Source: a phage
Length of the DNA stretch: 64,000 nucleotides
Sequence record: PZ445439.1
Direction: 5' to 3' (one strand)
This document shows positions 1 to 64,000 of this stretch, one piece after another. Below the pieces are notes generated by a model. That model did no database searches. It had not been told where the DNA came from and saw nothing but the letters and a program-made list of their open reading frames with translations. How positions within the stretch are numbered: position 1 is the first letter of the stretch; every line of letters begins with the position of its first letter. The translations under genes and the position numbers were made by a program.

Positions 1-32
1 AATATATTAAAGCATATTAAAGAGGATTAAAA

Positions 33-2012
33 ATGACTTTATTATCTCCGGGCATTGAGCTCAAAGAAACCACGGTTCAAAGCACCGTGGTTAATAACTC
101 TACTGGTACAGCAGCTTTGGCCGGTAAATTCCAGTGGGGTCCTGCTTTTCAAATTAAACAGGTTACAAACGAAGTAGATTTAGTTAATACTTTTGGTCAA
201 CCTACGGCTGAAACAGCTGATTACTTTATGTCTGCGATGAATTTCTTGCAGTACGGAAATGATTTACGAGTTGTTCGTGCTGTCGATAGAGATACCGCTA
301 AAAACTCATCTCCGATTGCTGGTAATATTGAATACACGATTTCTACCCCAGGTAGTAACTATGCAGTTGGAGATAAAATCAGTGTCAAGTATGTTTCAGA
401 AGATGTTGAAACAGAAGGTAAAATCACCGAAGTAGATGCTGATGGAAAAATCAAGAAAATTAGTATTCCTACTGCAAAAATTATCGCTAAAGCGAAAGAA
501 GTCGGTGAATATCCGGAATTAGGTTCTAACTGGACCGCTGAAATTTCTTCATCTTCCTCTGGTTTAGCTGCAGTAATAACTCTTGGAAAAATTATTACTG
601 ATTCTGGTATTTTATTAGCTGAAATTGAAAATGCTGAAACTGCTATAACAGCTGTTGATTTTCAGACAAATCTTAAAAAATATGGAATTCCGGGAGTAGT
701 AGCTCTTTATCCAGGCGAATTAGGCGATAAAATCGAAATCGAAATCGTATCTAAAGCTGACTACGCGAAAGGCGCTTCTGCATTACTCCCAATTTATCCA
801 GGTGGTGGTACTCGTGCATCTACTGCTAAGGCAGTGTTTGGATATGGACCGCAGACTGACTCACAGTACGCTATTATAGTTCGTCGAAATGATGCTATTG
901 TTCAAAGCATTGTTCTTTCAACTAAGCGCGGTGAAAAAGATATTTACGATAGTAACATCTATATCGATGACTTTTTCGCAAAAGGTGGTTCAGAATATAT
1001 TTTTGCAACTGCACAAAACTGGCCAGAAGGATTCTCTGGAATTTTAACTCTGTCTGGTGGGTTATCATCAAATGCTGAAGTAACAGCAGGAGATTTGATG
1101 GAAGCATGGGACTTCTTTGCTGACCGTGAATCTGTAGATGTTCAGTTGTTTATTGCTGGTTCTTGTGCCGGTGAATCTCTTGAAACAGCATCTACTGTCC
1201 AAAAACATGTTGTTTCAATTGGTGATGCTCGTCAAGATTGCTTAGTATTGTGCTCTCCTCCACGTGAAACTGTAGTTGGAATTCCTGTAACTCGTGCAGT
1301 AGATAATTTAGTTAACTGGAGAACTGCCGCAGGTTCATATACTGATAATAACTTTAATATCAGTTCAACCTATGCAGCAATTGATGGTAACTACAAATAT
1401 CAGTATGACAAATATAATGATGTGAATCGTTGGGTTCCATTAGCAGCTGATATTGCTGGATTGTGCGCAAGAACTGATAATGTTTCTCAAACTTGGATGT
1501 CACCAGCTGGTTATAACCGTGGTCAAATTCTGAACGTTATTAAACTTGCTATTGAAACTCGCCAAGCTCAGCGTGACCGCTTATATCAAGAAGCTATTAA
1601 CCCTGTAACTGGTACCGGTGGTGATGGTTACGTATTGTATGGTGATAAAACAGCTACTTCTGTTCCTTCTCCGTTTGATCGTATTAACGTTCGCCGTCTG
1701 TTTAATATGTTGAAAACGAATATCGGACGCAGTTCAAAATATCGTTTATTCGAATTGAACAACGCATTTACTCGTTCTTCATTCCGTACAGAAACTGCTC
1801 AGTACCTGCAAGGAATTAAAGCTCTTGGCGGAATTTATGAATATCGTGTAGTTTGCGATACAACAAATAACACTCCGTCAGTAATTGATAGAAATGAGTT
1901 TGTTGCAACATTCTACATCCAACCGGCTAGAAGCATTAACTACATTACCTTGAACTTCGTAGCAACTGCTACTGGTGCAGATTTCGATGAGTTAACTGGT
2001 CTTGCTGGTTAA
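33..2012 (+). CDS. 18: Tail sheath protein gp18 (659 aa)
   Basis: ORF track; length and N-terminal sequence match recalled T4 gp18; AGAGGA Shine-Dalgarno upstream; followed by gene 19. Confidence 0.95.
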   Translation: MTLLSPGIELKETTVQSTVVNNSTGTAALAGKFQWGPAFQIKQVTNEVDLVNTFGQPTAETADYFMSAMNFLQYGNDLRVVRAVDRDTAKNSSPIAGNIEYTISTPGSNYAVGDKISVKYVSEDVETEGKITEVDADGKIKKISIPTAKIIAKAKEVGEYPELGSNWTAEISSSSSGLAAVITLGKIITDSGILLAEIENAETAITAVDFQTNLKKYGIPGVVALYPGELGDKIEIEIVSKADYAKGASALLPIYPGGGTRASTAKAVFGYGPQTDSQYAIIVRRNDAIVQSIVLSTKRGEKDIYDSNIYIDDFFAKGGSEYIFATAQNWPEGFSGILTLSGGLSSNAEVTAGDLMEAWDFFADRESVDVQLFIAGSCAGESLETASTVQKHVVSIGDARQDCLVLCSPPRETVVGIPVTRAVDNLVNWRTAAGSYTDNNFNISSTYAAIDGNYKYQYDKYNDVNRWVPLAADIAGLCARTDNVSQTWMSPAGYNRGQILNVIKLAIETRQAQRDRLYQEAINPVTGTGGDGYVLYGDKTATSVPSPFDRINVRRLFNMLKTNIGRSSKYRLFELNNAFTRSSFRTETAQYLQGIKALGGIYEYRVVCDTTNNTPSVIDRNEFVATFYIQPARSINYITLNFVATATGADFDELTGLAG

Positions 2013-2028
2013 TACGGTGCATTCTAAA

Positions 2029-2046
2029 GGCCTGTTTCGGCAGGCC
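2029..2046 (+). other. GC-rich stem-loop with UUCG loop after gene 18 (no T-run; overlaps late promoter region)
   Basis: ggcctgt-ttcg-gcaggcc inverted repeat. Confidence 0.45.
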
Positions 2047-2047
2047 A

Positions 2048-2055
2048 TATAAATA
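2048..2055 (+). promoter_or_regulatory. T4-type late promoter TATAAATA (distal, gene 19)
   Basis: Exact TATAAATA in intergenic region. Confidence 0.6.
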
Positions 2056-2106
2056 CACTATATCCTTAATTCTTTAATTCTATATGCCCTAGGTTAAACA
2101 TAGGGA

Positions 2107-2114
2107 TATAAATA
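2107..2114 (+). promoter_or_regulatory. T4-type late promoter TATAAATA (proximal, gene 19)
   Basis: Exact TATAAATA 15 nt upstream of gene 19 ATG. Confidence 0.7.
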
Positions 2115-2128
2115 CTACAGAGGCTAAT

Positions 2129-2620
2129 ATGTTTGTAGATGATGTAACACGAGCGTTTGAATCTGGTGATTTTGCGCGACCTAACTTATTCCAAGTAGAG
2201 ATTTCTTATCTTGGCCAAAATTTTACGTTCCAATGTAAAGCTACTGCTTTACCAGCTGGTATTGTAGAAAAAATTCCAGTCGGATTTATGAACCGTAAAA
2301 TTAACGTAGCAGGCGATCGTACATTCGATGACTGGACTGTTACAGTAATGAATGATGAAGCTCATGATGCTCGTCAGAAATTCGTTGATTGGCAAAGCAT
2401 TGCTGCTGGGCAAGGAAACGAAATTACTGGTGGAAAGCCTGCAGAGTATAAAAAGAGCGCTATTGTTCGCCAATATGCTCGTGACGCTAAAACAGTAACA
2501 AAAGAAATTGAAATTAAAGGCTTGTGGCCTACTAACGTGGGTGAACTTCAATTAGATTGGGATTCAAACAATGAAATCCAAACCTTTGAAGTAACTCTCG
2601 CTCTCGATTATTGGGAATAA
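2129..2620 (+). CDS. 19: Tail tube protein gp19 (163 aa)
   Basis: ORF track; T4 gp19 size and synteny; two TATAAATA late promoters upstream. Confidence 0.93.
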   Translation: MFVDDVTRAFESGDFARPNLFQVEISYLGQNFTFQCKATALPAGIVEKIPVGFMNRKINVAGDRTFDDWTVTVMNDEAHDARQKFVDWQSIAAGQGNEITGGKPAEYKKSAIVRQYARDAKTVTKEIEIKGLWPTNVGELQLDWDSNNEIQTFEVTLALDYWE

Positions 2621-2626
2621 AATGAA

Positions 2627-2642
2627 TGGGGAGAAATCCCCA
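2627..2642 (+). other. Stem-loop with GAAA loop after gene 19
   Basis: tgggga-gaaa-tcccca. Confidence 0.4.
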
Positions 2643-2652
2643 TCCTGCTTAA

Positions 2653-4277
<1,625 letters not shown>

Positions 4278-4278
<1 letters not shown>

Positions 4279-4526
4279 TGGAAGGTTTAATTGAAGCTAT
4301 TAAATCAAACGACCTCGTAGCCGCTCGTAAATTCTTTGCTGAAGCCATGGCTGCAAGAACGATTGATTTAATTAAAGAAGAAAAAATCGCTATCGCTCGT
4401 AATTTCTTAATCGAAGGTGAAGAACCTGATGATGAGGATGACGAAGACGAGGATGATGACGAAGATAGCGATGATAAAGACAACAAAAAAGACAAAGACT
4501 CTGACGAAGACGAGGATGATGAATAA
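4278..4526 (+). CDS. 67: Prohead core protein gp67 with acidic D/E-rich C-terminus
   Basis: ORF track; TAATG overlap with gene 20 stop; size and synteny as T4 gene 67. Confidence 0.85.
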
Positions 4527-4951
4527 TGCTTCTGATCCCTGAAACTCATGAATTAGTTCTCGAGAATGTCGAAGCACTTATTCCTGAAGCACAGGGTCGC
4601 TTTGACGAATTGTCTTCTGCTTTAAATAAAGACGATATAAATACAATTATCGAGAATATGCTTGATGATGAAACTGATTTAGCAATTGCATTAGCTTCTA
4701 TTAATGAAGATATGCCGCTAAATGAATTCATCGTTAAACATGTTTCAGCTCGTGGTGAAATTACACGTACTAAAGACCGCAAGACGCGTGAACGTAATGC
4801 ATTTCAAACCACCGGGCTGTCTAAAGCAAAACGTAGACAAATTGCTCGCAAAGCTACCAAAACGAAGATTGCCAATCCAGCAGGTCAATCTCGTGCTCAG
4901 CGTAAGCGTAAAAAAGCTCTTAAACGCCGTAAAGCATTAGGATTAAGCTAA
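4526..4951 (+). CDS. 68: Prohead core protein gp68
   Basis: ORF track; synteny between 67 and 21; basic C-terminus. Confidence 0.8.
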
Positions 4952-5589
4952 TGAATGAACCCCAATTACTAATTGAAACTTGGGGTCAACCTGGCGAAAT
5001 TATTGATGGTGTGCCAATGCTTGAATCCCACGATGGAAAAGACTTAGGTTTAAAACCTGGTTTATACATCGAAGGAATATTCATGCAAGCGGAAGTCGTC
5101 AATAGAAATAAACGTCTTTATCCAAAACGCATATTAGAAAAAGCGGTAAAAGACTATATCAATGAGCAAGTTTTAACTAAACAAGCTCTCGGAGAATTAA
5201 ATCATCCTCCACGCGCTAATGTTGACCCGATGCAAGCCGCTATCATTATAGAAGATATGTGGTGGAAAGGAAATGACGTATACGGACGAGCTCGTGTTAT
5301 TGAAGGTGACCATGGTCCTGGAGATAAATTAGCAGCTAATATTCGTGCCGGATGGATTCCAGGAGTTTCTTCTCGTGGATTAGGTTCATTGACTGACACA
5401 AATAAAGGTTATCGTATCGTAAACGAAGGATTCAAATTAACTGTAGGTGTTGATGCAGTATGGGGTCCAAGTGCTCCAGATGCATGGGTAACTCCTAAGG
5501 AAATTACCGAATCACAGACGGCGGAAGCCGATACAAGTGCCGATGACGCCTATATGGCTCTCGCAGAGGCCATGAAAAAAGCGTTATAA
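4951..5589 (+). CDS. 21: Prohead core protease gp21 (212 aa)
   Basis: ORF track; T4 gp21 size and synteny. Confidence 0.92.
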   Translation: MNEPQLLIETWGQPGEIIDGVPMLESHDGKDLGLKPGLYIEGIFMQAEVVNRNKRLYPKRILEKAVKDYINEQVLTKQALGELNHPPRANVDPMQAAIIIEDMWWKGNDVYGRARVIEGDHGPGDKLAANIRAGWIPGVSSRGLGSLTDTNKGYRIVNEGFKLTVGVDAVWGPSAPDAWVTPKEITESQTAEADTSADDAYMALAEAMKKAL

Positions 5590-5592
5590 ATA
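5585..5592 (+). promoter_or_regulatory. Late promoter TATAAATA for gene 22
   Basis: Exact motif about 28 nt upstream of ATG. Confidence 0.7.
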
Positions 5593-5619
5593 TTATTATC
5601 TAAACAACAGGACTACAAA

Positions 5620-6429
5620 ATGCTTAAAGAACAACTGATTGCTGAAGCGCAAAAAATTGATGCTTCCGTTGCTCTTGATAGTATTTTCGAATCAGTTAAT
5701 ATTTCTCCGGAAGCAAAAGAAACTTTCGGCACTGTATTCGAAGCTACCGTCAAGCAGCACGCCGTTAAATTAGCTGAATCTCATATCGCTAAAATTGCTG
5801 AAAAAGCAGAAGAAGAAGTAGAAAAAAATAAAGAAGAAGCAGAAGAAAAAGCTGAGAAGAAAATCGCTGAGCAAGCTTCTAAATTCCTTGACCATCTTGC
5901 GAAAGAATGGCTCGCTGAAAATAAATTAGCAGTTGATAAAGGCATCAAAGCCGAACTGTTTGAATCCATGCTTGGTGGATTAAAAGAGCTCTTTGTTGAA
6001 CACAACGTTGTTGTTCCAGAAGAATCAGTTGATGTTGTAGCTGAAATGGAAGAAGAGCTGCAAGAACATAAAGAAGAATCAGCTCGTCTGTTCGAAGAAC
6101 TCAATAAGCGTGACGCATATATCAATTATGTGCAGCGTGAAGTGGCATTGAGCGAAAGTACTAAAGATCTGACTGAGTCTCAAAAAGAAAAAGTCTCTGC
6201 TCTGGTCGAAGGTATGGATTATTCAGATGAATTCTCAAATAAATTGAGTGCCATCGTAGAAATGGTGAAGAAATCTAATAAAGATGAAAGCACTATTACT
6301 GAGAGTATAAATACTCCTGATACTGAAGCAGCCGGACTGAATTTCGTCACTGAAGCTGTAGAAGATAAATCTGCATCTGGTGCAGAAGATATTGTAAGTG
6401 TATATGCGAAAGTCGCATCTCGTTTCTAA
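5620..6429 (+). CDS. 22: Prohead scaffolding core protein gp22 (269 aa)
   Basis: ORF track; E/K-rich coiled-coil composition; synteny; late promoter upstream. Confidence 0.92.
   Translation: MLKEQLIAEAQKIDASVALDSIFESVNISPEAKETFGTVFEATVKQHAVKLAESHIAKIAEKAEEEVEKNKEEAEEKAEKKIAEQASKFLDHLAKEWLAENKLAVDKGIKAELFESMLGGLKELFVEHNVVVPEESVDVVAEMEEELQEHKEESARLFEELNKRDAYINYVQREVALSESTKDLTESQKEKVSALVEGMDYSDEFSNKLSAIVEMVKKSNKDESTITESINTPDTEAAGLNFVTEAVEDKSASGAEDIVSVYAKVASRF
6306..6313 (+). promoter_or_regulatory. Late promoter TATAAATA for gene 23, inside the 3-prime end of gene 22
   Basis: Exact motif about 135 nt upstream of gene 23; T4 P23 is known to lie within gene 22. Confidence 0.6.
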
Positions 6430-6447
6430 TTTTAAAGGTTAACACAA

Positions 6448-8013
6448 ATGACTATCAAAACTAAAGCTGAACTTTTGAACAAATGGAAGCCATTACTGGA
6501 AGGTGAAGGTTTACCGGAAATTGCTAATAGCAAACAAGCGATTATCGCTAAAATCTTTGAAAACCAGGAAAAAGATTTCCAGACAGCTCCGGAATATAAA
6601 GACGAAAAAATTGCCCAGGCATTTGGTTCTTTCTTAACAGAAGCTGAAATCGGTGGTGACCACGGTTACAATGCTACTAACATCGCTGCAGGTCAGACTT
6701 CTGGCGCAGTAACTCAGATTGGCCCAGCTGTTATGGGTATGGTACGTCGTGCTATTCCTAACCTGATTGCTTTCGATATTTGCGGTGTTCAGCCGATGAG
6801 CAGCCCAACCGGTCAGGTATTCGCACTCCGCGCGGTATATGGTAAAGACCCAATCGCTGCCGGTGCTAAAGAAGCATTCCACCCAATGTATGGTCCAGAT
6901 GCAATGTTCTCTGGTCAAGGTGCTGCTAAGAAATTCCCAGCTCTGGCTGCTAGCACACAAACCACAGTAGGTGATATCTATACCCACTTCTTCCAGGAAA
7001 CTGGTACCGTATATCTGCAAGCTTCTGCTCAGGTAACAATCGATGCTAGTGCATCTGACGCAGCTAAATTGGATGCTGAAATCAAGAAACAAATGGAAGC
7101 TGGTGTACTGGTAGAAATCGCTGAAGGTATGGCTACTTCTATCGCTGAACTTCAGGAAGGTTTCAATGGTTCTACCGATAACCCATGGAATGAAATGGGC
7201 TTCCGCATCGATAAACAAGTTATCGAAGCTAAATCTCGCCAGCTGAAAGCTGCTTACTCTATCGAATTAGCACAGGACCTCCGCGCTGTTCATGGTATGG
7301 ATGCTGATGCTGAACTGTCTGGTATTCTGGCTACAGAAATTATGCTGGAAATCAACCGTGAAGTTGTTGATTGGATTAACTACTCCGCACAGGTTGGTAA
7401 ATCTGGTATGACCCTGACTCCGGGTTCTAAAGCTGGTGTATTTGACTTCCAGGATCCGATTGATATTCGTGGTGCTCGCTGGGCGGGTGAATCCTTTAAA
7501 GCTCTGTTGTTCCAGATTGATAAAGAAGCAGTTGAAATTGCTCGTCAAACCGGTCGCGGCGAAGGTAACTTCATTATCGCTTCCCGTAACGTAGTTAACG
7601 TTCTGGCTTCAGTTGATACCGGCATTTCTTATGCTGCACAAGGTCTGGCTACCGGCTTTAACACTGATACTACCAAGTCAGTATTTGCTGGCGTTCTGGG
7701 TGGTAAATACCGTGTATATATCGACCAGTATGCTAAACAGGATTATTTCACTGTAGGTTATAAAGGTCCGAACGAAATGGATGCTGGTATTTACTATGCT
7801 CCATATGTAGCTCTGACTCCGCTGCGTGGTTCCGATCCGAAGAACTTCCAACCAGTAATGGGATTCAAAACTCGTTACGGTATCGGTATCAACCCATTCG
7901 CAGAATCCGCTGCTCAGGCTCCGGCTTCTCGCATCCAGAGCGGTATGCCTTCTATTCTGAATAGCCTTGGTAAAAACGCTTACTTCCGCCGTGTATATGT
8001 TAAAGGTATCTAA
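6448..8013 (+). CDS. 23: Major capsid protein gp23 (521 aa)
   Basis: ORF track; sequence recognisable as T4 gp23; followed by strong terminator. Confidence 0.97.
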   Translation: MTIKTKAELLNKWKPLLEGEGLPEIANSKQAIIAKIFENQEKDFQTAPEYKDEKIAQAFGSFLTEAEIGGDHGYNATNIAAGQTSGAVTQIGPAVMGMVRRAIPNLIAFDICGVQPMSSPTGQVFALRAVYGKDPIAAGAKEAFHPMYGPDAMFSGQGAAKKFPALAASTQTTVGDIYTHFFQETGTVYLQASAQVTIDASASDAAKLDAEIKKQMEAGVLVEIAEGMATSIAELQEGFNGSTDNPWNEMGFRIDKQVIEAKSRQLKAAYSIELAQDLRAVHGMDADAELSGILATEIMLEINREVVDWINYSAQVGKSGMTLTPGSKAGVFDFQDPIDIRGARWAGESFKALLFQIDKEAVEIARQTGRGEGNFIIASRNVVNVLASVDTGISYAAQGLATGFNTDTTKSVFAGVLGGKYRVYIDQYAKQDYFTVGYKGPNEMDAGIYYAPYVALTPLRGSDPKNFQPVMGFKTRYGIGINPFAESAAQAPASRIQSGMPSILNSLGKNAYFRRVYVKGI

Positions 8014-8028
8014 TCTTTGACGATTTAA

Positions 8029-8050
8029 GGGACCTTCGGGTCCCTTTAGT
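8029..8050 (+). terminator. Rho-independent terminator after gene 23
   Basis: gggacc-ttcg-ggtccc stem-loop followed by T-rich tract. Confidence 0.8.
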
Positions 8051-8061
8051 TGTTTTTATGG

Positions 8062-8069
8062 TATAAATA
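8062..8069 (+). promoter_or_regulatory. Late promoter TATAAATA for gene 24
   Basis: Exact motif about 28 nt upstream of ATG. Confidence 0.7.
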
Positions 8070-8096
8070 AATCATATAAACCAAAAGGAAAGCGCA

Positions 8097-9380
8097 ATGG
8101 CTAAAATCAACGAACTTCTGCGCGAATCAACCACAACGAATAGCAACTCAATCGGTCGCCCAAATCTCGTTGCTTTGACTCGCGCTACCACTAAATTAAT
8201 ATATTCTGACATTGTAGCAACGCAAAGAACTAATCAACCTGTTGCTGCTTTTTATGGTATCAAATACCTTAACCCAGATAATGAATTTACATTTAAAACT
8301 GGTGCTACTTACGCTGGCGAAGCTGGATACGTAGACCGAGAACAAATCACAGAATTAACAGAAGAGTCTAAATTAACTCTCAATAAAGGCGATTTATTCA
8401 AATATAATAATATCGTTTATAAAGTATTAGAAGATACACCATTTGCTGATATTGAAGAAAGTGATTTAGAATTAGCTCTTCAGATTGCAATTGTTCTTTT
8501 AAAGGTTCGTCTATTTTCTGATGCAGCGTCAACAAGCAAATTTGAAAGCTCTGATAGCGAAATTGCAGATGCTAGATTCCAGATTAATAAATGGCAAACC
8601 GCCGTTAAATCTCGTAAACTTAAAACTGGCATCACAGTTGAATTGGCTCAAGATTTAGAAGCAAATGGATTCGATGCTCCTAATTTCTTAGAAGATTTGC
8701 TTGCAACCGAAATGGCGGATGAAATCAATAAAGATATTTTACAATCTTTGATTACCGTATCAAAACGCTACAAAGTTACAGGAATCACTGACACTGGATT
8801 TATTGATTTGAGTTATGCATCTGCTCCTGAAGCAGGTCGTTCATTATACCGAATGGTATGTGAAATGGTTTCACATATCCAAAAAGAATCAACTTACACA
8901 GCAACATTCTGTGTAGCTTCAGCTCGTGCCGCCGCGATTCTTGCTGCATCAGGTTGGTTAAAACATAAACCAGAAGATGACAAATATCTTTCACAAAATG
9001 CCTACGGGTTCTTAGCTAATGGCTTACCGCTTTATTGTGATACTAACAGCCCATTAGACTATGTAATCGTTGGTGTAGTAGAAAATATCGGTGAAAAAGA
9101 AATTGTTGGTTCAATTTTCTATGCTCCATACACGGAAGGTCTTGACTTAGATGACCCTGAACATGTAGGTGCATTTAAAGTTGTAGTTGATCCAGAAAGC
9201 TTGCAACCATCTATCGGTTTATTAGTTAGATATGCTTTATCAGCAAATCCTTATACCGTAGCAAAAGATGAAAAAGAAGCAAGAATAATTGATGGTGGAG
9301 ACATGGATAAAATGGCGGGTCGTTCAGATTTGTCTGTTTTATTAGGTGTTAAGCTACCAAAAATTATCGTTGATGAATAA
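8097..9380 (+). CDS. 24: Capsid vertex protein gp24 (427 aa)
   Basis: ORF track; T4 gp24 size and synteny; late promoter upstream. Confidence 0.93.
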   Translation: MAKINELLRESTTTNSNSIGRPNLVALTRATTKLIYSDIVATQRTNQPVAAFYGIKYLNPDNEFTFKTGATYAGEAGYVDREQITELTEESKLTLNKGDLFKYNNIVYKVLEDTPFADIEESDLELALQIAIVLLKVRLFSDAASTSKFESSDSEIADARFQINKWQTAVKSRKLKTGITVELAQDLEANGFDAPNFLEDLLATEMADEINKDILQSLITVSKRYKVTGITDTGFIDLSYASAPEAGRSLYRMVCEMVSHIQKESTYTATFCVASARAAAILAASGWLKHKPEDDKYLSQNAYGFLANGLPLYCDTNSPLDYVIVGVVENIGEKEIVGSIFYAPYTEGLDLDDPEHVGAFKVVVDPESLQPSIGLLVRYALSANPYTVAKDEKEARIIDGGDMDKMAGRSDLSVLLGVKLPKIIVDE

Positions 9381-9386
9381 AACAAA

Positions 9387-9408
9387 GGGACCTTTCGGTC
9401 CCTTTTTA
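9387..9408. terminator. Bidirectional terminator between gene 24 (+) and rnlB (-)
   Basis: gggacc-tttc-ggtccc stem-loop flanked by A-run and T-run. Confidence 0.75.
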
Positions 9409-9409
9409 T

Positions 9410-10414
9410 TTAGCTCACCAACTCAATCCAAGCTGGACGAAGTACATCTTGTACCATTTTAACTAATTCCTTTTTAATCAAAGAAGGATTATCTGCTTGA
9501 GTTAGAGTAATACCTTCACGAGAAGTTTCTTCCAAAATATCTTGAACAGTTAGTCCCATCACCTTTCCAAAATCTTTAGGACCAATTTCACCAATTTTAG
9601 AAATAACGTTATTTACTCGGTTCAGTGTAACGTAGCAAGCTAAAATTCCCAGCAATTTATTATCAGCTTCTGATAGCTCAACTTTAGCTTTAATAGGCTT
9701 ATCAGACTTTTTCTTTTCACTAAATTTAGAGTTCTTGCATTTGATTGCTACACGATTGCCATTAGGCATCCAAGAAGGATAACAAGGTTTCAATACATAT
9801 CCTTCAGCGGTAAATACTTCGCCTTTTGCTTCAGCATTCCAAACGCATTTATTTGCATCAACTAATCCAGCATGGTCTACTGTAAAATTATAATCTTGGA
9901 CGACAGAATCTAAATCATTTGGCAATTTAATAAGCTCTTCAAATTTACCGCGACCTAAAAGTGGAGCCATTTTAAATTTGAATGTATTACAGAATGATTC
10001 CATCATATAATCATCGACATAAGTCACGTCACCACTTTCCGTAGTAACAATAATGTCAAATACATAAAAATCTTTATCGCCATAATCAACATTCTTCTGA
10101 ATGCCAGGCCCGGCGAATTCACCAAAGACTTGATAAGATACAACCGCTGAAGTTTCCATAATATCTTGCACTGCTTTAATGGAATCAGCGTAATTCTTTA
10201 AAATAATTTCATACCCAAAGAAATCTTCAGCAGGAAGAATAGGACCAGTACGTTTAGCGCAAGTTACTTTATCACGCTCAATAATCAACGAAAAGTTTGT
10301 TCCATGAATCTTTTCACGAGCTACCCATTCACCACCAGTCAATCCCAGGCTATAAAGTTTTTCAATGAATTTAGAATTGTAATGATTTTCAAGACTGCTA
10401 TACTTTTTAAACAT
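9410..10414 (-). CDS. rnlB: RNA ligase 2 (Rnl2, 334 aa)
   Basis: ORF track; near-identical to recalled T4 Rnl2 sequence; size 334 aa. Confidence 0.93.
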
Positions 10415-10423
10415 AATTAATCC

Positions 10424-10702
10424 TCAAAATGTAATTTCTAACCAATCACCATCACGCTGATCACTATTAACTTTAAAGCTAAATCCTTCTTTTCTCAGCC
10501 AATCACCAATTTCTTCAGTAATCAATTTATCGCGAGCAGTACAATAATAACTAAAATATGTTTTACCTTGTTCAGCTGCTTTATTAGCAAGTTCCGAAAA
10601 ATCTTTAATAAAACACTCTAGTTTAAACTGTTTACTTTTAAGTGCTTTTTCGCGTAATTGATTAGCAAAAGATTCATTTTCATAAAGATCATACTGTTCC
10701 AT
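10424..10702 (-). CDS. Hypothetical protein (T4 24.2 position)
   Basis: ORF track; ATG start; synteny. Confidence 0.7.
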   Translation of the reverse strand: MEQYDLYENESFANQLREKALKSKQFKLECFIKDFSELANKAAEQGKTYFSYYCTARDKLITEEIGDWLRKEGFSFKVNSDQRDGDWLEITF

Positions 10703-10904
10703 TTTTCACCTTTTTATTAATGTGTCTTTTTCTATAGACAACTTTTTCTCGAGTTTCAAATCTATTCTTAGCAGTCATAGCTCGAGCCCATAATACAGCC
10801 ACTTCTTTCGCCTGTAAGTTCAATTCACGAGCAATTTCAATGAATGACTTTCCAGACTCATGAAGAGTAAACACCACAACCTCAGTTCTCATAATCAATC
10901 TCAT
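10689..10904 (-). CDS. Hypothetical small protein (T4 24.3 position)
   Basis: ORF track; ATG start; synteny. Confidence 0.65.
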   Translation of the reverse strand: MRLIMRTEVVVFTLHESGKSFIEIARELNLQAKEVAVLWARAMTAKNRFETREKVVYRKRHINKKVKNGTV

Positions 10905-10973
10905 GTTATCGAGTTGGTGCCATTATATACATCGTTTTCTGATTGTGTTTTGTGTGCTTTCAAAATGAAGAAA

Positions 10974-10987
10974 GGGGCCGAAGCCCC
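10974..10987 (-). terminator. Terminator after hoc (minus strand)
   Basis: ggggc-cgaa-gcccc stem-loop; on minus strand followed by TTTCTTCATTTT. Confidence 0.65.
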
Positions 10988-10992
10988 TACGA

Positions 10993-12411
10993 TTATGGAT
11001 AGGTATAGATGATACCAGTTTCTAAAGCAGTTTTATGAATGATGTATCCATTGCGTGATTCTTGAACATCAACTTCTGGATAATCTTTCATCATCTTCTG
11101 GAGAGTATAACGATGCAGGTAGTATTTACTATCTGGGTCTTCAGTTTTCCAATCTTTACCTTCTTCGGTCATTTTTTGGATTTCATCCATAACCCACCAT
11201 CCGCACCAGATGTAAGCTGAAGTACGATGTGGAAGAGGATGAACATAAGGCAATTCACCTTCTGGTTCTGGAGCAACTTTATCAGTTACCTGAACTTGAC
11301 CTTCTGCTGTAACAGTTTTGCTATCATAATCAGTGGCGGTAACAGTTGCAGTAACTTCAATAGTTTGACTTCCAATAGATGAGGTGTCAACTGTATACAC
11401 ATTAGTCGATCCTTCTACAGGAGAAGAATCTTTCTTCCATGAATAGGTAATTTGCGCTTCTTCTGGAGCATCAGTCACATTAGCAGTAAATGTAGCCGAA
11501 GCATCTTGTTGAACATTAATAGAAGGAGGAGTCAATGTAATCTGTGGATTCATTGTCTTCTTATTAACTGTCAGTGATACTTCATTAGAAGTAACTTCTT
11601 TTGCATTATAATCATCAGCAGTTACTTGGGCTACGCATTTAATTCTTTTGACTCCATTTGTAGTTGGAGTATAGCTAAATGTAGAGTTAGTTTCTCCACT
11701 AACTTGAGAATCATCTACATACCATTGATACGTAGCAGACGCTCCAGCAGGTTGAGAAGCTAAGGCAGCCGTAAATTGAACTGGGGTTCCAATTACTCCA
11801 GCTGAAGGACTAGCAGGAGTTACTGCCAAGGTAGTTGTTTGGGTCTTTTTATTAACAGTCAGTGACACTTCATTAGAAGTAACGGTTTTTGCATCATAAT
11901 CTGTCGCGGTTACTTGAGCTACACACTTAATTGTTTTAACTCCGCTTGTGTCAGGAGTGTAATTGAATGTAGCGCTAGTTGCTTCGCTCACAGGAGAACC
12001 GTCAACGTGCCATTGATACGTAGCAGATGCGCCTGATGGCTGCGAAGCCAAAGCAGCGGTAAATTCAACAGGAGTTCCAATTACTCCTGCGGCAGGGCTA
12101 TCAGGAGTTACGACTAAGGTAGTTGTCTGTGTCTTATTTTGAACTGTGATAGTTGTAGTAGCTTCTGCTGTTTCAGCTTCACTGTCAGGAATAGTATTTG
12201 TTGCAACAACTTTAATTGTTTTTGTTCCAGCAGGTCCTTTTAACACATAACTAAAAGTTGCTTCAGCTCCATCCTGTGGAACATCGTCTACAGTCCAAGC
12301 ATAGGTAATAGTTCCACCTCCAGTTTCACCACTGGGTGTAGCAGTAAACTGCTGAGTCTGATCTATAACTCCAGTAGGTGTTTTAGGAGTTATATCAACT
12401 GTAAAAGCCAT
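10993..12411 (-). CDS. hoc: Highly immunogenic outer capsid protein Hoc, 472 aa, with an extra tandemly duplicated Ig-like domain relative to T4 Hoc (376 aa)
   Basis: N- and C-terminal regions match recalled T4 Hoc; internal 96-aa unit present twice. Confidence 0.92.
   Translation of the reverse strand: MAFTVDITPKTPTGVIDQTQQFTATPSGETGGGTITYAWTVDDVPQDGAEATFSYVLKGPAGTKTIKVVATNTIPDSEAETAEATTTITVQNKTQTTTLVVTPDSPAAGVIGTPVEFTAALASQPSGASATYQWHVDGSPVSEATSATFNYTPDTSGVKTIKCVAQVTATDYDAKTVTSNEVSLTVNKKTQTTTLAVTPASPSAGVIGTPVQFTAALASQPAGASATYQWYVDDSQVSGETNSTFSYTPTTNGVKRIKCVAQVTADDYNAKEVTSNEVSLTVNKKTMNPQITLTPPSINVQQDASATFTANVTDAPEEAQITYSWKKDSSPVEGSTNVYTVDTSSIGSQTIEVTATVTATDYDSKTVTAEGQVQVTDKVAPEPEGELPYVHPLPHRTSAYIWCGWWVMDEIQKMTEEGKDWKTEDPDSKYYLHRYTLQKMMKDYPEVDVQESRNGYIIHKTALETGIIYTYP
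11557..12136 (-). repeat. Tandem direct repeat, 2 x 288 bp, within hoc (duplicated Ig-like domain); about 75-80 percent nucleotide identity by eye
   Basis: Two consecutive 288-bp blocks align by eye; encoded 96-aa units are highly similar. Confidence 0.85.
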
Positions 12412-12420
12412 AAGTTATCC

Positions 12421-13101
12421 TTATTTTAATGTTACGAAAGAAGAATTGCGTGTTTCGCGAATTAGAACTGATCCGTCGCGGTTAATGTAGTAAATTAAGC
12501 TAAATAAAGTTTGGTGTGCCGACGCATGTTCAAAACTAGTTGGGTGAGATTTCCAATCCGGAGTTTCAGCAATCCACTGGTAAATCCACCAAGGAACAGT
12601 ACAGAATCCTGGATTTTTTCCAATCAGCTGAAGATTAGGACTAAAGTTTTCCGGAAGAGTAAATACAGACGGCTTTTCAGATTCAATAATCTCAGCTACA
12701 GCCTGTTCGAACTTTTCTTCAACAAAAGGAGTGTCTTCAATCAAAACATCAGTATTTTCAGGAATTTTATCCATTTCTACTACTTCAATTTTAATGTCAG
12801 ATTTAACCGGAGAATCAATCAGAAGTGCTGCTTCTGGATTGACTTCTTCATCGTCATATTTTAATCCCTCTGCGGCATCAGCAGCATCAATTAAGTCTTT
12901 AATAGATAACCCATCAGTCTCTGGCATAGGTTCACTAGCGAGCTTCTGGAGGGCTTCTTCAATATCAATAACGATATTATCAAAAGATTTATTCTTTTTG
13001 ACCTTTATACCAAACTGTTCAGCATATTCAGCTAATTTAGCTTTAGCTTCTTTATTATCATCAAGAGCCTTCAGCTCTGCAATATAATCTTTATCTATCA
13101 T
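12421..13101 (-). CDS. inh: Putative Inh, inhibitor of prohead protease (226 aa)
   Basis: ORF track; position between hoc and uvsW as in T4; size fits. Confidence 0.65.
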   Translation of the reverse strand: MIDKDYIAELKALDDNKEAKAKLAEYAEQFGIKVKKNKSFDNIVIDIEEALQKLASEPMPETDGLSIKDLIDAADAAEGLKYDDEEVNPEAALLIDSPVKSDIKIEVVEMDKIPENTDVLIEDTPFVEEKFEQAVAEIIESEKPSVFTLPENFSPNLQLIGKNPGFCTVPWWIYQWIAETPDWKSHPTSFEHASAHQTLFSLIYYINRDGSVLIRETRNSSFVTLK

Positions 13102-13114
13102 AATATTTCCTCAG

Positions 13115-13122
13115 TATAAATA
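13115..13122 (+). promoter_or_regulatory. Late promoter TATAAATA for uvsW
   Basis: Exact motif about 30 nt upstream of uvsW ATG. Confidence 0.65.
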
Positions 13123-13151
13123 TAGATATATTTATTACATGGTATTTAGAC

Positions 13152-14663
13152 ATGACTGACATTAAAGTACATTTTTATGATTTTAGTCACGTGAGAATTG
13201 ATTGTGAAGAAAGTACATTTCATGAACTCCGTGATTTCTTTAGCTTTGAAGCTGATGGGTATCGTTTTAATCCGAAGTACAAATATGGTCACTGGGATGG
13301 ACGAATCCGTCTTTTAGATTATAATCGACTTCTTCCATTTGGATTAGTCGGGCAAATTAAAAAGTTCTGCGATAACTTTGGCTATAAAGCCTGGATTGAC
13401 CCACAAATTAACGAAAAGGAAGAACTGTCAAGAAAAGATTTTGATGAATGGCTTTCTAAATTAGAAATCTATTCAGGAAATAAAAGAATTGAACCGCATT
13501 GGTATCAAAAAGATGCAGTGTTCGAAGGATTAGTTAATCGTCGTAGAATTCTTAATCTTCCAACATCCGCAGGTAAATCTTTAATTCAGGCTTTGCTTGC
13601 TCGATATTATTTGGAAAATTATGAAGGTAAAATTCTTATCATTGTTCCAACAACTGCCTTAACAACTCAGATGGCTGATGACTTTGTTGACTATCGTTTA
13701 TTCAGTCATGCAATGATAAAGAAAATCGGTGGTGGAGCATCAAAAGATGATAAATATAAAAATGATGCACCAGTCGTTGTTGGTACATGGCAAACTGTAG
13801 TAAAACAACCGAAAGAATGGTTCTCGCAATTTGGTATGATGATGAATGATGAATGTCATCTTGCTACAGGAAAAAGTATTTCATCTATCATATCTGGTTT
13901 AAATAACTGTATGTTTAAATTTGGTTTGTCTGGTTCATTACGTGATGGCAAAGCCAATATCATGCAGTATGTTGGAATGTTTGGTGAAATATTTAAGCCA
14001 GTAACGACTTCTAAATTAATGGAAGATGGACAAGTAACTGAGCTAAAAATTAATAGTATTTTTCTTCGTTATCCTGATGAGTTCACTACTAAATTAAAGG
14101 GAAAAACTTACCAAGAAGAAATAAAAATTATTACTGGGCTCAGTAAAAGAAATAAATGGATCGCTAAATTAGCTATTAAGCTTGCGCAAAAAGATGAAAA
14201 CGCTTTTGTCATGTTTAAACATGTATCGCATGGTAAAGCTATTTTCGATTTAATTAAAAATGAATACGATAAAGTTTATTACGTATCAGGGGAAGTTGAT
14301 ACCGAAACACGCAATATAATGAAAACCTTAGCTGAAAACGGTAAAGGAATAATTATAGTAGCTAGTTATGGTGTATTTTCTACTGGTATTTCAGTTAAAA
14401 ATCTGCATCACGTTGTTTTAGCACATGGTGTTAAATCTAAAATTATCGTATTGCAAACAATAGGTCGCGTATTACGTAAGCATGGTTCTAAAACAATCGC
14501 AACAGTCTGGGATCTTATAGATGATTGTGGTGTTAAGCCAAAATCTGCTAATACTAAAAAGAAATATGTTCATTTGAACTATCTTTTAAAACACGGTATT
14601 GATCGCATTCAGCGTTATGCAGATGAAAAATTTAATTACGTAATGAAAACAGTTAATTTATAA
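13152..14663 (+). CDS. uvsW: UvsW RNA-DNA and DNA-DNA helicase (503 aa)
   Basis: ORF track; SF2 helicase motifs; T4 UvsW size; late promoter upstream. Confidence 0.92.
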   Translation: MTDIKVHFYDFSHVRIDCEESTFHELRDFFSFEADGYRFNPKYKYGHWDGRIRLLDYNRLLPFGLVGQIKKFCDNFGYKAWIDPQINEKEELSRKDFDEWLSKLEIYSGNKRIEPHWYQKDAVFEGLVNRRRILNLPTSAGKSLIQALLARYYLENYEGKILIIVPTTALTTQMADDFVDYRLFSHAMIKKIGGGASKDDKYKNDAPVVVGTWQTVVKQPKEWFSQFGMMMNDECHLATGKSISSIISGLNNCMFKFGLSGSLRDGKANIMQYVGMFGEIFKPVTTSKLMEDGQVTELKINSIFLRYPDEFTTKLKGKTYQEEIKIITGLSKRNKWIAKLAIKLAQKDENAFVMFKHVSHGKAIFDLIKNEYDKVYYVSGEVDTETRNIMKTLAENGKGIIIVASYGVFSTGISVKNLHHVVLAHGVKSKIIVLQTIGRVLRKHGSKTIATVWDLIDDCGVKPKSANTKKKYVHLNYLLKHGIDRIQRYADEKFNYVMKTVNL

Positions 14664-14676
14664 GGGCTTCGGCCCT
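14663..14676 (+). other. Short stem-loop with UUCG loop between uvsW and uvsW.1
   Basis: agggc-ttcg-gccct. Confidence 0.4.
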
Positions 14677-14688
14677 TTGGAGAAAAAG

Positions 14689-14919
14689 ATGTTACTAGAA
14701 TTTAAACAATTTCTTTATGAAGCTTCTATTGATGAATTTATGGGTAAAATTGCCTCTTGCCAAACATTAGAAGGTTTAGAAGAACTTGAAGCTTATTATA
14801 AGAAAAGAGTTAAAGAAACTGAATTAAAAGATACTGATGACATCTCTGTGAGAGATGCTTTGGCAGGAAAAAGAGCTGAATTAGAAGATTCAGACGATGA
14901 AGTAGAAGAAAGCTTTTAA
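14689..14919 (+). CDS. uvsW.1: UvsW.1 (76 aa from ATG at 14689; track ORF begins at TTG 14677)
   Basis: Matches recalled T4 UvsW.1 from MLLEFKQF; GGAG upstream. Confidence 0.85.
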   Translation: MLLEFKQFLYEASIDEFMGKIASCQTLEGLEELEAYYKKRVKETELKDTDDISVRDALAGKRAELEDSDDEVEESF

Positions 14920-14974
14920 ATCAAAAAAGGCCCAACCAAAAAGGAAGGGCCAAAACTATAGACTAAAGGTCACA

Positions 14975-15142
14975 CTATAGCAAAAGTTGTGTTTCATTTA
15001 ATTGTTCTTCCGAACTTTCTGAAACTGGTAGTTCTTTAATGTAATTATAGCAAGGCCCAGGATGTACAGGACCTTTGTCTGTTTCAACAACCAATGCAGA
15101 ATCGATTGGAGTTTTACAGACAACACAAATCTTATCTGACAT
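14975..15142 (-). CDS. Small Cys-containing protein, 55 aa (T4 uvsY.-2 position); below the ORF-track size cutoff
   Basis: Manual translation: MSDKICVVCKTPIDSALVVETDKGPVHPGPCYNYIKELPVSESSEEQLNETQLLL; late promoter immediately upstream. Confidence 0.55.
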   Translation of the reverse strand: MSDKICVVCKTPIDSALVVETDKGPVHPGPCYNYIKELPVSESSEEQLNETQLLL

Positions 15143-15167
15143 GATTGTCTCCTCTAAATTATATATC

Positions 15168-15175
15168 TATTTATA
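15168..15175 (-). promoter_or_regulatory. Late promoter TATAAATA (minus strand) upstream of the small uvsY.-2-position ORF
   Basis: Plus-strand tatttata = minus-strand TATAAATA, 26 nt upstream of the ATG at 15142. Confidence 0.55.
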
Positions 15176-15395
15176 TAACTCTCATATGCATATCAATGCC
15201 CATATCTTTAGAATAAAAATATTCATCGAGATATCCGGCAAATTTTCCTTTAATATAAAGGACATCTTCACCGCATGGATGGTCGGCCAGGATACGAATA
15301 TCCTGACGCTTGAGATTATGCTTTTTCATTAAAAATTGAATCTCAGTTTCAAATTCTTCTTCATAATTAAAAGCATCATCAATATTATATCTCAT
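15171..15395 (-). CDS. Hypothetical protein (T4 uvsY.-1 position), 74 aa
   Basis: ORF track; ATG start overlaps uvsY stop. Confidence 0.7.
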   Translation of the reverse strand: MRYNIDDAFNYEEEFETEIQFLMKKHNLKRQDIRILADHPCGEDVLYIKGKFAGYLDEYFYSKDMGIDMHMRVI

Positions 15396-15808
15396 TATTT
15401 TCCAGCCTCAAATGCCCGCATGTCTTGAATATGCTTAATAGCAAATCCTCGTGATTTGATAGCATCAAGAGCTCCACTACAGAAATCTAATAAAATCCCC
15501 CAATACTGCAGCGAGGTATCAACCTTTAAAACATCCTTATCCGCTGATAGAACTGTCTTCATTTCTGATTTCTCATAACGGTCCATACTAAATTCATCAC
15601 CATCTCCTCGTCCCGAGTAGTAGTCTAATTTAGCTTTAAGAGCAACTTTTTTCTGTGCTTCAATTCTAAGCATTTCCTTTTTAATACTTGAATGCTTATT
15701 AAGCCATTTACTATATAGCATTACATTGTTAGCTGCTTCATACTGTAATTTAGTCGAATCTATAAACACATCTTTCTTCAATTCTTCTTGAAGATCTTCT
15801 AATTTCAT
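15395..15808 (-). CDS. uvsY: UvsY recombination mediator protein (137 aa)
   Basis: ORF track; matches recalled T4 UvsY; middle promoter upstream. Confidence 0.93.
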   Translation of the reverse strand: MKLEDLQEELKKDVFIDSTKLQYEAANNVMLYSKWLNKHSSIKKEMLRIEAQKKVALKAKLDYYSGRGDGDEFSMDRYEKSEMKTVLSADKDVLKVDTSLQYWGILLDFCSGALDAIKSRGFAIKHIQDMRAFEAGK

Positions 15809-15845
15809 GTTGTTCTCTATTCAATTGTTATTGGATGGACTTAGA

Positions 15846-15876
15846 TTCATTATACCACGTTTATACGTGAAGCATT
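15846..15876 (-). promoter_or_regulatory. MotA-dependent middle promoter for uvsY (MotA box aaTGCTTcA, 13-bp spacer, -10 TATAAT)
   Basis: Minus-strand reading AATGCTTCACGTATAAACGTGGTATAATGAA; matches T4 middle promoter consensus. Confidence 0.7.
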
Positions 15877-16273
15877 ATACTCTGTTACTGGAAGCCAGTT
15901 GCAGTTTTATCTGCTCAATATCATCAGGGTTATCGATGACCGAAAAGCGTATTTCTACTATCAGAGTATAATCATCATAAACTGGTATCACATTAACTGC
16001 TAATTTGTCAATACGCGGCTCGTAGTTTCTTACTGCGCTTTCGATGTTACGCTCAACCGTATCAGCAGTAAGAGGAGTCATATTTTCAAAAAGCTGATCT
16101 GATAAATCACATCCAAATTCAGGGTCAAACGGTCTTGAACCTTTTCTTGTTGTAATAATTCCCAAAAGACTGTTTTTAATTGACCTTAATCCAAGTGATC
16201 TGGAAACGTCTTTGTTCCAATCCATTTTCATTTCCGGGTCAATGTCAGAATAAAGCTTATTAATATTTGACAT
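15875..16273 (-). CDS. 25: Baseplate wedge protein gp25 (132 aa)
   Basis: ORF track; T4 gp25 size and synteny. Confidence 0.9.
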   Translation of the reverse strand: MSNINKLYSDIDPEMKMDWNKDVSRSLGLRSIKNSLLGIITTRKGSRPFDPEFGCDLSDQLFENMTPLTADTVERNIESAVRNYEPRIDKLAVNVIPVYDDYTLIVEIRFSVIDNPDDIEQIKLQLASSNRV

Positions 16274-16899
16274 TATAGTAACTCAAAGAACTCTTTGAGG
16301 CCTCTTATTACGTGAGCATGGGTTTTTCCACACTCTGGACACTTAATTGGAACAGCCAAATAAACAGTAGGCTTTAAAAGCATATCTTTTATAGCTACAA
16401 TATCTGACTCTGTGATGATAGAATATAAATCTTCCAGCTCTTTTTCATTTAAGTCTTCAACTGGAATGCTTTCCCCGTTAGCGTGTATCGTTTCTATACA
16501 CGATACTATCATGTGGGCTATATTTTTATCATCAAAAATTTTAGGGTAATGGAACTTAATTTTAATGTCGCCTAGTGTATACCAGAGGTCTTCTGGTGCA
16601 TCTATTTGTGTATGTAATAGATTTATATGGGTTGGTATTTCAGTTCCACAGGTGCACTTCCAGGAGTTTTCGTGATTAACTTCACCGAGAGAATGTGCCC
16701 ATAAATGAATCAGTAATAGTTCTGATTCTTGGCGGTTTAAATCTTTTGCATTTGTGCAGTCTTTGATTAGCTTTTTAACAATTTCTTCTACGGAACCATT
16801 ATTTTTGGCAGTAATAAGTTCTAGGTATTCTTTAAGCGTGAATGCGCGACAATTGATTATTTTAGAACCAACTCTCACATCAAATTTGTATTCATACAT
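16273..16899 (-). CDS. 26: Baseplate hub assembly protein gp26 (208 aa)
   Basis: ORF track; synteny; divergent late promoter with gene 51. Confidence 0.88.
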
Positions 16900-16921
16900 A
16901 TTTTAGCTCCTTTATTTATCA

Positions 16922-16933
16922 TATTTATAAATA
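16922..16933. promoter_or_regulatory. Overlapping divergent late promoters for gene 26 (minus) and gene 51 (plus) within palindromic TATTTATAAATA
   Basis: tatttataaata contains TATAAATA on both strands. Confidence 0.65.
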
Positions 16934-16950
16934 GAATAAAAGGAGCATCT

Positions 16951-17700
16951 ATGGCAAACATTATTCGTTGTAAATTACCAGATGGTGTTCATCGTTTTAA
17001 ACCATTTACGGTAGAAGATTATCGAGATTTTTTGTTAGTTCGAAACGATATAGAACATCGGTCACCACAAGAACAAAAAGAAATAATTACTGATTTAATT
17101 GATGATTATTTTGGAGACTATCCGAAGACTTGGCAACCATTTATATTTTTGCAGGTATTTGTAGGGTCAATAGGTAAAACAAAAGTACCAGTCACATTCG
17201 TATGTCCAAAATGTAAAAAAGAAAAGACAGTTCCATTTGAAATATACCAAAAAGAATTAAAGGAACCTGTTTTTGATGTAGCTAATGTTAAAATTAAATT
17301 AAAGTTTCCTTCTGAGTTTTATGAAAATAAAGCAAAGATGATTACTGAAAATATTCATTCTGTTCAAGTAGATGAAATTTGGTATGATTGGAAGGAAATT
17401 AGCGAGTCTAGTCAAATAGAACTCGTTGACGCCATCGAGATAGAAACATTAGAACAAATTCTCGATGCAATGAATCCTATTAATTTAACTCTACATATGT
17501 CATGCTGTAATAAGTACATTAAAAAATACACTGATATAGTAGACGTGTTTAAGCTATTAGTTAACCCAGATGAGATATTTACTTTTTATCAAATTAATCA
17601 CACACTCGTAAAAAGTAATTATAGCTTAAATTCAATAATGAAAATGATTCCTGCTGAGCGCGGATTCGTATTAAAACTGATTGAGAAGGATAAACAATAA
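16951..17700 (+). CDS. 51: Baseplate hub assembly catalyst gp51 (249 aa)
   Basis: ORF track; synteny; late promoter upstream. Confidence 0.88.
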
Positions 17701-18875
17701 TGAGTATGTTGCAACGCCCCGGATATCCAAATCTCAGCGTTAAATTATTTGATAGCTACGACGCTTGGAGTAATAATAGATTTGTTGAATTAGCTGCTAC
17801 TATTACTACATTAACTATGCGGGATTCTCTTTATGGCCGAAATGAAGGAATGCTGCAGTTTTATGATTCTAAAAACATCCATACAAAAATGGATGGAAAT
17901 GAAATAATTCAGATTTCTGTAGCTAATGCAAATGATATTAATAATGTTAAAACACGAATTTATGGATGTAAGCATTTTTCAGTGTCAGTAGATTCAAAAG
18001 GTGATAACATCATTGCTATTGAATTGGGAACTATTCATTCTATAGAAAATCTTAAATTTGGTAGACCATTTTTCCCTGATGCAGGTGAATCTATAAAAGA
18101 AATGCTTGGTGTCATTTATCAGGATCGCACATTATTAACTCCAGCAATAAATGCTATAAATGCTTATGTTCCTGATATTCCATGGACTAGCACATTTGAA
18201 AACTATTTGTCATATGTAAGAGAAGTTGCTCTAGCTGTAGGAAGCGACAAATTTGTATTTGTATGGCAAGACATCATGGGAGTTAACATGATGGACTATG
18301 ATATGATGATAAATCAAGAACCATATCCAATGATTGTCGGTGAGCCATCTTTAATAGGTCAATTTGTCCAAGAATTAAAATACCCATTAGCATATGATTT
18401 TGTTTGGTTGACTAAATCGAATCCTCACAAACGTGACCCAATGAAAAATGCTACTATCTATGCTCATTCATTTTTAGATTCTTCACTGCCAATGATTACT
18501 ACAGGAAAGGGCGAAAACTCTATTGTAGTGTCAAGGTCAGGTGCTTATTCTGAAATGACTTATAGGAATGGATATGAAGAAGCTATTCGTCTTCAAACTA
18601 TGGCACAATATGACGGCTATGCTAAATGTTCTACTGTCGGTAATTTTAACTTGACTCCTGGTGTTAAAATTATTTTTAATGATAGTAAAAACCAATTTAA
18701 AACAGAATTTTACGTTGATGAAGTTATCCATGAATTATCAAATAATAATTCAGTAACTCATCTTTATATGTTCACTAATGCAACGAAACTGGAAACAATA
18801 GACCCAGTTAAGGTTAAAAATGAATTTAAATCTGATACTACCACTGAAGAAAGTAGTTCTTCCAATAAGCAATAA
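17700..18875 (+). CDS. 27: Baseplate hub protein gp27 (391 aa)
   Basis: ORF track; T4 gp27 size and synteny. Confidence 0.92.
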
Positions 18876-19353
18876 AGAAGTTTCTATTCCTAAAATGGGT
18901 CTTAAACATTATAACATTTTAAAGGATGTTAAAGGTCCTGATGAAAATTTAAAACTTCTTATTGATTCTATTTGTCCGAATTTATCACCGGCAGAAGTTG
19001 ATTTCGTTTCTATTCATTTATTGGAATTTAATGGAAAGATTAAATCTCGTAAAGAAATAGATGGCTATACTTATGACATTAATGATGTCTATGTATGCCA
19101 AAGATTGGAATTTCAATACCAAGGAAATACATTTTATTTTAGACCTCCTGGAAAATTTGAACAATTTTTAACGGTGAGCGATATGTTATCTAAATGCTTA
19201 CTTAAGGTCAATGATGAAGTTAAAGAAATTAATTTTCTTGAGATGCCAGCATTCGTTTTAAAATGGGCAAATGATATTTTTACAACTTTAGCAATTCCTG
19301 GCCCTAATGGTCCAATAACTGGAATTGGCAATATTATTGGATTATTTGAATGA
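18820..19353 (+). CDS. 28: Baseplate hub distal subunit gp28 (177 aa)
   Basis: ORF track; size and synteny; overlaps gene 27 3-prime end. Confidence 0.85.
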
Positions 19354-21122
19354 AAAAGCCACAAGAAATGCAAACGATGCGTAGAAAAGTTATTTCAGAT
19401 AATAAACCAACACAGGAAGCGGCTAAATCTGCTTCTAACACTTTATCTGGACTTAATGATATATCTACGAAATTGGATGATACTCAAGCTGCTTCTGAAT
19501 TAATAGCTCAAACTGTCGAAGAAAAATCGAATGAAATAGTTGGAGCAATTGGTAACGTAGAAAGCGCAGTGAGTGATACTACTGCCGGTTCTGAGTTAAT
19601 TGCTGAAACTGTCGAAATTGGCAACAATATTAATAAAGAAATCGGTGAATCACTCGGAAGCAAATTAGATAAATTAACGAGTTTATTAGAACAAAAAATT
19701 CAGACAGCTGGAATTCAACAGACTGGGACTAGTTTAGCTACAGTTGAAAGCGCTATTCCTGTTAAAGTCGTTGAGGATGATACTGCTGAATCTGTGGGTC
19801 CTTTATTACCGGCTCCCGAAGCAGTTAATAATGATCCTGATGCTGATTTTTTCCCTACTCCTCAGCCAGTTGAGCCAAAGCAAGAATCACCAGAAGAAAA
19901 ACAGAAAAAAGAAGCATTTAACTTAAAATTATCTCAAGCTTTAGATAAATTAACAAAGACAGTTGATTTTGGATTTAAGAAATCCATTTCAATTACTGAT
20001 AAAATATCAAGCATGCTATTTAAGTACACCGTCAGTGCTGCTATTGAAGCTGCTAAAATGACTGCAATGATACTGGCTGTTGTTGTTGGAATAGACCTTT
20101 TGATGGTTCACTTTAAATACTGGTCAGATAAATTTTCGCAGGCTTGGGATTTGTTTAGTTCAAACTTTACTAAATTCTCTAGCGAAACCGGAACATGGGG
20201 TCCTTTATTACAGAGCATCTTTAGTTCTATTGATGAAATTAAAAAATTCTGGGAAGAGGGAGATTGGGGTGGTTTGACGGTAGCTATTGTAGAAGGGCTT
20301 GGAAAGGTTCTTTATAATTTAGGAGAACTTATTCAGCTTGGAATGGCTAAATTATCTGCTGCAATTCTTCGAGTCATTCCTGGCATGAAAGACACTGCTG
20401 ATGAAGTAGAAGGGAGAGCATTGGAAAATTTCCAAAATTCTACCGGAGCGTCTCTCAATAAAGAAGACCAGGAAAAAGTTGCAAATTATCAAGATAAAAG
20501 AATGAATGGAGACCTTGGTCCGATAGCAAAAGGATTAGACAAAATTGCAAACTGGAAAACTCGTGCATCTAACTGGATTCGTGGTGTTGATAATAAAGAA
20601 GCACTGACTACCGACGAAGAGCGTGCGGCAGAAGAAGAAAAATTAAAGCAACTTTCGCCTGAAGAAAGAAAAAATGCTTTAATGAAGGCTAATGAAGCCC
20701 GCGCTGCGATGATTCGTTTTGAAAAATATGCTGATTCAGCTGATATGAGTAAAGACTCAACGGTTAAATCTGTTGAATCTGCCTATGAAGACCTTAAAAA
20801 ACGGATGGATGACCCGGATTTAAATAATTCACCGGCAGTTAAAAAAGAACTTGCTGCTAGATTTTCTAAAATTGATGCTACTTATCAAGAGCTCAAGAAA
20901 AATCAGCCTAATGCCAAACCTGAAACTTCTGCTAAATCGCCAGAAGCGAAACAGGTCCAGGTTATTGAAAAGAACAAAGCACAGCAAACTCCTGTTCAGC
21001 AAGCATCTCCTTCAATCAATAATACTAATAATGTTATTAAGAAAAATACTGTCGTTCATAATATGACACCTGTCACAAGCACAACTGCTCCTGGTGTATT
21101 TGATGCGACTGGAGTTAATTAA
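19350..21122 (+). CDS. 29: Baseplate hub / tail length determinator gp29 (590 aa)
   Basis: ORF track; T4 gp29 size and synteny. Confidence 0.92.
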   Translation: MKKPQEMQTMRRKVISDNKPTQEAAKSASNTLSGLNDISTKLDDTQAASELIAQTVEEKSNEIVGAIGNVESAVSDTTAGSELIAETVEIGNNINKEIGESLGSKLDKLTSLLEQKIQTAGIQQTGTSLATVESAIPVKVVEDDTAESVGPLLPAPEAVNNDPDADFFPTPQPVEPKQESPEEKQKKEAFNLKLSQALDKLTKTVDFGFKKSISITDKISSMLFKYTVSAAIEAAKMTAMILAVVVGIDLLMVHFKYWSDKFSQAWDLFSSNFTKFSSETGTWGPLLQSIFSSIDEIKKFWEEGDWGGLTVAIVEGLGKVLYNLGELIQLGMAKLSAAILRVIPGMKDTADEVEGRALENFQNSTGASLNKEDQEKVANYQDKRMNGDLGPIAKGLDKIANWKTRASNWIRGVDNKEALTTDEERAAEEEKLKQLSPEERKNALMKANEARAAMIRFEKYADSADMSKDSTVKSVESAYEDLKKRMDDPDLNNSPAVKKELAARFSKIDATYQELKKNQPNAKPETSAKSPEAKQVQVIEKNKAQQTPVQQASPSINNTNNVIKKNTVVHNMTPVTSTTAPGVFDATGVN

Positions 21123-21130
21123 GGAATAAT

Positions 21131-22225
21131 ATGGCAATTGTTAAAGAAATAACTACTGATTTAATTAAAAAGTCCGGTGAGAAAATTTCAGCCGGACAGA
21201 GCACTAAATCAGAAGTAGTAACTAAAACATACACAGCCCAGTTTCCAACTGGGCGTGCTAGTGGTAATGACACTACAGGGGACTTCCAGGTAACAGATCT
21301 ATATAAGAATGGATTATTATTTACTGCATACAATATGTCATCTAGGGATTCTGGAAGTCTTAGATCGATGAGATCTAACTACTCTTCTTCATCTTCGAGT
21401 ATTTTAAGTACAGCTAGAAACACTATTAGTAGTACAGTATCAAAACTATCAAATGGATTAATATCAAATAATAATTCAGGAACAATAAGTAAAGCTCCTG
21501 TCGCAAACATTCTTTTACCGAGATCTAAATCTGATGTTGATACATCATCACATAGATTTAATGATGTTCAAGAAAGTCTTATCAGCAGAGGCGGAGGTAC
21601 TGCTACTGGTGTGTTAAGTAATATTGCTTCAACTGCAGTATTTGGGGCACTGGAAAGTATAACGCAAGGTATAATGGCTGATAATAATGAACAGATTTAT
21701 ACGACAGCCAGAAGTATGTACGGCGGTGCTGAAAATAGAACTAAAGTGTTTACATGGGATTTGACTCCACGTTCCACAGAAGATTTAATGGCTATTATTA
21801 ATATCTATCAGTATTTTAACTATTTTTCTTATGGTGAAACAGGTAAATCTCAATATGCTGCTGAAATAAAGGGGTATTTAGATGATTGGTATCGTTCTAC
21901 GTTAATTGAACCTTTATCTCCGGAAGACGCAGCTAAAAATAAAACACTATTTGAGAAAATGACAGCAAGTTTAACGAACGTTCTTGTAGTTTCAAACCCG
22001 ACGATTTGGATGGTGAAAAACTTTGGTGCAACATCTAAGTTTGATGGAAAAACTGAAATATTTGGTCCATGCCAAATACAAAGTATCAGATTTGATAAAA
22101 CACCTAATGGTAACTTTAACGGATTAGCTATTGCTCCAAACCTCCCTAGTACATTTACTCTCGAGATTACTATGAGAGAAATTATCACGTTAAACCGTGC
22201 TTCTTTATATGCGGGGACTTTCTAA
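21131..22225 (+). CDS. 48: Baseplate-tail tube junction protein gp48 (364 aa)
   Basis: ORF track; size and synteny. Confidence 0.92.
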   Translation: MAIVKEITTDLIKKSGEKISAGQSTKSEVVTKTYTAQFPTGRASGNDTTGDFQVTDLYKNGLLFTAYNMSSRDSGSLRSMRSNYSSSSSSILSTARNTISSTVSKLSNGLISNNNSGTISKAPVANILLPRSKSDVDTSSHRFNDVQESLISRGGGTATGVLSNIASTAVFGALESITQGIMADNNEQIYTTARSMYGGAENRTKVFTWDLTPRSTEDLMAIINIYQYFNYFSYGETGKSQYAAEIKGYLDDWYRSTLIEPLSPEDAAKNKTLFEKMTASLTNVLVVSNPTIWMVKNFGATSKFDGKTEIFGPCQIQSIRFDKTPNGNFNGLAIAPNLPSTFTLEITMREIITLNRASLYAGTF

Positions 22226-23190
22226 TGTATTCTTTAGAGGAATTTAATAATCAAGCAATAAACGCAGATTTCCAGCGTAATAATATGTTTAGCTGCGTTT
22301 TTGCGACAACTCCATCAACTAAAAGCTCTTCGTTGATAAGTTCAATTAGCAACTTTTCTTATAATAACTTGGGCCTAAATTCAGATTGGTTAGGATTGAC
22401 TCAAGGCGATATTAATCAGGGAATTACCACGCTAATTACTGCTGGCACACAAAAACTAATAAGAAAATCGGGAGTCAGTAAATATCTTATTGGTGCCATG
22501 AGCCAGCGTACCGTTCAGAGTTTATTGGGCTCATTTACAGTTGGTACATATTTAATCGATTTCTTTAATATGGCGTATAATTCATCTGGATTGATGATAT
22601 ATTCTGTAAAAATGCCAGAGAATAGATTATCTTATGAAACTGACTGGAACTATAACTCTCCTAATATTCGCATAACCGGGAGAGAATTAGACCCTTTGGT
22701 TATTTCATTCAGAATGGATTCAGAAGCTTGTAACTATCGTGCAATGCAAGACTGGGTTAACGCTGTTCAAGACCCAGTAACTGGACTGCGTGCTTTGCCA
22801 CAAGATGTCGAGGCAGATATTCAGGTTAATCTTCATGCTCGTAATGGATTACCTCATACTGCGGTGATGTTCACCGGATGCATTCCAGTGTCAGTGAGCG
22901 CTCCTGAGTTATCATATGATGGAGATAACCAAATAACTACATTTGATGTTACTTTTGCGTATAGAGTCATGCAGGCTGGGTCGGTTGATAGACAAGCTGC
23001 GCTTGAATGGCTTGAATCTGCTGCTATAAATGGTATTCAAAGCGTTCTTGGAAATAGTGGAGGTGTTACTGGATTATCTAATTCGCTTTCACGACTTAGT
23101 AGATTAGGAGGAACTGCTGGAAGCATTTCAAACATTAATACTATGACAGGAATTGTCAATTCGCAAAGTAAAATATTAGGAGCAATATAA
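22225..23190 (+). CDS. 54: Baseplate-tail tube initiator gp54 (321 aa)
   Basis: ORF track; size and synteny; terminator follows. Confidence 0.92.
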   Translation: MYSLEEFNNQAINADFQRNNMFSCVFATTPSTKSSSLISSISNFSYNNLGLNSDWLGLTQGDINQGITTLITAGTQKLIRKSGVSKYLIGAMSQRTVQSLLGSFTVGTYLIDFFNMAYNSSGLMIYSVKMPENRLSYETDWNYNSPNIRITGRELDPLVISFRMDSEACNYRAMQDWVNAVQDPVTGLRALPQDVEADIQVNLHARNGLPHTAVMFTGCIPVSVSAPELSYDGDNQITTFDVTFAYRVMQAGSVDRQAALEWLESAAINGIQSVLGNSGGVTGLSNSLSRLSRLGGTAGSISNINTMTGIVNSQSKILGAI

Positions 23191-23194
23191 CAAT

Positions 23195-23215
23195 GGGGAC
23201 CTTTCGGTCCCCATA
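23195..23215 (+). terminator. Rho-independent terminator after gene 54
   Basis: ggggacc-tttc-ggtcccc followed by atattttttt. Confidence 0.75.
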
Positions 23216-23219
23216 TTTT

Positions 23220-23510
23220 TTATTTACGGAATGAAATAAAAGCAGCAACTGAAGCAACTAAACTGTCTTCAATATAAACTTCAATTTTTACCGGAGCTTC
23301 TGACTCAAATTTACCTGTTACTACACCCTGAAAAATACTTTCAGTCTGTTCTGGCTTTGAAAAATTTTCAGAAGGAAAAATTCCGAACTTTTTATCTGTT
23401 CCAAAAATTTTGATAAATTCATCATAAACTGCTTCATTGAAAGCATTATCAGTGGGAATAACGCCTTCAACTACAAGTTCTTGACCTAAAAAGCGCAAAG
23501 AAGATTTCAT
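23220..23510 (-). CDS. Hypothetical protein (T4 alt.-3 position), 96 aa
   Basis: ORF track; ATG with GAGGA Shine-Dalgarno; early promoter upstream. Confidence 0.7.
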   Translation of the reverse strand: MKSSLRFLGQELVVEGVIPTDNAFNEAVYDEFIKIFGTDKKFGIFPSENFSKPEQTESIFQGVVTGKFESEAPVKIEVYIEDSLVASVAAFISFRK

Positions 23511-23533
23511 TTTGTGTTCCTCATGTTATGTCA

Positions 23534-23572
23534 GTAAGACTACTATAACATAACACGAGGGACTTGTAAACT
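23534..23572 (-). promoter_or_regulatory. T4-type early promoter (-35 GTTTAC, -10 TATAGT) driving the alt.-3-position gene
   Basis: Minus strand GTTTACaagtccctcgtgttatgtTATAGT; matches T4 early promoter -35 consensus. Confidence 0.6.
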
Positions 23573-25628
23573 ACATTTTGAACTTTTTAGACATTCCGTT
23601 GATGTTAACCAAAGAAGCCAAGATTTGAGAAACTTCGTTTTCCTCTTCTTTTGATTCTTCTACAAGGAATTGATTAAATCCAGCCATTGGACGAACTTCA
23701 CCAGTTTCCATTAGATGGTCGCCATCATATACCGATTCCTCTAATTGTTCAGAAGGAGGAACGATTGTACCTTCTATTAGATACTTGTTATAAGCAGTTT
23801 CTTTCATAAAGTACGTACTTACTTTATTAATCTTTAGTAAAATTCCACGCGGTAGAATAACTTCAGCTTCTGATGGAAATCCTGATAAATGACCTGGAAC
23901 GATAACTTTGATTCGCTCAGCTCCTTTAATTACCATACCCACGCTAGTTTCAGCATCTTCATTAGCATATGTAGAATGACTACCCATATGCATCAAATCT
24001 TCTGCATCAACGGAACCTTCTCCTTCACCAGAAAATACTGCGCCGGAATCATCTAGAGCCATATAGTTTTTACCATGCTCACCGAAGATATTTGGTTTAA
24101 GCGATGTGGATACGAAGTTCTTGAAATAGAACATTTTGTTTTCAATGTTATGACGCAAAGTTTTAAAGGTAACTTCTTGTCCACGGTAAAGTGTAGTTCC
24201 TGGAGGAAGAACTGATCCTTTGGCAAAGGCAGAATCCAACGTCTCGATGTGCTTAATAGCTCGTTCCATATATTCTTCACGGGTAGAATCTGGTTTACCC
24301 AAAAGGAACGAGTTCATTTCAACATATGAATCTGCACAATACTCTTCAATTACATCAGACTCAGCCTGAGTTAATCCTTTTGGAGTTACTTCGGTGCTTG
24401 CGTATTCGTATGCCTGGGCAGCAGATTCATTAATCAATTTATAAATGCCATTCATTACAAATTGAACAATAGCTGTCTTTTCATCTGGTGTAGCTTTAGA
24501 ACCTTTAACTAAATCATTGACAATTTTCTTAATAACATCAAAGCTATTAGAAATATTAATGTCAGCAAGATCGCTTAAAATTTTATCAGTTTTATAATCA
24601 AAGAATTCTTTATTCTTTAAATATTCTTGAGAACCTTGATATGTTATATCGCTCTGCAACTTGATAGATGGATCACGTAAACGCGCATGAGCCAGTGCAA
24701 TATGATTTCGGAAACTTTCTAGTTCATAATCGTTAGATTTAAAACGAGAAGCACTCCTCATACCACCGATAGCTCCTTTGCTGAAGTTTGACCCAACTTG
24801 AATAACACCAGAGTTCATTGGTCCTTCTGCTTTATATACCGGAACTTTAGATTCAAATTCCTGATACTTCTTAGCAGCGAAGCTATCGCCCTGAAGTGAA
24901 GCATCGACAGTAGAATATTGAGCTTGTGCTGCTAATCGACGACTGATTTTAGTTTTCTGAATAACAGCTTGATCAGTACGTTTATCATTTTCTAAAGCAA
25001 TAGAAGCAGCAACTGCGACAGCTTTAGGAACCGCGTCTCCTGTTTTAACGTCTACATAAACATCACCGACCTTTGATTCAACTTTTGTGAATAGCTCTGT
25101 TGAAATAGGAGGTACACCTGGAATGTCTTCTAATTTAGCATTTTTACGGTAAACCATAATATATGCATACTTTTTATCATAGTCCCAAATTTCCTTTAAG
25201 AGAACATATCGACCTGCTCCTTTAGTACGTACTAAACGGTCAGCAATAACTTGCATTTGACGAGCTGCGCCATTTGTTTTACTTTTTAGTACGCGGAATA
25301 AGCATGCGTCGATTTTATACTGTTTCATTGTTTGAAGAGCAGTATCAAAAACAGCATTAATGACGCCAATTGGATTTCCACCCAAGTTTCTAAGCTTAAC
25401 CAGCGATAATTTCTCGTTGACACCTATCATTACGATATGCATCATTTTGTCGCCTGGCTTAACGTTTTTATTTGTATCACCGCCAGAGGTGTATGTACAA
25501 AATCTAAATCCAGGAAGCACGCTTTCTTCGCCGGCTTGAATAGCAAAAATTTGTGGTATTTTATGCTTAGGATTTAAGTTAACAACCGGCGCCGAAGCGC
25601 CGTCAAATAATTCTGTAATAAGTTCCAT
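23571..25628 (-). CDS. Alt-like ADP-ribosyltransferase paralogue (685 aa)
   Basis: N-terminal ~230 aa highly similar to Alt; C-terminal region retains R (LYRGQ), STS (VSTSL) and E-x-E (EAEVILP) motifs. Confidence 0.85.
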   Translation of the reverse strand: MELITELFDGASAPVVNLNPKHKIPQIFAIQAGEESVLPGFRFCTYTSGGDTNKNVKPGDKMMHIVMIGVNEKLSLVKLRNLGGNPIGVINAVFDTALQTMKQYKIDACLFRVLKSKTNGAARQMQVIADRLVRTKGAGRYVLLKEIWDYDKKYAYIMVYRKNAKLEDIPGVPPISTELFTKVESKVGDVYVDVKTGDAVPKAVAVAASIALENDKRTDQAVIQKTKISRRLAAQAQYSTVDASLQGDSFAAKKYQEFESKVPVYKAEGPMNSGVIQVGSNFSKGAIGGMRSASRFKSNDYELESFRNHIALAHARLRDPSIKLQSDITYQGSQEYLKNKEFFDYKTDKILSDLADINISNSFDVIKKIVNDLVKGSKATPDEKTAIVQFVMNGIYKLINESAAQAYEYASTEVTPKGLTQAESDVIEEYCADSYVEMNSFLLGKPDSTREEYMERAIKHIETLDSAFAKGSVLPPGTTLYRGQEVTFKTLRHNIENKMFYFKNFVSTSLKPNIFGEHGKNYMALDDSGAVFSGEGEGSVDAEDLMHMGSHSTYANEDAETSVGMVIKGAERIKVIVPGHLSGFPSEAEVILPRGILLKINKVSTYFMKETAYNKYLIEGTIVPPSEQLEESVYDGDHLMETGEVRPMAGFNQFLVEESKEEENEVSQILASLVNINGMSKKFKM

Positions 25629-25631
25629 GAT

Positions 25632-27725
25632 TTATCCTTGAACGAACTTGTAAGGCATGTTTGTAATATCTATGCAAGACGCAATAATTCCAAGAGATGA
25701 TTCTACTTTCTGTTTAACGTTTGATGAAACAAATGATGCAAAGTCAACTCTGTCTTCTATTTCAATATCACCTGTCATTGCAACCAATTCACCAGTTTCC
25801 ATTAAATGGTCTCCATCATAGATTACCGATTCGGTGAGCTCTTCCGTGGTCATAACTTCAGCTTGAATGAGTTTTGTATTATTAGATGTTGTTCCGTCAT
25901 TATTAGAAGCATCAGTTATTTTATTAACTTTGACCATCAATCCACGCGGTAGAATAACTTCAGCTTCTGTTGCTATTCCGAGACTTCCTGGATATACAAC
26001 ATTAACTTTATGAGCTCCATCAATTGCCCATCCTATTTGAACTTTAACGTATTCAGGATTTTCTTTATACGCTCTTATTTCGTTTGGATTAATAGTTATT
26101 CCTTCTTCATTTTTATCAACTGTTAATTCATTGCGAGCTTCTGGTTCTAAAAGACCAATACCAGCATGTGTAATTCCAAAACGTCCAAAAATGATAGGAG
26201 TTAAAGAAGTAGATACAAAATTTCTGAAGTAGAACACTTTATTTTTAACTAGTGCTTCGTATATAGGAGCAGTCATACTTTGAGCACGATAAACTGTAAT
26301 GCCTTCCGGTATGCGGTCACCATTTTCAAAAGCTGAATCTAAATTATTTATAGCAGATTCAATTTCTTTTTCACTCATTACATCATATCGTTCTGGATTG
26401 TAACGACCTAAAAGAAGATTATTGATGTCAGTATATCCTGAACCACAATACTCTCTAATGCCGCGCTTTTGTGATGGAGTATATTTAGAACCATCACGGG
26501 CAATAGTAATATCAATCATTGGACCTGCACCAATTCCAGAAAAACTATAAATCATTCTTTTGAGGAATTTAGTTTTTGCTGCGTTCCAGGAATTTTTAGT
26601 CATTTCTTCCCAGACTTCATCTGGCTGCCCTTTACGAGTTTTATTATGTTTATCAAGCCAATTATCTTTATATTCTTCAAAGAGTTGATTAACAGCTGCT
26701 GCGTATTTCTCTAAACATTTTATTGAAGTAGTTGGTTCATTTTTAATCGCATTAAGAATTACATCTTTAATTTTTTCAGAAACTTCATTAACCTCACTTT
26801 TTGAAAAGAATTTATAGTCATAATGAAGTTCATCTGCGGTTCCTTCGGCAATAATTTTTGCTGCCTTAGTTTTAGAAGCTAATGAATTAATTCCAAGTTT
26901 CATTTCTTCTGCTTCGGGAATTAAAGGAGCGGTAGCAGGTTTATTGAAATTAGCTGCGGTAGATTCATATTTCTGGAATAATTCACTTTCAAATCTAGAA
27001 GATTCCAATGACTGACTTTGTGCAATTGCTCTACGGGAAATTTTAACTTTAACGATTACAGCTTGGTCAGAACGTTTATCATTTTCTTGTGCAATAGATG
27101 CAGCAATTGCCTCATTTTTAGTTACTTGAGCTCCAGTATCTTTATTGATATAAACATCACCGACCTTCGATTCAACTTTAGTAAAGAGCTCGGTGCTAAT
27201 TTCCGGAACTCCTGGAATGTCTTCTAGTGATACATTTTTGCGATGTATAAGAATATATGCATACTTTTTATCGTAATCCCAGAGTTCCTTAAGAAGGACG
27301 TATCTGCCACCTGAACGACTGCGGATAAGTCTATCAGCAATAAGTTGAATTTGACGAGCTTGACCAGCAGTTTTAGACTTAAGAATACGGAGCATACAGG
27401 CATCAATTTTATACTGACGCATCGTCTGCATCGCAACAGTAAAAACTGAATTGATGTAATTAATTGGGCTTGGACCGAGACCTTTTAATTTAGCAATTGA
27501 ACCTTTAGCAGTTAATGTAAAAGGAACAATATGCATCATTTTATCGCCCATCTTTAAATCGCGATTAGTATCACCTCCAGATGTATAGGTACATAAACGA
27601 AAGCCTGGTTGTTCAATTGCGTCATCAACATGAACTGAAAAAATTTGTGGTATTTTCTTCTTTGGATTTAAGTTTGTAATCGGAAGAGTAGTATCTTCGT
27701 CAAATAATTCTGTAATGAGTTCCAT
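25632..27725 (-). CDS. alt: Alt, capsid-packaged ADP-ribosyltransferase (about 697 aa from second ATG)
   Basis: N-terminus MELITELFDEDTTLPITNL matches recalled T4 Alt; R-STS-ExE motifs present; late promoter upstream. Confidence 0.92.
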   Translation of the reverse strand: MELITELFDEDTTLPITNLNPKKKIPQIFSVHVDDAIEQPGFRLCTYTSGGDTNRDLKMGDKMMHIVPFTLTAKGSIAKLKGLGPSPINYINSVFTVAMQTMRQYKIDACMLRILKSKTAGQARQIQLIADRLIRSRSGGRYVLLKELWDYDKKYAYILIHRKNVSLEDIPGVPEISTELFTKVESKVGDVYINKDTGAQVTKNEAIAASIAQENDKRSDQAVIVKVKISRRAIAQSQSLESSRFESELFQKYESTAANFNKPATAPLIPEAEEMKLGINSLASKTKAAKIIAEGTADELHYDYKFFSKSEVNEVSEKIKDVILNAIKNEPTTSIKCLEKYAAAVNQLFEEYKDNWLDKHNKTRKGQPDEVWEEMTKNSWNAAKTKFLKRMIYSFSGIGAGPMIDITIARDGSKYTPSQKRGIREYCGSGYTDINNLLLGRYNPERYDVMSEKEIESAINNLDSAFENGDRIPEGITVYRAQSMTAPIYEALVKNKVFYFRNFVSTSLTPIIFGRFGITHAGIGLLEPEARNELTVDKNEEGITINPNEIRAYKENPEYVKVQIGWAIDGAHKVNVVYPGSLGIATEAEVILPRGLMVKVNKITDASNNDGTTSNNTKLIQAEVMTTEELTESVIYDGDHLMETGELVAMTGDIEIEDRVDFASFVSSNVKQKVESSLGIIASCIDITNMPYKFVQG

Positions 27726-27748
27726 CATATCCTCTCTAGTGTTTATTC

Positions 27749-27756
27749 TATTTATA
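27749..27756 (-). promoter_or_regulatory. Late promoter TATAAATA (minus strand) upstream of alt
   Basis: Plus tatttata; about 24 nt upstream of alt ATG. Confidence 0.6.
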
Positions 27757-27761
27757 AAATT

Positions 27762-27779
27762 AAAGGCCCGAAGGCCTTT
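27762..27779 (-). terminator. Terminator after the gene 30 transcription unit (minus strand)
   Basis: aaaggcc-cgaa-ggccttt stem-loop; minus strand followed by AATTTTAT. Confidence 0.65.
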
Positions 27780-27966
27780 AATAATCTATTGGTAAGAGAG
27801 TACGATATATTTCAAACTTTGGACCTTTTTCATAGGCATCAAATGTTTCTGTGAATTTATTATAAGCATATGCATCTATAAATTCAATCATAATTTGTGA
27901 TACAGAAGTAGAAACATCTCCACCTTCTTTTTGAGCAACGACAATTGTTTCTAAGTAAGCTTTCAT
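27778..27966 (-). CDS. Hypothetical 62-aa protein between DNA ligase and alt
   Basis: ORF track; ATG overlaps gene 30 stop (ATGA); terminator hairpin at its 3-prime end. Confidence 0.55.
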   Translation of the reverse strand: MKAYLETIVVAQKEGGDVSTSVSQIMIEFIDAYAYNKFTETFDAYEKGPKFEIYRTLLPIDY

Positions 27967-29426
27967 AGACCAGTTACCTCATGAAAATCACCAAATACAT
28001 CCTCGAATGTATTAGCTTTAGTTTTATCTTCACGTAAACGAATCGCAATCGGAAGAAATAATTTAACGTAATCAGTGCGGCCATCAGATTTTAGCCAACC
28101 GTTGCATTCGCACTCTAGAATTTTTCCAATATAATAATTTTGGTTTTCCATAATGCGAGTACGGTCAAGTTCATGTGATTTTACACCGGCTTTATCTTTT
28201 AAGCCTGAACCAGCATTTACTTTAATTTTTCCACACTCTGATTCAAGAATAAATCCACCTGCTTTAGTAGGGTCTTTACGGTGAGGATAAATTCCTACAA
28301 TTTTTAAATCAACATCAATTACTTCTTTAAATTTATAGAGATTTTTTGAACGAGCATTTTCCCACAATCCATCGGTATTTTTGAGAATAATACCTTCAAG
28401 ACCTTGGTCAATATATTTTTTATAAATTACCTTAGCTTCATCTAGGTTATTTACTACCTGGTTTTCAATTAAAATTACTTTATCATATCCTGATGTCATT
28501 TGTTCTAGTTTAGAAAAACGTACATCATATTTTAAACGAAACGCCGGAAGACCGTATATTTCTACCAACGGGACATAATCCCAGACCTGAAACTTCATGC
28601 ATTTGGCTTCTTTTTCGGAAATGGTTCCTTTTAAGGATTTATTGGCGATTCCATTAGAAGCAGTACGAGATTCCGCTACTTCGGCGAATTCTTTAGCTTT
28701 ACTAATTTCAGGATAAGCATCAAAAAGAAAATCTAGGCCTTCTGGTTCCTTTTTAACTTGCTCATGGTATACCAATTCGCCATCAATTAACACACCTTCT
28801 GGATGAATCTGGCGGGCTTCAGCGGTCATTTTGATTAACTCTTCCTTAAGAAGATCTAATCCTAAATATTCATTGCCAGCTCGTGATAAAAGACGAACAT
28901 CATCTAATTCATCACCTCTAACTTCAGCAAAACACCGAGCCCCATCAGCTTTTAACTGGGCAAAGGCTGGAAATTTGATATTCTTATTAATGCCCTTTTC
29001 ATCATAAGAACTTGCGAGCATTTGAGGTTGTTCAGGAATTAAACCTGGCCAAACTTTGTTTGCAATAGATACTGAAGCACCGCATTCAAGGTCTCGCATC
29101 ATCACCCGACGCAAAACTTCAACATCATCTTTTTTACCGTCAGTAATATATCCAGTTAATTCCTCAATTGCCGCATTTCCAGTCAATTTCCGAGTAGCTA
29201 ACGTGAATTCAATGAAGTCGAGCATATCTGTAAGAGTCAACATTCCAAAACTCTGGGTAGCAATACCAGGTTTAGGCCATTTCTTGATATAATACTGTAA
29301 CCCACGAGAATAAGTCAGACGATATACTCGTTTAAGCAATTCATTATCTTTATTCTTTTCAAGAATTGCTTGCTTCTGCTTAGTTGAACCAATAGATGCT
29401 ATTTCGTTCAGAATTTTAAGAATCAT
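27963..29426 (-). CDS. 30: ATP-dependent DNA ligase gp30 (487 aa)
   Basis: ORF track; N-terminus and size match recalled T4 DNA ligase. Confidence 0.95.
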   Translation of the reverse strand: MILKILNEIASIGSTKQKQAILEKNKDNELLKRVYRLTYSRGLQYYIKKWPKPGIATQSFGMLTLTDMLDFIEFTLATRKLTGNAAIEELTGYITDGKKDDVEVLRRVMMRDLECGASVSIANKVWPGLIPEQPQMLASSYDEKGINKNIKFPAFAQLKADGARCFAEVRGDELDDVRLLSRAGNEYLGLDLLKEELIKMTAEARQIHPEGVLIDGELVYHEQVKKEPEGLDFLFDAYPEISKAKEFAEVAESRTASNGIANKSLKGTISEKEAKCMKFQVWDYVPLVEIYGLPAFRLKYDVRFSKLEQMTSGYDKVILIENQVVNNLDEAKVIYKKYIDQGLEGIILKNTDGLWENARSKNLYKFKEVIDVDLKIVGIYPHRKDPTKAGGFILESECGKIKVNAGSGLKDKAGVKSHELDRTRIMENQNYYIGKILECECNGWLKSDGRTDYVKLFLPIAIRLREDKTKANTFEDVFGDFHEVTGL

Positions 29427-29692
29427 TGTTCATCCTTTAGAGTTTGGTTTACAGCTCTATTATAAATCAATTCATCATTAAGCTCAGTCAAAGACCTGTG
29501 GTACGTGGTTCTAACTTTATTTCCTTGCATCCAGTGCTTGACGTAAATGAAACCTTGCTCTACACATTTTTTAAAAATTCGTTCGTCTTTTTGAGCTCGG
29601 AATTCTGGATTGCATCTAAAAAATTGATTTACGTGACCGTAATCACGTGTAGTATTACCTTCATTTTCATAAATAGTATGAACGACAAACAT
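29423..29692 (-). CDS. Hypothetical protein (T4 30.1 position)
   Basis: ORF track; ATG start; overlaps ligase start. Confidence 0.7.
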   Translation of the reverse strand: MFVVHTIYENEGNTTRDYGHVNQFFRCNPEFRAQKDERIFKKCVEQGFIYVKHWMQGNKVRTTYHRSLTELNDELIYNRAVNQTLKDEQ

Positions 29693-30537
29693 TAGAATGC
29701 TCCTTGGAAAATATTATCACCACTAGTAGGTCTATTATACAAATACTCTATGCCACCGGGTTTAATATAATTCCATGTCTGAAACGGATGTGTATAATAT
29801 GGATGATATGGATGATATGGATTATAAGGATTAAATCCAGGAGTTCTCCAGGTAGTGTTCCAACGAAAAGAATCATTTTTAATCATCTTTTCAATTACAT
29901 CTTTTATAGCTTTTTCACTATCAAAACTTTCTTTATTTTCCTTTGGTGAAAAAAGCTTATTCTCTACATCGTTCCATGTATAAACTCGCTGAGCGGTTTT
30001 TGGAATACTGTCACGTTCCCCTCGAGCCATCCAATACACAGGAACACGTAATATTTCACTCGCATGATCGCAGTGGTGAGCGAGATCGTCAATATAACAA
30101 ATTACGTTATATTTCTCTTTTGCCTTTTTGAACAACTCTTCTTTTGAAGAATCATGACCACACATCATTACTTCTGAGAAGGCACCAGGAAAAAGAGCAT
30201 TCAAATTAAATTGACGATTCAGCAGAGCGTCAATAGAATCACCCAATGCTGTAACAGCTACAAAATTATAATCTTCTTTTAATTTGTTAATTACACACAG
30301 GGCATCTTTATATGGAGACAAGTAACGAATAAAATCTGAACGATTGTATTTTTCAATTAGCTTAACGCCAAGCTCTTCATCGCAATTAAATAGTTTACCT
30401 GGAGAGATAAATTTCTCATCTTGGATCATTTTTAAAATATGTTCCAACGGAAGATTATATTTCTGAGCAAAATAAGGAAGACCTGATTGCCAGCTTAAAC
30501 ATACTCCATCAATATCAGTTAAAATAGTAGGCTTCAT
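29692..30537 (-). CDS. HAD-superfamily phosphatase-like protein (T4 30.2 position), DIDGV motif near N-terminus
   Basis: ORF track; DxDGx motif; synteny. Confidence 0.7.
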   Translation of the reverse strand: MKPTILTDIDGVCLSWQSGLPYFAQKYNLPLEHILKMIQDEKFISPGKLFNCDEELGVKLIEKYNRSDFIRYLSPYKDALCVINKLKEDYNFVAVTALGDSIDALLNRQFNLNALFPGAFSEVMMCGHDSSKEELFKKAKEKYNVICYIDDLAHHCDHASEILRVPVYWMARGERDSIPKTAQRVYTWNDVENKLFSPKENKESFDSEKAIKDVIEKMIKNDSFRWNTTWRTPGFNPYNPYHPYHPYYTHPFQTWNYIKPGGIEYLYNRPTSGDNIFQGAF

Positions 30538-30992
30538 AGAGAGTCTCTTAATAGGTTTAACACATCAATAAATTCAGCTTCGGTTAGTATTGTATCATCT
30601 TTTGTTAGACCACTAGCCATGCTGTGCTTCAAAACTTTTCCTTTCGAGGCTTGTAATGCATCACGAAAGCCCTTGTTTTGGATCGCTGCTTCAAAATATG
30701 CATTTGTGTATAATTCTTTCCACGCCGGGGAGTATCTTGAAAACGGAACTCCAAGCCAGAAGAGGGTCCCACGGTCCTGAGCTCTAGCATAAGACCTTCC
30801 AGCTTGTTGGGCGGCAAGCCCGGATAACCCAAATATACGACGTTGTTGTTCAACATTTTTCACCTTACACCCTTGGAGGAATCCTTCAAGACCTCCAAAT
30901 TGAATACCATCCATAACGAAAGGCCATTGGGCGAAATTACTTAATGCACATGATGGCCACCTAAAATTACTTCTAATCTCTAACTCAGACAT
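30534..30992 (-). CDS. Hypothetical protein (T4 30.3 position), start set to ATG at 30992 (track ORF begins at TTG)
   Basis: ORF track; ATG two codons inside the TTG; synteny. Confidence 0.65.
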   Translation of the reverse strand: MSELEIRSNFRWPSCALSNFAQWPFVMDGIQFGGLEGFLQGCKVKNVEQQRRIFGLSGLAAQQAGRSYARAQDRGTLFWLGVPFSRYSPAWKELYTNAYFEAAIQNKGFRDALQASKGKVLKHSMASGLTKDDTILTEAEFIDVLNLLRDSL

Positions 30993-31191
30993 TTTCAATG
31001 CTTATAATTTCAACATCAGCCCAATGACCATAGCAAGGAAGACGAAATTCAACTGGCCAGTTAGGGTCCTTTTCTAATATAATAGACTTAACTTGTGGTT
31101 CTTCGTGTTCATCAGTATACGGATTTTTATCTGTTACTTTATATGTGACCTTAATGTACTGAATTCCAAAAATCTTATTAATTATATTCAT
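30985..31191 (-). CDS. Hypothetical small early protein
   Basis: ORF track; ATG start; gene overlaps typical of the T4 30.x cluster. Confidence 0.6.
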   Translation of the reverse strand: MNIINKIFGIQYIKVTYKVTDKNPYTDEHEEPQVKSIILEKDPNWPVEFRLPCYGHWADVEIISIENV

Positions 31192-31385
31192 ACTAATTCC
31201 TTTAATCCGTAGATAGGAGATAATTCATCACCCATACGAAGGTCTTCATTTCCATCTACCCAGGAAACAATATAAGCCTCTTTTATTTGAATACCACTCC
31301 ATTTAAATGGAGGTAGAACCTTAGAAATTAATCCAGGTATACCAACTCCCTTTAATTCAACGGTTTGACCTAAAAAGAATTTCAT
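31188..31385 (-). CDS. Hypothetical small early protein
   Basis: ORF track; ATG start; overlaps neighbours. Confidence 0.6.
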   Translation of the reverse strand: MKFFLGQTVELKGVGIPGLISKVLPPFKWSGIQIKEAYIVSWVDGNEDLRMGDELSPIYGLKELV

Positions 31386-31672
31386 TAAAACCTCATCTGA
31401 AAACCATGCGATTTAACGTTACCACCGCCAATATCAGAAATATTAATTTCACGCGCAATTGAAGGGTCAATGTCAATTTCACGATTGAGTTTAGTGATAG
31501 CTAAAGTATCGCGCCCATTTACAGTACGGAACTCTAAAGGACAAACCACATCAACGTAGTTTTTAATCGATTCGCTAGTAGGTTGCAAATGAGCAGGAAG
31601 GTCTTTGGGCGCCTTTGAGAAAACCACTTCACAGAAATTTTTGCGGGTATCAAAATAAGTAGTCATAAACAT
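31385..31672 (-). CDS. Hypothetical small early protein
   Basis: ORF track; ATG start. Confidence 0.6.
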   Translation of the reverse strand: MFMTTYFDTRKNFCEVVFSKAPKDLPAHLQPTSESIKNYVDVVCPLEFRTVNGRDTLAITKLNREIDIDPSIAREINISDIGGGNVKSHGFQMRF

Positions 31673-31714
31673 AATATTTTCCTCAGTAAGGGGCCGAAGC
31701 CCCTCATTTTATTT

Positions 31715-32080
31715 TTAAATATCAAATTCGTTAAGAACTACATCAAAGATTGCTTCCAAGTGCTCAGGTTTAGCTTTGTTACTCAGAATATGACGAATCC
31801 AAGTTTTAACTAAGAGTTTACGATTAGCACCATTCCAGCAAGGATGAGTCCCTAAATCGCGTTGGCGGAAATCATCATCCAGAGCGATTTTGAAGTTGGA
31901 ACCTTTCATCGTGATTGAAACCGTGATACCGTTTTCAAATCGCATATAAACGTAGTTAGGAGTCATATACTGTTCAATTTCGCATACTGATCCGTTTTGA
32001 TGTTTCCAGAGGCAAATAGTATCAATAGAACCTGCAATACCATTAGAAACATATTTACGTTCAAAGTTGATGTAGTTCAT
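31715..32080 (-). CDS. Hypothetical protein, start set to ATG at 32080 (GGAG Shine-Dalgarno; track ORF begins at TTG 32092)
   Basis: ORF track; manual start check. Confidence 0.6.
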   Translation of the reverse strand: MNYINFERKYVSNGIAGSIDTICLWKHQNGSVCEIEQYMTPNYVYMRFENGITVSITMKGSNFKIALDDDFRQRDLGTHPCWNGANRKLLVKTWIRHILSNKAKPEHLEAIFDVVLNEFDI

Positions 32081-32147
32081 TTTATTCTCCAAGATGTTTA
32101 ATTGCGGTACAGGTATATAATATCATATCCTGTACCAAAGTAAACAA

Positions 32148-32480
32148 TTATTTTACTACTTTCCAATGCTGCATGTCAAGTTTACCAACTTTTTTCATCT
32201 TCTCAATTAAGCGTTCTGCACGTTGGCGAGCTGTAACATAATGCCATTCGCCTAATTCATTTTGTTCAATTTTTCCAACGATTACTGTATTCAATTCATA
32301 AATCCAACCAGTAAAGAAATTATGAACTTGAATTGTAAAGGTGAAATCTGTTCCCATACCTTCTGTTGTTTCTACTTCAATAATATCACCTTCAACTGCC
32401 ATTAAGAACCACATAGTTTCATTATATTTACCATTGAAGCATTTAGTTTTAACTGCAGCGTTCAGATTAATCGTTTTCAT
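32148..32480 (-). CDS. Hypothetical protein, 110 aa
   Basis: ORF track; ATG start; early-promoter-like GTTTAC box upstream. Confidence 0.6.
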   Translation of the reverse strand: MKTINLNAAVKTKCFNGKYNETMWFLMAVEGDIIEVETTEGMGTDFTFTIQVHNFFTGWIYELNTVIVGKIEQNELGEWHYVTARQRAERLIEKMKKVGKLDMQHWKVVK

Positions 32481-32530
32481 TTTATTCTCCTTTGTTTGTG
32501 TAAGATAATACTATCACAAAGGAACCATAC

Positions 32531-32537
32531 TGTAAAC
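32531..32537 (-). promoter_or_regulatory. Early-promoter-like -35 box GTTTACA (minus strand) upstream of the gene starting at 32480
   Basis: Plus tgtaaac; TA-rich -10 candidate about 18 nt downstream on minus strand. Confidence 0.45.
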
Positions 32538-32567
32538 AACTTTGTGCAATCTTTGGAAAATAAAAAA

Positions 32568-32585
32568 GGACTCCCGAAGGAGTCC
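32568..32585 (-). terminator. Rho-independent terminator after the small basic-protein gene (minus strand)
   Basis: ggactcc-cgaa-ggagtcc; minus strand followed by TTTTTTATTTT. Confidence 0.75.
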
Positions 32586-32590
32586 TCAAC

Positions 32591-32767
32591 TTATGCTTTC
32601 TGCTTACCAAAACGAGAAGCATCATCTCGAAGAACCGCACGTGCTCGGCGCATGATCTTCTCAACAGTTTGATTGATACGAGAGTTCGACCCACGCTTGT
32701 AGCCAGCGCGTTTAGAATCACCAACTTTCTTTTCAACTGCTTTCTTTGCTTTAGCTTGTTTTGCCAT
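32591..32767 (-). CDS. Small basic Lys/Arg-rich protein (58 aa from ATG 32767; a longer 72-aa form from ATG 32809 is possible)
   Basis: ORF track; strong hairpin-plus-T-run terminator directly after stop. Confidence 0.5.
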   Translation of the reverse strand: MAKQAKAKKAVEKKVGDSKRAGYKRGSNSRINQTVEKIMRRARAVLRDDASRFGKQKA

Positions 32768-33055
32768 TATAAATTCTCTTTTAAATGAAAATGCAGGACT
32801 TATTGGCATTGCCTGCGAAAGCCCTCAAAGGGGTACTTAGGTTTTGAATATTTACCGACAGGATAACCATAAACCCGTCATCATACCACCAAGACTTACA
32901 CAGATAACACTTTTCTGACGCATGATAGTAACATTCAAGAGGTACACCATAAAACTGCCGGGGTCTTAAAACTATAATGATTCGCAAATCATTAATCAGA
33001 CAGTTCGACGGCTCCTCGTTTTAACTTCACACTAAGGCAGTGACTCTCCAATAAA

Positions 33056-33304
33056 TTACTTCAGTGTTACCACAAAGTGACGAACTGCTTTTCGTGCGGC
33101 AGAAGCCAGAGGCTTAGCATATTTAAGTTCATCTTTTTCCTGAAGCTCAGCAGCTAATGCAGTTTGAGCAGGATTCAGATGTTTGAAATAACGCAGGATT
33201 TCAAGAGCTTCGGCTTCAACATCAATAGATGCGCCATAGTTTTCGTGACCATTATTCCATGCGTTTCGTTGCAGTTCAAGAGCGTGTTGTAATTGTTTAA
33301 TCAT
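33056..33304 (-). CDS. rIII: rIII lysis inhibition accessory protein (82 aa)
   Basis: ORF track; size and sequence match recalled T4 rIII; synteny next to gene 31. Confidence 0.88.
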   Translation of the reverse strand: MIKQLQHALELQRNAWNNGHENYGASIDVEAEALEILRYFKHLNPAQTALAAELQEKDELKYAKPLASAARKAVRHFVVTLK

Positions 33305-33443
33305 TTAAAAATTCTCGTTAGAGATTAAAACTCGGTAGTCACGTTCTTCTGAATTTCATCTTCTTTCGACAGATCTCTCAGTTGTAGACTACCACATAGA
33401 ATTGTTCGGTTAACTTATTATTCCGACACCCAATTCATATTAT

Positions 33444-33451
33444 TATTTATA
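33444..33451 (-). promoter_or_regulatory. Late promoter TATAAATA (minus strand) between gene 31 and rIII
   Basis: Plus tatttata abutting gene 31 stop. Confidence 0.5.
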
Positions 33452-33787
33452 TCACTTATAAAGACACGGAATAGCTTTATAATGACAGGTAACGAATTTT
33501 TGTTTAATTTCTTTTGGCTGCTTAAGACCCAGAGCTACAAAAGGATGCGGAACATTTCGAATTTGACCAACTGGAAGAGAAGTCAAATCACCAACTTCAC
33601 AAAAACCTTCAGGAACATCAGGACCGACAGAGTGAATTACGCACAGTTCAGGAACTTCACCTTGAACACGTTTACCGATAATAAGCCCTGATTCTGTAAC
33701 TTCTTCATCACCGGCTTGTGCAGGTTCAGAAACTAAAATAACATATTCACCGACAGCACGAATTGGTAGCTGTTGTACTTCAGACAT
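33452..33787 (-). CDS. 31: gp31 co-chaperonin (GroES analogue, 111 aa)
   Basis: ORF track; matches recalled T4 gp31; middle promoter upstream. Confidence 0.92.
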
Positions 33788-33811
33788 CGTTTTTCCTTTT
33801 TGTTAACAGAT

Positions 33812-33845
33812 GAGTTAATAATAACAAATAATTCTTAAAGCATTT
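33812..33845 (-). promoter_or_regulatory. MotA-dependent middle promoter for gene 31 (aaaTGCTTtA, 12-bp spacer, TATTAT)
   Basis: Minus strand AAATGCTTTAAGAATTATTTGTTATTAT. Confidence 0.65.
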
Positions 33846-34152
33846 ATTTACCAATAAATTGGAGCAAATGCTCAACTTTCATACCATTAACTGAAATCAA
33901 TTTGTCAATAGAAAAACCTCGCCATGCACCGAGTTCAACATCAAATACTGGAATCATATCAGTAGATTCTTTCCGAGTAGATTCAGTCAATTTACCGGTT
34001 TGCATGGTTGGCATAAAGTCAGCATCACGAGTACCTTTCATAGTACGAATAGTACCATCAGACTTTTCAAAAACTACGTTTGAAATACCCATGGACAATT
34101 TAGTTTTCAAAATTTCGCGAATTGCTACTTTCTGGTCAGTCGTCAGTTTCAT
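33844..34152 (-). CDS. Hypothetical protein (T4 31.1 position)
   Basis: ORF track; ATG start; synteny. Confidence 0.65.
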   Translation of the reverse strand: MKLTTDQKVAIREILKTKLSMGISNVVFEKSDGTIRTMKGTRDADFMPTMQTGKLTESTRKESTDMIPVFDVELGAWRGFSIDKLISVNGMKVEHLLQFIGK

Positions 34153-34389
34153 TTATTTACCTATTACAGTTTTAATATGAGTTGTTCCACGTTCTTTAAG
34201 AGTGGAAAGTAATTTTTGGCATTTTTCTAAATCAGATTTCCAACTGTGTGGTCTATCAATACAAACCCAGCTTGTCTTATAATACTGCTTCCATTTAGAG
34301 AAAAAATATTTCTTATACTCTACAGCAAATGCAATGTTCTCATTAGAATAAGAACTGATTGCTGTGAGCTGTACCAAACGAAATTTCAT
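34153..34389 (-). CDS. Hypothetical protein (T4 31.2 position)
   Basis: ORF track; ATG start; synteny. Confidence 0.6.
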   Translation of the reverse strand: MKFRLVQLTAISSYSNENIAFAVEYKKYFFSKWKQYYKTSWVCIDRPHSWKSDLEKCQKLLSTLKERGTTHIKTVIGK

Positions 34390-34970
34390 TATTCACCACA
34401 GAATTCGTTGATATTTTCCCAGTTTAACTTATTCAAGTTTTTCTTAGGAACATTAAACACTTCAATACCTGCATTTCGCAGAATATCATCCCAGCCGGGT
34501 TTATTTTTATCGTATGTTTCACAATAAACCAGCTTTTTAATACCGGATTGAGCTATCGCTTTTGCGCAATCTGGACAAGGAGAAAGTGTTACATACATAG
34601 TAGCACCTTCAATTGAAGAACCATTTCGTGCAGCAAACAAAATTGCATTTAGTTCAGCATGAATTTCATTTTTAGACGACCATTCAGAGTGAGCACTGCG
34701 ATGTTCTTTCGCCAAGACAAAGCGATCAGTTGAACCAAACGATACACATTCAGGCTTATGACCTTGAATGATAGTATGTTTAGGCTTATTCAGCAACCAA
34801 CCTTGCTCAGCAGCATAATCGCAGCAATTCACACCGCCTGCAGGCGAACCGTTATATCCAGTAGAAATAATACGTCCATTCTTTTCAATTACTGCTCCTA
34901 CCTTCCAAGAGCAACATTTTGATTCTTGTGATACTAAATATGCAATTTGAAGTACTGTACTCGCTTTCAT
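34389..34970 (-). CDS. cd: dCMP deaminase (193 aa)
   Basis: ORF track; zinc-binding cytidine/dCMP deaminase motifs; T4 Cd size. Confidence 0.92.
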   Translation of the reverse strand: MKASTVLQIAYLVSQESKCCSWKVGAVIEKNGRIISTGYNGSPAGGVNCCDYAAEQGWLLNKPKHTIIQGHKPECVSFGSTDRFVLAKEHRSAHSEWSSKNEIHAELNAILFAARNGSSIEGATMYVTLSPCPDCAKAIAQSGIKKLVYCETYDKNKPGWDDILRNAGIEVFNVPKKNLNKLNWENINEFCGE

Positions 34971-35305
34971 TTCATAATCACCAGATAAGCAGATTTAGCA
35001 GTTTCAACACGATAAATTTCGTGACGAAGTTTAGTTATACTTTTAATAACAGAACTAATTATATTCTGCCCATCTTTAAAGCGGTTTTTCTTATCAATAA
35101 AAATTGCACCAGCCATCTTTTTGTGAAGCTCAACTGGATACTTCGTCACAATAATAGCATCATACACAGAAGGATGAATACTATTCACTAGAGTATCATT
35201 CATTAAAGTTATTCTAATGAACTGTGCTGTTTCAGAATCAAGCGCTCTATGATCGCCAGTATCATTTTCAAGACAATTATCAATTATATCAGTTAAATTC
35301 ATCAT
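34967..35305 (-). CDS. Hypothetical protein (cd-pseT interval)
   Basis: ORF track; ATG start; overlaps cd. Confidence 0.6.
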   Translation of the reverse strand: MMNLTDIIDNCLENDTGDHRALDSETAQFIRITLMNDTLVNSIHPSVYDAIIVTKYPVELHKKMAGAIFIDKKNRFKDGQNIISSVIKSITKLRHEIYRVETAKSAYLVIMK

Positions 35306-35538
35306 AGTACGCCATACACCCTTTGTGCTTCAACTAATCCATCAAAATCCAGTTTAAGATGTGTTATTTGGTCACCATCGCCTGGATTCACAATTACTAA
35401 TACTGAACGAGGAGTTTCGGTAATAACACGAACCGATGTTTCAGGAAATCGTTCAGAAACCTTATTTACCAATTCCTGAGCAAATAGTTTAACTTTTTCT
35501 TGGAATTCTTTAGTAGTAATTGGTTTTTCACTTAGCAT
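35302..35538 (-). CDS. Hypothetical protein (cd-pseT interval)
   Basis: ORF track; ATG start. Confidence 0.6.
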   Translation of the reverse strand: MLSEKPITTKEFQEKVKLFAQELVNKVSERFPETSVRVITETPRSVLVIVNPGDGDQITHLKLDFDGLVEAQRVYGVL

Positions 35539-35789
35539 GTTGATCCCAGCTCCTTACTTTCAACGTTTTTAACTAATTTGACAGAAACTAATTCGGCATC
35601 TTGGGTAATCATTACCGGGCCTTCTTCATATTTTTCAAGATATTCTAGAGCTTTCTTTTTAGCTTCTTCCTTCGTATCAGTTTGAGCATAGATATAAAAC
35701 ATGCAACCAGTAATACCTACTACTTTCCACTTAATTTCTTTATCAGTTTTAAAGCGATAAACCTTATCTTCTTCAAACCATTCGCTCAT
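35532..35789 (-). CDS. Hypothetical protein (cd-pseT interval)
   Basis: ORF track; ATG start. Confidence 0.6.
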   Translation of the reverse strand: MSEWFEEDKVYRFKTDKEIKWKVVGITGCMFYIYAQTDTKEEAKKKALEYLEKYEEGPVMITQDAELVSVKLVKNVESKELGSTC

Positions 35790-35851
35790 TTCAATTTCCT
35801 CATTTGTTTTGGTAGAGCTATAATATCACAACTCTACCGTAAAGTAAACTA

Positions 35852-36127
35852 TTAAATCGCTTTGAATTCTGACGTCTGTGATTCAAAGCGAATGTCGCCT
35901 TTGATAACTAACTCAGCATCAAGACCAAATACAACAATGATATGCGCGGAACCTGGATACAGCGTAATGGCAACAGAATCCACCTGGTCTGGAAGCAAAG
36001 TGTTTAATACATGAGTCACTTGAGCATGGATTCGAAGTTCGGCTGCGTTATCAAGCTTTTCAAACATATTATTAGCGATAATTTGACTAAACACTACTTC
36101 TACGATTTTAGAATAAGTCGGAAACAT
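35852..36127 (-). CDS. Hypothetical protein (cd-pseT interval)
   Basis: ORF track; ATG start. Confidence 0.6.
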   Translation of the reverse strand: MFPTYSKIVEVVFSQIIANNMFEKLDNAAELRIHAQVTHVLNTLLPDQVDSVAITLYPGSAHIIVVFGLDAELVIKGDIRFESQTSEFKAI

Positions 36128-36129
36128 AT

Positions 36130-36330
36130 TTACCTCACATAATTTTCTTCAAGCCAATCAATAACATCCAAAGCGTTATCAAAAGTTGAACCATCTACTT
36201 TGTCTTCTGTTTCATAATCAAGAACATCTAAGCCTACTCTTCCGTCAACAATAGGCCATAAACAAAATAGATATTTCTTTTCTTTTTCAATTTTATCACA
36301 AAGACGATAAATCTTTTCTATGTTATTCAT
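36130..36330 (-). CDS. Hypothetical protein (cd-pseT interval)
   Basis: ORF track; ATG start. Confidence 0.55.
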   Translation of the reverse strand: MNNIEKIYRLCDKIEKEKKYLFCLWPIVDGRVGLDVLDYETEDKVDGSTFDNALDVIDWLEENYVR

Positions 36331-36519
36331 AAGTTTTCCATGGTAAAGGCAGTTTAGTTTTCTTTACTGTTAGTTCAACATCAGGATTCTTTTCTCTCAA
36401 TTTAAGACATTCCTCCCAAGCTCTGATTTCACTAGTGAATACACAAAATTGCCCATTACTAGTACCGACTAAACCACTATTTACAATAACAATAGCCCAA
36501 GTTTCATGATGCCACGCCA

Positions 36520-36520
<1 letters not shown>
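36323..36520 (-). CDS. Hypothetical protein, start set to ATG at 36520 (TAATG overlap with pseT stop); track start 36550 would overlap pseT by 31 nt
   Basis: ORF track; manual start check. Confidence 0.5.
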
Positions 36521-37723
<1,203 letters not shown>

Positions 37724-37727
<4 letters not shown>

Positions 37728-37954
37728 TTATTTTTCTCAACCAATGATTGAATATAATCATGCAGGTCTTTAGATGCTTTACCCCACTTATTTTGGTATT
37801 CATTTTTAAGATTAGCACGTGATTGAGCTAATAAAACATCATTAGTTGGAGGTAAAGATTCTAATCGTTGAATCTGACGTCCATAAATCATTGCTGCCAT
37901 CTCTGATTCATAAATCAATCCTTTGAGATGTTCAAATTGATGCCATGAAATCAT
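37724..37954 (-). CDS. Hypothetical protein, 76 aa
   Basis: ORF track; ATG start. Confidence 0.6.
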
Positions 37955-38250
37955 TTACATTTATCCTCTTTTAACTCTTGACGATAATAACATATCATAG
38001 TTTTCTGGTCATGTACATATCGTTTTACATCATTAAGCCAAATACGAAATTCCTGAGAATCTTCAAATGGCATACCGACCCAAGCTTTACCATCGATAAC
38101 TTTAACTTGCCAAGATAGTTTAGCTTCGTCATATGACTTTATTTGCACAGGCCAATTAGGATGAACTGTTTCTTTCTTTACTTCTAGAGGCTTTGTCGAA
38201 CAACCAACTAGAAGACCAATAGATAATATTACTGCTGATAGTTTAATCAT
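37951..38250 (-). CDS. pseT.2: Outer-membrane spanin lipoprotein (o-spanin; T4 PseT.2 equivalent)
   Basis: N-terminal signal with lipobox LVGC; small size; directly downstream of an i-spanin-like gene. Confidence 0.75.
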   Translation of the reverse strand: MIKLSAVILSIGLLVGCSTKPLEVKKETVHPNWPVQIKSYDEAKLSWQVKVIDGKAWVGMPFEDSQEFRIWLNDVKRYVHDQKTMICYYRQELKEDKCK

Positions 38251-38600
38251 TTAGAAAGGTCCTGGATGTCTTCTGCGAACTTGTTGAAGGAGTTGTTGAT
38301 TTGTTTTTCAACCAATCCTGGCTTATGAGCCACCACATCCGCCTTCTTTGCGTCTTTGCGCAGCTTTTCATTTTCACGCTCAATTGCAGCAATTGATTCA
38401 CGATTTTTATTATTCATTGCATCAATATAATTATATTGATTTTTTAAATCATTTAATGCTAAGGCGTTTTCATTGGCCGTTTTTGTAATTTCTACAACAG
38501 ACGTTTCTAATCTTTCAATTTTATTTTTTAAAATTAAAGAAGTTCCGCCCAATGCAATTACAATTAATAACAAGCCTGCTGTCGTATTACTTAATTGCAT
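38247..38600 (-). CDS. pseT.3: Inner-membrane spanin (i-spanin; T4 PseT.3 equivalent)
   Basis: N-terminal transmembrane segment followed by coiled-coil-like region; paired with lipoprotein gene. Confidence 0.75.
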   Translation of the reverse strand: MQLSNTTAGLLLIVIALGGTSLILKNKIERLETSVVEITKTANENALALNDLKNQYNYIDAMNNKNRESIAAIERENEKLRKDAKKADVVAHKPGLVEKQINNSFNKFAEDIQDLSK

Positions 38601-39097
38601 AAAGTTTTAATAACCTCTATAATATCGTCTTGAGAAAGACCGTTAATTAAAATATGATGTTCCGCCGGAGATTTAGAAATTTTAAAGCATGCCGCAACAT
38701 CTTCTGCCATATCTGATGCGCTACGATTTGGATTACTAATTCCAAGACGATGTTTTCCCGTTAAAGGATTAACGATAATATAGCATTTACAGCTATTGAT
38801 ATGAACATTAGGTTGAGTCTGATTAATGAACACTTCACAATCATACTTAGCGAGTTGATTTTCTAAAAAGACTTTCATCTCCTCAACCGCATCAGGAAGC
38901 ATATCACGGGCTTGCTCAAGACGACGATTTCGATATTCTTTAATGGTCGTTTTCCGCTTGACTTGCTTAGCTAAATCTTTCTTAAGATCGGTGATATATC
39001 CAACTCGACGATTTCCTTTGAATACAGAAATCCCATCTGTAGTATCACCGTATGCTTCAACGACCATTTCAGTAGTAATAAGCTGTAAATCCATCAT
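38591..39097 (-). CDS. alc: Alc, inhibitor of host transcription on cytosine-containing DNA (167-168 aa)
   Basis: ORF track; size and synteny as T4 alc; early promoter upstream. Confidence 0.85.
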   Translation of the reverse strand: MMDLQLITTEMVVEAYGDTTDGISVFKGNRRVGYITDLKKDLAKQVKRKTTIKEYRNRRLEQARDMLPDAVEEMKVFLENQLAKYDCEVFINQTQPNVHINSCKCYIIVNPLTGKHRLGISNPNRSASDMAEDVAACFKISKSPAEHHILINGLSQDDIIEVIKTLCN

Positions 39098-39117
39098 AAA
39101 GTCCTCATGTTATGTCA

Positions 39118-39156
39118 GTAAGACTACTGTAACACAACATGAGGGACTTGTAAACA
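39118..39156 (-). promoter_or_regulatory. T4-type early promoter (-35 GTTTAC, -10 TACAGT) driving alc; near-identical to the element at 23516-23572
   Basis: Minus strand GTTTACaagtccctcatgttgtgtTACAGT. Confidence 0.6.
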
Positions 39157-39158
39157 GC

Positions 39159-40746
<1,588 letters not shown>

Positions 40747-40754
40747 AATAAAAT

Positions 40755-40768
40755 GGGCCTTGCGGCCC
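40755..40768 (-). terminator. Stem-loop/terminator between nrdB and denA (minus strand)
   Basis: gggcc-ttgc-ggccc; minus strand followed by ATTTTATT. Confidence 0.55.
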
Positions 40769-40773
40769 ACTCC

Positions 40774-41276
40774 TTAAAAATATTTTTTAAAACTCATCAT
40801 AACTTTATCATCAACATCATTATCAATCTGTGCAACAAGATAAGATGACAGTTCTACTTCTTGTGGCGCGGATTGAACATTATCAGAATTAAGATATTCA
40901 CGAATCCAAGGATATGGGTGTTTAACCGGAGCATCGGTAATTGGGCATGGAAGACCACACTGTTTCATACGAGATACAGTTAAGTAATCAATAAAGCTCC
41001 ACATGTTATTTGTATTTAATCCAGGAACATCGCCATCTTTAAATAAATGAACTGCCCAATCTTTTTCTTGGCGGTTAACTTCCATGAAAATATCAACTGC
41101 TTCTTGTTCACACTCTTGAGCAATTTTAACCCATTCATCGCCATCAGTGCCAAGTTGAAGTTGACGAATAATATATTGAGTGCCTTTAAGGTGAAGCTGT
41201 TCATCACGTGCAATGAACTTCATAATCTTGGCATTGCCTTCCATGATTTCCATATTCTTGTGGAAGTTAAAGGTAC
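40774..41276 (-). CDS. nrdB: Ribonucleotide reductase small subunit NrdB, exon 2
   Basis: C-terminal half aligns to class Ia R2 (E. coli NrdB ...[23 protein letters not shown]...); junction codon TGT (Cys) is formed across the splice. Confidence 0.85.
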
Positions 41277-42367
41277 CGTTATGTTCGATTGAGCTCGCTA
41301 ATTCTCAACCCGTTCTCTTATGAACTGCTACATATTACTATGCAGACCAGACTATATCACAATCCCAGAGGGATTCTCCCCATTTCGAGTCGCTTGACCC
41401 TACGTCCGAAGACTAGTCGTTGAACCTTGCTTTGCAATTGTCGCCGTGCCATCGTTTATATGTTGATGGTGATAAATCTTTCTTATCACAATATGGACAA
41501 TTCAATTGAATTCTATTTGGATTTAATTTACATCTGTCATTATGTTTTAGATAAAATCCAGGACCTTTACCAATGTGACCACAAAAATCACATGTGATTT
41601 CTTTTTGTGCAGGATGGGTCCCGTTCTTAACCATTTCTAATGTTTTTGCTGATGTTCTTTTCTTATGGTCTTCTGATAAGAAATGATGTGAACCGTCATT
41701 TACCCGTTTTGATTGAGTTTCTGACTGCATTTTACCACCGCAAAATACATGAGTACCTTCTTTTATAGCTGCAATATTGCGTTCTTTAACTTTTGCAATA
41801 TGCTCAGCTTGTTGAAAATTATGTATACCTAATGCAACTCTATTTAAATTAGATTTACGCTGTATTTCACCGTCTAAAAGATGAAATGTACCATTTTCTA
41901 TCTTAGATTTAATAGAGGCAATATTTTTAGCTCGTACTTCAGGGATATTAAAAATCTGGATTTCTCTAGATTTTGCGGCTTTAGAAGCTAATTCAGAAAT
42001 TTCTTCAGGAGAATATTTCATTCTAAGCTTTATAGCATGACAAGCCTGGTAATCTTTTTGAGCTAAATGTATATCATAATGTTCCTGTATAGAAAGGCAC
42101 ATCAAATTATCTAAATCATTATTTTCACGGTTACCGTCTTTATGATGGATTTCGTATGTTCTTCCATCAGAATCTTTAGGTATAGGTCCGTTAGCATCTA
42201 TCCAAATTTTTCTATAGTTCAATTGTGCATCCTCTTAAAAGTATAATCATATTTATATTATACTAATTAAAGGTGCAAGCAAAACCTTGGCTGCTAGTTT
42301 TCCTATAAAGGACTTTCCAGCAATTAAAGGAGTTTTCGATAAACGTTACCGTTTAAAGGCGCATTTT
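41277..42367 (-). mobile_element. Group I self-splicing intron in nrdB (about 1091 nt) carrying an intact HNH homing endonuclease ORF
   Basis: nrdB reading frame interrupted by in-frame TAA after ...YVSFA; exon ends in U, intron ends in G; spliced frame restores conserved YVSFAC; internal 269-codon ORF. Confidence 0.85.
41413..42222 (-). CDS. Intron-encoded HNH homing endonuclease (I-TevIII-like, 269 aa; apparent non-ATG start)
   Basis: N-terminal HNH motif (EIHHKDGNRENNDLDNL) and C-terminal Cys clusters; 269 aa as recalled for full-length I-TevIII of phage RB3. Confidence 0.85.
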   Translation of the reverse strand: MNYRKIWIDANGPIPKDSDGRTYEIHHKDGNRENNDLDNLMCLSIQEHYDIHLAQKDYQACHAIKLRMKYSPEEISELASKAAKSREIQIFNIPEVRAKNIASIKSKIENGTFHLLDGEIQRKSNLNRVALGIHNFQQAEHIAKVKERNIAAIKEGTHVFCGGKMQSETQSKRVNDGSHHFLSEDHKKRTSAKTLEMVKNGTHPAQKEITCDFCGHIGKGPGFYLKHNDRCKLNPNRIQLNCPYCDKKDLSPSTYKRWHGDNCKARFND

Positions 42368-43043
42368 ACGCAAAAGATACATAAAAACGAATTGCTTCTA
42401 AGGCATTAATAACGTGCAAACAGAGGTAAAGAGATTTCATTAGCTCACGCTTCCAATATGTCTCATGCTCAATAGCATCTTCAATAACGTCTTCGTCTGC
42501 ATTAATTTCTTTTTGGTATTCGATATCAGCTTTAGCGTTTTCCCAATAACGAGCTTTAACCAGAACATCATCATAATATCGTCCGATAGATTCGGCACGC
42601 TTCATAATAGCTTCATCTAATACAATCTCATCAAACACCTTCGATGGATCGGTATAAAGATTTCGCATAATATGAGTGTACGAACGAGAGTGAATAGTTT
42701 CACTGAATGTCCATGTTGCAACCCACGTATCTAATGAAGGGTCGGAAATCAGTGCCATAAGTACCGCAGATGGGGCCCTGCCTTGGATAGAATCTAATAA
42801 TGATTGATACTTAAGATTGTTTGTAAAGATGTCCTGTTGGAACTGAGGAAGCTTATTGAACTGCGCAGAGTCCAACATCAAGTTTACCTCTTCTGGGCGC
42901 CAGAAAAATGACAATTGCTTTTCAATAAGTTCTTCAAAAACTTTATGTCGCTGAATATCATAACGTGCGAGGCCAAGACCAGAACCAAAGAACATTGGTT
43001 CATTCAAAACATCGACTTGTTGTGTGTTAAAAACTGTACTCAT
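42368..43043 (-). CDS. nrdB: Ribonucleotide reductase small subunit NrdB, exon 1
   Basis: N-terminal half; ends ...LEAIRFYVSFA, which aligns with E. coli NrdB immediately before the intron. Confidence 0.85.
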
Positions 43044-43098
43044 TATATTTTCTCACTTAGTTATTAACTCATCCATGAGTAAATTATAATCAAAAGTC

Positions 43099-45354
43099 TT
43101 AAAGCTTACAAGCAGAACAATCTTCAGCTTTAGGTGTTTCTAATTCATAGTCATCTGTACCTGACCCATCACGAGTGTTATGATAGTAGAGGTTTTTTCC
43201 GCCAAAGTACCAGAAGTAAAGCAGATCGTCAAGCATTACTGACATTGGCACTTTACCTTTCTCAAATACTGCAGGGTCATAGTAAGTATTAGCAGAAGCA
43301 GATTGGCACACCCATTTCAACATGATAGCAACTTGGGTTAAATAAGGTTTATTACCTTTCTTAGCAAGTTTCCACGCGTAGTCGTAAAGACCTATGTTAT
43401 GTTCTATATTAGGAACAACCTGACGGAAGTTGCCTTCTTTAGATTCTTTAATACTCACTGGACCCCGCGGCGGTTCAATCCCGTTTGTAGAGTTTGATAC
43501 TTGACTGCTTGACTCACAAGGCATGAGTGCAGACAACGTTGAGTTACGAATTCCATGTTCTTTGAGTTCAGCTCGAAGTTCTTCCCAATCACATACGTAG
43601 TTCGGGGCTGCGATTTGGTCAATCTTTTTATTGTACCAGTCGATAGGTAATTCGCCTCTAGACCATTTAGTGTCTGAATAATACTCGCAACATCCTTTTT
43701 CTTTGGCGAGTTTGATTGATGCTTTGATAAGGCCATATTGCAATCTCTCAAACAATTCATGAGTCAAATCGTTAGCGTCTTCATATGAAGCGAAGTTAGA
43801 AGCTAACCATGCAGCATAGTTCGTAACACCAACACCAAGATTACGACGCTTTTTGGCTTTTAAAGCTTCTGGAACCGGATAATCTTGATAGTCTAACAGG
43901 TTATCAAGTGCACGTACTTGTACTTCAGCAAGTTCATTAATTTTATCTTGGTCTTGCCAATCAAATTTATCTAACACGAATGCAGATAACGTGCATAAAC
44001 CAATTTCAGCATCAGGACCATTCACATCATTAGTTGGAATAGCGATTTCACAACATAAGTTACTCTGACGAATTGGAGCTTTTTCACGAATAAACGGAGT
44101 GTAGTTATTCGTGTTATCAACGAATTGCGGATAAATTCGAGCGGTGCCAGAACGTTCAGTCATGAACAATTCAAAGAGTTCTAGTGCTTTGATTCTTTTC
44201 TTTCTGATTGTTGGGTCTTTTTCAGCTTTCTCATAAAGCTCACGGAATTTATCTTGATCTTCAAAGAACGAGTAGTATAGTTCGCCTGACATTTCGTGAG
44301 GGCTAAATAAAGTAATATAATCATTTTTACCAAGGCGTTCCATCATAAGGTCATTAATCTGAATTCCGTAGTCCATATGTCGAATACGGTTTTCATCCAC
44401 GCCTTTGTTATTTTTCAGAACTAATAGGTTCTCTACTTCTAAGTGCCACATCGGATAATACGCTGTAGCAGCACCACCACGAATACCACCTTGAGAACAA
44501 GATTTTACTGCAGTTTGGAAATGTTTCCAGAATGGAATAACACCCGTATGTCGAACTTCACCCATACCGATCTTAGAACCTTCTGCACGAAGCATACCAA
44601 CGTTGATACCAATACCAGCTCGTTTAGAAATATATTCAATAATTGATGCTGAAGTTTTGTTAATAGATTTTAACGAATCACCGGCTTCAATAACTACACA
44701 ACTAGAGAACTGGCGAGTTGGAGTACGAGCACCTGCCATAATTGGAGTAGGCAATGAAACTTGATGAGTAGAAACGGCATCATAAAAACGAATAATATGT
44801 TTCAAACGGTCGTGAGTTTCGTCTTGATGTAAGGCCATGCCAATAGCCATGATAGCAAACTGGGGAGTTTCATAAATCTTCCCAGTTGTTTTATCTTTAA
44901 CTAGATATTTTTCTTTAAGCTGCATAGCACCAGCATAAGTCAGGTCAAAGTCTCGTTCATGTTTAATCTGTGAATCGAGATAAATGATTTCTTCTGCTGA
45001 ATATTGAGACAACAGCTCAGGGTCATATTTGCCTTCATTAACACAATAAGAAATATGGTCGATAAAAGCAGGCGGTTCAAACTGCCCATATACATCTTTA
45101 CGAAGTGCAAACATTAGCCCTTTGGCGGCGACATACTGATAATCAGGTTCTTCGACAGAAATCGAGTTAGCTGCAACTTTAATACAAATCTTCTGGATAT
45201 CTTTGGTGCTCATCCCGTCGACAAGATGGGTCTTAATTTCTTCGTACAATTCATATGGGTCAATTTGTGTTCCTTCACATTGCCAAGTTAAGACTTGAAT
45301 AATTTTCTGTGCATCAAAATTTTGGGATACACCACTGCTCTTAGTTACTTGCAT
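43099..45354 (-). CDS. nrdA: Ribonucleotide reductase large subunit NrdA (751 aa)
   Basis: ORF track; class Ia R1 sequence; C-terminal Cys pair; matches recalled T4 NrdA. Confidence 0.95.
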   Translation of the reverse strand: MQVTKSSGVSQNFDAQKIIQVLTWQCEGTQIDPYELYEEIKTHLVDGMSTKDIQKICIKVAANSISVEEPDYQYVAAKGLMFALRKDVYGQFEPPAFIDHISYCVNEGKYDPELLSQYSAEEIIYLDSQIKHERDFDLTYAGAMQLKEKYLVKDKTTGKIYETPQFAIMAIGMALHQDETHDRLKHIIRFYDAVSTHQVSLPTPIMAGARTPTRQFSSCVVIEAGDSLKSINKTSASIIEYISKRAGIGINVGMLRAEGSKIGMGEVRHTGVIPFWKHFQTAVKSCSQGGIRGGAATAYYPMWHLEVENLLVLKNNKGVDENRIRHMDYGIQINDLMMERLGKNDYITLFSPHEMSGELYYSFFEDQDKFRELYEKAEKDPTIRKKRIKALELFELFMTERSGTARIYPQFVDNTNNYTPFIREKAPIRQSNLCCEIAIPTNDVNGPDAEIGLCTLSAFVLDKFDWQDQDKINELAEVQVRALDNLLDYQDYPVPEALKAKKRRNLGVGVTNYAAWLASNFASYEDANDLTHELFERLQYGLIKASIKLAKEKGCCEYYSDTKWSRGELPIDWYNKKIDQIAAPNYVCDWEELRAELKEHGIRNSTLSALMPCESSSQVSNSTNGIEPPRGPVSIKESKEGNFRQVVPNIEHNIGLYDYAWKLAKKGNKPYLTQVAIMLKWVCQSASANTYYDPAVFEKGKVPMSVMLDDLLYFWYFGGKNLYYHNTRDGSGTDDYELETPKAEDCSACKL

Positions 45355-45441
45355 ATATTCCTCAGTATAGGTTGATAGACATTACTCCAAACGGGATAGT
45401 ATTTATCCCGTTAATTTATTATACACTTTTAAACTGAAGCG

Positions 45442-45696
45442 TTAATTATCCTCGGCAATAATTTCTTCGTATTCTTTAGGTGTCAAGACTGTGATATTGA
45501 AATAAACCAACGGTTCTTTTTCTATACCGAATCCACCACAAAATTCACGATATTCATAAATTCGTTCATGTGAATAACAAATGAATCGTTCACCTTTAAC
45601 TGTGATTTCACTATTTGGTGAAGGGATATCCAGTTCACTTGGATTTTTCATTTCAAAAATTGTGGTGCCATATGAATTAATAAAACGTAAAATCAT
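45442..45696 (-). CDS. Hypothetical protein between nrdA and td (T4 nrdA.1/nrdA.2 position)
   Basis: ORF track; ATG start. Confidence 0.6.
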   Translation of the reverse strand: MILRFINSYGTTIFEMKNPSELDIPSPNSEITVKGERFICYSHERIYEYREFCGGFGIEKEPLVYFNITVLTPKEYEEIIAEDN

Positions 45697-45697
45697 T

Positions 45698-46558
45698 TTA
45701 TACCGCCATTTTAGCTTTGATAGCTGGATGAGATTCGTAATTTTTAAGAACGAAATCAGAATGTGTCATCGTTCCAGTAACCCAGTCCATTTGGATTTTT
45801 GTAGGCCAATTCTCAAAATTACTAGGCCAATTAATTTCAAGAGAACATAACTCTTTAGGTTCACGACGAAGAACTTCTTTGCATTGTTCTACATGATTGC
45901 TGTAGATATGCGTGTTGCCGCCTGAGAACACTAAATCACCTGGGATAAGGTTACACATCTTCGCTACAATATGCGTCAAGGCAGCGTACGAGGCAATGTT
46001 GAATGGCAGGCCCAAGAAAACATCTACACTGCGTTGATACCATTGTAAATCAAGATGCCCATTACGCACATTAAATTGATAGAACATATGACAAGGAGGA
46101 AGAGCCATTTGGTCAATTTCTGCAGGGTTCCATGCAGAAACTATTTGACGACGATCATTAGGAAGAGCTTTAATACGGTCGATAGTTTTGACCAATTGGT
46201 CTACACCACCAAAATCACGCCATTGCTTACCATAAATAGGACCAAGTTCGCCGCTATGATATCCAAGGTCTTTTGCCTGATTTTCATAGTTGTCGTCCCA
46301 AATAGTTTTACCTTGAATAAGACTACCATGAGTACGAATACGCAAATCATTAACATTGGTAGAACCAGACATGAACCACAGTAACTCGGCAATACAAGCT
46401 TTCCATGCTAATTTCTTAGTTGTTACTGCAGGGAATCCTTTAGTCAGATCCCAACGTAATTTAGTTCCGAACAGGGCAATAGTGCCGGTGCCTGTACGGT
46501 CGTCTGTTTCGTAGCCATTTTCTAGGATATCATTAATCAGGTATTGGTATTGTTTCAT
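45698..46558 (-). CDS. td: Thymidylate synthase, uninterrupted (286 aa)
   Basis: ORF track; continuous 286-aa ORF the same length as spliced T4 Td; no intron. Confidence 0.95.
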   Translation of the reverse strand: MKQYQYLINDILENGYETDDRTGTGTIALFGTKLRWDLTKGFPAVTTKKLAWKACIAELLWFMSGSTNVNDLRIRTHGSLIQGKTIWDDNYENQAKDLGYHSGELGPIYGKQWRDFGGVDQLVKTIDRIKALPNDRRQIVSAWNPAEIDQMALPPCHMFYQFNVRNGHLDLQWYQRSVDVFLGLPFNIASYAALTHIVAKMCNLIPGDLVFSGGNTHIYSNHVEQCKEVLRREPKELCSLEINWPSNFENWPTKIQMDWVTGTMTHSDFVLKNYESHPAIKAKMAV

Positions 46559-47142
46559 TTATAAACGCTCTCAGTAATTTCGGTGAGTTCATCGATTCTG
46601 TAGTAATGAGATTCTACCATAGAACGTTGAAGCATAATATCTTGGACGAAATCTTTATCAAGTTGAACATCGGAATTAACACGACATTTCTTAATGATTT
46701 TAGTCATCACGATTTCATCGGCATAAGGCAGTGCTTGTTTAAGTAGAGCAGGACCGCCGATAACAGATACATTAACATGTTCAGTAGAAAGTTTAAACGG
46801 TACATCAGTTGCAGGGCTAAACAGGTTAATTTCACCACCTGTTACCAAGGTAATAAATTCAGATTGGGTGATATAGAACCGTGCAAGTTCATCAGTTTTA
46901 GTCCTAGGCAGTTTTCTGGCCATATCAGTGACAACCACATGAGTACGATCTGGGAGTAGACGAGGTAATGATGCAAAAGTCTTAGCACCCATAACCATTA
47001 CAGTGTTTTTAGTGCGAGCAACAAAGTTACTCATATCTTGTTTGATATGCTTCCATGGAAGTCCATCACCTAATCCAAAAGCATATTCCAGTTTATCATC
47101 AACTGTTTTAGATGGTGCGCATGCGAATACTAATTTAAGCAT
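46555..47142 (-). CDS. frd: Dihydrofolate reductase (195 aa)
   Basis: ORF track; DHFR-like, about 60 percent similar to recalled T4 Frd; ATGA overlap with td. Confidence 0.9.
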   Translation of the reverse strand: MLKLVFACAPSKTVDDKLEYAFGLGDGLPWKHIKQDMSNFVARTKNTVMVMGAKTFASLPRLLPDRTHVVVTDMARKLPRTKTDELARFYITQSEFITLVTGGEINLFSPATDVPFKLSTEHVNVSVIGGPALLKQALPYADEIVMTKIIKKCRVNSDVQLDKDFVQDIMLQRSMVESHYYRIDELTEITESVYK

Positions 47143-47383
47143 TTTTAAGTCCTTTAATAACTTTTTGGATTTGTGATTTAGACGAAACTAGTTCTGTCTG
47201 AATTTCCAAACCATCGGTTTGGTCAAATGTTGTAACACAAACGCGAGGTTTTGTTGTGTATCGCCCAGACAAATCAAATGCGTCGCCAATGAATTCGGCC
47301 AAATCCGAATGGTCTAAATTAACTGAAGTATAAACTTCATATCCGACATCAGCGCCTTGAGAGTATTCAACAACAACATTCAT
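47135..47383 (-). CDS. Hypothetical protein (T4 frd.1 position)
   Basis: ORF track; ATG start. Confidence 0.6.
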   Translation of the reverse strand: MNVVVEYSQGADVGYEVYTSVNLDHSDLAEFIGDAFDLSGRYTTKPRVCVTTFDQTDGLEIQTELVSSKSQIQKVIKGLKNA

Positions 47384-47385
47384 AA

Positions 47386-47635
47386 TTATTTCCTCAGATT
47401 TTTCTTAACAACTTTCCAATCAACTTTAAACGATTCAACATCAGAGTGGTGAATCCAGAATCCTGCACTTTCACCATCTTCGTAGAGTGGACATCCATCA
47501 CATTCTTCGTTCCAACCCATTTCACGTAAAGCTTCTTCAGCTTGTTCAAGGAGTTCAGCGTCTTTACCGACGATGTTGAAGTACCATTTACCTCTAACTT
47601 CAGAATCTTTGATGCTCTGACGTTGCAATCTCATT
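47386..47635 (-). CDS. Hypothetical protein (T4 frd.2 position), start set to ATG 47635 with AGGAG Shine-Dalgarno (track ORF begins at GTG 47697)
   Basis: ORF track; manual start check. Confidence 0.6.
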
Positions 47636-47696
47636 TTATTCTCCTTCACTTTTGATTTGATAGGGCTACTATAACATAACCCTATCTGATTGTACA

Positions 47697-48089
47697 CTAC
47701 TTTTTAAAAGTTTTTTGCAAAAGTTCGATGATTTCGTCGACGTTGGTTTCATCTACGATACAATGGATTTTTGTTACACCTAAAGCTATACCTTCGTTAG
47801 TAGGTTGAGGCTTTACTATATCTACCTCAGTAAAGTATTTGAACTCGTCAGGATAAATCTCAAAATAAGTTTCAATTTCACCACCGGCAGAACATACAGT
47901 ACCATCTTCCATAGTTACACTTACTACGTTTGACGTATCGCTATCATAATCAGGTTCCATTCCGTTTACAACAAAACTAGGCCCGTGGAGTTCAATCAAT
48001 TTTAACATCTTAGCGTTATTGTGTGGTGCTTCTTGAACAAAGTCATCTTTAAATAAAGGGTTAATGATATAAGATTTTCCGATTTCCAT
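47697..48089 (-). CDS. Hypothetical protein (T4 frd.3 position)
   Basis: ORF track; ATG start; early-promoter-like element upstream. Confidence 0.65.
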   Translation of the reverse strand: MEIGKSYIINPLFKDDFVQEAPHNNAKMLKLIELHGPSFVVNGMEPDYDSDTSNVVSVTMEDGTVCSAGGEIETYFEIYPDEFKYFTEVDIVKPQPTNEGIALGVTKIHCIVDETNVDEIIELLQKTFKK

Positions 48090-48141
48090 TTTGATTTCCT
48101 CATGTTGTTGATAGGTCTATACTAACACATCCAGGGAAGAA

Positions 48142-48147
48142 GTAAAC
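48142..48147 (-). promoter_or_regulatory. Early-promoter -35 box GTTTAC (minus strand) upstream of the frd.3-position gene
   Basis: Plus gtaaac; TAGTAT -10 candidate 17 nt downstream on minus strand. Confidence 0.45.
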
Positions 48148-48178
48148 AACTTTTTCGGCAATTTACAGATACTCAAAA

Positions 48179-48196
48179 GGGAGACCGAAGTCTCCC
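48179..48196 (-). terminator. Rho-independent terminator after gene 32 (minus strand)
   Basis: gggagac-cgaa-gtctccc; minus strand followed by TTTTGAGTATC. Confidence 0.75.
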
Positions 48197-48202
48197 AATT
48201 TA

Positions 48203-49105
48203 TTATAAACCAGCTAACAGGTCATCGAGGTCGCCATCATCAGAGGATGAGGTAGAGCTCATGAAGTCATCTTCAGTTTTTGCAGAACTAAAGGCTTCCA
48301 TGTCTTTATCAAAATCGTCAAGGTCAGAAGCAACTTTATCTGCAACAGAAGCTGCTGCGGCTGCTGCACCACCAAGAGCGGCAGTACCAAGAACCTTAGC
48401 GAAAGATTCATTTAATTTTTCAAAGGATTTGAACTGGTCTTTAGCCGTCAAAGTAGTAAGGTCTACCATCTGGTCATATAGTTCTTTCTGGAATGCTTCA
48501 TCATTAATACGAGGAATTTCAGATTGACCCAAGAATTTAGATTCGTCATAGTTGCTAAAACCGGAAACCTGCTTAGCTTTCAGAACGAAGTTGGCACCTT
48601 CAAACGGACAAGTAACATCAACTGGAGTTTCACCCATTTCGGTATCAACAGCAATCATTGCATTGATTTTGTCCCAAATCTTTTTACCGAAACGATATTT
48701 AAATACTTTACCTTCGTTATCTGGAGCTTGAGGGTCTTTAACAACCAGAATATTAGCCCAATAAGAAGTTTTACGTTTCAGTTGAGAATATTCATTTTTG
48801 TTGGTATTGTACAGGTCATTTTTACTAATGTACTGACATACAGGACAAGAGTCATAATCACCATGTGTAGAAGAGCAATTTTCAATATACCATTTACCAT
48901 TTTTCTTGAAACCATGGTTAACAAGAATTGCAAATGGTAGTGCATCATCAGTTTTTGCTGGCAAGAAACGAATTACCGCTTGACCATTACCGGATGCATC
49001 TAGCTTCAGCTTCCATTCGCCTTTATCTTCTGAAGAGAAACCTTTGTTACCATTCAGTTTAGCCATTTGAGCAGCGAGGTCAGCAGTAGATTTACGTTTA
49101 AACAT
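48203..49105 (-). CDS. 32: Single-stranded DNA-binding protein gp32 (300 aa)
   Basis: ORF track; near-identical to recalled T4 gp32; acidic C-terminus; terminator downstream. Confidence 0.97.
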
Positions 49106-49194
49106 GGATTATTACCTTTTATTTAGATTATTTAATTTATTTACAGTTGGTTGCTACGACACTTATACCTCGTAGCTGGTATGATTTATTTATA
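49106..49194 (-). promoter_or_regulatory. Gene 32 leader: late promoter TATAAATA (plus 49187-49194), conserved hairpin (49153-49176) and AU-rich unstructured tract, i.e. the gp32 translational operator region
   Basis: gctacga...tcgtagc hairpin followed on the mRNA by repeated UAAAUA-type AU-rich sequence up to the AUG; gp32 autoregulation is established for T4. Confidence 0.65.
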
Positions 49195-49223
49195 AAGTAA
49201 TTTTAACACACAAGAAATAAAGC

Positions 49224-49877
49224 TTAATACTTACATGATTTGATTGTTTCTATGAACAATTTCTTAGCAACATTTCCATCGATTTGAAGTATTTTTCGAT
49301 ATGCCTTTAATTTGGTAGAATAATTTTGCCAGACTAAGTTATCGGTGAGTTCGTCGTGCTTATCTATAATATTCAAAAACGAGTCCAACAATAAGAAAGT
49401 CTCAAATGAAATTATATTGCTTTGTAACAATTTAAATATGTAGCTCGACTGAACTTTATTATTATAATCAAATATCTCTTGAAGCGCACTAACTTCCACT
49501 TTCTTACTGAAATAGTAGATGTTACGTACGTCTTCAGCAAACGTCTCTTTAGCTTGTTTGAGACGTCCAATATATTCCCTATAGAAAACTAATGCATCAG
49601 CGTCTGATATCTCACCAATCCATGCGTCTTGGTTAGCAACTAAGTTGCTTATGAATATCAAGGTGAGTTCCTTCAATTTATATTTCTCTGCTAGTTTTTC
49701 AAAGAAATATTTATCTCGGCGTTTTTGATACGCATTATCCGAAACACGCATGCGCCAGTTATATTTGATTACGTCATACCGACCACCAAAGTGGTTTTTG
49801 CACATCAAGTATAGTTTATATACTGATTTACCGTTAATATAACGTTCTCCGTCAGGAGGCATGCGTATTTTAATCAT
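49224..49877 (-). CDS. 59: gp59 helicase loader (217 aa)
   Basis: ORF track; highly similar to recalled T4 gp59. Confidence 0.93.
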   Translation of the reverse strand: MIKIRMPPDGERYINGKSVYKLYLMCKNHFGGRYDVIKYNWRMRVSDNAYQKRRDKYFFEKLAEKYKLKELTLIFISNLVANQDAWIGEISDADALVFYREYIGRLKQAKETFAEDVRNIYYFSKKVEVSALQEIFDYNNKVQSSYIFKLLQSNIISFETFLLLDSFLNIIDKHDELTDNLVWQNYSTKLKAYRKILQIDGNVAKKLFIETIKSCKY

Positions 49878-50553
49878 AGTTCCATCCAGGCCATTTTGAA
49901 GATTTAAGTCTATACGTAACTAGAGATGCAGAAATATTAAAAACATCCGAAACTTCTGTGCATGATGAGTATTTTATACCATCAATAATTATAGGTTTTT
50001 GTTTTTTAATAGTTCTTTCTTTAGAATGCGGCTTTGAATTTGCTATTCTAAGAGCTTCTTTGGTTGAATCAGGCATCGGCTTATTCGTTTTTCGCCCTTT
50101 TCGGACTTTACTCAAAGCTAATTTATGAGCTTCAGATAGTTTCTTACCCTTATTAGGGGATGGTATTTTTCTTTCTAATCTGGTTTTAGATACTTTAGCC
50201 TTAGTCTCTTCAGATCTAGGTTTCCCTATTTTAGAAAGTGAAATAGCCCTTTTAGCTTCATCACTTTGTTTTTTACCAGGGCCACCTTTACCACCTGGAA
50301 CCAGGTTATAAGTATCAGTTCGCAAAACAAAATCTTCATTAACCAATTCTGCTTCTTTTTTATAGGCGTCCTTGTCATTATCATATTCATAAAGAACTTC
50401 AGTATAAAAATTTTTTAGCCCGTATTTAGCTTTGGCCGCTAATATAGCGCGACCAGACCCAATATACCAATCTTTCTCTTTATGTTTTTTGTGTACGCCT
50501 ATATAAATTTTACCATTTATTTTATTGGTAGTTTTATACACAACGTATTTCAT
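49870..50553 (-). CDS. GIY-YIG homing endonuclease, Seg-type (227 aa)
   Basis: N-terminal GIY-YIG module (YVVYKTTNKINGKIYIGV); Lys-rich linker with repeated S-x-x-x-K-x-A-x-S-like (NUMOD3-type) motifs; overlaps genes 59 and 33 by a few nt. Confidence 0.8.
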   Translation of the reverse strand: MKYVVYKTTNKINGKIYIGVHKKHKEKDWYIGSGRAILAAKAKYGLKNFYTEVLYEYDNDKDAYKKEAELVNEDFVLRTDTYNLVPGGKGGPGKKQSDEAKRAISLSKIGKPRSEETKAKVSKTRLERKIPSPNKGKKLSEAHKLALSKVRKGRKTNKPMPDSTKEALRIANSKPHSKERTIKKQKPIIIDGIKYSSCTEVSDVFNISASLVTYRLKSSKWPGWNYD

Positions 50554-50888
50554 AATAAGAAATCTAACGTATTAGTTTTTTCACCACGAGCAACTGATGG
50601 GCGAAGCATGTTTTCGTCAATTGCTTCGCTTGTAATTTTTTCAATAATTCCTGTAGGAATAAATTTAGCAAATTGTGTTTCTGGAATAGAATTTTCTTCC
50701 AAGAAAGCAGTTGTTGCTTCTAAATAAGACATACCGAATTGTTCAACCATGGATTCGATAATGAATCCGTTTTCTTGTCTGTCAAGCAATTTAGCGATAT
50801 CATCTTTATCGTGTTTTACTGCTAATTCTTGTTCAGATAAACCGGCCTCATCAACCGGTTTAATATCACTTAGTGAAAACTGTGTCAT
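50550..50888 (-). CDS. 33: gp33 late transcription co-activator (112 aa)
   Basis: ORF track; near-identical to recalled T4 gp33. Confidence 0.92.
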   Translation of the reverse strand: MTQFSLSDIKPVDEAGLSEQELAVKHDKDDIAKLLDRQENGFIIESMVEQFGMSYLEATTAFLEENSIPETQFAKFIPTGIIEKITSEAIDENMLRPSVARGEKTNTLDFLL

Positions 50889-51135
50889 AAAGCTCGACTA
50901 CCTCTTCGTTTTCAGCTTCAAATTGGTCACGAGCGTCTTTATGATAAAGAGCTAACAAACGATTAAACATTTTTCCATCGACACCAAGCTCTTCTTTAGC
51001 ACGAGTACGAATGTCTTTAATCAGTTCATTATAACCAGAAATTTTAAGTTTGTTATCGGAAGCTTCCTTGACTAGTTTAGCCAGTTCTTCACCATGCACA
51101 TCTTGATTAAATTCAACTGCTTCTTTCTTAGCCAT
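50866..51135 (-). CDS. dsbA: DsbA double-stranded DNA-binding protein (89 aa from ATG 51135 with GAGG Shine-Dalgarno)
   Basis: ORF track; T4 DsbA size; synteny between rnh and 33. Confidence 0.8.
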   Translation of the reverse strand: MAKKEAVEFNQDVHGEELAKLVKEASDNKLKISGYNELIKDIRTRAKEELGVDGKMFNRLLALYHKDARDQFEAENEEVVELYDTVFTK

Positions 51136-51142
51136 GTTTACC

Positions 51143-52060
51143 TCAGAATTCATTAATTACACTTGTTAATTTAGAAAGACCAGATTTTACAAAGTATGAA
51201 TAAATCTTGCCTTTAGGTTGTTGTTTATATGAGTTATAATACTCTATAATGGTTGAAGCAATATTATCAGGGATATAATCAAAATCAATGAGAACCAAAT
51301 TTTCTTGATACCGTTTATATTCTTCTGCACTTAATAATACTTCAGCTTGAGAACGGTCATTGGCAATTGCTTCAATAATCGTTGTTTTCATGCTCGGAGT
51401 TCGTTCACCATCAACTCTGGTAAACCAGAAGTCGCCACGAACTCGAACAGATGCAACACCATCCTTACGGTCACCTTTAAGAATTTTAGTCATGCAATCA
51501 ATTTCAGCAGAACCATTCTTAATTTTAACCCATTTTTTCTGTGGTGGCGACCACTGTTTAACGTTAGGATATTTGTGTAATTGTGTAAAGTCACCATCTG
51601 ATGCAACAATACATACTTTATGTCCAGCTAATGACAAATATTTAGTTAATACACCGATATGGTCATCCGCTTCATACTTGTCAATATCCATTACAACGTA
51701 TGGCATGTATTTCTTAATCTCATCAACAACTTGATGGAGTGCAGTAAAATATCCTTCCCAATCCCACTTTGAAGCTTCACGATCGGTTTTACGATTTTTC
51801 TTGTAATAGTAAGCAAAGTCACGACGCCAATAACCCGAAGTAGCATTATCCATACATAATACAAATTTTGTATAGCCTTGCTTACGGAACATCACTACGT
51901 TTTTACGAATTGAATTCAAGATTACATGGCGAACCATCGGAACGGTAATTTTATCGCCGTCTTCAAAGTTGTTTAATGCGGCTGCCAATGCAATGTTACT
52001 AAAGTCAGCAAGTGCAATACCTTCTTTGTAATCTTCATCTAACATCATTTCTAAATCCAT
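51143..52060 (-). CDS. rnh: RNase H / 5-prime-3-prime exonuclease (305 aa)
   Basis: ORF track; FEN-family features; T4 Rnh size; synteny upstream of gene 34. Confidence 0.92.
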   Translation of the reverse strand: MDLEMMLDEDYKEGIALADFSNIALAAALNNFEDGDKITVPMVRHVILNSIRKNVVMFRKQGYTKFVLCMDNATSGYWRRDFAYYYKKNRKTDREASKWDWEGYFTALHQVVDEIKKYMPYVVMDIDKYEADDHIGVLTKYLSLAGHKVCIVASDGDFTQLHKYPNVKQWSPPQKKWVKIKNGSAEIDCMTKILKGDRKDGVASVRVRGDFWFTRVDGERTPSMKTTIIEAIANDRSQAEVLLSAEEYKRYQENLVLIDFDYIPDNIASTIIEYYNSYKQQPKGKIYSYFVKSGLSKLTSVINEF

Positions 52061-52115
52061 ATGAACCTCTTGTTCAGTTAGTCAACTTGTCTATAGTAAC
52101 ACACTCATTTGAAAG

Positions 52116-52121
52116 CGTAAA
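52116..52121 (-). promoter_or_regulatory. Early-promoter -35 box GTTTAC (minus strand) upstream of rnh
   Basis: Plus gtaaac; TACTAT -10 candidate 18 nt downstream on minus strand. Confidence 0.45.
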
Positions 52122-52125
52122 CTGG

Positions 52126-52133
52126 TATAAATA
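52126..52133 (+). promoter_or_regulatory. Late promoter TATAAATA for gene 34
   Basis: Exact motif about 30 nt upstream of ATG. Confidence 0.7.
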
Positions 52134-52163
52134 AGTATTATTGAAACAATAAAGGAAAAACGA

Positions 52164-55100
52164 ATGGCCGACATCAAACGTAAGTTCAGAGCCGAAGACG
52201 GTCTGGACGCCGGTGGCGACAAGATTGTTAACGTAGCATTAGCCGACCGTACAGTAGGTACTGATGGCGTAAACGTTGACTTCCTGGTACAAGAAAACAC
52301 CGTTCAAGTATATGATTCTACGCGTGGATATAACAAAGGATTTGTTGTTCTTTATGACAACCGTTTATATCAAGCAATAAATGATATCGTGTCTCCTTCC
52401 GGGGCATTTAACCTTTTACAATGGCGTGCAGTTCGTACCGATGCACAATGGATAACTGTCGCTTCTGGGACTTATCAACTTTCTTCAGGTGAATCGATTT
52501 CGGTTAACACTGGTGCCGGCAATGATATGGTTTTCACGTTGCCAAATACGCCGGTTGATGGTGATACTGTTGTTTTGGCTGATATTGGTGGAAGAACCGG
52601 GACAGTTAAAGTACAGATTAACGCGTCTGTGCAGAGTATTTTAAACTTTAGAGGTGAACAAGTTCGTACAGTTTTAATGACGCGCCCACGTTCACAACTA
52701 TTGTTTGTGTTTAGTAATCGTTTGTGGCAGATGTATATTACCGATTATGGTAAAGAATCAATCACTGTTACACCTGCGACACCATATCAAGCACAAGCAA
52801 ATGATTTTATCGTTCGTCGTTTTACTAGTGCAGCACCAATCAACATTACACTTCCACGTAATGCTAACAATGGTGATATAATCAGCCTAGTCGATTTAGA
52901 TAGATTAAACCCACTATATCATACAATTGTTAAAACATTTGATGATACAACGTCTATTGGTGAAGTCGGGACTCATATTGCCGAAGGCAGAAATGACTCT
53001 GACGCGTTTTTTGTTTTTGATGCTGCAAATAGTTTATGGCGTATATGGGAAGGCGACCAGAAATCGCGTCTTCGTATTATCCGTGCGGATTCAAATATTC
53101 GTCCAAATGAAGAAGTTCTTATTTTTGGCACAAATAACGCTACAGCCGGAACTATTAATCTTACGCTGCCTTCCGGAATTTTGAGTGGTGACACTGTTAA
53201 AATTTCAATGAACTACATGCGTAAAGGCCAAACAGTAAAAATTAAAGCTGCCGAAGGTGATACAATTGCTTCTTCTGTTGCATTGCTTCAGTTCCCTAAA
53301 CGTTCTGAATATCCACCTGATGCTCAATGGGTCTCTGTTACTGAACTAGAATTCAATGGCACTACTTCATATGTTCCTGTATTAAAATTAGCATATATCG
53401 AAGACACCGTTGCTGGTACACGTTATTGGGTTGTTCAACAAAACGTCCCAACTGTAGAACGTGTTGATGCTGGAACTGATGCTACACGAGCTCGTTTAGG
53501 TGTTATTGCTCTTGCTACTCAAGCGCAAGCAAATGTTGATTTAGAGAATACTCCAGCTAAAGAAGTTGCTATTACTCCGGAAACATTGGCAAATCGTACA
53601 GCAACTGAAGCTCGACGTGGTATCGCTAAAATTGCCACAACAGCACAAGTTAACCAGAATTCCACAGCATCATTTGTGGACGATACTATTGTTACGCCTA
53701 AAAAACTAAATGAGCGTACAGCAACTGAAACTCGTCGCGGTCTTGCTGAAATTGCTACTCAGGCCGAAACCGATGCCGGTCTTGATGACACAACGATTAT
53801 TACACCTAAGAAATTGCAGGCACGTCAGGGCTCTGAAACACTATCTGGTATAGTTAAATATGTATCAACTACTTCTGCTACTCCTGCTGAAACTCGTGGA
53901 ACCGCAGGCACTAACGTTTATAATAAAACCGTAAATAATTTAACTATTTCTCCTAAAGCCCTTGACCAATATAAAGCAACTTATGCTCAACAAGGTGCGG
54001 TAATTTTAGCTGTTGATAGTGAAGTAATTGCTGGTCAATCACAAGCAGGTTATTCTCATGCTGTAGTAACTCCTGAAACACTACATAAGAAAACTTCTAC
54101 TGATGGACGTATTGGTTTAATTGAAATTGCTACGCAAGCAGAAACTAATGCTGGGACTGATTATACACGCGCAGTAACACCTAAGACGTTAAATGATAGG
54201 AAAGCTACGGAAGGATTATCCGGCATAGCCGAACTTGCTACGCAAGTTGAATTTGATACTGGAACTGATGATACTCGTATCTCGACTCCACTGAAAATTA
54301 AAACTCATTTTGATTCTTCTGACCGTACCAGTGTTAATTCTGATTCCGGACTTATTGAAGAAGGAACCTTGTGGAACCATTATACTCTTGATATTTCTAA
54401 AGCAAATGAAACACAACGCGGTACACTTCGCGTAGCGACACAGGCAGAATCTAATGCAGGAACTTTAGATGATGTTCTTATTACTCCTAAAAAGCTTTTA
54501 GGGACTAAGTCCACTGAAACGTCTGAAGGCGTAATTAAGGTTGCTACTCAGGCTGAAACTGTAACAGGAACTTCTGCTAATACTGCTGTATCTCCTAAGA
54601 ATTTAAAATGGATTGTCCAGAAAGAACCAACATGGGCTGCTACTACAGCAATTCGCGGATTCGTTAAAACTTCATCCGGTTCTATTACATTCGTTGGTAA
54701 TGATACAGTCGGTTCTACACAACCTTTAGAATCATATGAGAAAAATAGCTATGCAGTATCACCATATGAATTAAACCGTGTACTTGCTAACTATTTGCCA
54801 TTGAAAGCTAAAGCCGTAGATAGTAATTTATTAGATGGCCTAGATTCATCTCAGTTCATTCGTAGGGACATTGCACAGACGGTTAATGGTTCACTATCCT
54901 TAACCCAACAAACGAATCTGAGTGCCCCTCTTGTATCAACTAGTACTGCTACGTTTGGTGGTTCAGTTTCGGCAAATAGTACATTAACTATTTCTAACTC
55001 TGGAACAGCTACTCGTCTGATTTTTGAAAAAGGACCTCAAACTGGAACTAACCCAGCACAGACGATGACTATCAGAGTTTGGGGAAATGAATTTGGCGGT

Positions 55101-56039
55101 GGTTCAGATACAACACGTTCTACTGTATTTGAAGTTGGCGATGAAACATCTAATCACTTTTATTCTCAACGTAATAAAGCCGGGAATATAACGTTTAGTA
55201 TCAATGGTACTGTGATGCCAATAAATGTTAACGCTTCAGGCACGTTAAATGCGAATGGCGTTGCAACATTTGGTCGTTCAGTTACAGCCAATGGCGAATT
55301 CATTAGCAAGTCTGCAAATGCTTTCAGAGCAATTAGTGGTGATTACGGATTCTTTATTCGCAATGATGCTACTAACACCTATTTTATGCTTACTGCATCA
55401 GGTGACCAGACTGGCGGATTTAATGGATTACGTCCTTTAGCTATTAACAATGCATCTGGTCAAGTAACGATTGGTGAAAGCTTAATCATTGCTAAAGGTG
55501 CTACTATAAATTCAGGTGGTTTAACAGTTAACTCAAGAATTCGTTCTCAGGGTTCTAAAACTGCTGATTTATACACTCGTGCTCCTACTGCTGATACAGT
55601 CGGATTCTGGTCAATTGACGTCAATGATTCAGCTACATATAACCAATTCCCGGGTTATTTTAAAATGGTTGAAAAAACTAATGAAGTGACTGGACTTCCA
55701 TACTTAGAGCGCGGTGAAGAAGTTAAATCTCCTGGTACGCTGACTCAGTTTGGTAACACACTTGATTCGCTTTACCAAGATTGGATTACTTATCCAACGA
55801 CGCCAGAAGCGCGTACCACTCGCTGGACACGTACATGGCAGAAAACCAAAAACTCTTGGTCAAGTTTTGTTCAGGTATTTGATGGAGGTAACCCTCCTCA
55901 GCCGTCTGATATCGGTGCTTTACCATCTGATAATGCTACAATGGGGAATCTTACTATTCGTGATTTCTTACGAATTGGTAATGTTCGCATTGTTCCTGAC
56001 CCAGTGAATAAAACTGTTAAATTTGAATGGGTTGAATAA
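52164..56039 (+). CDS. 34: Long tail fibre proximal subunit gp34 (1291 aa)
   Basis: ORF track; size and N-terminus as T4 gp34; late promoter upstream. Confidence 0.95.
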   Translation: MADIKRKFRAEDGLDAGGDKIVNVALADRTVGTDGVNVDFLVQENTVQVYDSTRGYNKGFVVLYDNRLYQAINDIVSPSGAFNLLQWRAVRTDAQWITVASGTYQLSSGESISVNTGAGNDMVFTLPNTPVDGDTVVLADIGGRTGTVKVQINASVQSILNFRGEQVRTVLMTRPRSQLLFVFSNRLWQMYITDYGKESITVTPATPYQAQANDFIVRRFTSAAPINITLPRNANNGDIISLVDLDRLNPLYHTIVKTFDDTTSIGEVGTHIAEGRNDSDAFFVFDAANSLWRIWEGDQKSRLRIIRADSNIRPNEEVLIFGTNNATAGTINLTLPSGILSGDTVKISMNYMRKGQTVKIKAAEGDTIASSVALLQFPKRSEYPPDAQWVSVTELEFNGTTSYVPVLKLAYIEDTVAGTRYWVVQQNVPTVERVDAGTDATRARLGVIALATQAQANVDLENTPAKEVAITPETLANRTATEARRGIAKIATTAQVNQNSTASFVDDTIVTPKKLNERTATETRRGLAEIATQAETDAGLDDTTIITPKKLQARQGSETLSGIVKYVSTTSATPAETRGTAGTNVYNKTVNNLTISPKALDQYKATYAQQGAVILAVDSEVIAGQSQAGYSHAVVTPETLHKKTSTDGRIGLIEIATQAETNAGTDYTRAVTPKTLNDRKATEGLSGIAELATQVEFDTGTDDTRISTPLKIKTHFDSSDRTSVNSDSGLIEEGTLWNHYTLDISKANETQRGTLRVATQAESNAGTLDDVLITPKKLLGTKSTETSEGVIKVATQAETVTGTSANTAVSPKNLKWIVQKEPTWAATTAIRGFVKTSSGSITFVGNDTVGSTQPLESYEKNSYAVSPYELNRVLANYLPLKAKAVDSNLLDGLDSSQFIRRDIAQTVNGSLSLTQQTNLSAPLVSTSTATFGGSVSANSTLTISNSGTATRLIFEKGPQTGTNPAQTMTIRVWGNEFGGGSDTTRSTVFEVGDETSNHFYSQRNKAGNITFSINGTVMPINVNASGTLNANGVATFGRSVTANGEFISKSANAFRAISGDYGFFIRNDATNTYFMLTASGDQTGGFNGLRPLAINNASGQVTIGESLIIAKGATINSGGLTVNSRIRSQGSKTADLYTRAPTADTVGFWSIDVNDSATYNQFPGYFKMVEKTNEVTGLPYLERGEEVKSPGTLTQFGNTLDSLYQDWITYPTTPEARTTRWTRTWQKTKNSWSSFVQVFDGGNPPQPSDIGALPSDNATMGNLTIRDFLRIGNVRIVPDPVNKTVKFEWVE

Positions 56040-56047
56040 GAGGTATT

Positions 56048-57163
56048 ATGGAAAAATTTATGGCAGAGTTTGGACAAGGATATGTCCAAACGCCATTTTT
56101 ATCGGAAAGTAATTCAGTAAGATATAAAATAAGTATAGCGGGTTCTTGCCCGCTTTCTACCTCAGGACCATATGTTAAATTTCAGGATAATCCTGTAGGA
56201 AGTCAAACATTTAGCGCAGGTCTTCATTTAAGAGTTTTTGACCCTTCAACAGGAGCATTGGTTGATAGTAAGTCATATGCTTTTTCGACTTCAAATGATA
56301 CTACATCAGCGGCTTTTGTTAGTTTCATGAATTCTTTTTCAAGCAATAGACTTGTTGCTATATTAACTAGCGGAAAGGTTAATTTTCCTCCTGAAGTAGT
56401 ATCTTGGCTAAGAGCTGCAGGAACGTCTGCTTTTCCATCTGATTCTATATTGTCAAGATTCGACGTATCATATGCTGCTTTTTATACTTCTTCTAAAAGA
56501 GCTATCGCACTAGAACATGTTAAACTGAGTAATAGAAAAAGCACAGATGATTATCAAACTATTTTAGATGTTGTATTTGACAGTTTAGAAGATGTTGGAG
56601 CTACCGGGTTTCCAAGAAGAACGTATGAAAGCGTTGAGCAATTTATGTCAGCGGTTGGTGGAACTAATAACGAAATTGCGAGATTACCAACTTCATCCGC
56701 GATAAGTAAACTATCTGACTACAATTTAATTCCTGGCGATGTTCTTTATCTTAAAGCACAACTATACGCTGATGCTGATTTACTTGCTCTTGGAACTACG
56801 AATATATCCATTCGTTTTTATAATGCATCTAATGGATATATTTCCTCGACACAAGCTGAGTTTACCGGAAAAGCTGGGTCTTGGGAATTAAAAGAAGATT
56901 ATGTAGTTGTTCCAGAAAACGCCGTGGGATTTACGATATATGCGCAAAGAACTGCAAAAGCAGGTCAAGGTGGTATGAGAAATTTAAGCTTTTCTGAAGT
57001 GTCAAGAAATGGAGGTATTTCGAAACCTGCTGAGTTTGGCGTCAACGGCATTCGAGTTAATTATGTCTGTGAATCCGCTTCACCTCCGGATATAATGGTA
57101 CTTCCTACGCAATCATCGTCTAAAACTGGTAAAGTATTTGGGCAAGAATTTAGAGAAGTTTAA
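56048..57163 (+). CDS. 35: Long tail fibre hinge protein gp35 (371 aa)
   Basis: ORF track; size and synteny. Confidence 0.9.
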   Translation: MEKFMAEFGQGYVQTPFLSESNSVRYKISIAGSCPLSTSGPYVKFQDNPVGSQTFSAGLHLRVFDPSTGALVDSKSYAFSTSNDTTSAAFVSFMNSFSSNRLVAILTSGKVNFPPEVVSWLRAAGTSAFPSDSILSRFDVSYAAFYTSSKRAIALEHVKLSNRKSTDDYQTILDVVFDSLEDVGATGFPRRTYESVEQFMSAVGGTNNEIARLPTSSAISKLSDYNLIPGDVLYLKAQLYADADLLALGTTNISIRFYNASNGYISSTQAEFTGKAGSWELKEDYVVVPENAVGFTIYAQRTAKAGQGGMRNLSFSEVSRNGGISKPAEFGVNGIRVNYVCESASPPDIMVLPTQSSSKTGKVFGQEFREV

Positions 57164-57168
57164 ATTGA

Positions 57169-57190
57169 GGGAGCCTTCGGGTTCCCTTTT
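57169..57190 (+). terminator. Rho-independent terminator after gene 35
   Basis: gggagcc-ttcg-ggttccc with one G-U pair, followed by tttttcttt. Confidence 0.7.
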
Positions 57191-57194
57191 TCTT

Positions 57195-57202
57195 TATAAA
57201 TA
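57195..57202 (+). promoter_or_regulatory. Late promoter TATAAATA for gene 36
   Basis: Exact motif about 24 nt upstream of ATG. Confidence 0.7.
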
Positions 57203-57225
57203 CTATTAAAATAAAGGGGCATACA

Positions 57226-57888
57226 ATGGCTGATTTAAAAGTAGGTTCAACAACTGGAGGCTCTGTCATTTGGCATCAAGGAAATTTTCCATTGAATCCA
57301 GCCGGTGACGATGTACTCTATAAATCATTTAAAATATATTCAGAATACAATAAACCACAAGCAGCTGATAACGATTTCGTTTCTAAAGCTAATGGTGGTA
57401 CTTACGCCGCGACTGTTCGATTTAATGGAGGCGTACATGTTCCTACTATAGGTAGTAGTCAACAGTGCGGCGTTTATCCAGGCAACGGTGATGCAGCTAC
57501 TTTTGCTATGGCAAATATTGACATCGTTTCGTGGAATGGTATTGGTTTTAAATCATCACAAGGTTCAGCAGACCGAACTGTTGTAATTAATGCACGTAAT
57601 GGTGATATTAGTACAAAAGGCGTCGTGACAGCAGTAGGTCAAATAAGAAGTAATGCAGTTTCTCCTGTAGCAGCGAATGACCTAACTCGCAAAGATTATG
57701 TTGATGGAGCAATAAATACTGTTACAGCAAATGCGAACTCTAGAGTGTTACGATCTGGCGACACTATGACGGGTAACTTAACCGCACCAAACTTTTTTTC
57801 GCAGAATCCTGCATCTCAACCTTCACACGTTCCACGATTTGACCAAATCGTAATTAAGGATTCTGTTCAAGATTTCGGCTATTATTAA
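57226..57888 (+). CDS. 36: Long tail fibre distal connector gp36 (220 aa)
   Basis: ORF track; size and synteny; late promoter upstream. Confidence 0.9.
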
Positions 57889-57896
57889 GAGGACTT

Positions 57897-60800
57897 ATGG
57901 CTACTTTAAAACAAATACAATTTAAAAGAAGCAAAACCGCAGGTGCACGTCCTGCTGCTTCAGTATTAGCCGAAGGTGAATTGGCTATAAACTTAAAAGA
58001 TAGAACACTTTTTACTAAAGATGATTCAGGAAATATCATCGACTTAAGCATTTCTGCTGGCGGTAGTATCAGTGGAAATATCACTCAAACTGGTGATTAT
58101 TTACAAAATGGAACATATAATCTTAATGGAAACCAGTTTGTTTATGCAGGAAAATATATTGAATTTTTACCTAAAACTGCTGGTAATGGTGCTTGGGCAA
58201 ATCAACACCTAAATAAAGCTCCTATTTTTACGGATTTAAGTTCAACTACTTCCGTTTCAGAATACCATCCGCTAATTAAGCAGCGTTATAAAGATGGGAC
58301 TTTTTCAGCGGGTACATTGGTTGCTGAAGGAAGTTTTAAGATTCATTACATCAATGAATCTGGGGATTCGAAATATTGGACTTTTAATCGTAATGGTAAT
58401 TTCCAAGTTGACACAGGCGATTTATTTGTCAGCAAAGGTAATATTTCCGCTTCAGGCAATATTAATTCAGCTACTGGAATAGTTTCTGCTCCACAGATTA
58501 ATACAAAAACCATAGTTTTTGATACAAAGGCATTCGGACAATACGATTCGCAGTCATTAGTTCAATATGTTTATCCTGGAACAGGTGAAGAAAATGGTAT
58601 AAACTATCTTCGTAAAGTTCGAGCTAAATCAGGCGGAACTATTTACCATGAAATCGCTTCAGCTCAAACCGGTAAGAATGATGAAATTTCTTGGTGGACT
58701 GGAAATTCGCTTACTACTAAATTAATGGGTCTTCGTAATGATGGCGCAATGGTATTACGTCGTTCACTTGCTATTGGCACAATTACCGCTGATGAAAATA
58801 CTAACAACTATGGTTCTCCTACTCCAATGGGAGAAAGATATATTGCTTTGGGTGATGCTGCAACCGGTTTAAAATATATTAAGCAAGGTGTTTATGATTT
58901 AGTAGGTAATTGGAATTCTGTTGCTTCTATTACTCCTGACAGTTTCCGCAGTACTCGCAAAGGTTTATTTGGACGTTCAGAAGACCAAGGCGGAACCTGG
59001 ACAATGCCTGGAACGAACGCTGCTCTCTTGTCTGTTCAAACCCAGGCAGATGTGAATAACGCAGGCGATGGTCAAACCCACATTGGATATAATTCTGGCG
59101 GTAAATTTTCCCATTATTTCCGCGGTAAAGGCCAAACCAACATTAATACGCAGGAAGGTATGGAAATTAACCCTGGTATTTTGAAATTGGTAACTGGCTC
59201 TAATAACGTACAGTTTTATGCTAATGGAACAGTATCTTCAATACAAAGAATTAAATTTGATAACGGATTAGTTCTTACTGGTGCTAGACCTGATGGTATT
59301 CAACTTGATGCGCCTACATCAGTAGATGGCACTAAAACTATACTGTGGGCTGGTGGTACTCGCGCAGGTCAGAATAAAAGTTATGTATCTATTAAAGCGT
59401 GGGGTAATTCATTTAACGCATCTGGCGATCGCACTCGTGAATCAGTTTTTGAAGTAGCTGATGGACAAGGTTATTATTTTTATGCGCAACGTATAGCTCC
59501 TGCACCAGGTTCAACAACTGGAGTAATTCAATTTAGAGTTGCTGGAGCATTATTAACCGGTGGTGGTATTACATCATCTGGTTCTATTGTTACTGAATCA
59601 AGTTTAGTTGCAAATAATGGATTATCTGTAAATGGTCAGGCTAAATTTGGTGGAACGGCAGATGCATTAAGAATTTGGAACGCTGAATATGGTGCTATTT
59701 TCCGTCGTTCAGAAGCATCATTACATATTATCCCGACTCCTAAAGATGCTGGTGAAAGTGGTGGAATAAGTAATCTCCGCCCGCTTAGTATTAGCCTTAA
59801 TAATGGTATGGTGCAAATGCGTCATTCTGTTACGTTAGGCGATGATGGTGCAGGCGGTAATATGGTGACGGTTGATAATGATTCTAAAGTTATGGTAATG
59901 ACGACTAATAGCCGTATTAGTCCTAACTTCCGTATGCAAATTGGACAGTCGTCTTATATTGATGCTGAATGTACTAATGCTGTTAGACCGGCTGGCGCAG
60001 GTTCTTTTGCTTCGCAAAATAATGAAAATGTTCGTGCTCCGTTCTATATGAATATTGATAGAACTGATACTAGTACATATGTTCCAATTGTTAAACAGAG
60101 ATATGTGCAAAATAATAGTTGCTATTCTATCGGTACTTTAATTAATGGTGGTAATTTTAGAGTTCATTATCATGAAGGTGGTGATGGCGGTTCTACTGGC
60201 GCGATTATAAAGGATTTAGGTTGGGAATTTAATAAAAACGGTGATTTTTACTCTCCTGGTAAATTAGGTGCTGGTAATGTTCGTATTGGTACTGATGGTA
60301 ATATCACGGGGGGTTCATTACCTAACTTTGCTAACTTGAACTTGACATTAGATCGTAAAGTCAATACCCGAATGGTTTCTTATTCAGGTACTGGCGGTTG
60401 GTACAAATTAGCCACTGTAACAATGCCACAATCCACTTCAACCGTCACATTCGAAATTGCTGGTGGTAATGGCTATAATGTTAACACCCCACACCAATGC
60501 GTTACTTCGAAAATTGTTTTAAGAACTTCGAACAATAACCCGAAAGGTATTAATGCTGTTGTTTGGTCGATGGATACCGATCAGGGTATTAAGAATGTTG
60601 CAACGGTTAATACATCAGGCGATGTTTATGACATCTATGTAAACGTTGGTACTTATGCTCAGGCGTTAGCAGTTTCTTATTATGCTACTCCTAATGCTAC
60701 CATTAACCAGGTATTTGCAACGGACCAACCGGGTGCAACAGAAACTGCGGTTGAACTTCCTGAGACGGCTATTCAAGGACAGGTTGCTAGTGTTCTGAAT

Positions 60801-61805
60801 AACTTGGCTCTTACCCCGAACGGTGTAAAACGTTATGAAGCCGATTCTGAAATAGCTATTAATAGCCAAACTGGCATTCGTATTAGAAGCAACAGCGATA
60901 AAACTGGTTCTGTTGCTACAATGCTACGAAATGATGGTGGTAGTTTTTATATTCTGTTTACAGATAAAAATGCCACCGATGGCGCAGCAACTGTTAATGG
61001 TGATTGGAATAGTAAACGTCCTTTCGCAATTAACTTAACAACCGGCGAAGTGCTAATGAATAACGGCATAGCTGTTCGCAGCGCTGCTTTATTCTATAAT
61101 AGCATAAACGTCAAAGATAATGGTTCTATTAACTTTGATAAGTCCGGAGCTAACCCAAGAAATATGAGAATATTTCATGCTGGCGATGGCACTCGTGGTA
61201 ATCGCATTGAAATTGCCGATGAAACTAACTATATTGCTTACTTCCAAAAATTACCTGGTGGTCAAAACCAAGTTTCATTCAATAGCGCTACACTTTCTGG
61301 ATTAACACAGTGTAATCAATTTGGTGTTAACACAACAAACGCACTTGGTGGAAACAGTATAACATTTGGTGATACCGATACTGGTATTAAGCAAAATGGC
61401 GATGGATTATTAGACATATATGCGAACAACGTACAAGTGTTCCGTTTCCAAAACGGTGATTTGTACTCATACAAAAATATAAATGCTCCAAACGTTTATA
61501 TTCGTTCTGATATTCGTTTAAAATCCAACTTTAAGCCTATCGAAAATGCACTTGATAAAGTTGAAAAACTTAACGGTGTCATTTACGATAAGGCTGAATA
61601 CATCGGTGGAGATGCAATTGAAACTGAAGCGGGTATTGTGGCTCAAACGTTACAAGACGTTTTACCAGAAGCTGTCCGTGAAACAGAAGACAGTAAGGGT
61701 AATAAAATACTCACTGTTTCTTCTCAAGCCCAGATTGCTCTTCTAGTTGAAGCTGTGAAAACACTTTCTGCTCGTGTAAAAGAACTCGAATCTAAACTTA
61801 TGTAA
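57897..61805 (+). CDS. 37: Long tail fibre distal subunit gp37 (1302 aa), T2/T6 type with C-terminal intramolecular chaperone (autoproteolytic) domain
   Basis: ORF track; C-terminal ~100 aa (...[29 protein letters not shown]...ELESKLM) resembles the chaperone domain of fibre/endosialidase proteins. Confidence 0.9.
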
Positions 61806-61806
61806 A

Positions 61807-61824
61807 AGAGGGCTTCGTCCCTCT
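61807..61824 (+). other. Stem-loop after gene 37 (weak terminator candidate)
   Basis: agaggg-cttcgt-ccctct; T-run begins 5 nt downstream. Confidence 0.4.
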
Positions 61825-61835
61825 AAGGATTTTTA

Positions 61836-62618
61836 ATGGCAATTGTAGGTGTTCCTGGCTGGATTGGTGAATCTGCCGTGAATGAAACTGGACAACGTTG
61901 GATGGATGCTGCAATGAGAGCAGTCCGTGTTTCAGTTCCTGGTTGGATGAGCTCAATGGCTGGGCAATCTAAAGAGATTCATTATAGCATTGGTGCTAGT
62001 AATTCTTATAATAAAGACACATTAATAAACTGGATAAAAGCCCAAGGAAGTACTCCTGTTGTTATTACTATTACAGGAAATATTGTTTCTCAATCTACTG
62101 GTGTTCCGTGTCTGGATTTCCCTAGTTCGTTGACCAATGCATATGTTACGTTGATCATTAACTCTGGCGTGACTGTCTATGGACGTGGGGGTAATGGTGG
62201 TAGTAACGCTGCCGGTGCTGCTGGTGGTAACGCAATTAATAATGGCATCGGTACACGCTTGCGTATTACGAATAATGGTGCAATCGCTGGCGGCGGCGGC
62301 GGCGGTGGCGGCGGTAACAGGGGTAAACTAATATTTGGTGGTGGCGGTGGTCGCCCATTCGGTGCTGGTGGGTCTTCCTCTCATATGAGTTCCGGTGCAA
62401 CTGCTGGTACTATTTCCGCTCCTGGTAAAGGATCTGTTGGTGAGGGGTCTCTTAGCGCATATACAGGCGGTGCGGGCGGTAACGTTGGTGCTGCTGGAGG
62501 AAGATGTAATACCCAAGGTAACGGTACAGAATATAACGGCGGCGCAGCTGGTAAAGCTGTTACCGGTAATGCTCCAACTTGGACTAAAGTTGGTACAATA
62601 TATGGTTCAAGAGTATAA
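61836..62618 (+). CDS. 38: gp38 receptor-recognising adhesin, T2/T6 type with glycine-rich motifs (260 aa)
   Basis: ORF track; conserved N-terminal region plus C-terminal poly-Gly segments separated by variable stretches. Confidence 0.88.
   Translation: MAIVGVPGWIGESAVNETGQRWMDAAMRAVRVSVPGWMSSMAGQSKEIHYSIGASNSYNKDTLINWIKAQGSTPVVITITGNIVSQSTGVPCLDFPSSLTNAYVTLIINSGVTVYGRGGNGGSNAAGAAGGNAINNGIGTRLRITNNGAIAGGGGGGGGGNRGKLIFGGGGGRPFGAGGSSSHMSSGATAGTISAPGKGSVGEGSLSAYTGGAGGNVGAAGGRCNTQGNGTEYNGGAAGKAVTGNAPTWTKVGTIYGSRV
62289..62315 (+). repeat. (GGC/GGT)9 trinucleotide tract encoding nine consecutive glycines in gp38
   Basis: Direct reading of ggcggcggcggcggcggtggcggcggt. Confidence 0.9.
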
Positions 62619-62649
62619 TTTTGAATAAATATCCTTAAAAGGAGGGTCT

Positions 62650-63306
62650 ATGGCAGCACCTAGAATATCATTTTCGCCCTCTGATATTCTGTTTGGTGTT
62701 CTAGATCGCTTGTTCAAAGATAACGCTACCGGGAAAGTTCTTGCTTCCCGGGTAGCTGTCGTAATTCTTTTGTTTATAATGGCGATTGTTTGGTATAGGG
62801 GAGATAGTTTCTTTGAGTACTATAAGCAATCAAAGTATGAAACATACAGTGAAATTATTGAAAAGGAAAGAAATGCACGCTTTGAATCTGTCGCCCTGGA
62901 ACAACTCCAGATAGTTCATATATCATCTGAGGCAGACTTTAGTGCGGTGTATTCTTTCCGCCCTAAAAACTTAAACTATTTTGTCGATATTATAGCATAT
63001 GAAGGAAAATTACCTTCAACAATAAGTGAAAAATCACTTGGAGGATATCCTGTTGATAAAACTATGGATGAATATACAGTTCATTTAAATGGACGTCATT
63101 ATTATTCTGACTCAAAATTTGCTTTTTTACCAACTAAAAAGCCTACTCCCGAAATAAACTACATGTACAGTTGTCCATATTTTAATTTGGATAATATCTA
63201 TGCTGGAACGATAACCATGTACTGGTATAGAAATGATCATATAAGTAATGACCGCCTTGAATCAATATGTTCACAGGCGGCCAGAATATTAGGAAGGGCT
63301 AAATAA
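62650..63306 (+). CDS. t: Holin T (218 aa)
   Basis: ORF track; near-identical to recalled T4 holin; single N-terminal transmembrane segment. Confidence 0.95.
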   Translation: MAAPRISFSPSDILFGVLDRLFKDNATGKVLASRVAVVILLFIMAIVWYRGDSFFEYYKQSKYETYSEIIEKERNARFESVALEQLQIVHISSEADFSAVYSFRPKNLNYFVDIIAYEGKLPSTISEKSLGGYPVDKTMDEYTVHLNGRHYYSDSKFAFLPTKKPTPEINYMYSCPYFNLDNIYAGTITMYWYRNDHISNDRLESICSQAARILGRAK

Positions 63307-63579
63307 TTATTTGTTCGTATACATCTCTAGATATCGATATACACCCTCAAAACCCTCGTTGAATTCGTCGATGAGGGTTTTCTTATCTTCTTTGGTTAAT
63401 TCAGAAACAATTTTACGGAATGAATTCTGATTTAATTTTCTACCTTCATGCGTTACTCCAATCTCATTCAGAAATGCAATAAAATTAGCACGATTCTCAA
63501 CAATATCTTCTCTGGAAAATTTAATCAAAATAGACGCAACAGTAATAATTTCACGAACTGTATCAATATTTTTATTCAT
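63307..63579 (-). CDS. asiA: AsiA anti-sigma-70 factor (90 aa)
   Basis: ORF track; near-identical to recalled T4 AsiA. Confidence 0.95.
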   Translation of the reverse strand: MNKNIDTVREIITVASILIKFSREDIVENRANFIAFLNEIGVTHEGRKLNQNSFRKIVSELTKEDKKTLIDEFNEGFEGVYRYLEMYTNK

Positions 63580-63591
63580 TAACTATACCAC

Positions 63592-63744
63592 TCAATTAGT
63601 TGACTTTGTTATAATATCATCAGACGCTTGATTTGTAAACTGGTCTGTGGTATTTTCTTCAAAAATTTTTTCTACGAATTCCTTGAACGACTCACGTTCC
63701 TGAGCTACATTATGCTCGATTACTTTTTCAAGATTATGACTCAT
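63592..63744 (-). CDS. Small hypothetical protein (50 aa), below the ORF-track cutoff; start overlaps arn stop (ATGA)
   Basis: Manual translation MSHNLEKVIEHNVAQERESFKEFVEKIFEENTTDQFTNQASDDIITKSTN. Confidence 0.45.
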   Translation of the reverse strand: MSHNLEKVIEHNVAQERESFKEFVEKIFEENTTDQFTNQASDDIITKSTN

Positions 63745-64000
63745 TCGAAATAATCCTCAATTTCATAATCATGGACATAAATCATTATAGTTTTTAATAC
63801 ATCATCAATACTTTTTCCTGGAACTGGAATTACGTAGAAATATCCTGCTTTTGAGAGGTCTTTATAAGTTCCAATCAAGAAATCATTATTCTCAAGATGT
63901 AATTCTTCAACTAATTCATTAACAATTGAATGGTATAGGTTTGGTAGAAACTTATATAGCTTTTCTAGAATATCAATTTTGATTGTGTATTGAACCACAG
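63741..64000 (-). CDS. arn: Arn anti-restriction nuclease, 5-prime end probably truncated by the window edge
   Basis: ORF track (GTG-initiated as given); position after asiA as in T4; acidic protein. Confidence 0.6.
   Translation of the reverse strand, partial: VVQYTIKIDILEKLYKFLPNLYHSIVNELVEELHLENNDFLIGTYKDLSKAGYFYVIPVPGKSIDDVLKTIMIYVHDYEIEDYFE

Follow-up and report, generated by a model that had tools for sequence, protein, structure and literature searches.

The stretch of phage DNA analysed here (PZ445439.1, 64,000 nucleotides; hereafter the window) is, by its gene content, a segment of a Tequatrovirus (T4-like) genome running from gene 18 to gene 38, t and asiA. The genes, which we assigned by synteny with phage phiD1 and T4 together with a list of open reading frames, begin in the order 18, 19, 20, 67, 68, 21, 22, 23, 24, rnlB, hoc, inh, uvsW, uvsY, 25-29, 48 and 54. 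Two alt paralogues, gene 30 to 30.9, rIII, 31, cd, pseT, alc, rnlA, denA, nrdB and nrdA come next, and td, frd, 32, 59, 33, rnh, 34-38, t and asiA complete the segment. More than 1000 T4-like phage records match the region around the hairpin that follows gene 23, the best being Escherichia phage JoYop (97.2% over 3 kb), and over a stretch of 25 kb the identity to Yersinia phage phiD1, RB3 and further members of the genus is 94-95%. At 94-97% identity to other Tequatrovirus genomes, the window belongs to a relative of T4 and not to T4 itself.

Distributed over this segment are 15 GC-rich hairpins with four-base loops, 11 of them capped by UUCG and four by a GNRA loop on the transcribed strand. 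The original prediction that a family of near-identical hairpins of this kind recurs across the window is well founded, as their number is far above chance. The exact motif GGGACC-N4-GGTCCC, whose search had been proposed as a check, occurs three times (8029, 9387 and 23196) compared with 0.00 occurrences in 100 shuffles, and allowing two mismatches yielded no further sites in the window. Under a strict rule of at least five Watson-Crick pairs, at least four G-C pairs and a 4-nt loop, the window has 13 hairpins, whereas 200 dinucleotide shuffles gave 2.5 +/- 1.6; for those with a UUCG or CGAA loop, the corresponding figures are 8 observed and 0.02 expected. Three more UUCG hairpins fall outside the rule on account of a G.U pair (gene 35), a U.G loop closure (gene 18) and a C/U mismatch (gene 37). 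Other loop sizes showed no excess over background after the shadows of the tetraloop hairpins were discounted. Predicted folding energies range from -11 to -20 kcal/mol, and the main hairpins have z scores between -3 and -5. A scan of the whole window against Rfam at gathering thresholds gave no match, and no family fits the hairpin sites.

The hairpin downstream of gene 23 (8027..8046, plus strand) is of terminator type and reads AAGGGACC-UUCG-GGUCCCUU, then UAGUUGUUUUU. Its core at 8029-8044, GGGACC-TTCG-GGTCCC, lies 16 nt past the gene 23 stop codon; the hairpin is predicted to fold at -20.3 kcal/mol (z -4.5), and the gene 24 late promoter TATAAATA is found at 8062. The same six-pair stem recurs in two putative two-way terminators between convergent genes. 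One, between gene 24 (plus) and rnlB (minus) at 9384..9405, has the form AAAGGGACC-UUUC/GAAA-GGUCCCUUU with U-rich tails on both strands (core 9387-9402) and carries a terminator annotation on both strands in MT682709; the other, between gene 54 (plus) and alt.-3 (minus) at 23193..23214, is AUGGGGACC-UUUC/GAAA-GGUCCCCAU (core 23196-23211). In each the loop is TTTC on the plus strand and GAAA on the minus strand. Both are perfect palindromes with an A-tract on one side and a T-tract on the other, and both strands of each are predicted to fold, at -16.8 to -18.4 kcal/mol. A T-tract follows each palindrome in either direction, which is what a two-way terminator should have, and records of relatives annotate the two sites on both strands. 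The terminator-type hairpin after gene 35 (57167..57188, plus) reads GAGGGAGCC-UUCG-GGUUCCCUU, with the 3' arm GGTTCCCTT in DNA, then UUUUCUUUAU; the gene 36 late promoter TATAAATA follows at 57195. Its stem, GGGAGCC/GGUUCCC, includes one G.U pair and differs from the GGGACC stem. The form GGGACC-UUCG-GGUCCC, which together with close variants had been proposed for the sites after genes 23, 24, 54 and 35, is therefore present in full only after gene 23; genes 24 and 54 share the stem but not the loop, and gene 35 has another stem.

Five further sites on the minus strand had been expected to carry similar GC stems with CGAA or UUCG loops, and four of them carry UUCG. The terminator-type hairpin after hoc (10973..10988), AGGGGC-UUCG-GCCCCU, is followed by UUCUUCAUUUU. 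At the end of the gene 30 unit, a hairpin spanning the alt.1 stop codon (27759..27782) reads AUUAAAGGCC-UUCG-GGCCUUUAAU, with the alt late promoter TATAAATA (27756-27749) directly after it. The terminator-type hairpin 3' of 30.9 (32567..32586) is AGGACUCC-UUCG-GGAGUCCU, then UUUUUUAUUUU, with an early-promoter-like site, AAAGTTGTTTACA-N17-TAGTAT, about 30 nt downstream; its counterpart 3' of gene 32 (48179..48196) is GGGAGAC-UUCG-GUCUCCC, then UUUUGAG and an early-promoter-like site AAAGTTGTTTACT-N16-TAGTAT. The fifth, also of terminator type and located 3' of nrdB (40754..40769), has a GNRA loop instead, reading UGGGCC-GCAA-GGCCCA, then UUUUAUUAUG, and is identical in T4.

The set also extends to six hairpins that had not been listed before, after genes 18, 19, uvsW, 30.7 and 37 and within an alt-like open reading frame. 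That after gene 18 (2029..2046, plus) is GGCCUG-U(UUCG)G-CAGGCC, with the late-promoter motif TATAAATA starting at 2048. The one after gene 19 (2626..2643, plus), AUGGGGA-GAAA-UCCCCAU, is identical in T4 and has a GNRA loop on the sense strand; its U-rich tail lies on the antisense strand only, and TATAAATA is found at 2668. Three are intercistronic: AAGGGC-UUCG-GCCCUU spans the uvsW stop codon (14662..14677, plus; a weak fold, z -1.2), with a GGAG Shine-Dalgarno sequence and the start of uvsW.1 after it; AGGGGC-UUCG-GCCCCU lies between 30.7 and 30.6 (31689..31704, minus), again ahead of a Shine-Dalgarno sequence, and has a UUCA loop in T4; and AGAGGG-C(UUCG)U-CCCUCU, between genes 37 and 38 (61807..61824, plus), precedes the Shine-Dalgarno sequence and start of gene 38. 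The last, CGGCGC-UUCG-GCGCCG (25587..25602, minus), occupies codons 9-14 of the alt-like frame (23571-25628) and is conserved in T4 alt.-1, although its membership of the set is uncertain.

Relative to the flanking genes, each of the 11 UUCG loops is on the sense strand (one-sided binomial p = 0.0005), which points to selection on RNA rather than on DNA. The loop is closed by a C-G pair in 9 of these 11, the exceptions being gene 18 (U.G) and gene 37 (C/U mismatch). GAAA is the GNRA loop at gene 19 and on the minus strands of the two convergent-gene hairpins, and GCAA that at nrdB. About 10 of the 15 hairpins have at least five U in the next 9 nt and stand 3-30 nt past a stop codon, a count that takes in genes 23, 24/rnlB, hoc, 54/alt.-3, alt.1, 30.9, nrdB, 32 and 35, with the two-way hairpins counted on both strands. 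From this position and the U-rich tail, these hairpins look like intrinsic terminators. The U-tract is interrupted after gene 23 (UUUAGUUGUUUUU) and short after alt.1 and gene 32, which may make termination at these sites partial. Five or six hairpins, those after genes 18, 19, uvsW, 30.7 and 37 and the one in the alt-like frame, have no U-tract on their sense strand and cannot be classical terminators; they stand just before a Shine-Dalgarno sequence or a promoter or, in one case, in the first 14 codons of the alt-like frame. The late-promoter motif follows five hairpins (genes 18, 19, 23, alt.1 and 35) at a distance of 2-25 nt, and the early-promoter-like sites after 30.9 and gene 32, recognised by consensus only, are near-identical (AAAGTTGTTTAC(A/T)-N16-17-TAGTAT). 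With stop codons upstream and promoter motifs or a convergent gene downstream, the hairpins sit at transcription-unit boundaries.

The positions of these hairpins are conserved to a far greater extent than their sequences. T4-like loci were taken from IMG/VR with gp23, gp54 and gp32 as queries. Gene 23 is followed by a GC hairpin and a T-rich tail in all of about 50 loci, which span 70-99% gp23 identity. The stems, each fully complementary, include GGGACC, GGGAGAC, GGGAGCC, GGGAACC, GGAGCC, GGGGAC, GGGAGAGC and others; the loops are mainly UUCG, with GCAA, GAAA and UACG also represented. In the most distant relatives the hairpin is kept at this site with loops of no special kind (AUUU, GUUU, AAU). 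Retention of the hairpin with a varied sequence is likewise seen after genes 32, 54 and 24, the loops after gene 32 being UUCG, UCCG, UACG and CUAGA, and every T4-like phage examined has an equivalent hairpin at the orthologous position. When 20 distinct gene 23 hairpins were aligned on the loop, 95.6% of the cells pair and seven of nine pairs change on both sides, figures that are partly a matter of construction because the relatives' hairpins after genes 23, 32 and 54 were chosen as the best hairpin downstream; free of this selection bias are the constant presence of a hairpin and the differing stem sequences. In all 20 the loop is closed by the same C-G pair, without exception. Several of the same sites carry the label "terminator" in relatives' GenBank records, an annotation that is itself based on sequence. 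T4 has GGGAACC-UUCG after gene 23, GGGACC-UUUC after 24, GGGGACC-GAAA-GGUCC after 54 and GGGGACC-CUAGA after 32; since the stems after 23, 24 and 54 differ there, the triple GGGACC identity of the window is not even common to T4.

A separate observation concerns the loops of the two convergent-gene hairpins. Among close relatives, the loop at the gene 54 and gene 24 sites may be replaced by its exact reverse complement while the stem and flanks remain identical. At the gene 54 site, GAAA (loci L080, L082 and L083, and T4) alternates with UUUC (the window, L081, L085 and phiD1), and other pairs are AUA and UAU, UUAC and GUAA, UUA and UAA, and AUAC and GUAU; at the gene 24 site the pairs are UUUC and GAAA, GGGA and UCCC, and UUAC and GUAA. 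Exact-pattern scans of IMG/VR for the two-way hairpins returned 3-4 contigs, too few for a count of loop orientations, and we therefore turned to BLAST of the phage collection with two 90-nt queries that differ only in the loop. Of about 486 Tequatrovirus records searched, 258 match at 95% identity or more with the UUUC loop and 216 with the flipped GAAA loop, roughly half each, and single records switch by about 4.4% identity between the two queries, which corresponds to the four loop bases. In the relatives' loci, CGAA never appears as the sense-strand loop of the one-way hairpins after gene 23 and gene 32, so that inversions there are either absent or removed by selection. There is a small chance that inversion at the two-way sites would switch the stable GNRA cap between a late structural and an early transcript and so would slightly retune read-through or mRNA half-life between lineages.

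Taken together, these results make it very probable that the hairpins are RNA-level punctuation of the T4-type transcription map, serving to terminate and stabilise transcripts, and that the likeness of their stems comes from convergent selection. Each member combines a stem of 6-10 pairs, with a G-rich 5' arm and a C-rich 3' arm, and a thermodynamically special tetraloop, either cUUCGg or GNRA (GAAA, GCAA). Such a cap would allow a very short stem to fold fast and tightly in the nascent RNA. The members with a U-rich tail, about 10 of 15, would act as factor-independent terminators for the host RNA polymerase, and after release of the transcript the hairpin would be expected to shield the 3' end of the mRNA from 3'-to-5' exonucleases. 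Hairpins between convergent genes would work for both strands; UUCG cannot occupy both strands at once, which would explain why UUUC/GAAA is found there. The members that lack a U-tract, between genes of one operon and in the alt-like frame, are probably barriers to folding or decay, or insulators beside a ribosome-binding site or a late promoter. Classical transcript mapping has placed 3' ends after T4 genes 23 and 32, and our literature search for genome-wide 3'-end or terminator maps of T4 or T4-type phages returned nothing usable. The reading as terminators and elements of mRNA stability, already part of the original prediction, agrees with the anatomy and conservation of the sites as judged from sequence.

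Likeness among the stems would, on this explanation, arise from convergent selection within a small sequence space: an A-tract, GG(G), a purine, any base, C(C), the tetraloop, the complement and a T-tract. The original prediction had instead taken the stems to be more alike than terminator function alone requires, and had suggested as the cause either a shared origin or one factor that binds or processes them all. One half of the premise stands, as the hairpins are more uniform than terminator-like hairpins of E. coli. Tetraloops cap 13 of 20 hairpins in the window and 18 of 64 (one of them UUCG) in 200 kb of E. coli K-12, and the 5' arms consist of 52% G and 25% C in the former but of 37% G and 44% C in the latter. 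The E. coli sample is a crude baseline, obtained by a pattern scan that includes chance matches rather than from mapped terminators. The other half is not supported: there is no excess of likeness within genomes. In a permutation test with about 160 terminator-like hairpins from 17 clade representatives, identical GC cores made up 1.8% of comparisons within genomes and 1.5% between them (p = 0.32), and mean edit distance was 3.39 within and 3.38 between (p = 0.62). Both gene conversion and a genome-specific partner are made less likely by this lack of homogenisation. Among 131 loop-proximal 6-mers from other clades the commonest are GGAGCC (12%), GGAACC (8%), AGGGCC (6%) and GGGACC (5%), and when 12 hairpins were drawn from this pool, at least three identical 6-mers appeared in 31% of trials (p = 0.31); the window has three identical among 12. 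Uniformity of the stems is common to T4-like phages, and we infer that its best explanation is selection, in a compact and AT-rich genome, for the shortest hairpin with the greatest stability, rather than by common descent of copies or a sequence-specific partner. Concerted evolution and a genome-specific factor, which we also considered as candidates, were rejected on the permutation and draw tests.

A shared origin, in which a single element was multiplied by duplication or moved about as regulatory cassettes recombined, is unlikely but has a documented precedent. PeSLs are repeated cassettes in which a terminator stem-loop with a G-run/C-run stem lies directly upstream of a sigma-70-type early promoter and a Shine-Dalgarno sequence; they share about 100 bp of conserved sequence and flank variable open reading frames in hyperplastic regions (Arbiol et al. 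2010, PMC2839356; Comeau et al. 2014, PMC4122927). Judged by consensus only, this layout seems to be present at the hairpins after 30.9 and gene 32. The near-identity of the early-promoter-like sequences there speaks for such copying, as does a 14-bp arm, AAAAATGGGAACTC, that occurs three times in one other genome. However, the PeSL layout is absent at the GGGACC trio and the gene 35 hairpin, where late promoters or a convergent gene are found, and conservation over about 100 bp between copies is likewise not seen in the window: only the 12-nt AAAGTTGTTTAC is common to two sites. Outside the stems, neither the trio nor the full set has anything in common except that the 5' flank is A-rich and the 3' flank T-rich. 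The trio adjoins late structural genes of the conserved core and not hyperplastic regions, every site is orthologous across T4-like phages with a stem history of its own, and the permutation test indicates that copies at different sites do not group by genome. A duplicated or mobile element of the REP or MITE kind was rejected on similar grounds, namely unrelated flanks and the lack of homogenisation within genomes.

There is a small chance that the narrow set of stems reflects something more than thermodynamic economy, such as tuning to phage-controlled decay or to the phage-modified RNA polymerase (for example, ADP-ribosylated, or bound by gp55, gp33 or Alc). It is very unlikely that a common sequence-specific factor, whether a phage or host protein or an RNase, reads the GGGACC-type stem or its loop. 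In favour of such a factor, the repertoire of stems is narrow and differs from that of host terminator-like hairpins in base composition and in the share of tetraloops, but the orthologous stems drift with compensatory changes, so that no stem base is fixed except the loop-closing C-G pair, and the hairpin persists in distant relatives whose loops are not special. In addition, the cUUCGg loop is bound by no proteins and makes no RNA-RNA contacts, according to a review (PMC4371310), and Rfam holds no family for the sites. A protein-binding RNA operator hairpin was considered separately and rejected, as stems, and in distant relatives loops as well, vary freely while pairing is kept.

We regard as highly improbable the view that the sites are DNA-level palindromes acting as cruciforms, recombination hot spots or replication signals. 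They are perfect inverted repeats of 6-10 bp, and repeated inversion of the loops at the two convergent-gene sites in the course of evolution implies that these palindromes are active in recombination or replication. A function in DNA would nevertheless predict no strand bias, against the sense orientation of every UUCG loop; the G.U pair at gene 35 and the U.G closure at gene 18 can pair only in RNA of that strand, and the hairpins occur in association with stop codons and U-tracts. Chance in an AT-rich genome might account for one or two members, such as a five-pair GGAGG-TAAC-CCTCC hairpin in gene 34 (55884) and perhaps the one at 25587, but for the whole set its probability is negligible and it is refuted by the shuffle controls, the intergenic placement and the conservation in relatives.

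With RNA-level punctuation as the preferred reading, the hairpins and the promoter motifs that follow them would mark transcription-unit boundaries and be useful for the annotation of T4-type genomes. They form a compact collection of natural one-way and two-way terminators, as they are best read, and the comparative set is a clean case of a structure kept through compensated changes in its stem. The loop-inversion polymorphism offers a possible means of studying how template-switch mutations arise when phages replicate.

Our findings are best appreciated against systems that are already known. The hairpins resemble the intrinsic terminators of E. coli and its phages in combining a GC hairpin with a U-tract, in presumably acting on the host RNA polymerase and, at the two-way sites, in having an A-tract upstream. 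Compared with the terminator-like hairpins of the 200-kb E. coli sample, whose loops vary in size and whose 5' arms are C-rich (GCCCGC, for example), those of the phage are shorter, more uniform, mostly tetraloop and G-rich in the 5' arm. The hairpins at 9384-9405 and 23193-23214 are like bidirectional terminators between convergent genes, the sole difference being the loop-inversion polymorphism. Inversion of a hairpin loop by template switching during replication is a described class of mutation (Monttinen and Loytynoja 2022, PMC8794818), and chloroplast DNA is well known for small inversions in hairpins (PMC2903610); here, as there, the loop is replaced by its reverse complement and a perfect stem is kept. 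What differs is the setting, in phage terminators, and the near half-and-half distribution across about 486 genomes. No report of loop inversion in T4-like phages was found in the literature searched, and since the class of inversion is already described, we view this as a new instance of a known process and not a new process.

The closest comparison is with T4 itself. UUCG and GAAA loops are reportedly over-represented in terminators, as d'Aubenton-Carafa and colleagues are said to have found in 1990. The extraordinarily stable UUCG tetraloop was discovered in T4 mRNA (PMC4371310), and the intergenic regions of T4 are described as especially abundant in CUUCGG hairpins, in a statement of PMC8948821 that cites Tuerk et al. 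1988. As papers that cite it describe them, the C(UUCG)G hairpins of the latter report (PNAS 85:1364) have the same loop and the same closing pair as those in the window and, like them, are found on the sense strand in intergenic or intercistronic positions. We take the two to be the same hairpins, first described in T4 in 1988, so that the finding is already known. Likewise, the classic NMR model GGAC(UUCG)GUCC, cited from Cheong, Varani and Tinoco 1990, is nearly the core of the hairpin at 8029. The feature is therefore known and ordinary for T4-type phages, and it carries small weight as a discovery, because the T4 hairpin family is where the cUUCGg tetraloop was first recognised. Between the hairpins of T4 mRNA and those described here there is no substantive difference, with some stems in the window differing by compensated changes.

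We found that the two-way hairpins between convergent genes, at 9384-9405 (gene 24/rnlB) and 23193-23214 (gene 54/alt.-3), have counterparts in close relatives in which the tetraloop is replaced by its exact reverse complement while the stems and flanks are identical (T4-like IMG/VR loci L080-L103 and L004-L056). The loop pairs seen at such terminators are UUUC/GAAA, AUA/UAU, UUAC/GUAA, UUA/UAA, AUAC/GUAU and GGGA/UCCC, and the orientations divide roughly half and half among about 486 Tequatrovirus records; at the gene 54 site, T2 and the window have UUUC, and T4 has GAAA. The flip is consistent with a template switch or with inversion mediated by the inverted repeat. Among the relatives' loci compared at the one-way terminators after genes 23 and 32, flipped CGAA was found on the sense strand in zero cases.

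The terminator-like hairpins of the window and of other T4-like clades share a style, with G-rich 5' arms (GGRNCC) and mainly tetraloops, whereas an identical scan of 200 kb of E. coli K-12 (loci L184-L187), a crude baseline that does not consist of mapped terminators, returned 5' arms rich in C (the GCCCGC type) and loops of mixed size. Beyond five hairpins of the window, the late-promoter motif TATAAATA starts at a distance of only 2-25 nt, at 2048 (gene 18), 2668 (gene 19), 8062 (gene 23), 27756-27749 on the minus strand (alt.1) and 57195 (gene 35). Thus, these sites form compact junctions in which a hairpin is followed by a late promoter. Near-identical early-promoter-like sites, AAAGTTGTTTAC...TAGTAT, lie downstream of the two hairpins that follow 30.9 and gene 32.

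In another T4-like genome, contig IMGVR_UViG_2974770551 (L026 and L098), the 14-nt hairpin arm AAAAATGGGAACTC occurs unchanged in three separate places, where the loops are GUUU, AAAU and GUUU. This is a real within-genome repeat, possibly a cassette of the promoter-early stem-loop (PeSL) type, and the window has no arm repeat comparable to it.

Two minus-strand hairpins lie inside coding sequence. The 5' part of gene 48 contains GCCCAGTT-GGA-AACTGGGC (21236-21254, 8 pairs), also present in two close relatives and followed on the antisense strand by UGUGUAUGUU; an antisense terminator is one possible reading, a chance occurrence the other. The other, CGGCGC-UUCG-GCGCCG (25587-25602), closes a UUCG loop with six all-GC pairs within codons 9-14 of the alt-like ORF at 23571-25628, has no U-tract, and is kept in T4 alt.-1 (T4 123409-123424).

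Several genes of the window can be compared with their arrangement in T4. The minus-strand nrdB (40774-43043) is split by an intron holding a full-length HNH endonuclease ORF (269 aa, 41413-42222), whereas I-TevIII of T4 is truncated; unlike in T4, td (45698-46558, minus strand) lacks an intron and is one unbroken 286-aa ORF. Rfam at gathering thresholds reported zero families across the whole window, group I intron included. T4 carries segG between genes 32 and 59, but the window instead has an extra minus-strand ORF between 59 and 33 (49870-50553, 227 aa), whose product carries an I-TevI-type DNA-binding domain, matches GIY-YIG/NUMOD3 weakly and so looks like a Seg-like homing endonuclease. 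Finally, the window contains two tandem full-length paralogues of the ADP-ribosyltransferase gene alt (23571-25628 and 25632-27728, minus strand), in contrast to T4, which has a single alt and the truncated remnants alt.-1 and alt.-2, and the Yersinia phage phiD1, a Tequatrovirus relative, likewise has two tandem full-length alt paralogues.

Follow-up and report, generated by a model that had tools for sequence, protein, structure and literature searches.

The question raised by this locus is whether the additional Ig-like domain of its head decoration protein Hoc arose by a recent duplication in this phage, or whether it belongs to older variation that is shared with related phages. The window, that is, the whole stretch of 64,000 nt of record PZ445439.1 that was analysed, contains hoc as an open reading frame on the minus strand, an orientation that a preliminary description made from the letters alone did not give. 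That description had put the product at 472 aa compared with 376 aa in T4, and the open reading frame at 10993..12411 bears this out. T4 Hoc (PDB 5vf3_Z) matched the protein with E=6e-221 (phmmer, PDB) in two stretches, namely query 1-110 to T4 1-110 and query 188-472 to T4 92-376, leaving one 96-aa unit unmatched. The flanks were rightly said to resemble T4 Hoc, since they align with it, and the protein does have one Ig-like domain more than T4 Hoc, which is of the D2 type. PHROG 1149 "Hoc-like head decoration" matched at 1e-145, the N-terminal string of Ig-like domains was recovered by Pfam, AF2 and Foldseek, and the C-terminal domain is homologous to T4 Hoc 281-376 by phmmer as well as by phrog_21694 and phrog_1149. 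We consider it very probable that the gene is an ordinary Tequatrovirus hoc in its common two-unit allele, with the order domain 1 (D1), unit A, unit B, domain 3 (D3) and capsid-binding domain, in which A and B are old and cassette-like. The parts of the gene are as follows.

10993..12411, minus strand: hoc coding sequence, an open reading frame of 472 aa plus stop codon, encoding four Ig-like domains and a C-terminal capsid-binding domain

12133..12411, minus strand: Ig-like domain 1 (aa 1-93), aligning with T4 Hoc 1-93; beta strands in the AF2 model, pLDDT 85-93

11845..12132, minus strand: unit A (aa 94-189), a D2-type Ig-like domain with no T4 Hoc counterpart; core motif SPVSEATSAT; AF2 pLDDT 88-96

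11557..11844, minus strand: unit B (aa 190-285), a D2-type Ig-like domain and the counterpart of T4 Hoc domain 2; core motif SQVSGETNST

11284..11556, minus strand: Ig-like domain 3 in T4 numbering (aa 286-376), aligning with T4 Hoc 190-280

10993..11283, minus strand: C-terminal capsid-binding domain (aa 377-472) plus stop codon, near-identical to T4 Hoc 281-376

10973..10988, minus strand: terminator-like hairpin AGGGGCTTCGGCCCCT followed by a T-rich tail, beginning 5 nt past the hoc stop codon

Within these parts the best Pfam PKD stretch of unit B covers aa 197-253, Pfam Ig_3/I-set models cover aa 289-373 of domain 3 (AF2 pLDDT ~87-93), and phrog_21694 (Hoc-like) matches the C-terminal domain at 1.4e-41. 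T4 Hoc (376 aa; X14869, PDB 5vf3/8t1x) thus belongs to the same family and has the same D1, D3 and capsid-binding domain (aa 281-376, compared with 377-472 in the window), and its D2 corresponds to unit B with 90% nucleotide identity. It differs in having a single D2-type unit, whereas the window protein has an extra A-type unit between D1 and B.

The genomic setting is that of a T4-type late-gene cluster, in which hoc lies between inh and 24.3 and is followed by a terminator. Directly upstream of hoc the window has an ORF of 226 aa; the other neighbours are two small ORFs, one that is RNA-ligase-2-like and, on the opposite strand, a helicase-like ORF of 503 aa. In JoYop, RB27, wV7 and teqdroes the genes at the equivalent positions bear the names 24.2, 24.3, hoc, inh and uvsW, and the order rnlB/24.2/24.3-hoc-inh-uvsW is that of T4-type records. 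In the first 25 kb of the window, identity with phage JoYop is 97.3%; for teqdroes, the second-closest genome, the value is 96.6%. A putative terminator is annotated in the T4 record X14869 at the place corresponding to the hairpin. No exact match to the T4 late-promoter box TATAAATA was found on the minus strand in 12412-13200, upstream of inh-hoc, and the nearest minus-strand match is at 15168. Across the whole window 19 such boxes were observed compared with 8 expected. The exact 472-aa sequence has been deposited as QXV83382.1 of Escherichia phage PaulHMueller under the name "capsid whiskers protein", and Hoc proteins in other records are called "PKD domain protein", "capsid and scaffold protein" or even "endonuclease"; "capsid whiskers protein" and names of this kind are misleading for Hoc.

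Tandem Repeats Finder detected in hoc a repeat with a period of 288 nt and 2.0 copies (11555-12135, 79% matches, score 731), which is the only tandem repeat with a score of at least 60 across the 64-kb window. Two consecutive in-frame 288-bp blocks are present at 11557-11844 and 11845-12132, so that the coordinates of the preliminary description were right within 4 nt. The same description took the blocks to encode nearly identical units that had arisen by a recent tandem duplication. If this were so, the duplication would have occurred within the gene in this phage lineage, and the copies would be near-identical and prone to unequal recombination. The period of exactly 288 nt, in frame, and the protein-identical ends of the units (TQTTTL... 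and ...TSNEVSLTVNKK) would agree with such an event. However, it is at these ends only, the parts quoted in the preliminary description, that the units are identical. The two 288-nt copies share 78% of their nucleotides and 77/96 amino acids (80%), the longest exact tract common to both is 18 nt, and dS between them is 0.97 with a dN/dS of 0.12 (Nei-Gojobori).

Comparison with relatives points in the same direction. Between A and B of the same gene, in four phages (the window, RB30, JoYop and IMG/VR contig L002), nucleotide identity was 76-78%, dS 0.86-1.15 and dN/dS 0.10-0.18, whereas unit A of the window was 90-95% identical to the A units of JoYop, RB30 and L002 (dS 0.14-0.27, dN/dS 0.18-0.36) and unit B was 92-97% identical to the B units of the same three phages (dS 0.12-0.23, dN/dS 0.08-0.33; all by Nei-Gojobori). 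Unit A was 92-95% identical in nucleotides to three units, namely A of RB30, A of JoYop and the only D2 of teqdroes, and 80% identical to D2 of T4; unit B was 90% identical to T4 D2 and 93-97% identical to B of JoYop and RB30. The units therefore group by position and not by genome. Because of this grouping, and because the dS between A and B is far above the 0.12-0.27 found between orthologous units, the split of A and B is several-fold older than the divergence of the phages compared. Both units are under purifying selection. Each unit resembles the unit at the same position in RB30, JoYop and L002 more than it resembles its own neighbour, the arrangement is present in relatives, where the A-B order recurs in many phages, and the same allele had been sequenced earlier in RB30, all of which makes a recent duplication in this lineage extremely improbable. 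The words "recent" and "nearly identical" have to be given up for this gene.

One could also suppose that the two copies were produced during assembly and that the real genome contains one unit. Mis-assembly of one unit cannot yield copies that differ at 22% of their positions. Furthermore, the identical 472-aa protein has been deposited for PaulHMueller, and 166 other members of its protein cluster come from independent assemblies, to which the separate RB30 hoc record is to be added. On the grounds of this divergence and of the recurrence in many independent assemblies we see practically no room for an artefact.

The two-unit arrangement is widespread. A megablast search with the hoc gene matched 660 phage records, and the best 60 of the 660 all contain a gapless 1419-nt hoc. 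In a sample of 60 rows spaced evenly along the ranking, a gene of 1419-1425 nt was found in 19/60 and one of ~1131 nt in ~32/60; these alleles were counted from the record spans, as the search joins non-collinear pieces and one-unit genes also show 100% query coverage. Based on the 19/60 in this sample, the two-unit allele would be carried by roughly one third of the related phage records. Among the best 120 of 889 protein clusters, which were ranked by similarity to the query so that proportions are rough, 81 contain proteins of 376-378 aa, 30 of 468-472 aa and 9 of 567-570 aa, and the 30 of 468-472 aa together comprise at least 444 sequences. The window protein falls into a 90% cluster of 167 members together with the proteins of RB30 (AAM52483), slur02/04, Sf23 and teqhal. 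The A-B arrangement is also found in RB27, RB30, JoYop, wV7, slur02/04, Sf23 and many others. A comparison of Hoc length across T-even phages, which had been proposed as a check, gave alleles of 376, 472 and 568-570 aa that correspond to one, two and three units.

The window gene has the same build as that of RB30, with two 96-aa D2-type units between D1 and D3, the first with an A-core and the second with a B-core. The Hoc proteins of RB30 and RB27 (AY101183 / AAM52483, KM607000) likewise have 472 aa in the order D1-A-B-D3-C-terminal domain and align with the window protein without gaps at 94% protein and ~94% DNA identity; they differ from it at ~6% of residues, most of the differences falling in unit A and towards the C-terminal end of D1. 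The GenBank record AY101183 of RB30 hoc already contains a repeat_region with a note that attributes the additional immunoglobulin-like domain to an intragenic repeat. The extra domain is therefore not new, being an already annotated, common and widely shared variant. Our literature search for a five-domain Hoc or for the RB30 repeat returned this GenBank note and general papers on Hoc, the results being mostly "post hoc" noise. As a discovery the locus carries little weight, since GenBank already covers the gene, its extra domain and the derivation of that domain from an intragenic repeat, and the variable number of Ig domains has been published. A patch in domain 1, making up its 3' third, stands out by its divergence: 12124-12219 (gene nt 193-288, aa 65-96, containing TNTIPDSEAETAEA) shows only 79-81% DNA identity to all four five-domain relatives compared, whereas most other parts of hoc are 90-99% identical to the same four. 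Judging from this comparison, the patch may be hypervariable locally, or it may have been brought in by recombination from an allele that is not in the sample.

How the D2-type units are distributed over phages was assessed by splitting 117 Hoc proteins into units and typing the core at unit positions 47-54. Two-unit genes had the cores A-B in 21/29 cases, including the window. Among the one-unit genes an A core was found in 57/80 and a B core in 21/80, and the three-unit genes, 8 in total, were mostly of the form A-B-x. A third core, SLVDGETTTT, was seen in several of the three-unit genes, in their last unit. Escherichia phages UGKSEcP1 and UGKSEcP2 may serve as examples, since their Hoc proteins (568-570 aa) have the same flanks and the same 96-aa unit TQTTTL...SLTVNKK as the window and differ from it in having three tandem units instead of two, the third with the core SLVDGETTTT. 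Unit heads and tails occurred in many combinations across the typed proteins. Across the 29 two-unit proteins no residue passed a strict threshold for separating A from B cleanly, and the core motif (47-54) alone was reliable, which is explained by the shuffling of heads and tails. Single units show this as well. That of teqdroes is 92% identical to A of the window and 80% to B, and that of T4 is 90% identical to B and 80% to A, with the head and core of B and an A-like tail (TDYDALS). Codons for the same residue in A and B differ at 30/95 positions at the unit ends compared with 102/205 in the interior, as counted over five gene pairs that are related and non-independent, and this is suggestive of homogenised unit joints. 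The prediction that the repeat is a hotspot for expansion and contraction by unequal recombination is supported at the level of the population, where one-, two- and three-unit alleles exist, but is weakened for this genome, in which the copies have diverged by 22% and have no exact common tract of more than 18 nt.

The likely history is as follows. Units A and B are old paralogous, or formerly allelic, versions of the Ig-like module known as domain 2 in T4, both maintained by purifying selection. The D2-type array behaves as a cassette of one, two or three units in T-even phage populations, probably through homologous and out-of-register recombination between co-infecting phages via the conserved unit ends. 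The pattern of one, two and three units fits long-term recombination of this kind among co-infecting phages, both in register and out of register (unequal, allelic). With respect to the order of events, a duplication followed by divergence, the fusion of two diverged alleles, and one-unit genes that are deletions are each a possibility. In the second case, the two-unit allele would have been formed by out-of-register recombination between co-infecting one-unit phages of the A type and the B type, and the join might be younger than dS suggests while still predating the spread of the allele. One-unit genes with an A core (teqdroes, L005) and with a B core (T4, L003) both circulate, heads and tails of units are freely reshuffled, and D2 of T4 combines the head and core of B with an A-like tail, which a simple deletion from A-B cannot give. 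However, deletions from an A-B ancestor would explain the one-unit genes equally well, with a crossover in the conserved head leaving B and one in the tail leaving A, and we regard the fusion as a serious candidate that falls short of being the favoured one.

A stronger reading would be that the D2-type units form a maintained cassette system with at least three core types (A: SPV.EAT.AT, B: SQV.GETN.T, C: SLVDGETTTT) and ends that are alike even at synonymous sites, in which co-infecting phages swap, add or drop modules in one to three copies and balancing or niche-specific selection keeps several architectures in circulation. We put this forward as a speculative proposal that is rather unlikely to hold in full. 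If it were true, selection might act for example on the targets of adherence or on escape from antibodies. A systematic description of such cassette behaviour in hoc was not found in the literature searched, in which variation of the domain number itself is known. The pattern of one, two and three units with shuffled unit types would be suited to a small comparative study of the evolution of domain cassettes.

Two further observations were made among the related genes. In a 567-aa Hoc (P0046, 24 member sequences) D1 and the anchor resemble those of T4 and a single unit of the A type is present, and the three domains in the middle (ENNSAVAVTP…, ANSSTLKITP…) show no sequence relationship to the D2 units; this protein looks like a mosaic that includes parts of a distant hoc. 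In the RefSeq genome of T6 (L028, NC_054907.1) hoc is found at 301-1432 with a length of 1132 nt and is divided into two overlapping CDS, which, set against the 1131-nt gene of T4, amounts to a frameshift. This split reflects either a real pseudogene or a sequencing error.

With regard to structure, the Pfam models PKD, PKD_4, Ig_2 and Ig_3 matched across aa 113-373. AF2, based on an alignment of 39 sequences, predicted four all-beta domains over residues 1-376 with block pLDDT values of 85-96; the C-terminal domain was modelled with low confidence (pLDDT 39-66) and no reading was taken from it. The best Foldseek matches in the PDB were strings of four Ig domains, e.g. Dscam1 and ICAM-5 D1-D4, with low TM-scores as for flexible strings. 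The low scores of the whole model would be due to differing angles between the domains, and the Foldseek result supports a string of Ig domains only, with no specific relative. In T4, Hoc occupies the middle of gp23 hexamers in monomeric form (PMC10385173) and its C-terminal domain binds the capsid (Fokine et al. 2023, PMC10385173). By its near-identity to the T4 anchor, the C-terminal domain of the window protein would be expected to hold a single Hoc monomer in place at each hexamer centre. From there the four Ig-like domains would project as a fibre that is longer than that of T4 by about one Ig domain, an extra length that we estimate at ~4-5 nm from the 180 Å and four domains of T4 Hoc. 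With the additional domain the fibre might gain a further module that adheres weakly to glycans or to cell surfaces. Hoc length varies among T-even phages that are otherwise 96-97% identical, and this variation could bear on how the phages adhere to mucus or cell surfaces, on immunogenicity and on the suitability of Hoc as a display scaffold.

It might be argued that the extra domain is neutral baggage or that the gene is decaying, as Hoc is non-essential in the laboratory and dispensable for growth (PMC3012670) and hoc of the T6 RefSeq record is split by a frameshift. The window gene, however, has an intact reading frame, dN/dS is ~0.12 between its units and 0.08-0.36 between orthologues, both units fold with high AF2 confidence, and the allele persists in hundreds of isolates. 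Neutrality or decay is very improbable on these grounds.

Changes in domain number are also found in Hoc proteins farther away. Among 650 homologues Hoc consists of a conserved C-terminal anchor and a variable string of one to ten Ig-like domains, the ten being found in the 1174-aa Hoc of Serratia phage Muldoon (PMC10385173), and a natural Hoc without domain 3 is known from PhiPNJ-9 (PMC11853027). A distant T4-like group (~50% identity) in our comparison contains Hoc proteins of 282, 377 and 471-472 aa. In the longest of these (L006 2047-2624, L007 1999-2562; 471-472 aa) the extra domain is a duplicate of a D3-type domain with 72-77% identity, and the shortest (L012, 282 aa) is without D2. Like the window protein, the Hoc proteins of Muldoon, PhiPNJ-9, L006/L007 and L012 combine a C-terminal anchor with a variable Ig-like string, but other domains were gained or lost in them in independent events, and identity is ~50% or less. 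As the distant group has duplicated a D3-type domain or lost D2, the gain and loss of domains in hoc is recurrent and independent.

At the other end of the window, a row of ORFs of 1291, 371, 220, 1302, 260 and 218 aa was observed on the plus strand at 52164-63306. By order and size they are candidates for the long-tail-fibre genes 34-37 and, after these, a T2-type gp38 adhesin; their gp37 would then be longer than that of T4.

Follow-up and report, generated by a model that had tools for sequence, protein, structure and literature searches.

Analysis of a 64,000-nt stretch of phage DNA (PZ445439.1; the whole stretch is called the window here) showed two long open reading frames in tandem, alt and alt.-2, whose products are named AltA and AltB (Table 1). 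Both had been described in an initial annotation as full-length genes of the Alt type, and both frames were indeed found uninterrupted, free of frameshifts and internal stops. They lie on the minus strand, a feature absent from that annotation, and the AltA stop codon and the AltB start are separated by 3 nt only. Gene order places the pair between gene 30/alt.1 on one side and alt.-3/gene 54 on the other; the alt.1 protein is 100% identical to T4 Alt.1 and the alt.-3 protein 99% identical to T4 Alt.-3.

The longest frame for AltA (25632-27728) encodes 698 aa and begins with MMELITE. The second ATG, at 27725, gives the 697 aa product, agrees with the start annotated in T4, RB32 and RB14, and has a GAGAGGA Shine-Dalgarno sequence 7 nt away.

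Table 1. Features of the alt locus in the window.
Feature	Position	Strand	Evidence
alt (AltA), 697 aa Alt-family ADP-ribosyltransferase precursor	25632..27725	-	ORF, phrog_802, Pfam PF03496
alt.-2 (AltB), 685 aa, second Alt-family ADP-ribosyltransferase precursor	23571..25628	-	ORF, phrog_802, Pfam PF03496
AltA N-terminal domain, residues 1-235, with ITE-6 gp21 cleavage motif	27021..27725	-	
AltB N-terminal domain, residues 1-235, with ITE-6	24924..25628	-	
AltA ART catalytic module, residues 411-632, ending in LTE630-632	25830..26495	-	
AltB ART catalytic module, residues 415-631, ending in LEE629-631	23736..24386	-	
AltA predicted C-terminal propeptide, 65 aa past LTE632, with YDGDHLMETGE	25635..25829	-	
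AltB predicted C-terminal propeptide, 54 aa past LEE631, with YDGDHLMETGE	23574..23735	-	
T4-type late promoter box TATAAATA	27749..27756	-	motif scan
GC-rich hairpin AAAGGCCTTCGGGCCTTT, terminator-like, overlapping the alt.1 stop codon	27762..27779	-	sequence
CTAAAAAGT 9-bp direct repeat, upstream copy, AltB codon ~114	25281..25289	-	
CTAAAAAGT 9-bp direct repeat, downstream copy, AltB codon ~680	23582..23590	-	
alt.1, 62 aa, upstream neighbour, left cassette boundary	27778..27966	-	Pfam Phage_blade
alt.-3, 96 aa, downstream neighbour, right cassette boundary	23220..23510	-	Pfam DUF5498
alt.-3 own sigma-70/early-type promoter TTTACA-17-TATAGT	23542-23570		promoter scan

A TATAAATA box sits 21-24 nt upstream from the AltA start; 19 copies of this motif were counted over the window, where 8.1 would be expected. 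AltB, at this short distance from the AltA stop, lacks a separate promoter, and the TATAAATA late promoter probably drives both genes together. The AAAGGCCTTCGGGCCTTT hairpin would separate alt.1 from the late alt unit, and phage Lutter has an annotated terminator at this position.

Alignment of AltA with AltB by BLASTP gave 41% identity (E = 1e-162). The initial annotation had described a highly similar N-terminal region of about 230 residues, followed by divergent central and C-terminal regions. The first point agrees with the 67-68% identity obtained over residues 1-235. The second holds for the centre (about residues 240-410, 14-20% identity, effectively unalignable) and for the ADP-ribosyltransferase (ART) domain (36-37%), but not for the extreme C-terminal tail, which is 42-44% identical and carries an invariant YDGDHLMETGE sequence.

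The catalytic motifs noted previously in both copies are intact: Y479-R480-A-Q, S505-T-S507 and E587-A-E589 in AltA; Y481-R482-G-Q, S507-T-S509 and E587-A-E589 in AltB. The catalytic arginine, both serines and both glutamates were invariant in an alignment of 24 diverse homologues, and the R and E-x-E positions correspond in alignment to the R and (Q/E)-x-E residues in solved structures of C3-like and BECa toxins. Both proteins scored above the gathering cutoff (23.4 bits) of Pfam ADPrib_exo_Tox (PF03496), AltA with 129.2 bits and AltB with 72.2 bits, and both matched phrog_802 from end to end (residues 1-696 of 697, E = 3e-273, and residues 1-685, E = 1.4e-255, respectively). PF26846 (Tevenvirinae_ADPRT; precomputed assignments to homologues 88-98% identical) and PF03496 are found in the homologues. 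These matches assign AltA and AltB to the Alt-family ADP-ribosyltransferases of the Tevenvirinae (phrog_802).

The AF2 model of AltB had a pLDDT of 75.8, with an alpha/beta fold for the N-terminal domain (pLDDT 84) and disorder at residues 1-11 and 629-685, the latter with pLDDT below 50. Foldseek matched the model to Vis, C3bot, CDTa, VIP2 and CPILE-a with probability 1.00 and E = 2e-7 to 1e-4; the TM score on the target was 0.58-0.65 for the single-domain toxins. The modelled catalytic domain is therefore predicted to have the C3/VIP2/iota-like R-S-E fold. The Alt proteins share this fold and its motifs with C3 exoenzyme, VIP2, iota Ia, CDTa and Vis toxin, but sequence identity is only 15-20%. 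Unlike the C3/VIP2-class toxins, they possess a phage-specific N-terminal domain, a long helical centre and propeptides predicted to be removed by a protease, and they would be delivered by the phage head and not by a binary toxin pore.

The closest characterized system is T4 Alt (gpalt, NP_049811), a head-packaged, injected mono-ADP-ribosyltransferase, which the two proteins resemble in genomic slot, architecture, R-S-ExE motifs and the processing motifs ITE-6 and C-terminal LTE. In T4 Alt, gp21 cleavage at ITE-6 and LTE-619 was shown by mass spectrometry, the latter removing a 63-aa C-terminal propeptide (PMC5694885). Motifs aligned with these sites occur in both proteins of the window: ITE4-6 in each, LTE630-632 in AltA and LEE629-631 in AltB. 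The disordered residues of the AltB model, 1-11 and 629-685, coincide with these two ends. The AltA propeptide aligns with that of T4 Alt and is 97% identical to it; in AltB, residues E631, Y634, D635, G636, D637, E641, G643 and E644 are invariant in the 24 homologues. The extreme tail thus appears to be a conserved propeptide and not a freely divergent region, and, by analogy with the T4 mass spectrometry data, gp21 would cleave both AltA and AltB.

The two proteins differ in their similarity to T4 Alt: identity over the whole length is 70% for AltA and only 41% for AltB. For AltA this value combines an N-terminal domain of 99-100% identity with a centre of 32% and an ART domain of 65-69% (dS 1.1-1.3). 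Between the window and T4, dS rises from 0.08-0.19 in the flanks, the N-terminal domain and the tail to 1.1-1.4 across the centre and the ART domain. AltA is not a simple orthologue of T4 Alt; residues ~240-632 represent a different allele, 32-69% identical.

T4 has one functional alt copy (682 aa) where the window has two. As stated in the initial annotation, alt.-1 and alt.-2 of T4 are short frames at the same position, of 61 and 67 aa. They correspond to phrog_23015 and phrog_15247 and match AltB residues 1-56 and 62-116 at 95-96% identity: fragments of what is, in the window, a whole gene of 685 codons. In T4 the AltB-type reading frame is split by a 1-nt deletion in an A-run at codon ~56, and AltB codons ~117-680 were lost when 1,699 bp between a pair of 9-bp CTAAAAAGT repeats were deleted. 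In Lutter the deletion has the same end points, at the CTAAAAAGT repeats. In the window the A-run is unbroken and all 1,699 bp from one CTAAAAAGT copy to the other are present, so that it does not share the degenerate state of T4. The comparison indicates that the T4 state is derived: AltB was destroyed there and a deleted remnant left. The RB32 annotators had described an 'apparent insertion in alt.-2'; our comparison shows a deletion in T4 instead.

Analysis of available phage records identified an AltB-type gene at an identity of at least 80% in 402 records, with an intact 685-codon frame in approximately 400 (95-99% amino acid identity). AltA was found at an identity of at least 80% in 320 records, and the alt of phage KMB22 is 99.7% identical. 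Coverage of the two-gene region reached 80% or more in 356 of 544 Tequatrovirus-like records. The phage of the window is a T2/RB32-like Tequatrovirus, and its AltB is the same gene as alt.-2 of RB32, RB14 and T2 (98-99% amino acid identity, same position, 685 aa), with no material difference; the RefSeq product name of alt.-2 is 'Alt-like RNA polymerase ADP-ribosyltransferase'. The tandem intact pair is the usual state in the close relatives of T4. Since it is common and already annotated in RB32, RB14, T2 and JS10, with alt duplications mentioned in two papers, the arrangement is not a discovery. The literature found on AltB consists of genome-annotation remarks, with no experiment on its presence in the virion, cleavage, injection or activity.

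Across six phages, values of dN/dS for AltB were 0.02-0.06, and no single region reached 0.09 (ART domain, 0.049); for AltA they were 0.05-0.09. Both genes are selectively maintained, under strong purifying selection. Nevertheless, each can be lost: AltB is missing from T4 and Lutter and is dispensable there, and the A-type effector, missing from ECML-134, is dispensable as well.

Tandem Alt paralogues occupy the same slot in Dhakavirus JS10, where alta has an A-type and altb a B-type effector, and phage fDHCT2 has three tandem alt genes in this slot, with a third effector type. The JS10 and fDHCT2 N-terminal domains group with each other and are 42-46% identical to those of the window. N-terminal domains group by phage genus (67% identity within a genus, 42-46% between genera) and effector parts by paralogue type. 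Between AltB and JS10 altb, identity is 59% over the ART domain and 42-45% over the centre; the ART modules of AltA and JS10 alta are 93-95% identical at the amino acid level, with dS of 0.40-0.64 (0.40 over AltA residues 479-632). Elsewhere between the window and JS10, dS was 0.95 in alt.-3, 2.8 in the AltA N-terminal domain and 1.7 to saturated in gene 30, alt.1, gp54 and gp48, a contrast which codon-usage constraints may inflate, although dS has reached saturation in adjacent segments of that gene. These values indicate that phages of different genera have exchanged the AltA ART module.

Hybrid genes were also found. The single alt gene of ECML-134 is A-type to residue ~145 and B-type thereafter, and the metagenomic protein P0006 is an A/B hybrid with a crossover at residue ~225, which indicates that tandem alt copies recombine with each other. 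Taken together, the incongruent grouping of N-terminal domains and effectors, the dS contrasts and the A/B hybrids show exchange of effector cassettes. The locus is modular, with a genus-specific N-terminal domain and a C-terminal propeptide flanking an exchangeable cassette of centre plus ART domain. By sequence, the N-terminal domain is almost always joined to an ART domain (among 74 representatives, 4 gave no Pfam hit in the remainder); by fold, comparison with BFVD gave TM ~0.5 to phage proteins having zeta-toxin, deaminase or ParB-like domains.

Three alternatives to a pair of packaged enzymes with different targets were considered. AltB could be an active ART which is not packaged and acts late in the producing cell, as a third Mod-like enzyme. 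The literature places T4 ModA and ModB in the same broad ART clade and the same phage group; as described, they are set apart by being small, expressed early and unpackaged, and by having neither the Alt N-terminal domain nor propeptides. No published proteomic data on AltB were found, and its N-terminal domain differs from that of T4 Alt at a third of positions. On the other hand, AltB retains the MELITE start with ITE-6, the whole N-terminal domain (dN/dS 0.016) and a propeptide with L-x-E and YDGDHLMETGE; it would be co-transcribed with alt from the late promoter; and in ECML-134, where the hybrid is the sole alt gene of the phage, a B effector on an A-type N-terminus fits a packaged cargo. 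We regard an unpackaged AltB as unlikely. One point against packaging is that the N-terminal domain of AltB shares only 67% identity with that of T4 Alt, whose packaging is proven.

Slightly less probable still is that AltA and AltB are redundant duplicates acting on the same targets, for example Arg265 of RNA polymerase alpha, and contributing dosage or robustness only. They do have their catalytic motifs and overall architecture in common, and natural isolates exist that have lost one effector or the other; but their ART domains are only 36% identical and their centres unalignable, the two effector types are retained as distinct lineages in both Tequatrovirus and Dhakavirus, and purifying selection of this strength on both would be unexpected for redundant copies over such a time span. 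That AltB is degenerating or has lost catalysis, whether as a pseudoenzyme or as a gene en route to the T4 state, is very improbable and already disfavoured: a destroyed copy exists in T4 and Lutter, but the frame is intact in some 400 records, dN/dS is low over the whole gene and in the ART domain, and R482, S507, S509, E587 and E589 are invariant.

The reading we prefer, with a probability of about 70%, is that the locus is a complete two-gene alt cassette encoding late co-transcribed, packaged, gp21-trimmed and injected ARTs, most likely with different host targets. AltA and AltB would be transcribed late from the single TATAAATA promoter and made as precursors of 78 and 76 kDa, as calculated from the translations. 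From homology to T4 Alt, both would be loaded into the prohead core through their shared N-terminal region, where the gp21 prohead protease would trim them after ITE-6 and after the L-x-E sites, at E632 in AltA and E631 in AltB. The resulting enzymes of ~70 kDa would be injected together with the DNA and, as E-x-E ARTs of the C3/VIP2/iota fold class, may ADP-ribosylate arginines of host proteins; the evidence for arginine specificity is the E-x-E motif only.

Two injected enzymes with different targets, as suggested in the initial annotation, are plausible. Sequence features in favour are the ITE-6 and L-x-E motifs retained by both proteins, the common late promoter, the low dN/dS and the persistence of both effector types. 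The A-type and B-type effectors are each conserved as separate lineages across the genera Tequatrovirus and Dhakavirus. Given these separately conserved lineages, together with the unrelated centres and the low identity of the ART domains, the set of host proteins modified by AltA would most likely differ from that modified by AltB.

The gene order of the T4 alt region is kept at 23.2-28.0 kb of the window, and the initial annotation was right in placing two tandem Alt-type ORFs there: both are uninterrupted on the minus strand, AltA (alt) upstream and AltB (alt.-2) downstream. Its description of T4 was also correct, since the T4 slot contains the full-length alt (682 aa) and the short alt.-1 (61 aa) and alt.-2 (67 aa). 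The flanking small proteins Alt.-3 and Alt.1 are 99% and 100% identical to those of T4. Megablast of positions 23100-28100 matched 544 phage records, nearly all from Tequatrovirus, 356 of which cover at least 80% of the region; the best matches, at 97-98% identity, are KMB22, RB27, RB32, T2 and others. In size, the ORFs found where gp37 and gp38 are expected are of the T2 type (long distal fibre with a gp38 adhesin) and not of the T4 type. From the best matches and these fibre gene sizes the window was assigned to a T2/RB32-like T-even phage.

The tandem alt pair is an ordinary feature of this phage group and was already known from databases and literature, having been annotated since 2006. 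The records of RB32 (2006) and RB14 annotate alt.-2 as alt-like, the record of the Dhakavirus JS10 annotates alta and altb, and RefSeq names both genes "Alt-like RNA polymerase ADP-ribosyltransferase". Nolan et al. 2006 listed T4 alt.-1 and alt.-2 as well as a full-length duplicate of alt in phage 44RR, and alt duplications in Ac42, JS98 and Bp7 were mentioned by Jin et al. 2014.

Features of the alt region and of the sequences compared with it (window coordinates unless another sequence is named)
Feature	Coordinates	Strand	Remarks
gp29, gp48, gp54		plus	precede the alt cassette
alt.-3 (96 aa), AltB, AltA, alt.1 (62 aa), DNA ligase gp30		minus	in this order
AltB (685 aa)	23571-25628	minus	start 3 nt past the AltA stop codon (GGATAAATCATG)
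AltA (697 aa)	25632-27725	minus	alt position; longest ORF (698 aa) from the ATG one earlier, 27728
AltA allelic segment	25830-27020		residues about 240-632; allele differing from that of T4, with ends and flanking genes 97-100% identical
AltA ADP-ribosyltransferase (ART) module	25830-26495		compared with JS10 alta
Late promoter box TATAAATA, T4-type	21-24 nt upstream of AltA		directly after a GC hairpin overlapping the alt.1 stop
Second TATAAATA box	26345-26352	minus	within the AltA coding sequence, ~720 nt upstream of AltB
Sigma-70/early-type promoter	23542-23570	minus	TTTACA-17-TATAGT with TG extension; between the AltB stop and alt.-3
Direct repeat CTAAAAAGT, 9 bp, two copies	25281-25289 and 23582-23590		exactly at the ends of the 1,699-bp T4 deletion
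gp37-position ORF (1302 aa)	57897-61805		
gp38-position ORF (260 aa)	61836-62618		
JS10 alta	L006, 5001-7085		
fDHCT2 alt genes	L005 (OR427838), 6001-12261		three tandem paralogues of 694, 681 and 707 aa
Hybrid alt, ECML-134	L013 (NC_025449), 3652-5712		
Hybrid alt, Logan contigs	L011/L012, 6001-8061 and 5030-7090		A-type N-terminus, B-type effector

BLASTP gave 41% overall identity between AltA and AltB (E = 1e-162), unevenly spread. As had been proposed, a highly similar N-terminus is followed by divergence: identity is 67-68% over residues 1-235 (the N-domain), 14-20% over residues about 240-410 (the centre), 36-37% in the ART domain and 42-44% in the last 55-65 residues (the tail). Both proteins scored well over threshold with Pfam ADPrib_exo_Tox and matched phrog_802 ("Alt-like RNA polymerase ADP-ribosyltransferase") end to end; no NCBIfam model matched either protein, no solved Alt structure was found in the PDB, and weak-threshold Pfam scans of the N-domain and the centres gave no credible match. 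The R, S-T-S and E-x-E motifs, claimed to be intact in both copies, were found in AltA (Y479-R-A-Q, S505-T-S507, E587-A-E589) and in AltB (Y481-R-G-Q, S507-T-S509, E587-A-E589), and their catalytic residues are invariant in an alignment of 24 sequences of 43-96% identity. In a PDB profile search, the R and E-x-E aligned with the catalytic R and (Q/E)-x-E of a C3-like toxin and of BECa.

A frameshift or loss of catalytic residues was looked for and affects neither copy; the intact ORFs and dN/dS values of 0.02-0.09 rule out a pseudogene. A trivial recent duplication is ruled out by the low identity of the copies, by the inter-copy dS of 0.9-1.5 and by the existence of a Dhakavirus orthologue for each type.

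With tblastn, 402 phage records proved to contain a full-length gene of the AltB type (at least 80% identity), and in 393 of these the identity is 95-99%; the closest relative in the database belongs to a 90% cluster of 772 members. Among the Tequatrovirus records searched, the share encoding this intact B-type enzyme, absent from T4, is about two thirds to three quarters. Pairwise comparison of six phages gave a dN/dS of 0.02-0.06 for AltB at a dS of 0.11-0.26 (by region: N-domain 0.016, centre 0.082, ART 0.049, tail 0.027), and AltA gave 0.05-0.09. Strong purifying selection acts on the two genes from end to end.

T4 Alt belongs to the head core, where it is present at ~40 copies; it is cleaved by the prohead protease gp21 and injected together with the DNA. 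By mass spectrometry, the protein was shown to lose its first six residues at ITE-6 and its last 63 at LTE-619 (PMC5694885; PMC9026906). AltA and AltB both start with MELITE, and the aligned C-terminal site is LTE630-632 in AltA and LEE629-631 in AltB, followed by the invariant SV(I)YDGDHLMETGE; the predicted mature masses are 70.1 and 69.2 kDa, respectively. In the AF2 model of AltB (mean pLDDT 75.8), disorder is limited to residues 1-11 and 629-685, which correspond to the predicted propeptides. Of the remainder, residues 12-215 form an alpha/beta N-domain, residues 250-470 a helical region modelled with confidence and residues 480-625 the ART domain, which matches Vis toxin, C3, CDTa, VIP2 and iota-like toxins.

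AltB lacks its own promoter. The second late box, located inside AltA, could give a late transcript of AltB only or could be a chance match; in the window the late-promoter motif was counted 19 times versus 8 expected. The early-type promoter of alt.-3 suggests that this gene is probably a separate, earlier transcription unit. Taken together, the common start, cleavage motifs, masses, model and promoter support a scheme in which AltA and AltB would be co-expressed late in infection, loaded into the head, trimmed at both ends and injected as two arginine-directed (E-x-E) ARTs. The unrelated centres, ART domains of 36% identity and long separate effector histories suggest that their targets would be different, as the initial annotation had proposed. 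The literature searched for AltB function, packaging and targets contained annotation-level remarks only.

Alt.-1 of T4 matches AltB residues 1-56 at 95% identity and Alt.-2 matches residues 62-116 at 96%, but their identity to T4's own Alt is only 56-62%. These genes are therefore remnants of an AltB-type gene and not a partial copy of alt. DNA alignment located two lesions, a 1-nt deletion in an A-run at codon about 56 and a deletion of 1,699 bp, and the deletion in Lutter has end points identical to those in T4. Record notes give the opposite polarity, describing an "old duplication of the first part of alt" in T4 and an "apparent insertion in alt.-2" in RB32. Both were rejected in favour of a deletion in T4, since the direct repeats flank the missing segment and the alt slot of Dhakavirus phages contains a full-length B-type gene, which makes the two-gene state ancestral and T4 derived.

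AltA is 70% identical to T4 Alt overall, the identity being 99-100% over residues 1-240, 97% over the last 65 residues, 32% in the centre and 65-69% in the ART domain. The dS between them is low at the conserved ends (0.14 and 0.08) and reaches 1.1-1.4 in the middle; for five flanking genes, dS between window and T4 is 0.08-0.19. The window-type allele was found in 320 records, and the band of 60-80% identity to AltA, which includes the T4-type allele as well as Dhakavirus alt genes, in 212; both alleles are common among Tequatrovirus records. Intact or deleted AltB occurs with either AltA allele, in all combinations: C2-3 and W143 have a T4-type AltA with AltB, Lutter a window-type AltA with an AltB remnant, and T4 a T4-type AltA with a remnant.

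Comparison with JS10 gave a dS of 1.7 to infinity for gene 30, alt.1, gp54 and gp48 and of 0.95 for alt.-3. Within AltA, dS was 2.8 in the N-domain (46% aa identity), 3.6 in the centre, 0.64 in residues 411-478 (91%), 0.40 in residues 479-632 (94%) and 2.1 in the tail, and the ART module as a whole was 93-95% identical to that of JS10 alta at a dS of 0.40-0.64. This pattern indicates that the two phages share a far more recent ancestor for the ART module than for any other segment compared, pointing to transfer of the module between genera. Purifying selection alone was rejected as the cause of the high identity because dS also falls, to 0.40 versus more than 1.6 in the adjoining segments of alt itself.

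The N-domains of A- and B-type proteins are 67% identical to each other in Tequatrovirus and 65-70% in Dhakavirus, but 42-46% between the genera. Identity between AltB and JS10 altb is 42-45% in the centre, rising to 59% in the ART domain and 61% in the tail; compared with any A-type effector, AltB is 34-37% identical. Judged by these identities, N-domains group by genus and effector parts (centre plus ART) by type: either the N-domains of one genome are being homogenised, or effector cassettes are transferred to the N-domains already in place. The copy number of alt varies. In fDHCT2, the middle one of the three Alt paralogues has a third effector type: its ART domain shares 34-40% identity with the A-type and with the B-type alike, and its N-domain matches that of the adjacent B-type protein at 88-90%. 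One Logan contig of 14,051 bp (proteins P0009 and P0018) apparently represents a lineage with diverged genes, A-like (N-domain 88% and ART 60% identical to AltA) and B-like (92% and 73% to AltB), and both effectors therefore also vary beyond the sequenced isolates.

Hybrid genes show directly that the tandem copies recombine. In the complete genomes of ECML-134 and SCS4, the single alt gene (686 aa) is A-type as far as about residue 145, and its B-type part (97-100%) starts at about residue 150. The metagenomic proteins P0003-P0006 have B-type effectors and increasingly A-like N-domains; in P0006 the crossover is at about residue 225 and the gene is in the A position, adjoining alt.1. The differing crossover points (about 145 and about 225) fit the expectation of unequal crossing-over between tandem copies. 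The hybrids on the two Logan contigs (P0006) could be assembly chimeras, as both contigs stop 29 nt past the hybrid gene, but a similar lone hybrid gene, joined at another point, is present in the ECML-134 and SCS4 isolates. For ECML-134, a complete isolate genome, an assembly artefact is excluded, and the A/B hybrids are real as a class because complete isolate genomes carry one.

By sequence, the Alt N-domain forms a small family, with 74 representatives at 50% clustering among 1.84 billion proteins; in these it is always N-terminal and nearly always followed by an ART. In four distant relatives (P0182, P0184, P0187 and P0188; 347-1142 aa) the remainder of the protein has no Pfam match and could be non-ART or very divergent cargo. 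In BFVD, the N-domain fold resembled the N-terminal parts of large uncharacterised proteins from unrelated myoviruses (TM about 0.5), some of which carry zeta-toxin, deaminase or ParB-like domains. As a lead from these model matches, the fold may be a general cargo-loading module for other classes of injected effectors in unrelated myoviruses.

Four elements appear undescribed within the literature searched: the polarity and mechanism of the T4 deletion, the two catalytic alt alleles, the transfer of the ART module between genera and the natural A/B hybrids. Our tentative reading of the whole, to which we give a probability of about 30%, is that the T-even alt slot is a polymorphic injected-effector locus and AltB a second injected enzyme with its own host target. 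The constant ends may be a genus-adapted head-loading N-domain and a protease-removed C-propeptide, between which centre-plus-ART cassettes may be swapped among phage genera and tandem copies; the target of AltB would possibly be a defence or translation component and not RNA polymerase.

The A/B hybrids, the T4-type and T2-type alleles and the inter-genus ART transfer provide natural domain swaps for mapping target choice versus head loading. If the effector-locus reading is true, the first-strike repertoire of T2-like phages would be broader than that of the T4 laboratory model. T4 serves as the model for how phages ADP-ribosylate host proteins, yet it is a degenerate exception at the alt locus, where alt itself exists as two or more catalytic alleles that differ greatly. 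Studies of host takeover and ADP-ribosylation targets confined to T4 may therefore miss part of the injected enzymes of its close relatives, and could also overlook any differences in how sensitive T2, T4 and T6 are to host defence systems.

Follow-up and report, generated by a model that had tools for sequence, protein, structure and literature searches.

A full-length RB3-type nrdB group I intron with an intact I-TevIII reading frame in the genome of a T-even phage

The aerobic ribonucleotide reductase (RNR) small-subunit gene, nrdB, is interrupted in the window, the whole stretch of 64,000 nucleotides of phage DNA analysed here, and the interruption contains a second open reading frame. Such an arrangement raises the question of whether the insert is removed from the RNA, divides the gene permanently, or is the remnant of an element that has lost its activity. 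The evidence assembled below indicates that the insert in this T-even phage RNR gene is almost certainly the nrdB group I intron of RB3 type, the full-length counterpart of the intron found in T4 nrdB. The element is thus an already known one, the RB3-type intron with a full-length I-TevIII, and it is ordinary and common. Only its location is unusual, at the border of a large block that resembles another phage genus.

The boundaries of the interruption are defined by the two parts of the coding sequence, both on the minus strand. The open reading frame list and the sequence place nrdA at 45354-43099 (minus strand), followed 55 nt on by an open reading frame that starts MSTVFNT at 43043. This frame is nrdB exon 1 (42368-43043, 676 nt), comprising codons 1-225 and the first base of Cys226; its protein ends ...RFYVSFA and its last bases are GCG T at 42368. 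An in-frame UAA spans the 5' splice site (42366-42368, minus strand), in which the final U of exon 1 is followed by the two A's that open the intron, and would halt ribosomes on unspliced RNA at the intron boundary. The frame resumes as GT ACC TTT in exon 2 (40774-41276, minus strand, 503 nt including the stop codon), whose first bases, GT ACC at 41276, complete a Cys codon as U+GU and whose product carries on the alignment with E. coli R2. Exon 2 does not open with a start codon; its earliest ATG is eight codons in, at 41253. The spliced mRNA junction reads UUUGCGU/GUACCUUU, and the spliced protein reads ...FYVSFAC/TFNFHKNMEIMEGNAK....

The joined coding sequence of 1179 nt encodes an NrdB of 392 amino acids, which matches the Pfam family Ribonuc_red_sm (E 4e-36) and aligns with E. 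coli R2 structures (E 6e-126) with no break at the junction (AIRFYVSFACSFAFAE). A 217-nt query across the spliced junction aligned in a single piece in ∼500 intron-less phage records, the best at 95-97%. The splice boundary cannot slide because this is the sole placement colinear with intron-less alleles, such as that of G50 (GCGT/GTACC). An earlier note on this DNA, made from the sequence alone, had claimed that nrdB is interrupted at these positions and that joining the exons creates a TGT Cys codon and restores a YVSFAC motif. The sequence and its colinearity with the ∼500 intron-less records bear out the former to the base, and the agreement of the spliced product with E. coli R2 bears out the latter.

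The intron occupies 41277-42367 on the minus strand (1091 nt), as set by its match to RB3 and by colinearity with the intron-less alleles. It starts at 42367 with AAAAUGCGCC in the RNA (AAAATGCGCC... in the DNA) and ends ...CAUAACG at 41277, the final base being a G (omega-G) directly before exon 2. When the 1091-nt intron was used as a query, 128 phage records were matched, 84 of them at ≥80% coverage and nearly all of these 98.5-99.8% identical; the full-length form is present in 84 public phage records. The intron of RB3 (KM606994), delimited by the same boundary rule, is of equal length and identical at 1087 of 1091 bases (99.6%), and the copies in WFL6982 and WilhelmHis are 99.8% identical. 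The RB3 record gives nrdB as a joined CDS in two pieces, between which I-TevIII is annotated. On sequence comparison, the resemblance to the annotated nrdB introns of RB3 and its relatives (99.6-99.8%) lies far beyond what chance would produce. The phage RB3 nrdB intron with I-TevIII was reportedly described by Eddy and Gold in 1991.

The earlier note had proposed a covariance-model scan of this locus for a group I intron. In the whole 64-kb window, the Rfam scan at curated (gathering) thresholds returned no families at all and no group I intron. A permissive scan returned a match to RF00028 at 41328-41568, limited to the 3' half, with 33.9 bits and E 1.4e-6. The proposed scan thus yields nothing at the curated threshold and a partial match below it. 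Rfam misses the intron at the curated threshold because an ORF-bearing insert of ∼785 nt sits in the P6 loop and splits the halves of the core; the miss is due to this insert and not to a defective core. The point is made by phage PD112, which carries a natural ORF-less allele of 304 nt whose core equals that of the window except for a 2-nt loop deletion, and this allele scores 68.6 bits against RF00028, for which the gathering cut-off is 50. The earlier note had offered the absence of a group I core by covariance model as a refutation of the intron; owing to the ORF insert in P6, that sign would have misfired here. Other weak matches of the permissive scan in the ORF region (rseX, HIV_GSL3 and snoRNAs; E 1.5-9) were set aside as chance.

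The secondary structure of the intron could be traced in two halves on either side of the insert. P1 (42359-42371, minus strand) is formed by GCGU of the exon and GCGC of the guide sequence and places a U.G wobble (U-1.G6) at the splice site; it appears in the unconstrained minimum free energy (MFE) fold, and its 4/4 pairs are invariant among nine variants. The 5' half of the ribozyme (42279-42355, minus strand) comprises P2, the 5' strand of P3, P4, P5 and the 5' strands of P6/P6a, and is placed by the helix map, by covariation and by the Rfam alignment of the ORF-less allele. The 3' half (41287-41435, minus strand) comprises the 3' strands of P6a/P6, J6/7, P7, P7.1, P7.2, the 3' strand of P3, P8, P9, P9.1 and P9.2, and is placed by the partial Rfam match, by the helix map and by compensatory pairs in P7.2, P9 and P9.2. 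The P7 pseudoknot of the helix map pairs GACUA with UAGUC (41418-41414 with 41354-41350, minus strand). When the ORF was deleted from the window's sequence, an unconstrained MFE fold of the remaining core recovered P1, P2 (with a GUAA loop), P3, P4, P5 and P6/P6a, as well as P7.1 (with a UUCG loop), P7.2, P8, P9 (with a GUAA loop) and two further 3' hairpins.

Covariation was assessed by mapping the named P1-P9.2 structure, together with the P7 pseudoknot, onto nine distinct variants that were drawn from four genera and aligned. The window's sequence forms every one of the 90 named pairs, and 99.9% of the cells in the nine-variant alignment are standard-paired. Nine pairs are changed on both sides: three in P2, one in P5 (with three pair types), one each in P6c, P7.2 and P9, and two in P9.2. 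These pairing and compensation values were reached by 0/500 shuffles, and slid controls gave zero compensatory pairs. P3, P4, P6, P7 and P8 are invariant among the nine variants, and covariation is silent on these helices, neither for nor against. These helices are supported instead by the Rfam model and by matches of the 3' core (P7-P3'-P8-P7'-P9) to group I introns of unrelated phages, which number in the hundreds of records and reach 70-92% over 40-150 nt. The claim of the earlier note that the nrdB insert is a group I intron is supported by the 99.6% identity to the RB3 intron, the score of the PD112 core and the covariation.

The alignment also bears on the exon base next to the intron. 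Exon 1 ends GCG/U in all intron-plus alleles, versus GCA/U in intron-less JK36 and teqhad. Since C7 of the guide sequence pairs with the exon G at -2, the intron is accompanied by the flanking base that P1 requires.

The open reading frame within the intron (41413-42222, minus strand) has a UUG start and 269 codons plus a stop, and 268 of its 269 residues are those of RB3 I-TevIII. It is encoded in the P6 loop and has the same position, start and stop as the RB3 gene, in which TTG is also the start of the curated CDS; the non-ATG start suggested by the earlier note is thus real. The product matches Pfam HNH_3 over residues 4-48 (E 6e-13) and contains the HNH catalytic motif at residues 26-48, including H26, H27, N39 and H48 (42079-42147, minus strand). 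A motif search located two zinc fingers of the form CX2CX12-13HX3C at residues 211-231 and 242-263 (41434-41592, minus strand). These features agree with the previous description of an intact 269-codon HNH endonuclease of I-TevIII type with C-terminal Cys clusters. A further Pfam match, to FlgM at residues 74-114, was borderline (26.2 bits, cut-off 25) and is treated as probable chance, and a search of the product against the sequences of solved structures gave no meaningful match, the best being an unrelated deaminase at E 0.29. The last nine codons of the ORF and its stop share bases with P6a and P6 (3' strands), J6/7 and P7 (5' strand), and therefore this stretch serves both the protein and the ribozyme.

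The functional residues of I-TevIII are known from the RB3 enzyme. Alanine substitutions identified the HNH residues H26, H27, N39 and H48 as needed for cleavage, and C211, C214, C242 and C245 bind zinc and are required for DNA binding (PMC1865063). All eight are retained in the window's ORF. The sole residue that differs from RB3 I-TevIII is D23Y, the one non-synonymous change among the four intron substitutions, located three residues before the catalytic H26; residue 23 is Y here versus D in the assayed RB3 enzyme. Y23 is also found in four other full-length copies, those of S16 (a divergent copy from a Salmonella phage), HY03, F1 and WFL6982, and Y is the commoner state.

The sequence upstream of the ORF suggests how its expression is controlled. 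The Shine-Dalgarno sequence AAGAGG (42231-42236, minus strand) lies 8 nt upstream of the UUG, and a spacing of ∼8 nt is reported for T4 intron ORFs (PMC2988022). It is paired with CCUUU in a hairpin that extends P6 (P6b/P6c; 42226-42277, minus strand), and the pairs of this fold are kept in the nine variants. The fold of 42280-42215 has a free energy of -14.9 kcal/mol (z = -3.78), and 0/200 shuffles were as stable. In the loop of the hairpin, 28 nt upstream of the ORF start, a pattern search located TATAAATA (42250-42257, minus strand), a match to the T4 late-promoter consensus. RNA modelled from 42244, just downstream of this box, is unstructured (-0.7 kcal/mol). For the T4 intron endonucleases, including I-TevIII, a hairpin buries the Shine-Dalgarno sequence and an internal late promoter is present, such that the ribosome binding site is accessible on late transcripts alone (PMC2988022). 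By analogy, the hairpin that buries the Shine-Dalgarno sequence probably limits expression of the window's ORF from early and middle read-through RNA, and late transcripts from the internal TATAAATA box probably relieve this, the use of this promoter being taken from the literature. The weak UUG start, which the earlier note had regarded as a limit on expression, may reduce it further, secondary to the documented control by hairpin and late promoter. T4 late promoters form a class distinct from sigma-70 promoters and were sought by a separate pattern search; a generic scan of the locus for sigma-70 promoters and terminators gave counts equal to the shuffled expectation and was uninformative.

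Taken together, these features outline a mode of action for the element. Its anatomy, its near-identity to RB3, the intact fold with covariation and the intact catalytic and zinc-binding residues were computed, whereas splicing, cleavage, homing and late expression are inferred from the RB3 and T4 literature. The intron RNA is predicted to fold as a phage-type group I ribozyme consisting of P1-P9.2 with the extra helices P7.1 and P7.2 and the P7 pseudoknot. Removal of the ribozyme by its own action would join ...GCG U to GU ACC..., restoring the 392-residue NrdB; the T4 nrdB intron is termed self-splicing in reviews (PMC2790892, PMC2988022). I-TevIII would be made late in infection, and the dimer would bind intron-less nrdB, alleles of which are present in ∼500 public phage records. 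Repair from intron-bearing genome copies would then bring in the intron and flanking exon sequence, which constitutes homing. The RB3 intron homes into 4.3% of recipients versus <0.1% for the T4 deletion form (PMC1865063).

Two other readings of the interruption have to be weighed against a functional intron. Split nrd genes have a precedent in Aeromonas phage Aeh1, in which mobE lies in the nrd genes, and nrdB could likewise be permanently divided here by a free-standing homing endonuclease gene, with halves that are translated separately and then reassemble. Many GenBank records in fact give two nrdB CDSs ('nrdB_1/nrdB_2') around a 'hypothetical protein' or 'homing endonuclease'. Next to no weight can be given to this arrangement, however, in view of the codon divided across the boundary (U/GU), an exon 2 that begins without a start codon, an interruption that is itself an intact group I fold with covariation, and the 99.6% identity to the RB3 intron, for which the curated record gives nrdB as joined exons. 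It is also conceivable that the copy is decaying and has lost splicing or mobility, leaving nrdB a pseudogene or the endonuclease dead, as in T4. Natural decay of the element is common, as its deletion forms of 598-304 nt attest, and the substitution at residue 23 sets the protein apart from the assayed enzyme. This outcome is very unlikely given that the ORF is full length with every validated residue kept, that the core matches the Rfam-passing PD112 allele except for the 2-nt loop deletion, that all 90 named pairs form, that the whole intron is four substitutions from RB3, and that Y23 recurs in four full-length copies, the divergent S16 included.

The surroundings of the intron are less ordinary than the intron itself. 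In nrdA, identity reaches 98-99% with Mosigvirus genomes and only 60-80% with most other records; in denA-rnlA, it is 98-99% with Tequatrovirus genomes. The origin of each segment was followed with a local identity map and with three-way informative sites, comparing the window with JK36 (Mosigvirus) and teqhad (Tequatrovirus), as well as with other intron-plus alleles. From ∼15 to 41 kb, the window is 94-100% identical to teqhad and mostly 65-85% identical to JK36; from ∼43 to 55 kb, the values are 72-81% for teqhad and 96.6-99.9% for JK36; and from ∼56 to 58 kb, they are 94-96% for teqhad and 67-80% for JK36. The genome therefore presents a Tequatrovirus backbone with a block of ∼13 kb that is 98-99% Mosigvirus-like, comprising nrdB exon 1, nrdA, td, frd, gene 32, gene 59 and rnh and extending into gene 34. 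Exon 1 is predominantly Mosigvirus-like; close to its 5' end a short stretch is mixed, and the 3' half is uniformly Mosigvirus-like as far as the junction. In exon 2, CDS positions 693 and 699, the earliest informative sites, are still Mosigvirus-like, and the sequence is Tequatrovirus-like from approximately CDS position 720-730 through the rest of nrdB and past it. The change from the Mosigvirus to the Tequatrovirus type is thus placed in an approximate crossover zone at 41223-41254 (minus strand), 23-54 nt downstream of the intron insertion site. The estimated chance that a backbone switch falls ≤150 nt from the insertion site is ∼1-2.5%, with two to four switches assumed over ∼49 kb. Single-nucleotide differences within the intron (2 to WFL6982, 4 to RB3 and 6 to F1) are too few and patternless for placing the crossover.

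Two explanations of this edge deserve serious consideration. It is quite possible, although the case falls somewhat short of even, that the intron marks the exact edge of an intergeneric exchange of ∼13 kb and, if the genome is real, that the edge is a natural footprint of intron-linked recombination between genera that are ∼75% identical. A break induced by I-TevIII might have been resolved with a crossover, or the intron, which is >99% identical in both genera, might have acted as a portable patch of homology. The intron and its immediate flanks, being nearly identical in both genera, are also the kind of sequence at which assemblers switch. An assembly chimera, in which the 1.1-kb intron, >99% identical in two phages present together, led the assembler from one genome into the other, is accordingly a substantial possibility, if a minority one. 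None of the public phage records contains the window's mosaic at either edge (best 94-95% at one and 89% at the other), as would also fit a chimera. However, the 13-kb block reverts to Tequatrovirus-like sequence inside gene 34, where the backbones are only ∼90% alike, and natural exchange is documented in isolate genomes. The intron-bearing Mosigviruses WFL6982 and FL18 are such genomes and have Tequatrovirus-like tracts around the intron, which is what homing with co-conversion predicts (PMC2790892). Intron-linked exchange, if confirmed on a real isolate, would provide a natural-genome parallel to laboratory crosses in which homing elements drive or seed the exchange of flanking genes between diverged phages.

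The findings have consequences for annotation. In this genome, nrdB is best given a single CDS joined across an intron that contains an I-TevIII gene, and not two fragments around a hypothetical protein, the form found in many public records. More broadly, group I introns that bear an ORF are missed at the curated Rfam threshold, and a negative covariance scan does not exclude one.

The relationship of the full-length intron to its shortened relatives is visible in the window's copy. Natural deletion forms of the intron measure 598, 592, 420, 309 and 304 nt. For the deletions of SG1, DCP80 and PD112, placement by pairwise MAFFT alignment was unreliable, and a multiple alignment and fold indices were used instead. 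The loss of 785 nt in PD112 lies between two copies of ACAATTG, at the start and the end of the ORF, and the 491-nt deletion in T4 is flanked by GAAGAACATA and GAAGACCATA, imperfect direct repeats that the window's copy contains in both instances. By these alignments, the deletion forms appear to have arisen between short direct repeats that the full-length copy displays.

Comparison with known systems places the window's element close to one of them. Group I introns of unrelated phages (of Staphylococcus, Bacillus, Pectobacterium, T7-like and other phages) have only the catalytic core in common with it; they reside in other host genes, have other peripheral helices, and carry different ORFs or none. 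The T4 td (I-TevI) and nrdD (I-TevII) introns are likewise phage group I introns in genes of nucleotide metabolism with a homing endonuclease ORF, and the T4 intron ORFs, those of td and nrdD included, share a common control by a sequestered ribosome binding site and an internal late or middle promoter (PMC2988022). I-TevI and I-TevII are GIY-YIG enzymes that act as monomers, in contrast with I-TevIII, an HNH enzyme that acts as a dimer. The td gene in the window has no intron. The T4 nrdB intron (598 nt, with a defective I-TevIII) has the same insertion site and ribozyme core as the window's and is ∼98% identical over the shared parts, but lacks 491 nt (window positions 42158-41668), such that the HNH domain is gone and the frame is shifted. 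It is immobile alone and needs mobE in trans (PMC2790892). The alignment, with RB3 of equal length and T4 shorter, supports the earlier assignment of the window's copy to the full-length RB3 form and not to the T4 deletion form. The RB3 nrdB intron with I-TevIII (Robbins et al. 2007, PMC1865063) is like the window's in gene, insertion site, length, HNH motif and zinc fingers. The two loci differ around the intron: RB3 has mobE upstream of nrdB, a position without mobE in the window, and RB3 exon 1 is only 81% identical to the Mosigvirus-like exon 1 of the window, whereas exon 2 is 97.4% identical between them.

The 3' end of the I-TevIII homing endonuclease ORF lies inside the ribozyme core of the nrdB group I intron. 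The final nine codons and the stop (41413-41441) are shared with the core, in which this segment contributes the 3' strands of P6a and P6, J6/7, and the 5' strand of P7, and it is therefore under both protein and RNA constraint. Ribosomes completing the ORF would traverse core sequence. The full-length intron also contains the short direct repeats that lie behind its natural deletion forms. The pair GAAGAACATA/GAAGACCATA (42155-42164 with 41664-41673) bounds the 491-nt deletion of T4, while two copies of ACAATTG (42220-42226 with 41435-41441) bound a 785-nt deletion, the event that produced the ORF-less intron of phage PD112. Public records display a decay series of 1091, 598, 592, 420, 309, and 304 nt for the nrdB intron.

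A possible operator for I-TevIII is found immediately upstream of the internal late-promoter box, TATAAATA. The intron segment GCACCTTTAATTAGTA (42261-42276) and the start of exon 2, GTACCTTTAACTTCCA (41261-41276), are alike at 11 of 16 positions as counted by eye. It has been suggested that I-TevIII may repress its own promoter by binding an operator that resembles its homing site (PMC2988022), and the likeness of the two segments fits such self-repression at a putative operator.

At the locus of the nrdB intron (41277-42367), many GenBank and RefSeq records present two separate nrdB genes and a hypothetical protein, some add spurious antisense ORFs within the intron, and the ORF-bearing intron is also missed by the curated threshold of Rfam; automated pipelines thus mis-annotate the locus systematically. 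Hundreds of unrelated phages contain sequence (for example, NC_020849.1, 16993-17079) that matches the 3' core of the intron (41277-41440) at 70-92% over 40-150 nt; among them are phages of Staphylococcus, Bacillus, and Pectobacterium, T7-like phages of Yersinia, and Pseudoalteromonas phage pYD6-A. Since many of these matches fall in stretches annotated 'none' or within genes, such as those for DNA polymerase and an ATPase, they probably represent group I introns that lack annotation.

The intron coincides with the left edge (about 41223-41254) of a Mosigvirus-like block of ∼13 kb (∼42400-55500), defined by 98-99% identity to the Mosigvirus reference JK36. The block harbors nrdB exon 1, nrdA, td, frd, gene 32, gene 59, rnh, and the 5' part of gene 34, within which the right edge is located (about 55000-56000). 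Outside the block, the mapped window resembles Tequatrovirus at 94-100% identity. This mosaic, matched by no public phage record, could have originated by natural recombination or as an assembly chimera.

Adjoining gene 59 is a free-standing Seg-type ORF of 227 aa (49870-50553, minus strand) with a clear match to an I-TevI-type DNA-binding domain and weak SegE-type GIY-YIG and NUMOD3 matches; both JK36 and the Tequatrovirus reference teqhad lack the ORF at this position, where they show a coverage gap. The nrdA-nrdB spacer (43044-43098) is only 55 nt long, and hence the mobE homing endonuclease gene is absent, as it is in JK36, teqhad, PD112, and F1. In contrast, RB3, T4, G50, and S16 carry a ∼730-nt mobE-type gene between nrdA and nrdB, and SG1 and HY03 harbor other endonuclease genes at this spot. 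In T4, mobE mobilises the defective nrdB intron in trans (PMC2790892). The td gene, encoding thymidylate synthase (45698-46558, minus strand), is a single uninterrupted ORF of 286 codons, so the td intron and I-TevI, both carried by T4, are absent from this genome, which has the nrdB intron in its full-length form.

Follow-up and report, generated by a model that had tools for sequence, protein, structure and literature searches.

The window that we analysed is a stretch of 64,000 nucleotides of phage DNA (PZ445439.1). In it, an open reading frame of 227 amino acids, with an ATG start, a TAA stop and the N-terminus MKYVVYKTTNKINGKIYIGV, lies between the essential genes 33 and 59 and in the same orientation as both (Table 1). 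The frame matches PHROG 314 'homing endonuclease' over its full length (E=4e-55), and the ORF list and the PHROG matches agree with the first-pass annotation, which had placed a gene of this length at this position. Overlaps of a few nucleotides with both neighbours had also been claimed, and we measured them as 4 nt with gene 33 and 8 nt with gene 59. The first one, an ATGA that contains the stop of gene 33 and the start of the endonuclease, is by its sequence a translational coupling from gene 33 to the endonuclease, and no Shine-Dalgarno sequence is visible at this start. In the second one, the endonuclease ends at the TAA within the first 8 nt of gene 59, ATGATTAA. An imperfect direct repeat has its right copy at the start of gene 59, ATGATTAAAATACG, and its left copy, ATGA--- AAATACG, at 50544-50553. 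In IME540 and L015, two other genomes with an endonuclease at this junction, the endonuclease's own start, ATGATTAA(A/G), is an exact copy of the gene 59 start. Regarding the rest of the window, the 118 bp spacer between genes 59 and 32 holds no ORF, and a search for a second GIY-YIG gene throughout the window found none.

Table 1. Features of the 33/59 region, in coordinates of the window
Feature	Coordinates	Strand	Evidence
Gene 33, late transcription co-activator, upstream neighbour	50550..50888	-	PHROG 254
ATGA overlap, gene 33 stop and endonuclease start (4 nt)	50550..50553	-	sequence
Homing endonuclease ORF, whole coding region of the cassette	49870..50553	-	ORF list; PHROG 314
GIY-YIG catalytic domain, residues 1-92	50278..50553	-	alignments, AF2 model, Foldseek
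Lys/Ser-rich linker with four NUMOD3-like helices, residues ~93-175	50029..50277	-	Pfam, AF2
C-terminal I-TevI-type helix-turn-helix DNA-binding domain, residues 183-226	49876..50007	-	PF20987
Gene 59 start, its TAA being the endonuclease stop	49864..49877	-	junction alignments
Gene 59, helicase loader, downstream neighbour and probable target gene	49224..49877	-	PHROG 269, E=3e-84
Gene 59 nt 24-93, tract linked to the presence of the endonuclease	49785..49854	-	polymorphism tables

Expression context

We found no promoter-like late motif in or before the cassette; the sole nearby TATAAATA on the minus strand is at 49187-49194, before gene 32. The sigma-70-like matches in or next to the cassette were not above the shuffled expectation, and no terminator was found on the minus strand from rnh to gene 32. 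In some T4 endonuclease genes an RNA hairpin masks the start codon. Folding of the region -67..+54 gave a z-score of -0.7, which means that no notable hairpin of this kind was seen, and no structured RNA was found in or before the cassette. Several T4 seg and mob genes are likewise promoter-less cassettes with overlapping upstream ORFs (PMC2988022).

Protein domains and selection

The protein has three parts. The N-terminal GIY-YIG module had been noticed in the first-pass annotation, and its conserved residues now bear this out. Residues Y6, Y17, G19, E67 and N83 are invariant across an alignment of 62 homologous sequences and are all intact in the window, so that the catalytic residues are not mutated. 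The GIY and YIG motifs (VVY6 ... IY17IG19) align with Y6, Y17 and G19 of I-TevI and N83 aligns with N90; E67, which is one residue out of register with I-TevI E75 in the MAFFT alignment, is probably its equivalent. The domain can be aligned with T4 SegA-E, SegH and I-TevI. The catalytic Arg of I-TevI, R27, has no alignable counterpart in this protein, and likewise none in any T4 Seg protein, and the I-TevI segment FEKRWKRHF is an insertion that is missing here as well as in T4 SegA-E, SegG and SegH. Where this segment is absent, the Seg group conserves H21 and Y30-x-G-S-G, and several T4 Seg enzymes without the segment are listed as active (PMC2988022 Table). The Pfam models GIY-YIG PF01541 (11.6 bits, curated cut-off 22.6) and SegE_GIY-YIG PF19835 (19.9 bits, curated cut-off 25) score below their cut-offs. 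The AF2 model of the protein has a pLDDT of 90, and its top Foldseek PDB match is the I-TevI catalytic domain, 1MK0 (prob 1.00, TM-target 0.67).

The Lys-rich linker with repeated NUMOD3-like motifs, also noticed earlier, was recovered by Pfam as two NUMOD3 stretches (20.7 bits against a cut-off of 20.4) and by AF2 as four helices, at residues 98-108, 115-127, 141-153 and 162-173. The whole protein has a single Cys, and therefore there is no zinc finger of the I-TevI type. At the C-terminus, I-TevI_DNA-bd PF20987 matches above its curated cut-off (E=5.7e-11), and the PDB entry 1I3J was matched both by phmmer (E=5e-4) and by Foldseek (1I3J_A, prob 1.00).

Across 9 intact copies of the ORF, pN/pS was 0.05-0.15, which means that the whole ORF, including the catalytic residues, is under strong purifying selection. 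From its sequence, the endonuclease is predicted to be catalytically active.

Place in the Seg family

BLASTP against the Seg proteins and I-TevI gave T4 SegD as the best T4 match (35% identity, E=6e-38), followed by T6 SegH (33%, E=1e-33), SegC (E=6e-26), SegB (2e-24), SegE (3e-21), SegA (2e-15) and I-TevI (27%, E=2.5e-9). The N-terminal domains of SegB, SegC and SegE are 42-47% identical to that of the 33/59 protein. SegG gave no match at E<=10. By sequence, the gene is thus an uncharacterised relative of T4 SegD and SegH, and not of SegG; together with its position between two complete genes, the matches to SegA-E sustain the earlier description of a free-standing Seg-type gene.

T4 segG is at 147909-148541, between genes 32 and 59, in agreement with the PMC2988022 Table and with the first-pass annotation, and the 33/59 junction of T4 is empty. 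That annotation had left it undecided whether the gene occupies another insertion site than segG or belongs to another family member; both turned out to be the case, and T4 has no endonuclease at the 33/59 junction. In the databases the gene is already annotated as 'homing endonuclease' in GenBank, and the record of Shf125875 labels a gene of the window type 'SegH-like'.

Distribution and junctions of the cassette

The cassette is a precise insert of 676 bp, and the empty junctions of phages without the ORF align with the filled ones base for base. In cassette-free phages an identical ATGA joins gene 33 directly to gene 59. Counting copies at >=95% amino acid identity, we found the cassette in 28 of around 154 Mosigvirus records and found it absent from around 126, these records being phylogenetically non-independent and including RefSeq/GenBank duplicates. 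In a 22-kb comparison, the best match to the window had 93.7% identity over 81% of the query. The copy of AV116 has a 1-nt insertion that breaks its frame.

At least four other lineages carry homologues (45-58% identity) at this junction, namely IME540 (Dhakavirus), the L015/L104 pair, L105, L107 and L108. The element was absent from 41 of the 42 other Tevenvirinae loci surveyed. IMG/VR contained only one close Mosigvirus locus (L004), and therefore the gp59-based survey of this database gives a cross-genus context and not population counts. Serratia phage LC53 is the source name attached to the cluster of the L015/L104 endonucleases (P0010).

The endonuclease genes of L105 and L107 are 94-100% identical over their 5' 450 nt, while the genes that flank them are around 80% identical, and this sequence comparison indicates a recent transfer. 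Furthermore, two types of helix-turn-helix occur among the 33/59 elements, a long form with four NUMOD3 helices and a short form with three.

A gene 59 tract linked to the cassette

We read 18 Mosigvirus loci directly, 10 with and 8 without the cassette. T49818, A49796, C49794 and GG49787-6 (gp59 N28 and G31) were common to 10/10 cassette copies, and 6/8 cassette-free genomes had the alternative bases. At a larger scale, 27 of 28 cassette-bearing records and 16 of 126 cassette-free records fell in the >=95% identity band; therefore, with around 16 cassette-free records in the band of the cassette type, the tract is neither sufficient for nor exclusive to cassette-bearing genomes. No polymorphism of gene 33 in our tables was linked to the cassette.

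The same hot-spot, with the same boundary, recurs in five independent lineages. When cassette-bearing genomes of these lineages were compared with their nearest cassette-free relatives, most differences were concentrated within the first ~90 nt of gene 59, and the divergent tract linked to the cassette covered gene 59 nt ~6-93. The share of differences that fell in gene 59 nt 1-95 was 0.33-0.67 in the five pairs against a uniform expectation of 0.146 (binomial p from 2e-4 to 1e-10), whereas 33 of 36 pairs of cassette-free genomes gave 0-0.22. In 5/5 pairs the differences ended at gene 59 nt 84-93 (49794-49785). On the other side, gene 33 was 98-99% identical up to the junction in close pairs.

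Across genera, nt 94-135 of gene 59 are highly conserved. The sharp boundary of the tract could instead be the point where nucleotide conservation resumes, in which case nt 94-135 would be a homology arm and not the cut site. JK42, OLB35 and Shf125875 bear the cassette, yet have bases of the cassette-free type at gene 59 nt 27, 48, 54 and 87, positions that lie between the cassette and the block of fixed sites. A simple one-step co-conversion does not predict these bases. We identified no shared cleavage motif (e.g. CNNNG) that separates the alleles with the cassette from those without it.

Interpretation

We consider it probable, at around 80%, that the gene product is a functional GIY-YIG homing endonuclease, free-standing and of the Seg group, carried by a promoter-less cassette in the 33/59 junction of a Mosigvirus (RB69-like) coliphage and having gene 59 as its putative target. 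The cassette takes the ATGA translational-coupling start that is normally that of gene 59, and gene 59 receives a duplicated start, ATGATTAA, which doubles as the stop codon of the endonuclease. When a cassette-free relative infects the same cell, the enzyme would be expected to cut the cassette-free allele, and repair of the double-strand break templated by the cassette-bearing genome would copy the cassette into the recipient. The DNA between the insertion site and the cut would be copied along, that is, homing with co-conversion, also known as marker exclusion. Cassette-bearing genomes would presumably be protected by their divergent gene 59 sequence (self-immunity). By analogy with I-TevI, the protein probably acts as a monomer anchored by its helix-turn-helix, with the nuclease tethered by the linker.

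The polymorphism of the flanks is the pattern that marker exclusion or co-conversion would leave, and the gene 59 tract is probably a tract of co-conversion or of immunity. The cut or recognition site would then be within the first ~90 nt of gene 59, with its boundary at nt 84-93 (~49785-49794). Judging from its family, this endonuclease may cause marker exclusion.

Alternatively, the recognition site may span the 33/59 junction and be destroyed by the insertion, as in intron-encoded enzymes, the gene 59 tract being hitch-hiking donor DNA with a boundary set by where sequence homology resumes. The junction, ..GATTTCTT(A/G)TTATGATTAA.., shows the high conservation between genera that is usual for homing targets, the helix-turn-helix of I-TevI binds at the insertion site (PMC2988022), and the strongly conserved gene 59 nt 94-135 would be a natural crossover zone. 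Moreover, most of the changes that separate the tract of L105 from that of its nearest cassette-free relative are synonymous third-position changes, and because of this the tract looks like imported foreign DNA and not like selected point changes. However, a cut at the junction should yield roughly symmetric tracts, whereas the imported DNA reaches ~90 nt to the right of the cassette and essentially 0 nt to the left. This holds even where the gene 33 of the donor lineage is visibly different (the gene 33 of L105 is 99.3% identical to that of L009 and 80-90% to that of L107). In Mosigvirus the fixed sites (nt 60-92) are also farther from the cassette than the recombined ones (nt 27-54). We therefore regard a junction site as unlikely, and a target inside gene 59 as the better reading.

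Much less probable still is that the gene is a domesticated or stranded remnant which no longer homes and is kept because its loss would disturb the translation of gene 59, or for another role, e.g. in stimulating local recombination or amplification. The cassette does supply the translationally coupled start context of gene 59, the AV116 frame is broken, and a role in amplifying anti-defence loci is reported for T6 SegB (PMC13096335). Nevertheless, the purifying selection over the whole ORF, the near-identical endonuclease DNA of L105 and L107 and the fact that the ATGA junction works without the cassette in cassette-free genomes all argue against a remnant.

Finally, we give practically no credit to a displaced T4 SegG orthologue or an intron-encoded enzyme, the readings suggested by the adjacency to gene 59, as in segG, and by the label 'group I intron endonuclease' in two GenBank records: the first is ruled out by its position in the genome and by a BLASTP comparison with every T4 Seg protein, IME540 even combining a 33/59 element with a true SegG homologue at 59/32 (58% identity), and the second by the location between two complete genes and by an Rfam scan of 48000-52200, which gave no family, group I introns included, at E<=1.

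Going beyond the single gene, the 33/59 elements might form a distinct, site-faithful Seg lineage, in effect a new Seg enzyme, that targets the 5' part of gene 59, keeps to the same site in at least five Tevenvirinae lineages and has swapped its C-terminal module. We put this forward tentatively and as somewhat less probable than its contrary.

Significance

A full-text literature search brought up no description of an endonuclease at the 33/59 junction, and the searched literature contained no cleavage or homing experiment on this protein or its clade; in the phiC120 and Sextaphag papers, homing endonucleases are mentioned in general terms only. The gene is a new, uncharacterised member of the Seg family and at the same time an ordinary example of a well-known class, which leaves the current understanding of how such elements work unchanged.

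When T-even phages co-infect a cell, free-standing homing endonucleases influence which alleles persist in essential replication genes. The 33/59 endonuclease would bias the inheritance of the gene 33-59-32 block of replication and late transcription in RB69-like phages, and these phages are widely isolated for use in phage therapy. Mapping its target within gene 59 would give one more characterised Seg enzyme, and the natural variants with swapped DNA-binding modules could help to engineer tethered GIY-YIG nucleases. If the site-faithful lineage were true, it would offer a natural series on how a tethered GIY-YIG nuclease keeps or retargets its specificity, and gene 59 in phages like IME540 would have an independent homing endonuclease on either side (this one and SegG), each driving gene conversion from its own flank.

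Comparison with known systems

SegD has the same three-part layout (GIY-YIG, NUMOD3-type linker and C-terminal helix-turn-helix), belongs to the same PHROG and matches over the full length. Its gene, however, sits between genes 23 and 24 of T4 and is antisense to its neighbours (PMC2988022), whereas the 33/59 gene is co-oriented and translationally coupled; the activity and target of T4 SegD are not established (PMC2988022). The similarity to SegH of T6/RB3 also extends over nearly the full length, and SegH overlaps both of its neighbours by a few nucleotides too, but it resides at the nrdD/nrdG locus, is 276 aa long and has more linker repeats.

SegG is on the other side of gene 59, at a different junction, and is a promoter-less cassette like the 33/59 element. 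T4 SegG cleaves gene 32 and serves as the model case of co-conversion in which the cut is far from the insertion site (PMC2988022; Liu et al. 2003, cited in PMC535899).

Regarding I-TevI of the T4 td intron (1MK0/1LN0, catalytic domain; 1I3J, DNA-binding domain), it is intron-encoded and the 33/59 gene is not. I-TevI has a zinc finger and the helix of R27 and H31, and the 33/59 protein has neither, this helix being absent in all Seg proteins; the four NUMOD3-like helices of the linker are also unlike I-TevI. Nevertheless, the AF2 model finds its two best structural matches in the catalytic and DNA-binding domains of I-TevI.

Locus and junctions

Between 48.2 and 52.1 kb the window keeps the T-even gene order on the minus strand plus one additional ORF, which lies between gene 33 (late transcription co-activator) and gene 59 (helicase loader). 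Our reading of this ORF agreed with the first-pass annotation on its coordinates, length, motif and overlaps. The start codon of the endonuclease shares an ATGA with the gene 33 stop, and the ORF ends at the TAA within ATGATTAA, the initial eight bases of gene 59.

Features of the 33/59 region in the window and in retrieved loci
Feature	Location	Strand	Remark
rnh	51143-52060	minus	
dsbA	50866-51153	minus	
Gene 33	50550-50888	minus	
Endonuclease ORF	49870-50553	minus	227 aa
Gene 59	49224-49877	minus	
Predicted cleavage or recognition site	~49783-49818		gene 59 nt ~60-95
59/32 spacer	between gene 59 and gene 32		118 bp
Gene 32	48203-49105	minus	
Late promoter motif TATAAATA	49187-49194	minus	T4-type; 59/32 spacer, upstream of gene 32
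Late promoter motif TATAAATA	52126-52133	plus	T4-type; upstream of gene 34
AV116 endonuclease copy	L091:2263-2947		
L105 endonuclease gene	L105:3001-3600		
L107 endonuclease gene	L107:3001-3696		
P0024 GIY-YIG protein	L109:3001-3660		
IME540 SegG homologue	L003:3845-4462		205 aa; between 59 and 32
SegG homologues	L006, L014, L026 (~3650-4290)		59/32; 33/59 site empty

We searched for a late-promoter motif, a terminator and notable RNA structure associated with the cassette and found none of the three; this matches what is described for several T4 seg/mob genes, which are promoter-less cassettes overlapped by an upstream ORF (PMC2988022). The whole window has 19 of the late motifs, against 8 expected from shuffles.

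A megablast search of 50,697 phage records with 49100-51000 matched RB69-like Mosigvirus phages, 28 records holding the entire query and the remaining ones matching in two pieces (65% coverage). The identical 28 were returned by tblastn at 95% amino-acid identity or more, and no other exceeded 60%. The first-pass annotation had suggested comparing the junction in relatives lacking the ORF, and the alignment with the cassette-free Mosigvirus APCEc01 indeed gave a precise, base-exact insertion of 676 bp. The empty site reads ...TTATTATGATTAAAATACGC... and the filled site ...TTATTATGA / AATACGTTG...AACTATGA / TTAAAATACGC..., with slashes at the insert edges. In Dhakavirus IME540 and in locus L015 the endonuclease gene starts with ATGATTAA(A/G), an exact copy of the gene 59 start, so that a short direct repeat of the gene 59 initiation region flanks the cassette; the window copy of the repeated start has lost TTA relative to these two. 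In this way the coupled ATGA start passes to the endonuclease and gene 59 gets a new copy of its start.

Regarding the phage itself, the best phage-record match to 40000-62000 (22 kb) was 93.7% identical over 81%, with breaks in the long-tail-fibre region; it is either a Mosigvirus absent as such from the collection or a mosaic.

Protein domains and fold

The entire protein belongs to PHROGs family 314 ('homing endonuclease', E=4e-55). Pfam placed an I-TevI-type DNA-binding domain at the C-terminus (residues 183-226, E=5.7e-11), while the NUMOD3 repeats scored barely over the cut-off and the GIY-YIG models under theirs. In an alignment of 62 homologues drawn from a 5.8-billion-protein collection, Y6, N10, Y17, G19, Y30, G32, F49, E67, Y82, N83, G87 and G88 were invariant in all 62. 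An alignment of the protein with T4 SegA-E and SegG, T6 SegH and I-TevI put the Tyr of GIY, the Tyr-x-Gly of YIG and the Asn corresponding to I-TevI N90 in register, and the invariant Glu fell at most one residue from I-TevI E75. The I-TevI helix bearing R27 and H31 is an insertion; since every aligned Seg protein lacks it as well, its absence here reads as a subfamily trait and not as a lesion.

An AlphaFold2 model built from the 62-sequence alignment (mean pLDDT 90.4) had as its top two PDB matches 1MK0, the I-TevI catalytic domain, in first place (probability 1.00, target TM 0.67), and 1I3J, the I-TevI DNA-binding domain, also recovered by sequence search; I-HmuI came next. The linker consists of four NUMOD3-type helices, and there is no zinc finger, because the protein has a single Cys.

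Homologues, selection and mobility

All homologues with at least 45% identity and readable context occupy the 33/59 site with the same few-nucleotide overlaps, namely those of IME540, L015 and L104 (endonuclease cluster P0010, source name Serratia phage LC53), L105/L106, L107 and L108. The endonuclease lineage keeps to this one site. A gp59 search of IMG/VR yielded 42 Tevenvirinae loci, in 41 of which gene 33 directly adjoins gene 59. A 39%-identical GIY-YIG protein (P0024) from a distant T4-like 160-kb metagenomic contig lies beside, and in opposite orientation to, a gp59-sized gene of 198 aa that adjoins gp32, and may represent an independent colonisation of the 33/59 neighbourhood. The 198-aa gene is probably the gp59 counterpart, and a gp33-like gene lies about 750 bp away.

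Nine intact Mosigvirus copies gave pN/pS of 0.05-0.15, with up to 31 synonymous versus 11 non-synonymous differences. On sequence grounds we regard the endonuclease as functional and mobile. The copy of Escherichia phage AV116 has an additional C near nt 309, from real decay of the gene or from a sequencing error; it breaks the frame, and the annotation covers just a 138-aa C-terminal piece. Between L105 and L107, identity is about 80% in genes 33 and 59 and in dsbA but 94-100% over the first 450 nt of the endonuclease genes, therefore a recent transfer took place between diverged genomes. Beyond 450 nt their C-terminal DNA-binding parts are different modules, which points to modular recombination within the gene. 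These modules are a short type (three linker helices, one HTH type) and a long one (four helices, I-TevI-like HTH); the window protein has the long-form HTH. Within the cassette-bearing Mosigvirus genomes the endonuclease differs at as many as ~6% of nucleotides (maximum pS 0.21) and the adjacent gene 33 at about 1%, which could reflect old or multiple endonuclease lineages with flanks homogenised by recombination.

A divergent tract in gene 59

We read ten cassette-bearing Mosigvirus loci (the window and nine others) and eight cassette-free ones. No variant on the gene 33 side segregated with cassette presence. Within gene 59 the ten bearing loci all had T49818, A49796, C49794 and GG49787-6 (gp59 Asn28, Gly31), six of the eight free loci had C, C, A and AA (Gln28, Asn31), and the other two (NRG-P0074, G53) had the cassette-type block. 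Across the collection, 154 records matched the 138-nt 5' end of gene 59, 43 at 95% identity or more and 111 at 90-95%; the upper band held 27 of the 28 cassette-bearing records (the remaining one at 94.9%) and about 16 of the 126 cassette-free ones (Fisher's p 7e-18, relatedness left uncorrected).

Each cassette-bearing genome was also compared with its nearest cassette-free relative. The differences in gene 59 nt 1-95, out of those in 650 nt, were 9 of 17 (window/APCEc01), 14 of 28 (IME540/L018), 20 of 30 (L105/L009), 23 of 53 (L108/L013) and 26 of 80 (L015/L029), exceeding the uniform expectation of 14.6% with binomial p between 2e-4 and 1e-10. For each of the five pairs this run of differences stopped at nt 84-93 and gave way to a long identical stretch. 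Cassette-free pairs of comparable divergence had fractions of 0-0.22 in 33 of 36 cases, the exceptions being L008/L037 (0.26) and two NRG-P0074 pairs (0.28, 0.64). The L105 tract was 72% identical to its relative, with nearly all third codon positions differing, and 81-82% identical to L107; the tract is therefore imported DNA and not a few selected point changes. Gene 33 of L105 was 99.3% identical to the relative as far as the junction.

Such a one-sided tract is predicted by double-strand-break repair: with a cut in the recipient some 90 bp into gene 59, repair would copy all DNA from the cut to the insertion site out of the donor. SegG is a precedent for a cut far from the insertion site (PMC2988022; PMC535899). 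We therefore infer a cleavage or recognition site at gene 59 nt ~60-95; the divergent tract would then protect cassette-bearing genomes. Three cassette-bearing Mosigvirus genomes have cassette-free-type bases at nt 27, 48, 54 and 87, and some cassette-free genomes have the cassette-type tract. A live alternative is a target spanning the 33/59 junction and destroyed by insertion: the tract boundary coincides with the onset of a very conserved gene 59 block (nt 94-135), which could be merely a preferred crossover zone. However, foreign DNA extends about 90 nt to the right of the cassette and is absent on the left. The comparative footprint is clean, and the gene 59 site is a specific, testable prediction.

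Relation to known endonucleases

In BLASTP the closest T-even proteins were SegD (35% identity, full length, E=6e-38) and SegH (33%, E=1e-33), followed by SegC, SegB and SegE over the N-terminal domain (42-47%; E=6e-26, 2e-24 and 3e-21), SegA (38%, E=2e-15) and I-TevI (27%, E=2.5e-9); SegG gave no match at E<=10. By sequence, the protein groups with SegA-E and SegH. In agreement with the first-pass annotation, SegG of T4 (NC_000866) lies between genes 32 and 59; gene 32 is its target (PMC2988022; PMC535899), whereas genes 33 and 59 of T4 overlap directly by ATGA, so the 33/59 site is empty there. Both options that the first-pass annotation had left open, another insertion site and a different Seg member, hold. 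In IME540, the 59/32 junction is occupied by a SegG homologue (58% identity to T4 SegG) and the 33/59 junction by a relative sharing 56% identity with our protein; therefore the two elements are separate and can coexist flanking gene 59, which in this phage is bracketed by two unrelated GIY-YIG genes. We thus reject an identification as SegG, given the missing match, the other junction and IME540. The SegG match of locus L014 consists of two overlapping pieces, and that copy may be disrupted. An intron-encoded endonuclease is likewise rejected, as no Rfam family, group I introns included, matches the region; the 'intron endonuclease' label of some GenBank records reflects homology only.

The literature searched held no paper describing an endonuclease at the 33/59 junction. 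The labels already given to it in GenBank are 'homing endonuclease', 'Seg-like' and 'SegH-like', so it belongs to a well-known kind although itself uncharacterised, and nothing in the element would surprise a specialist. It shares its architecture with I-TevI, and it occupies a junction that in T4 is unoccupied.
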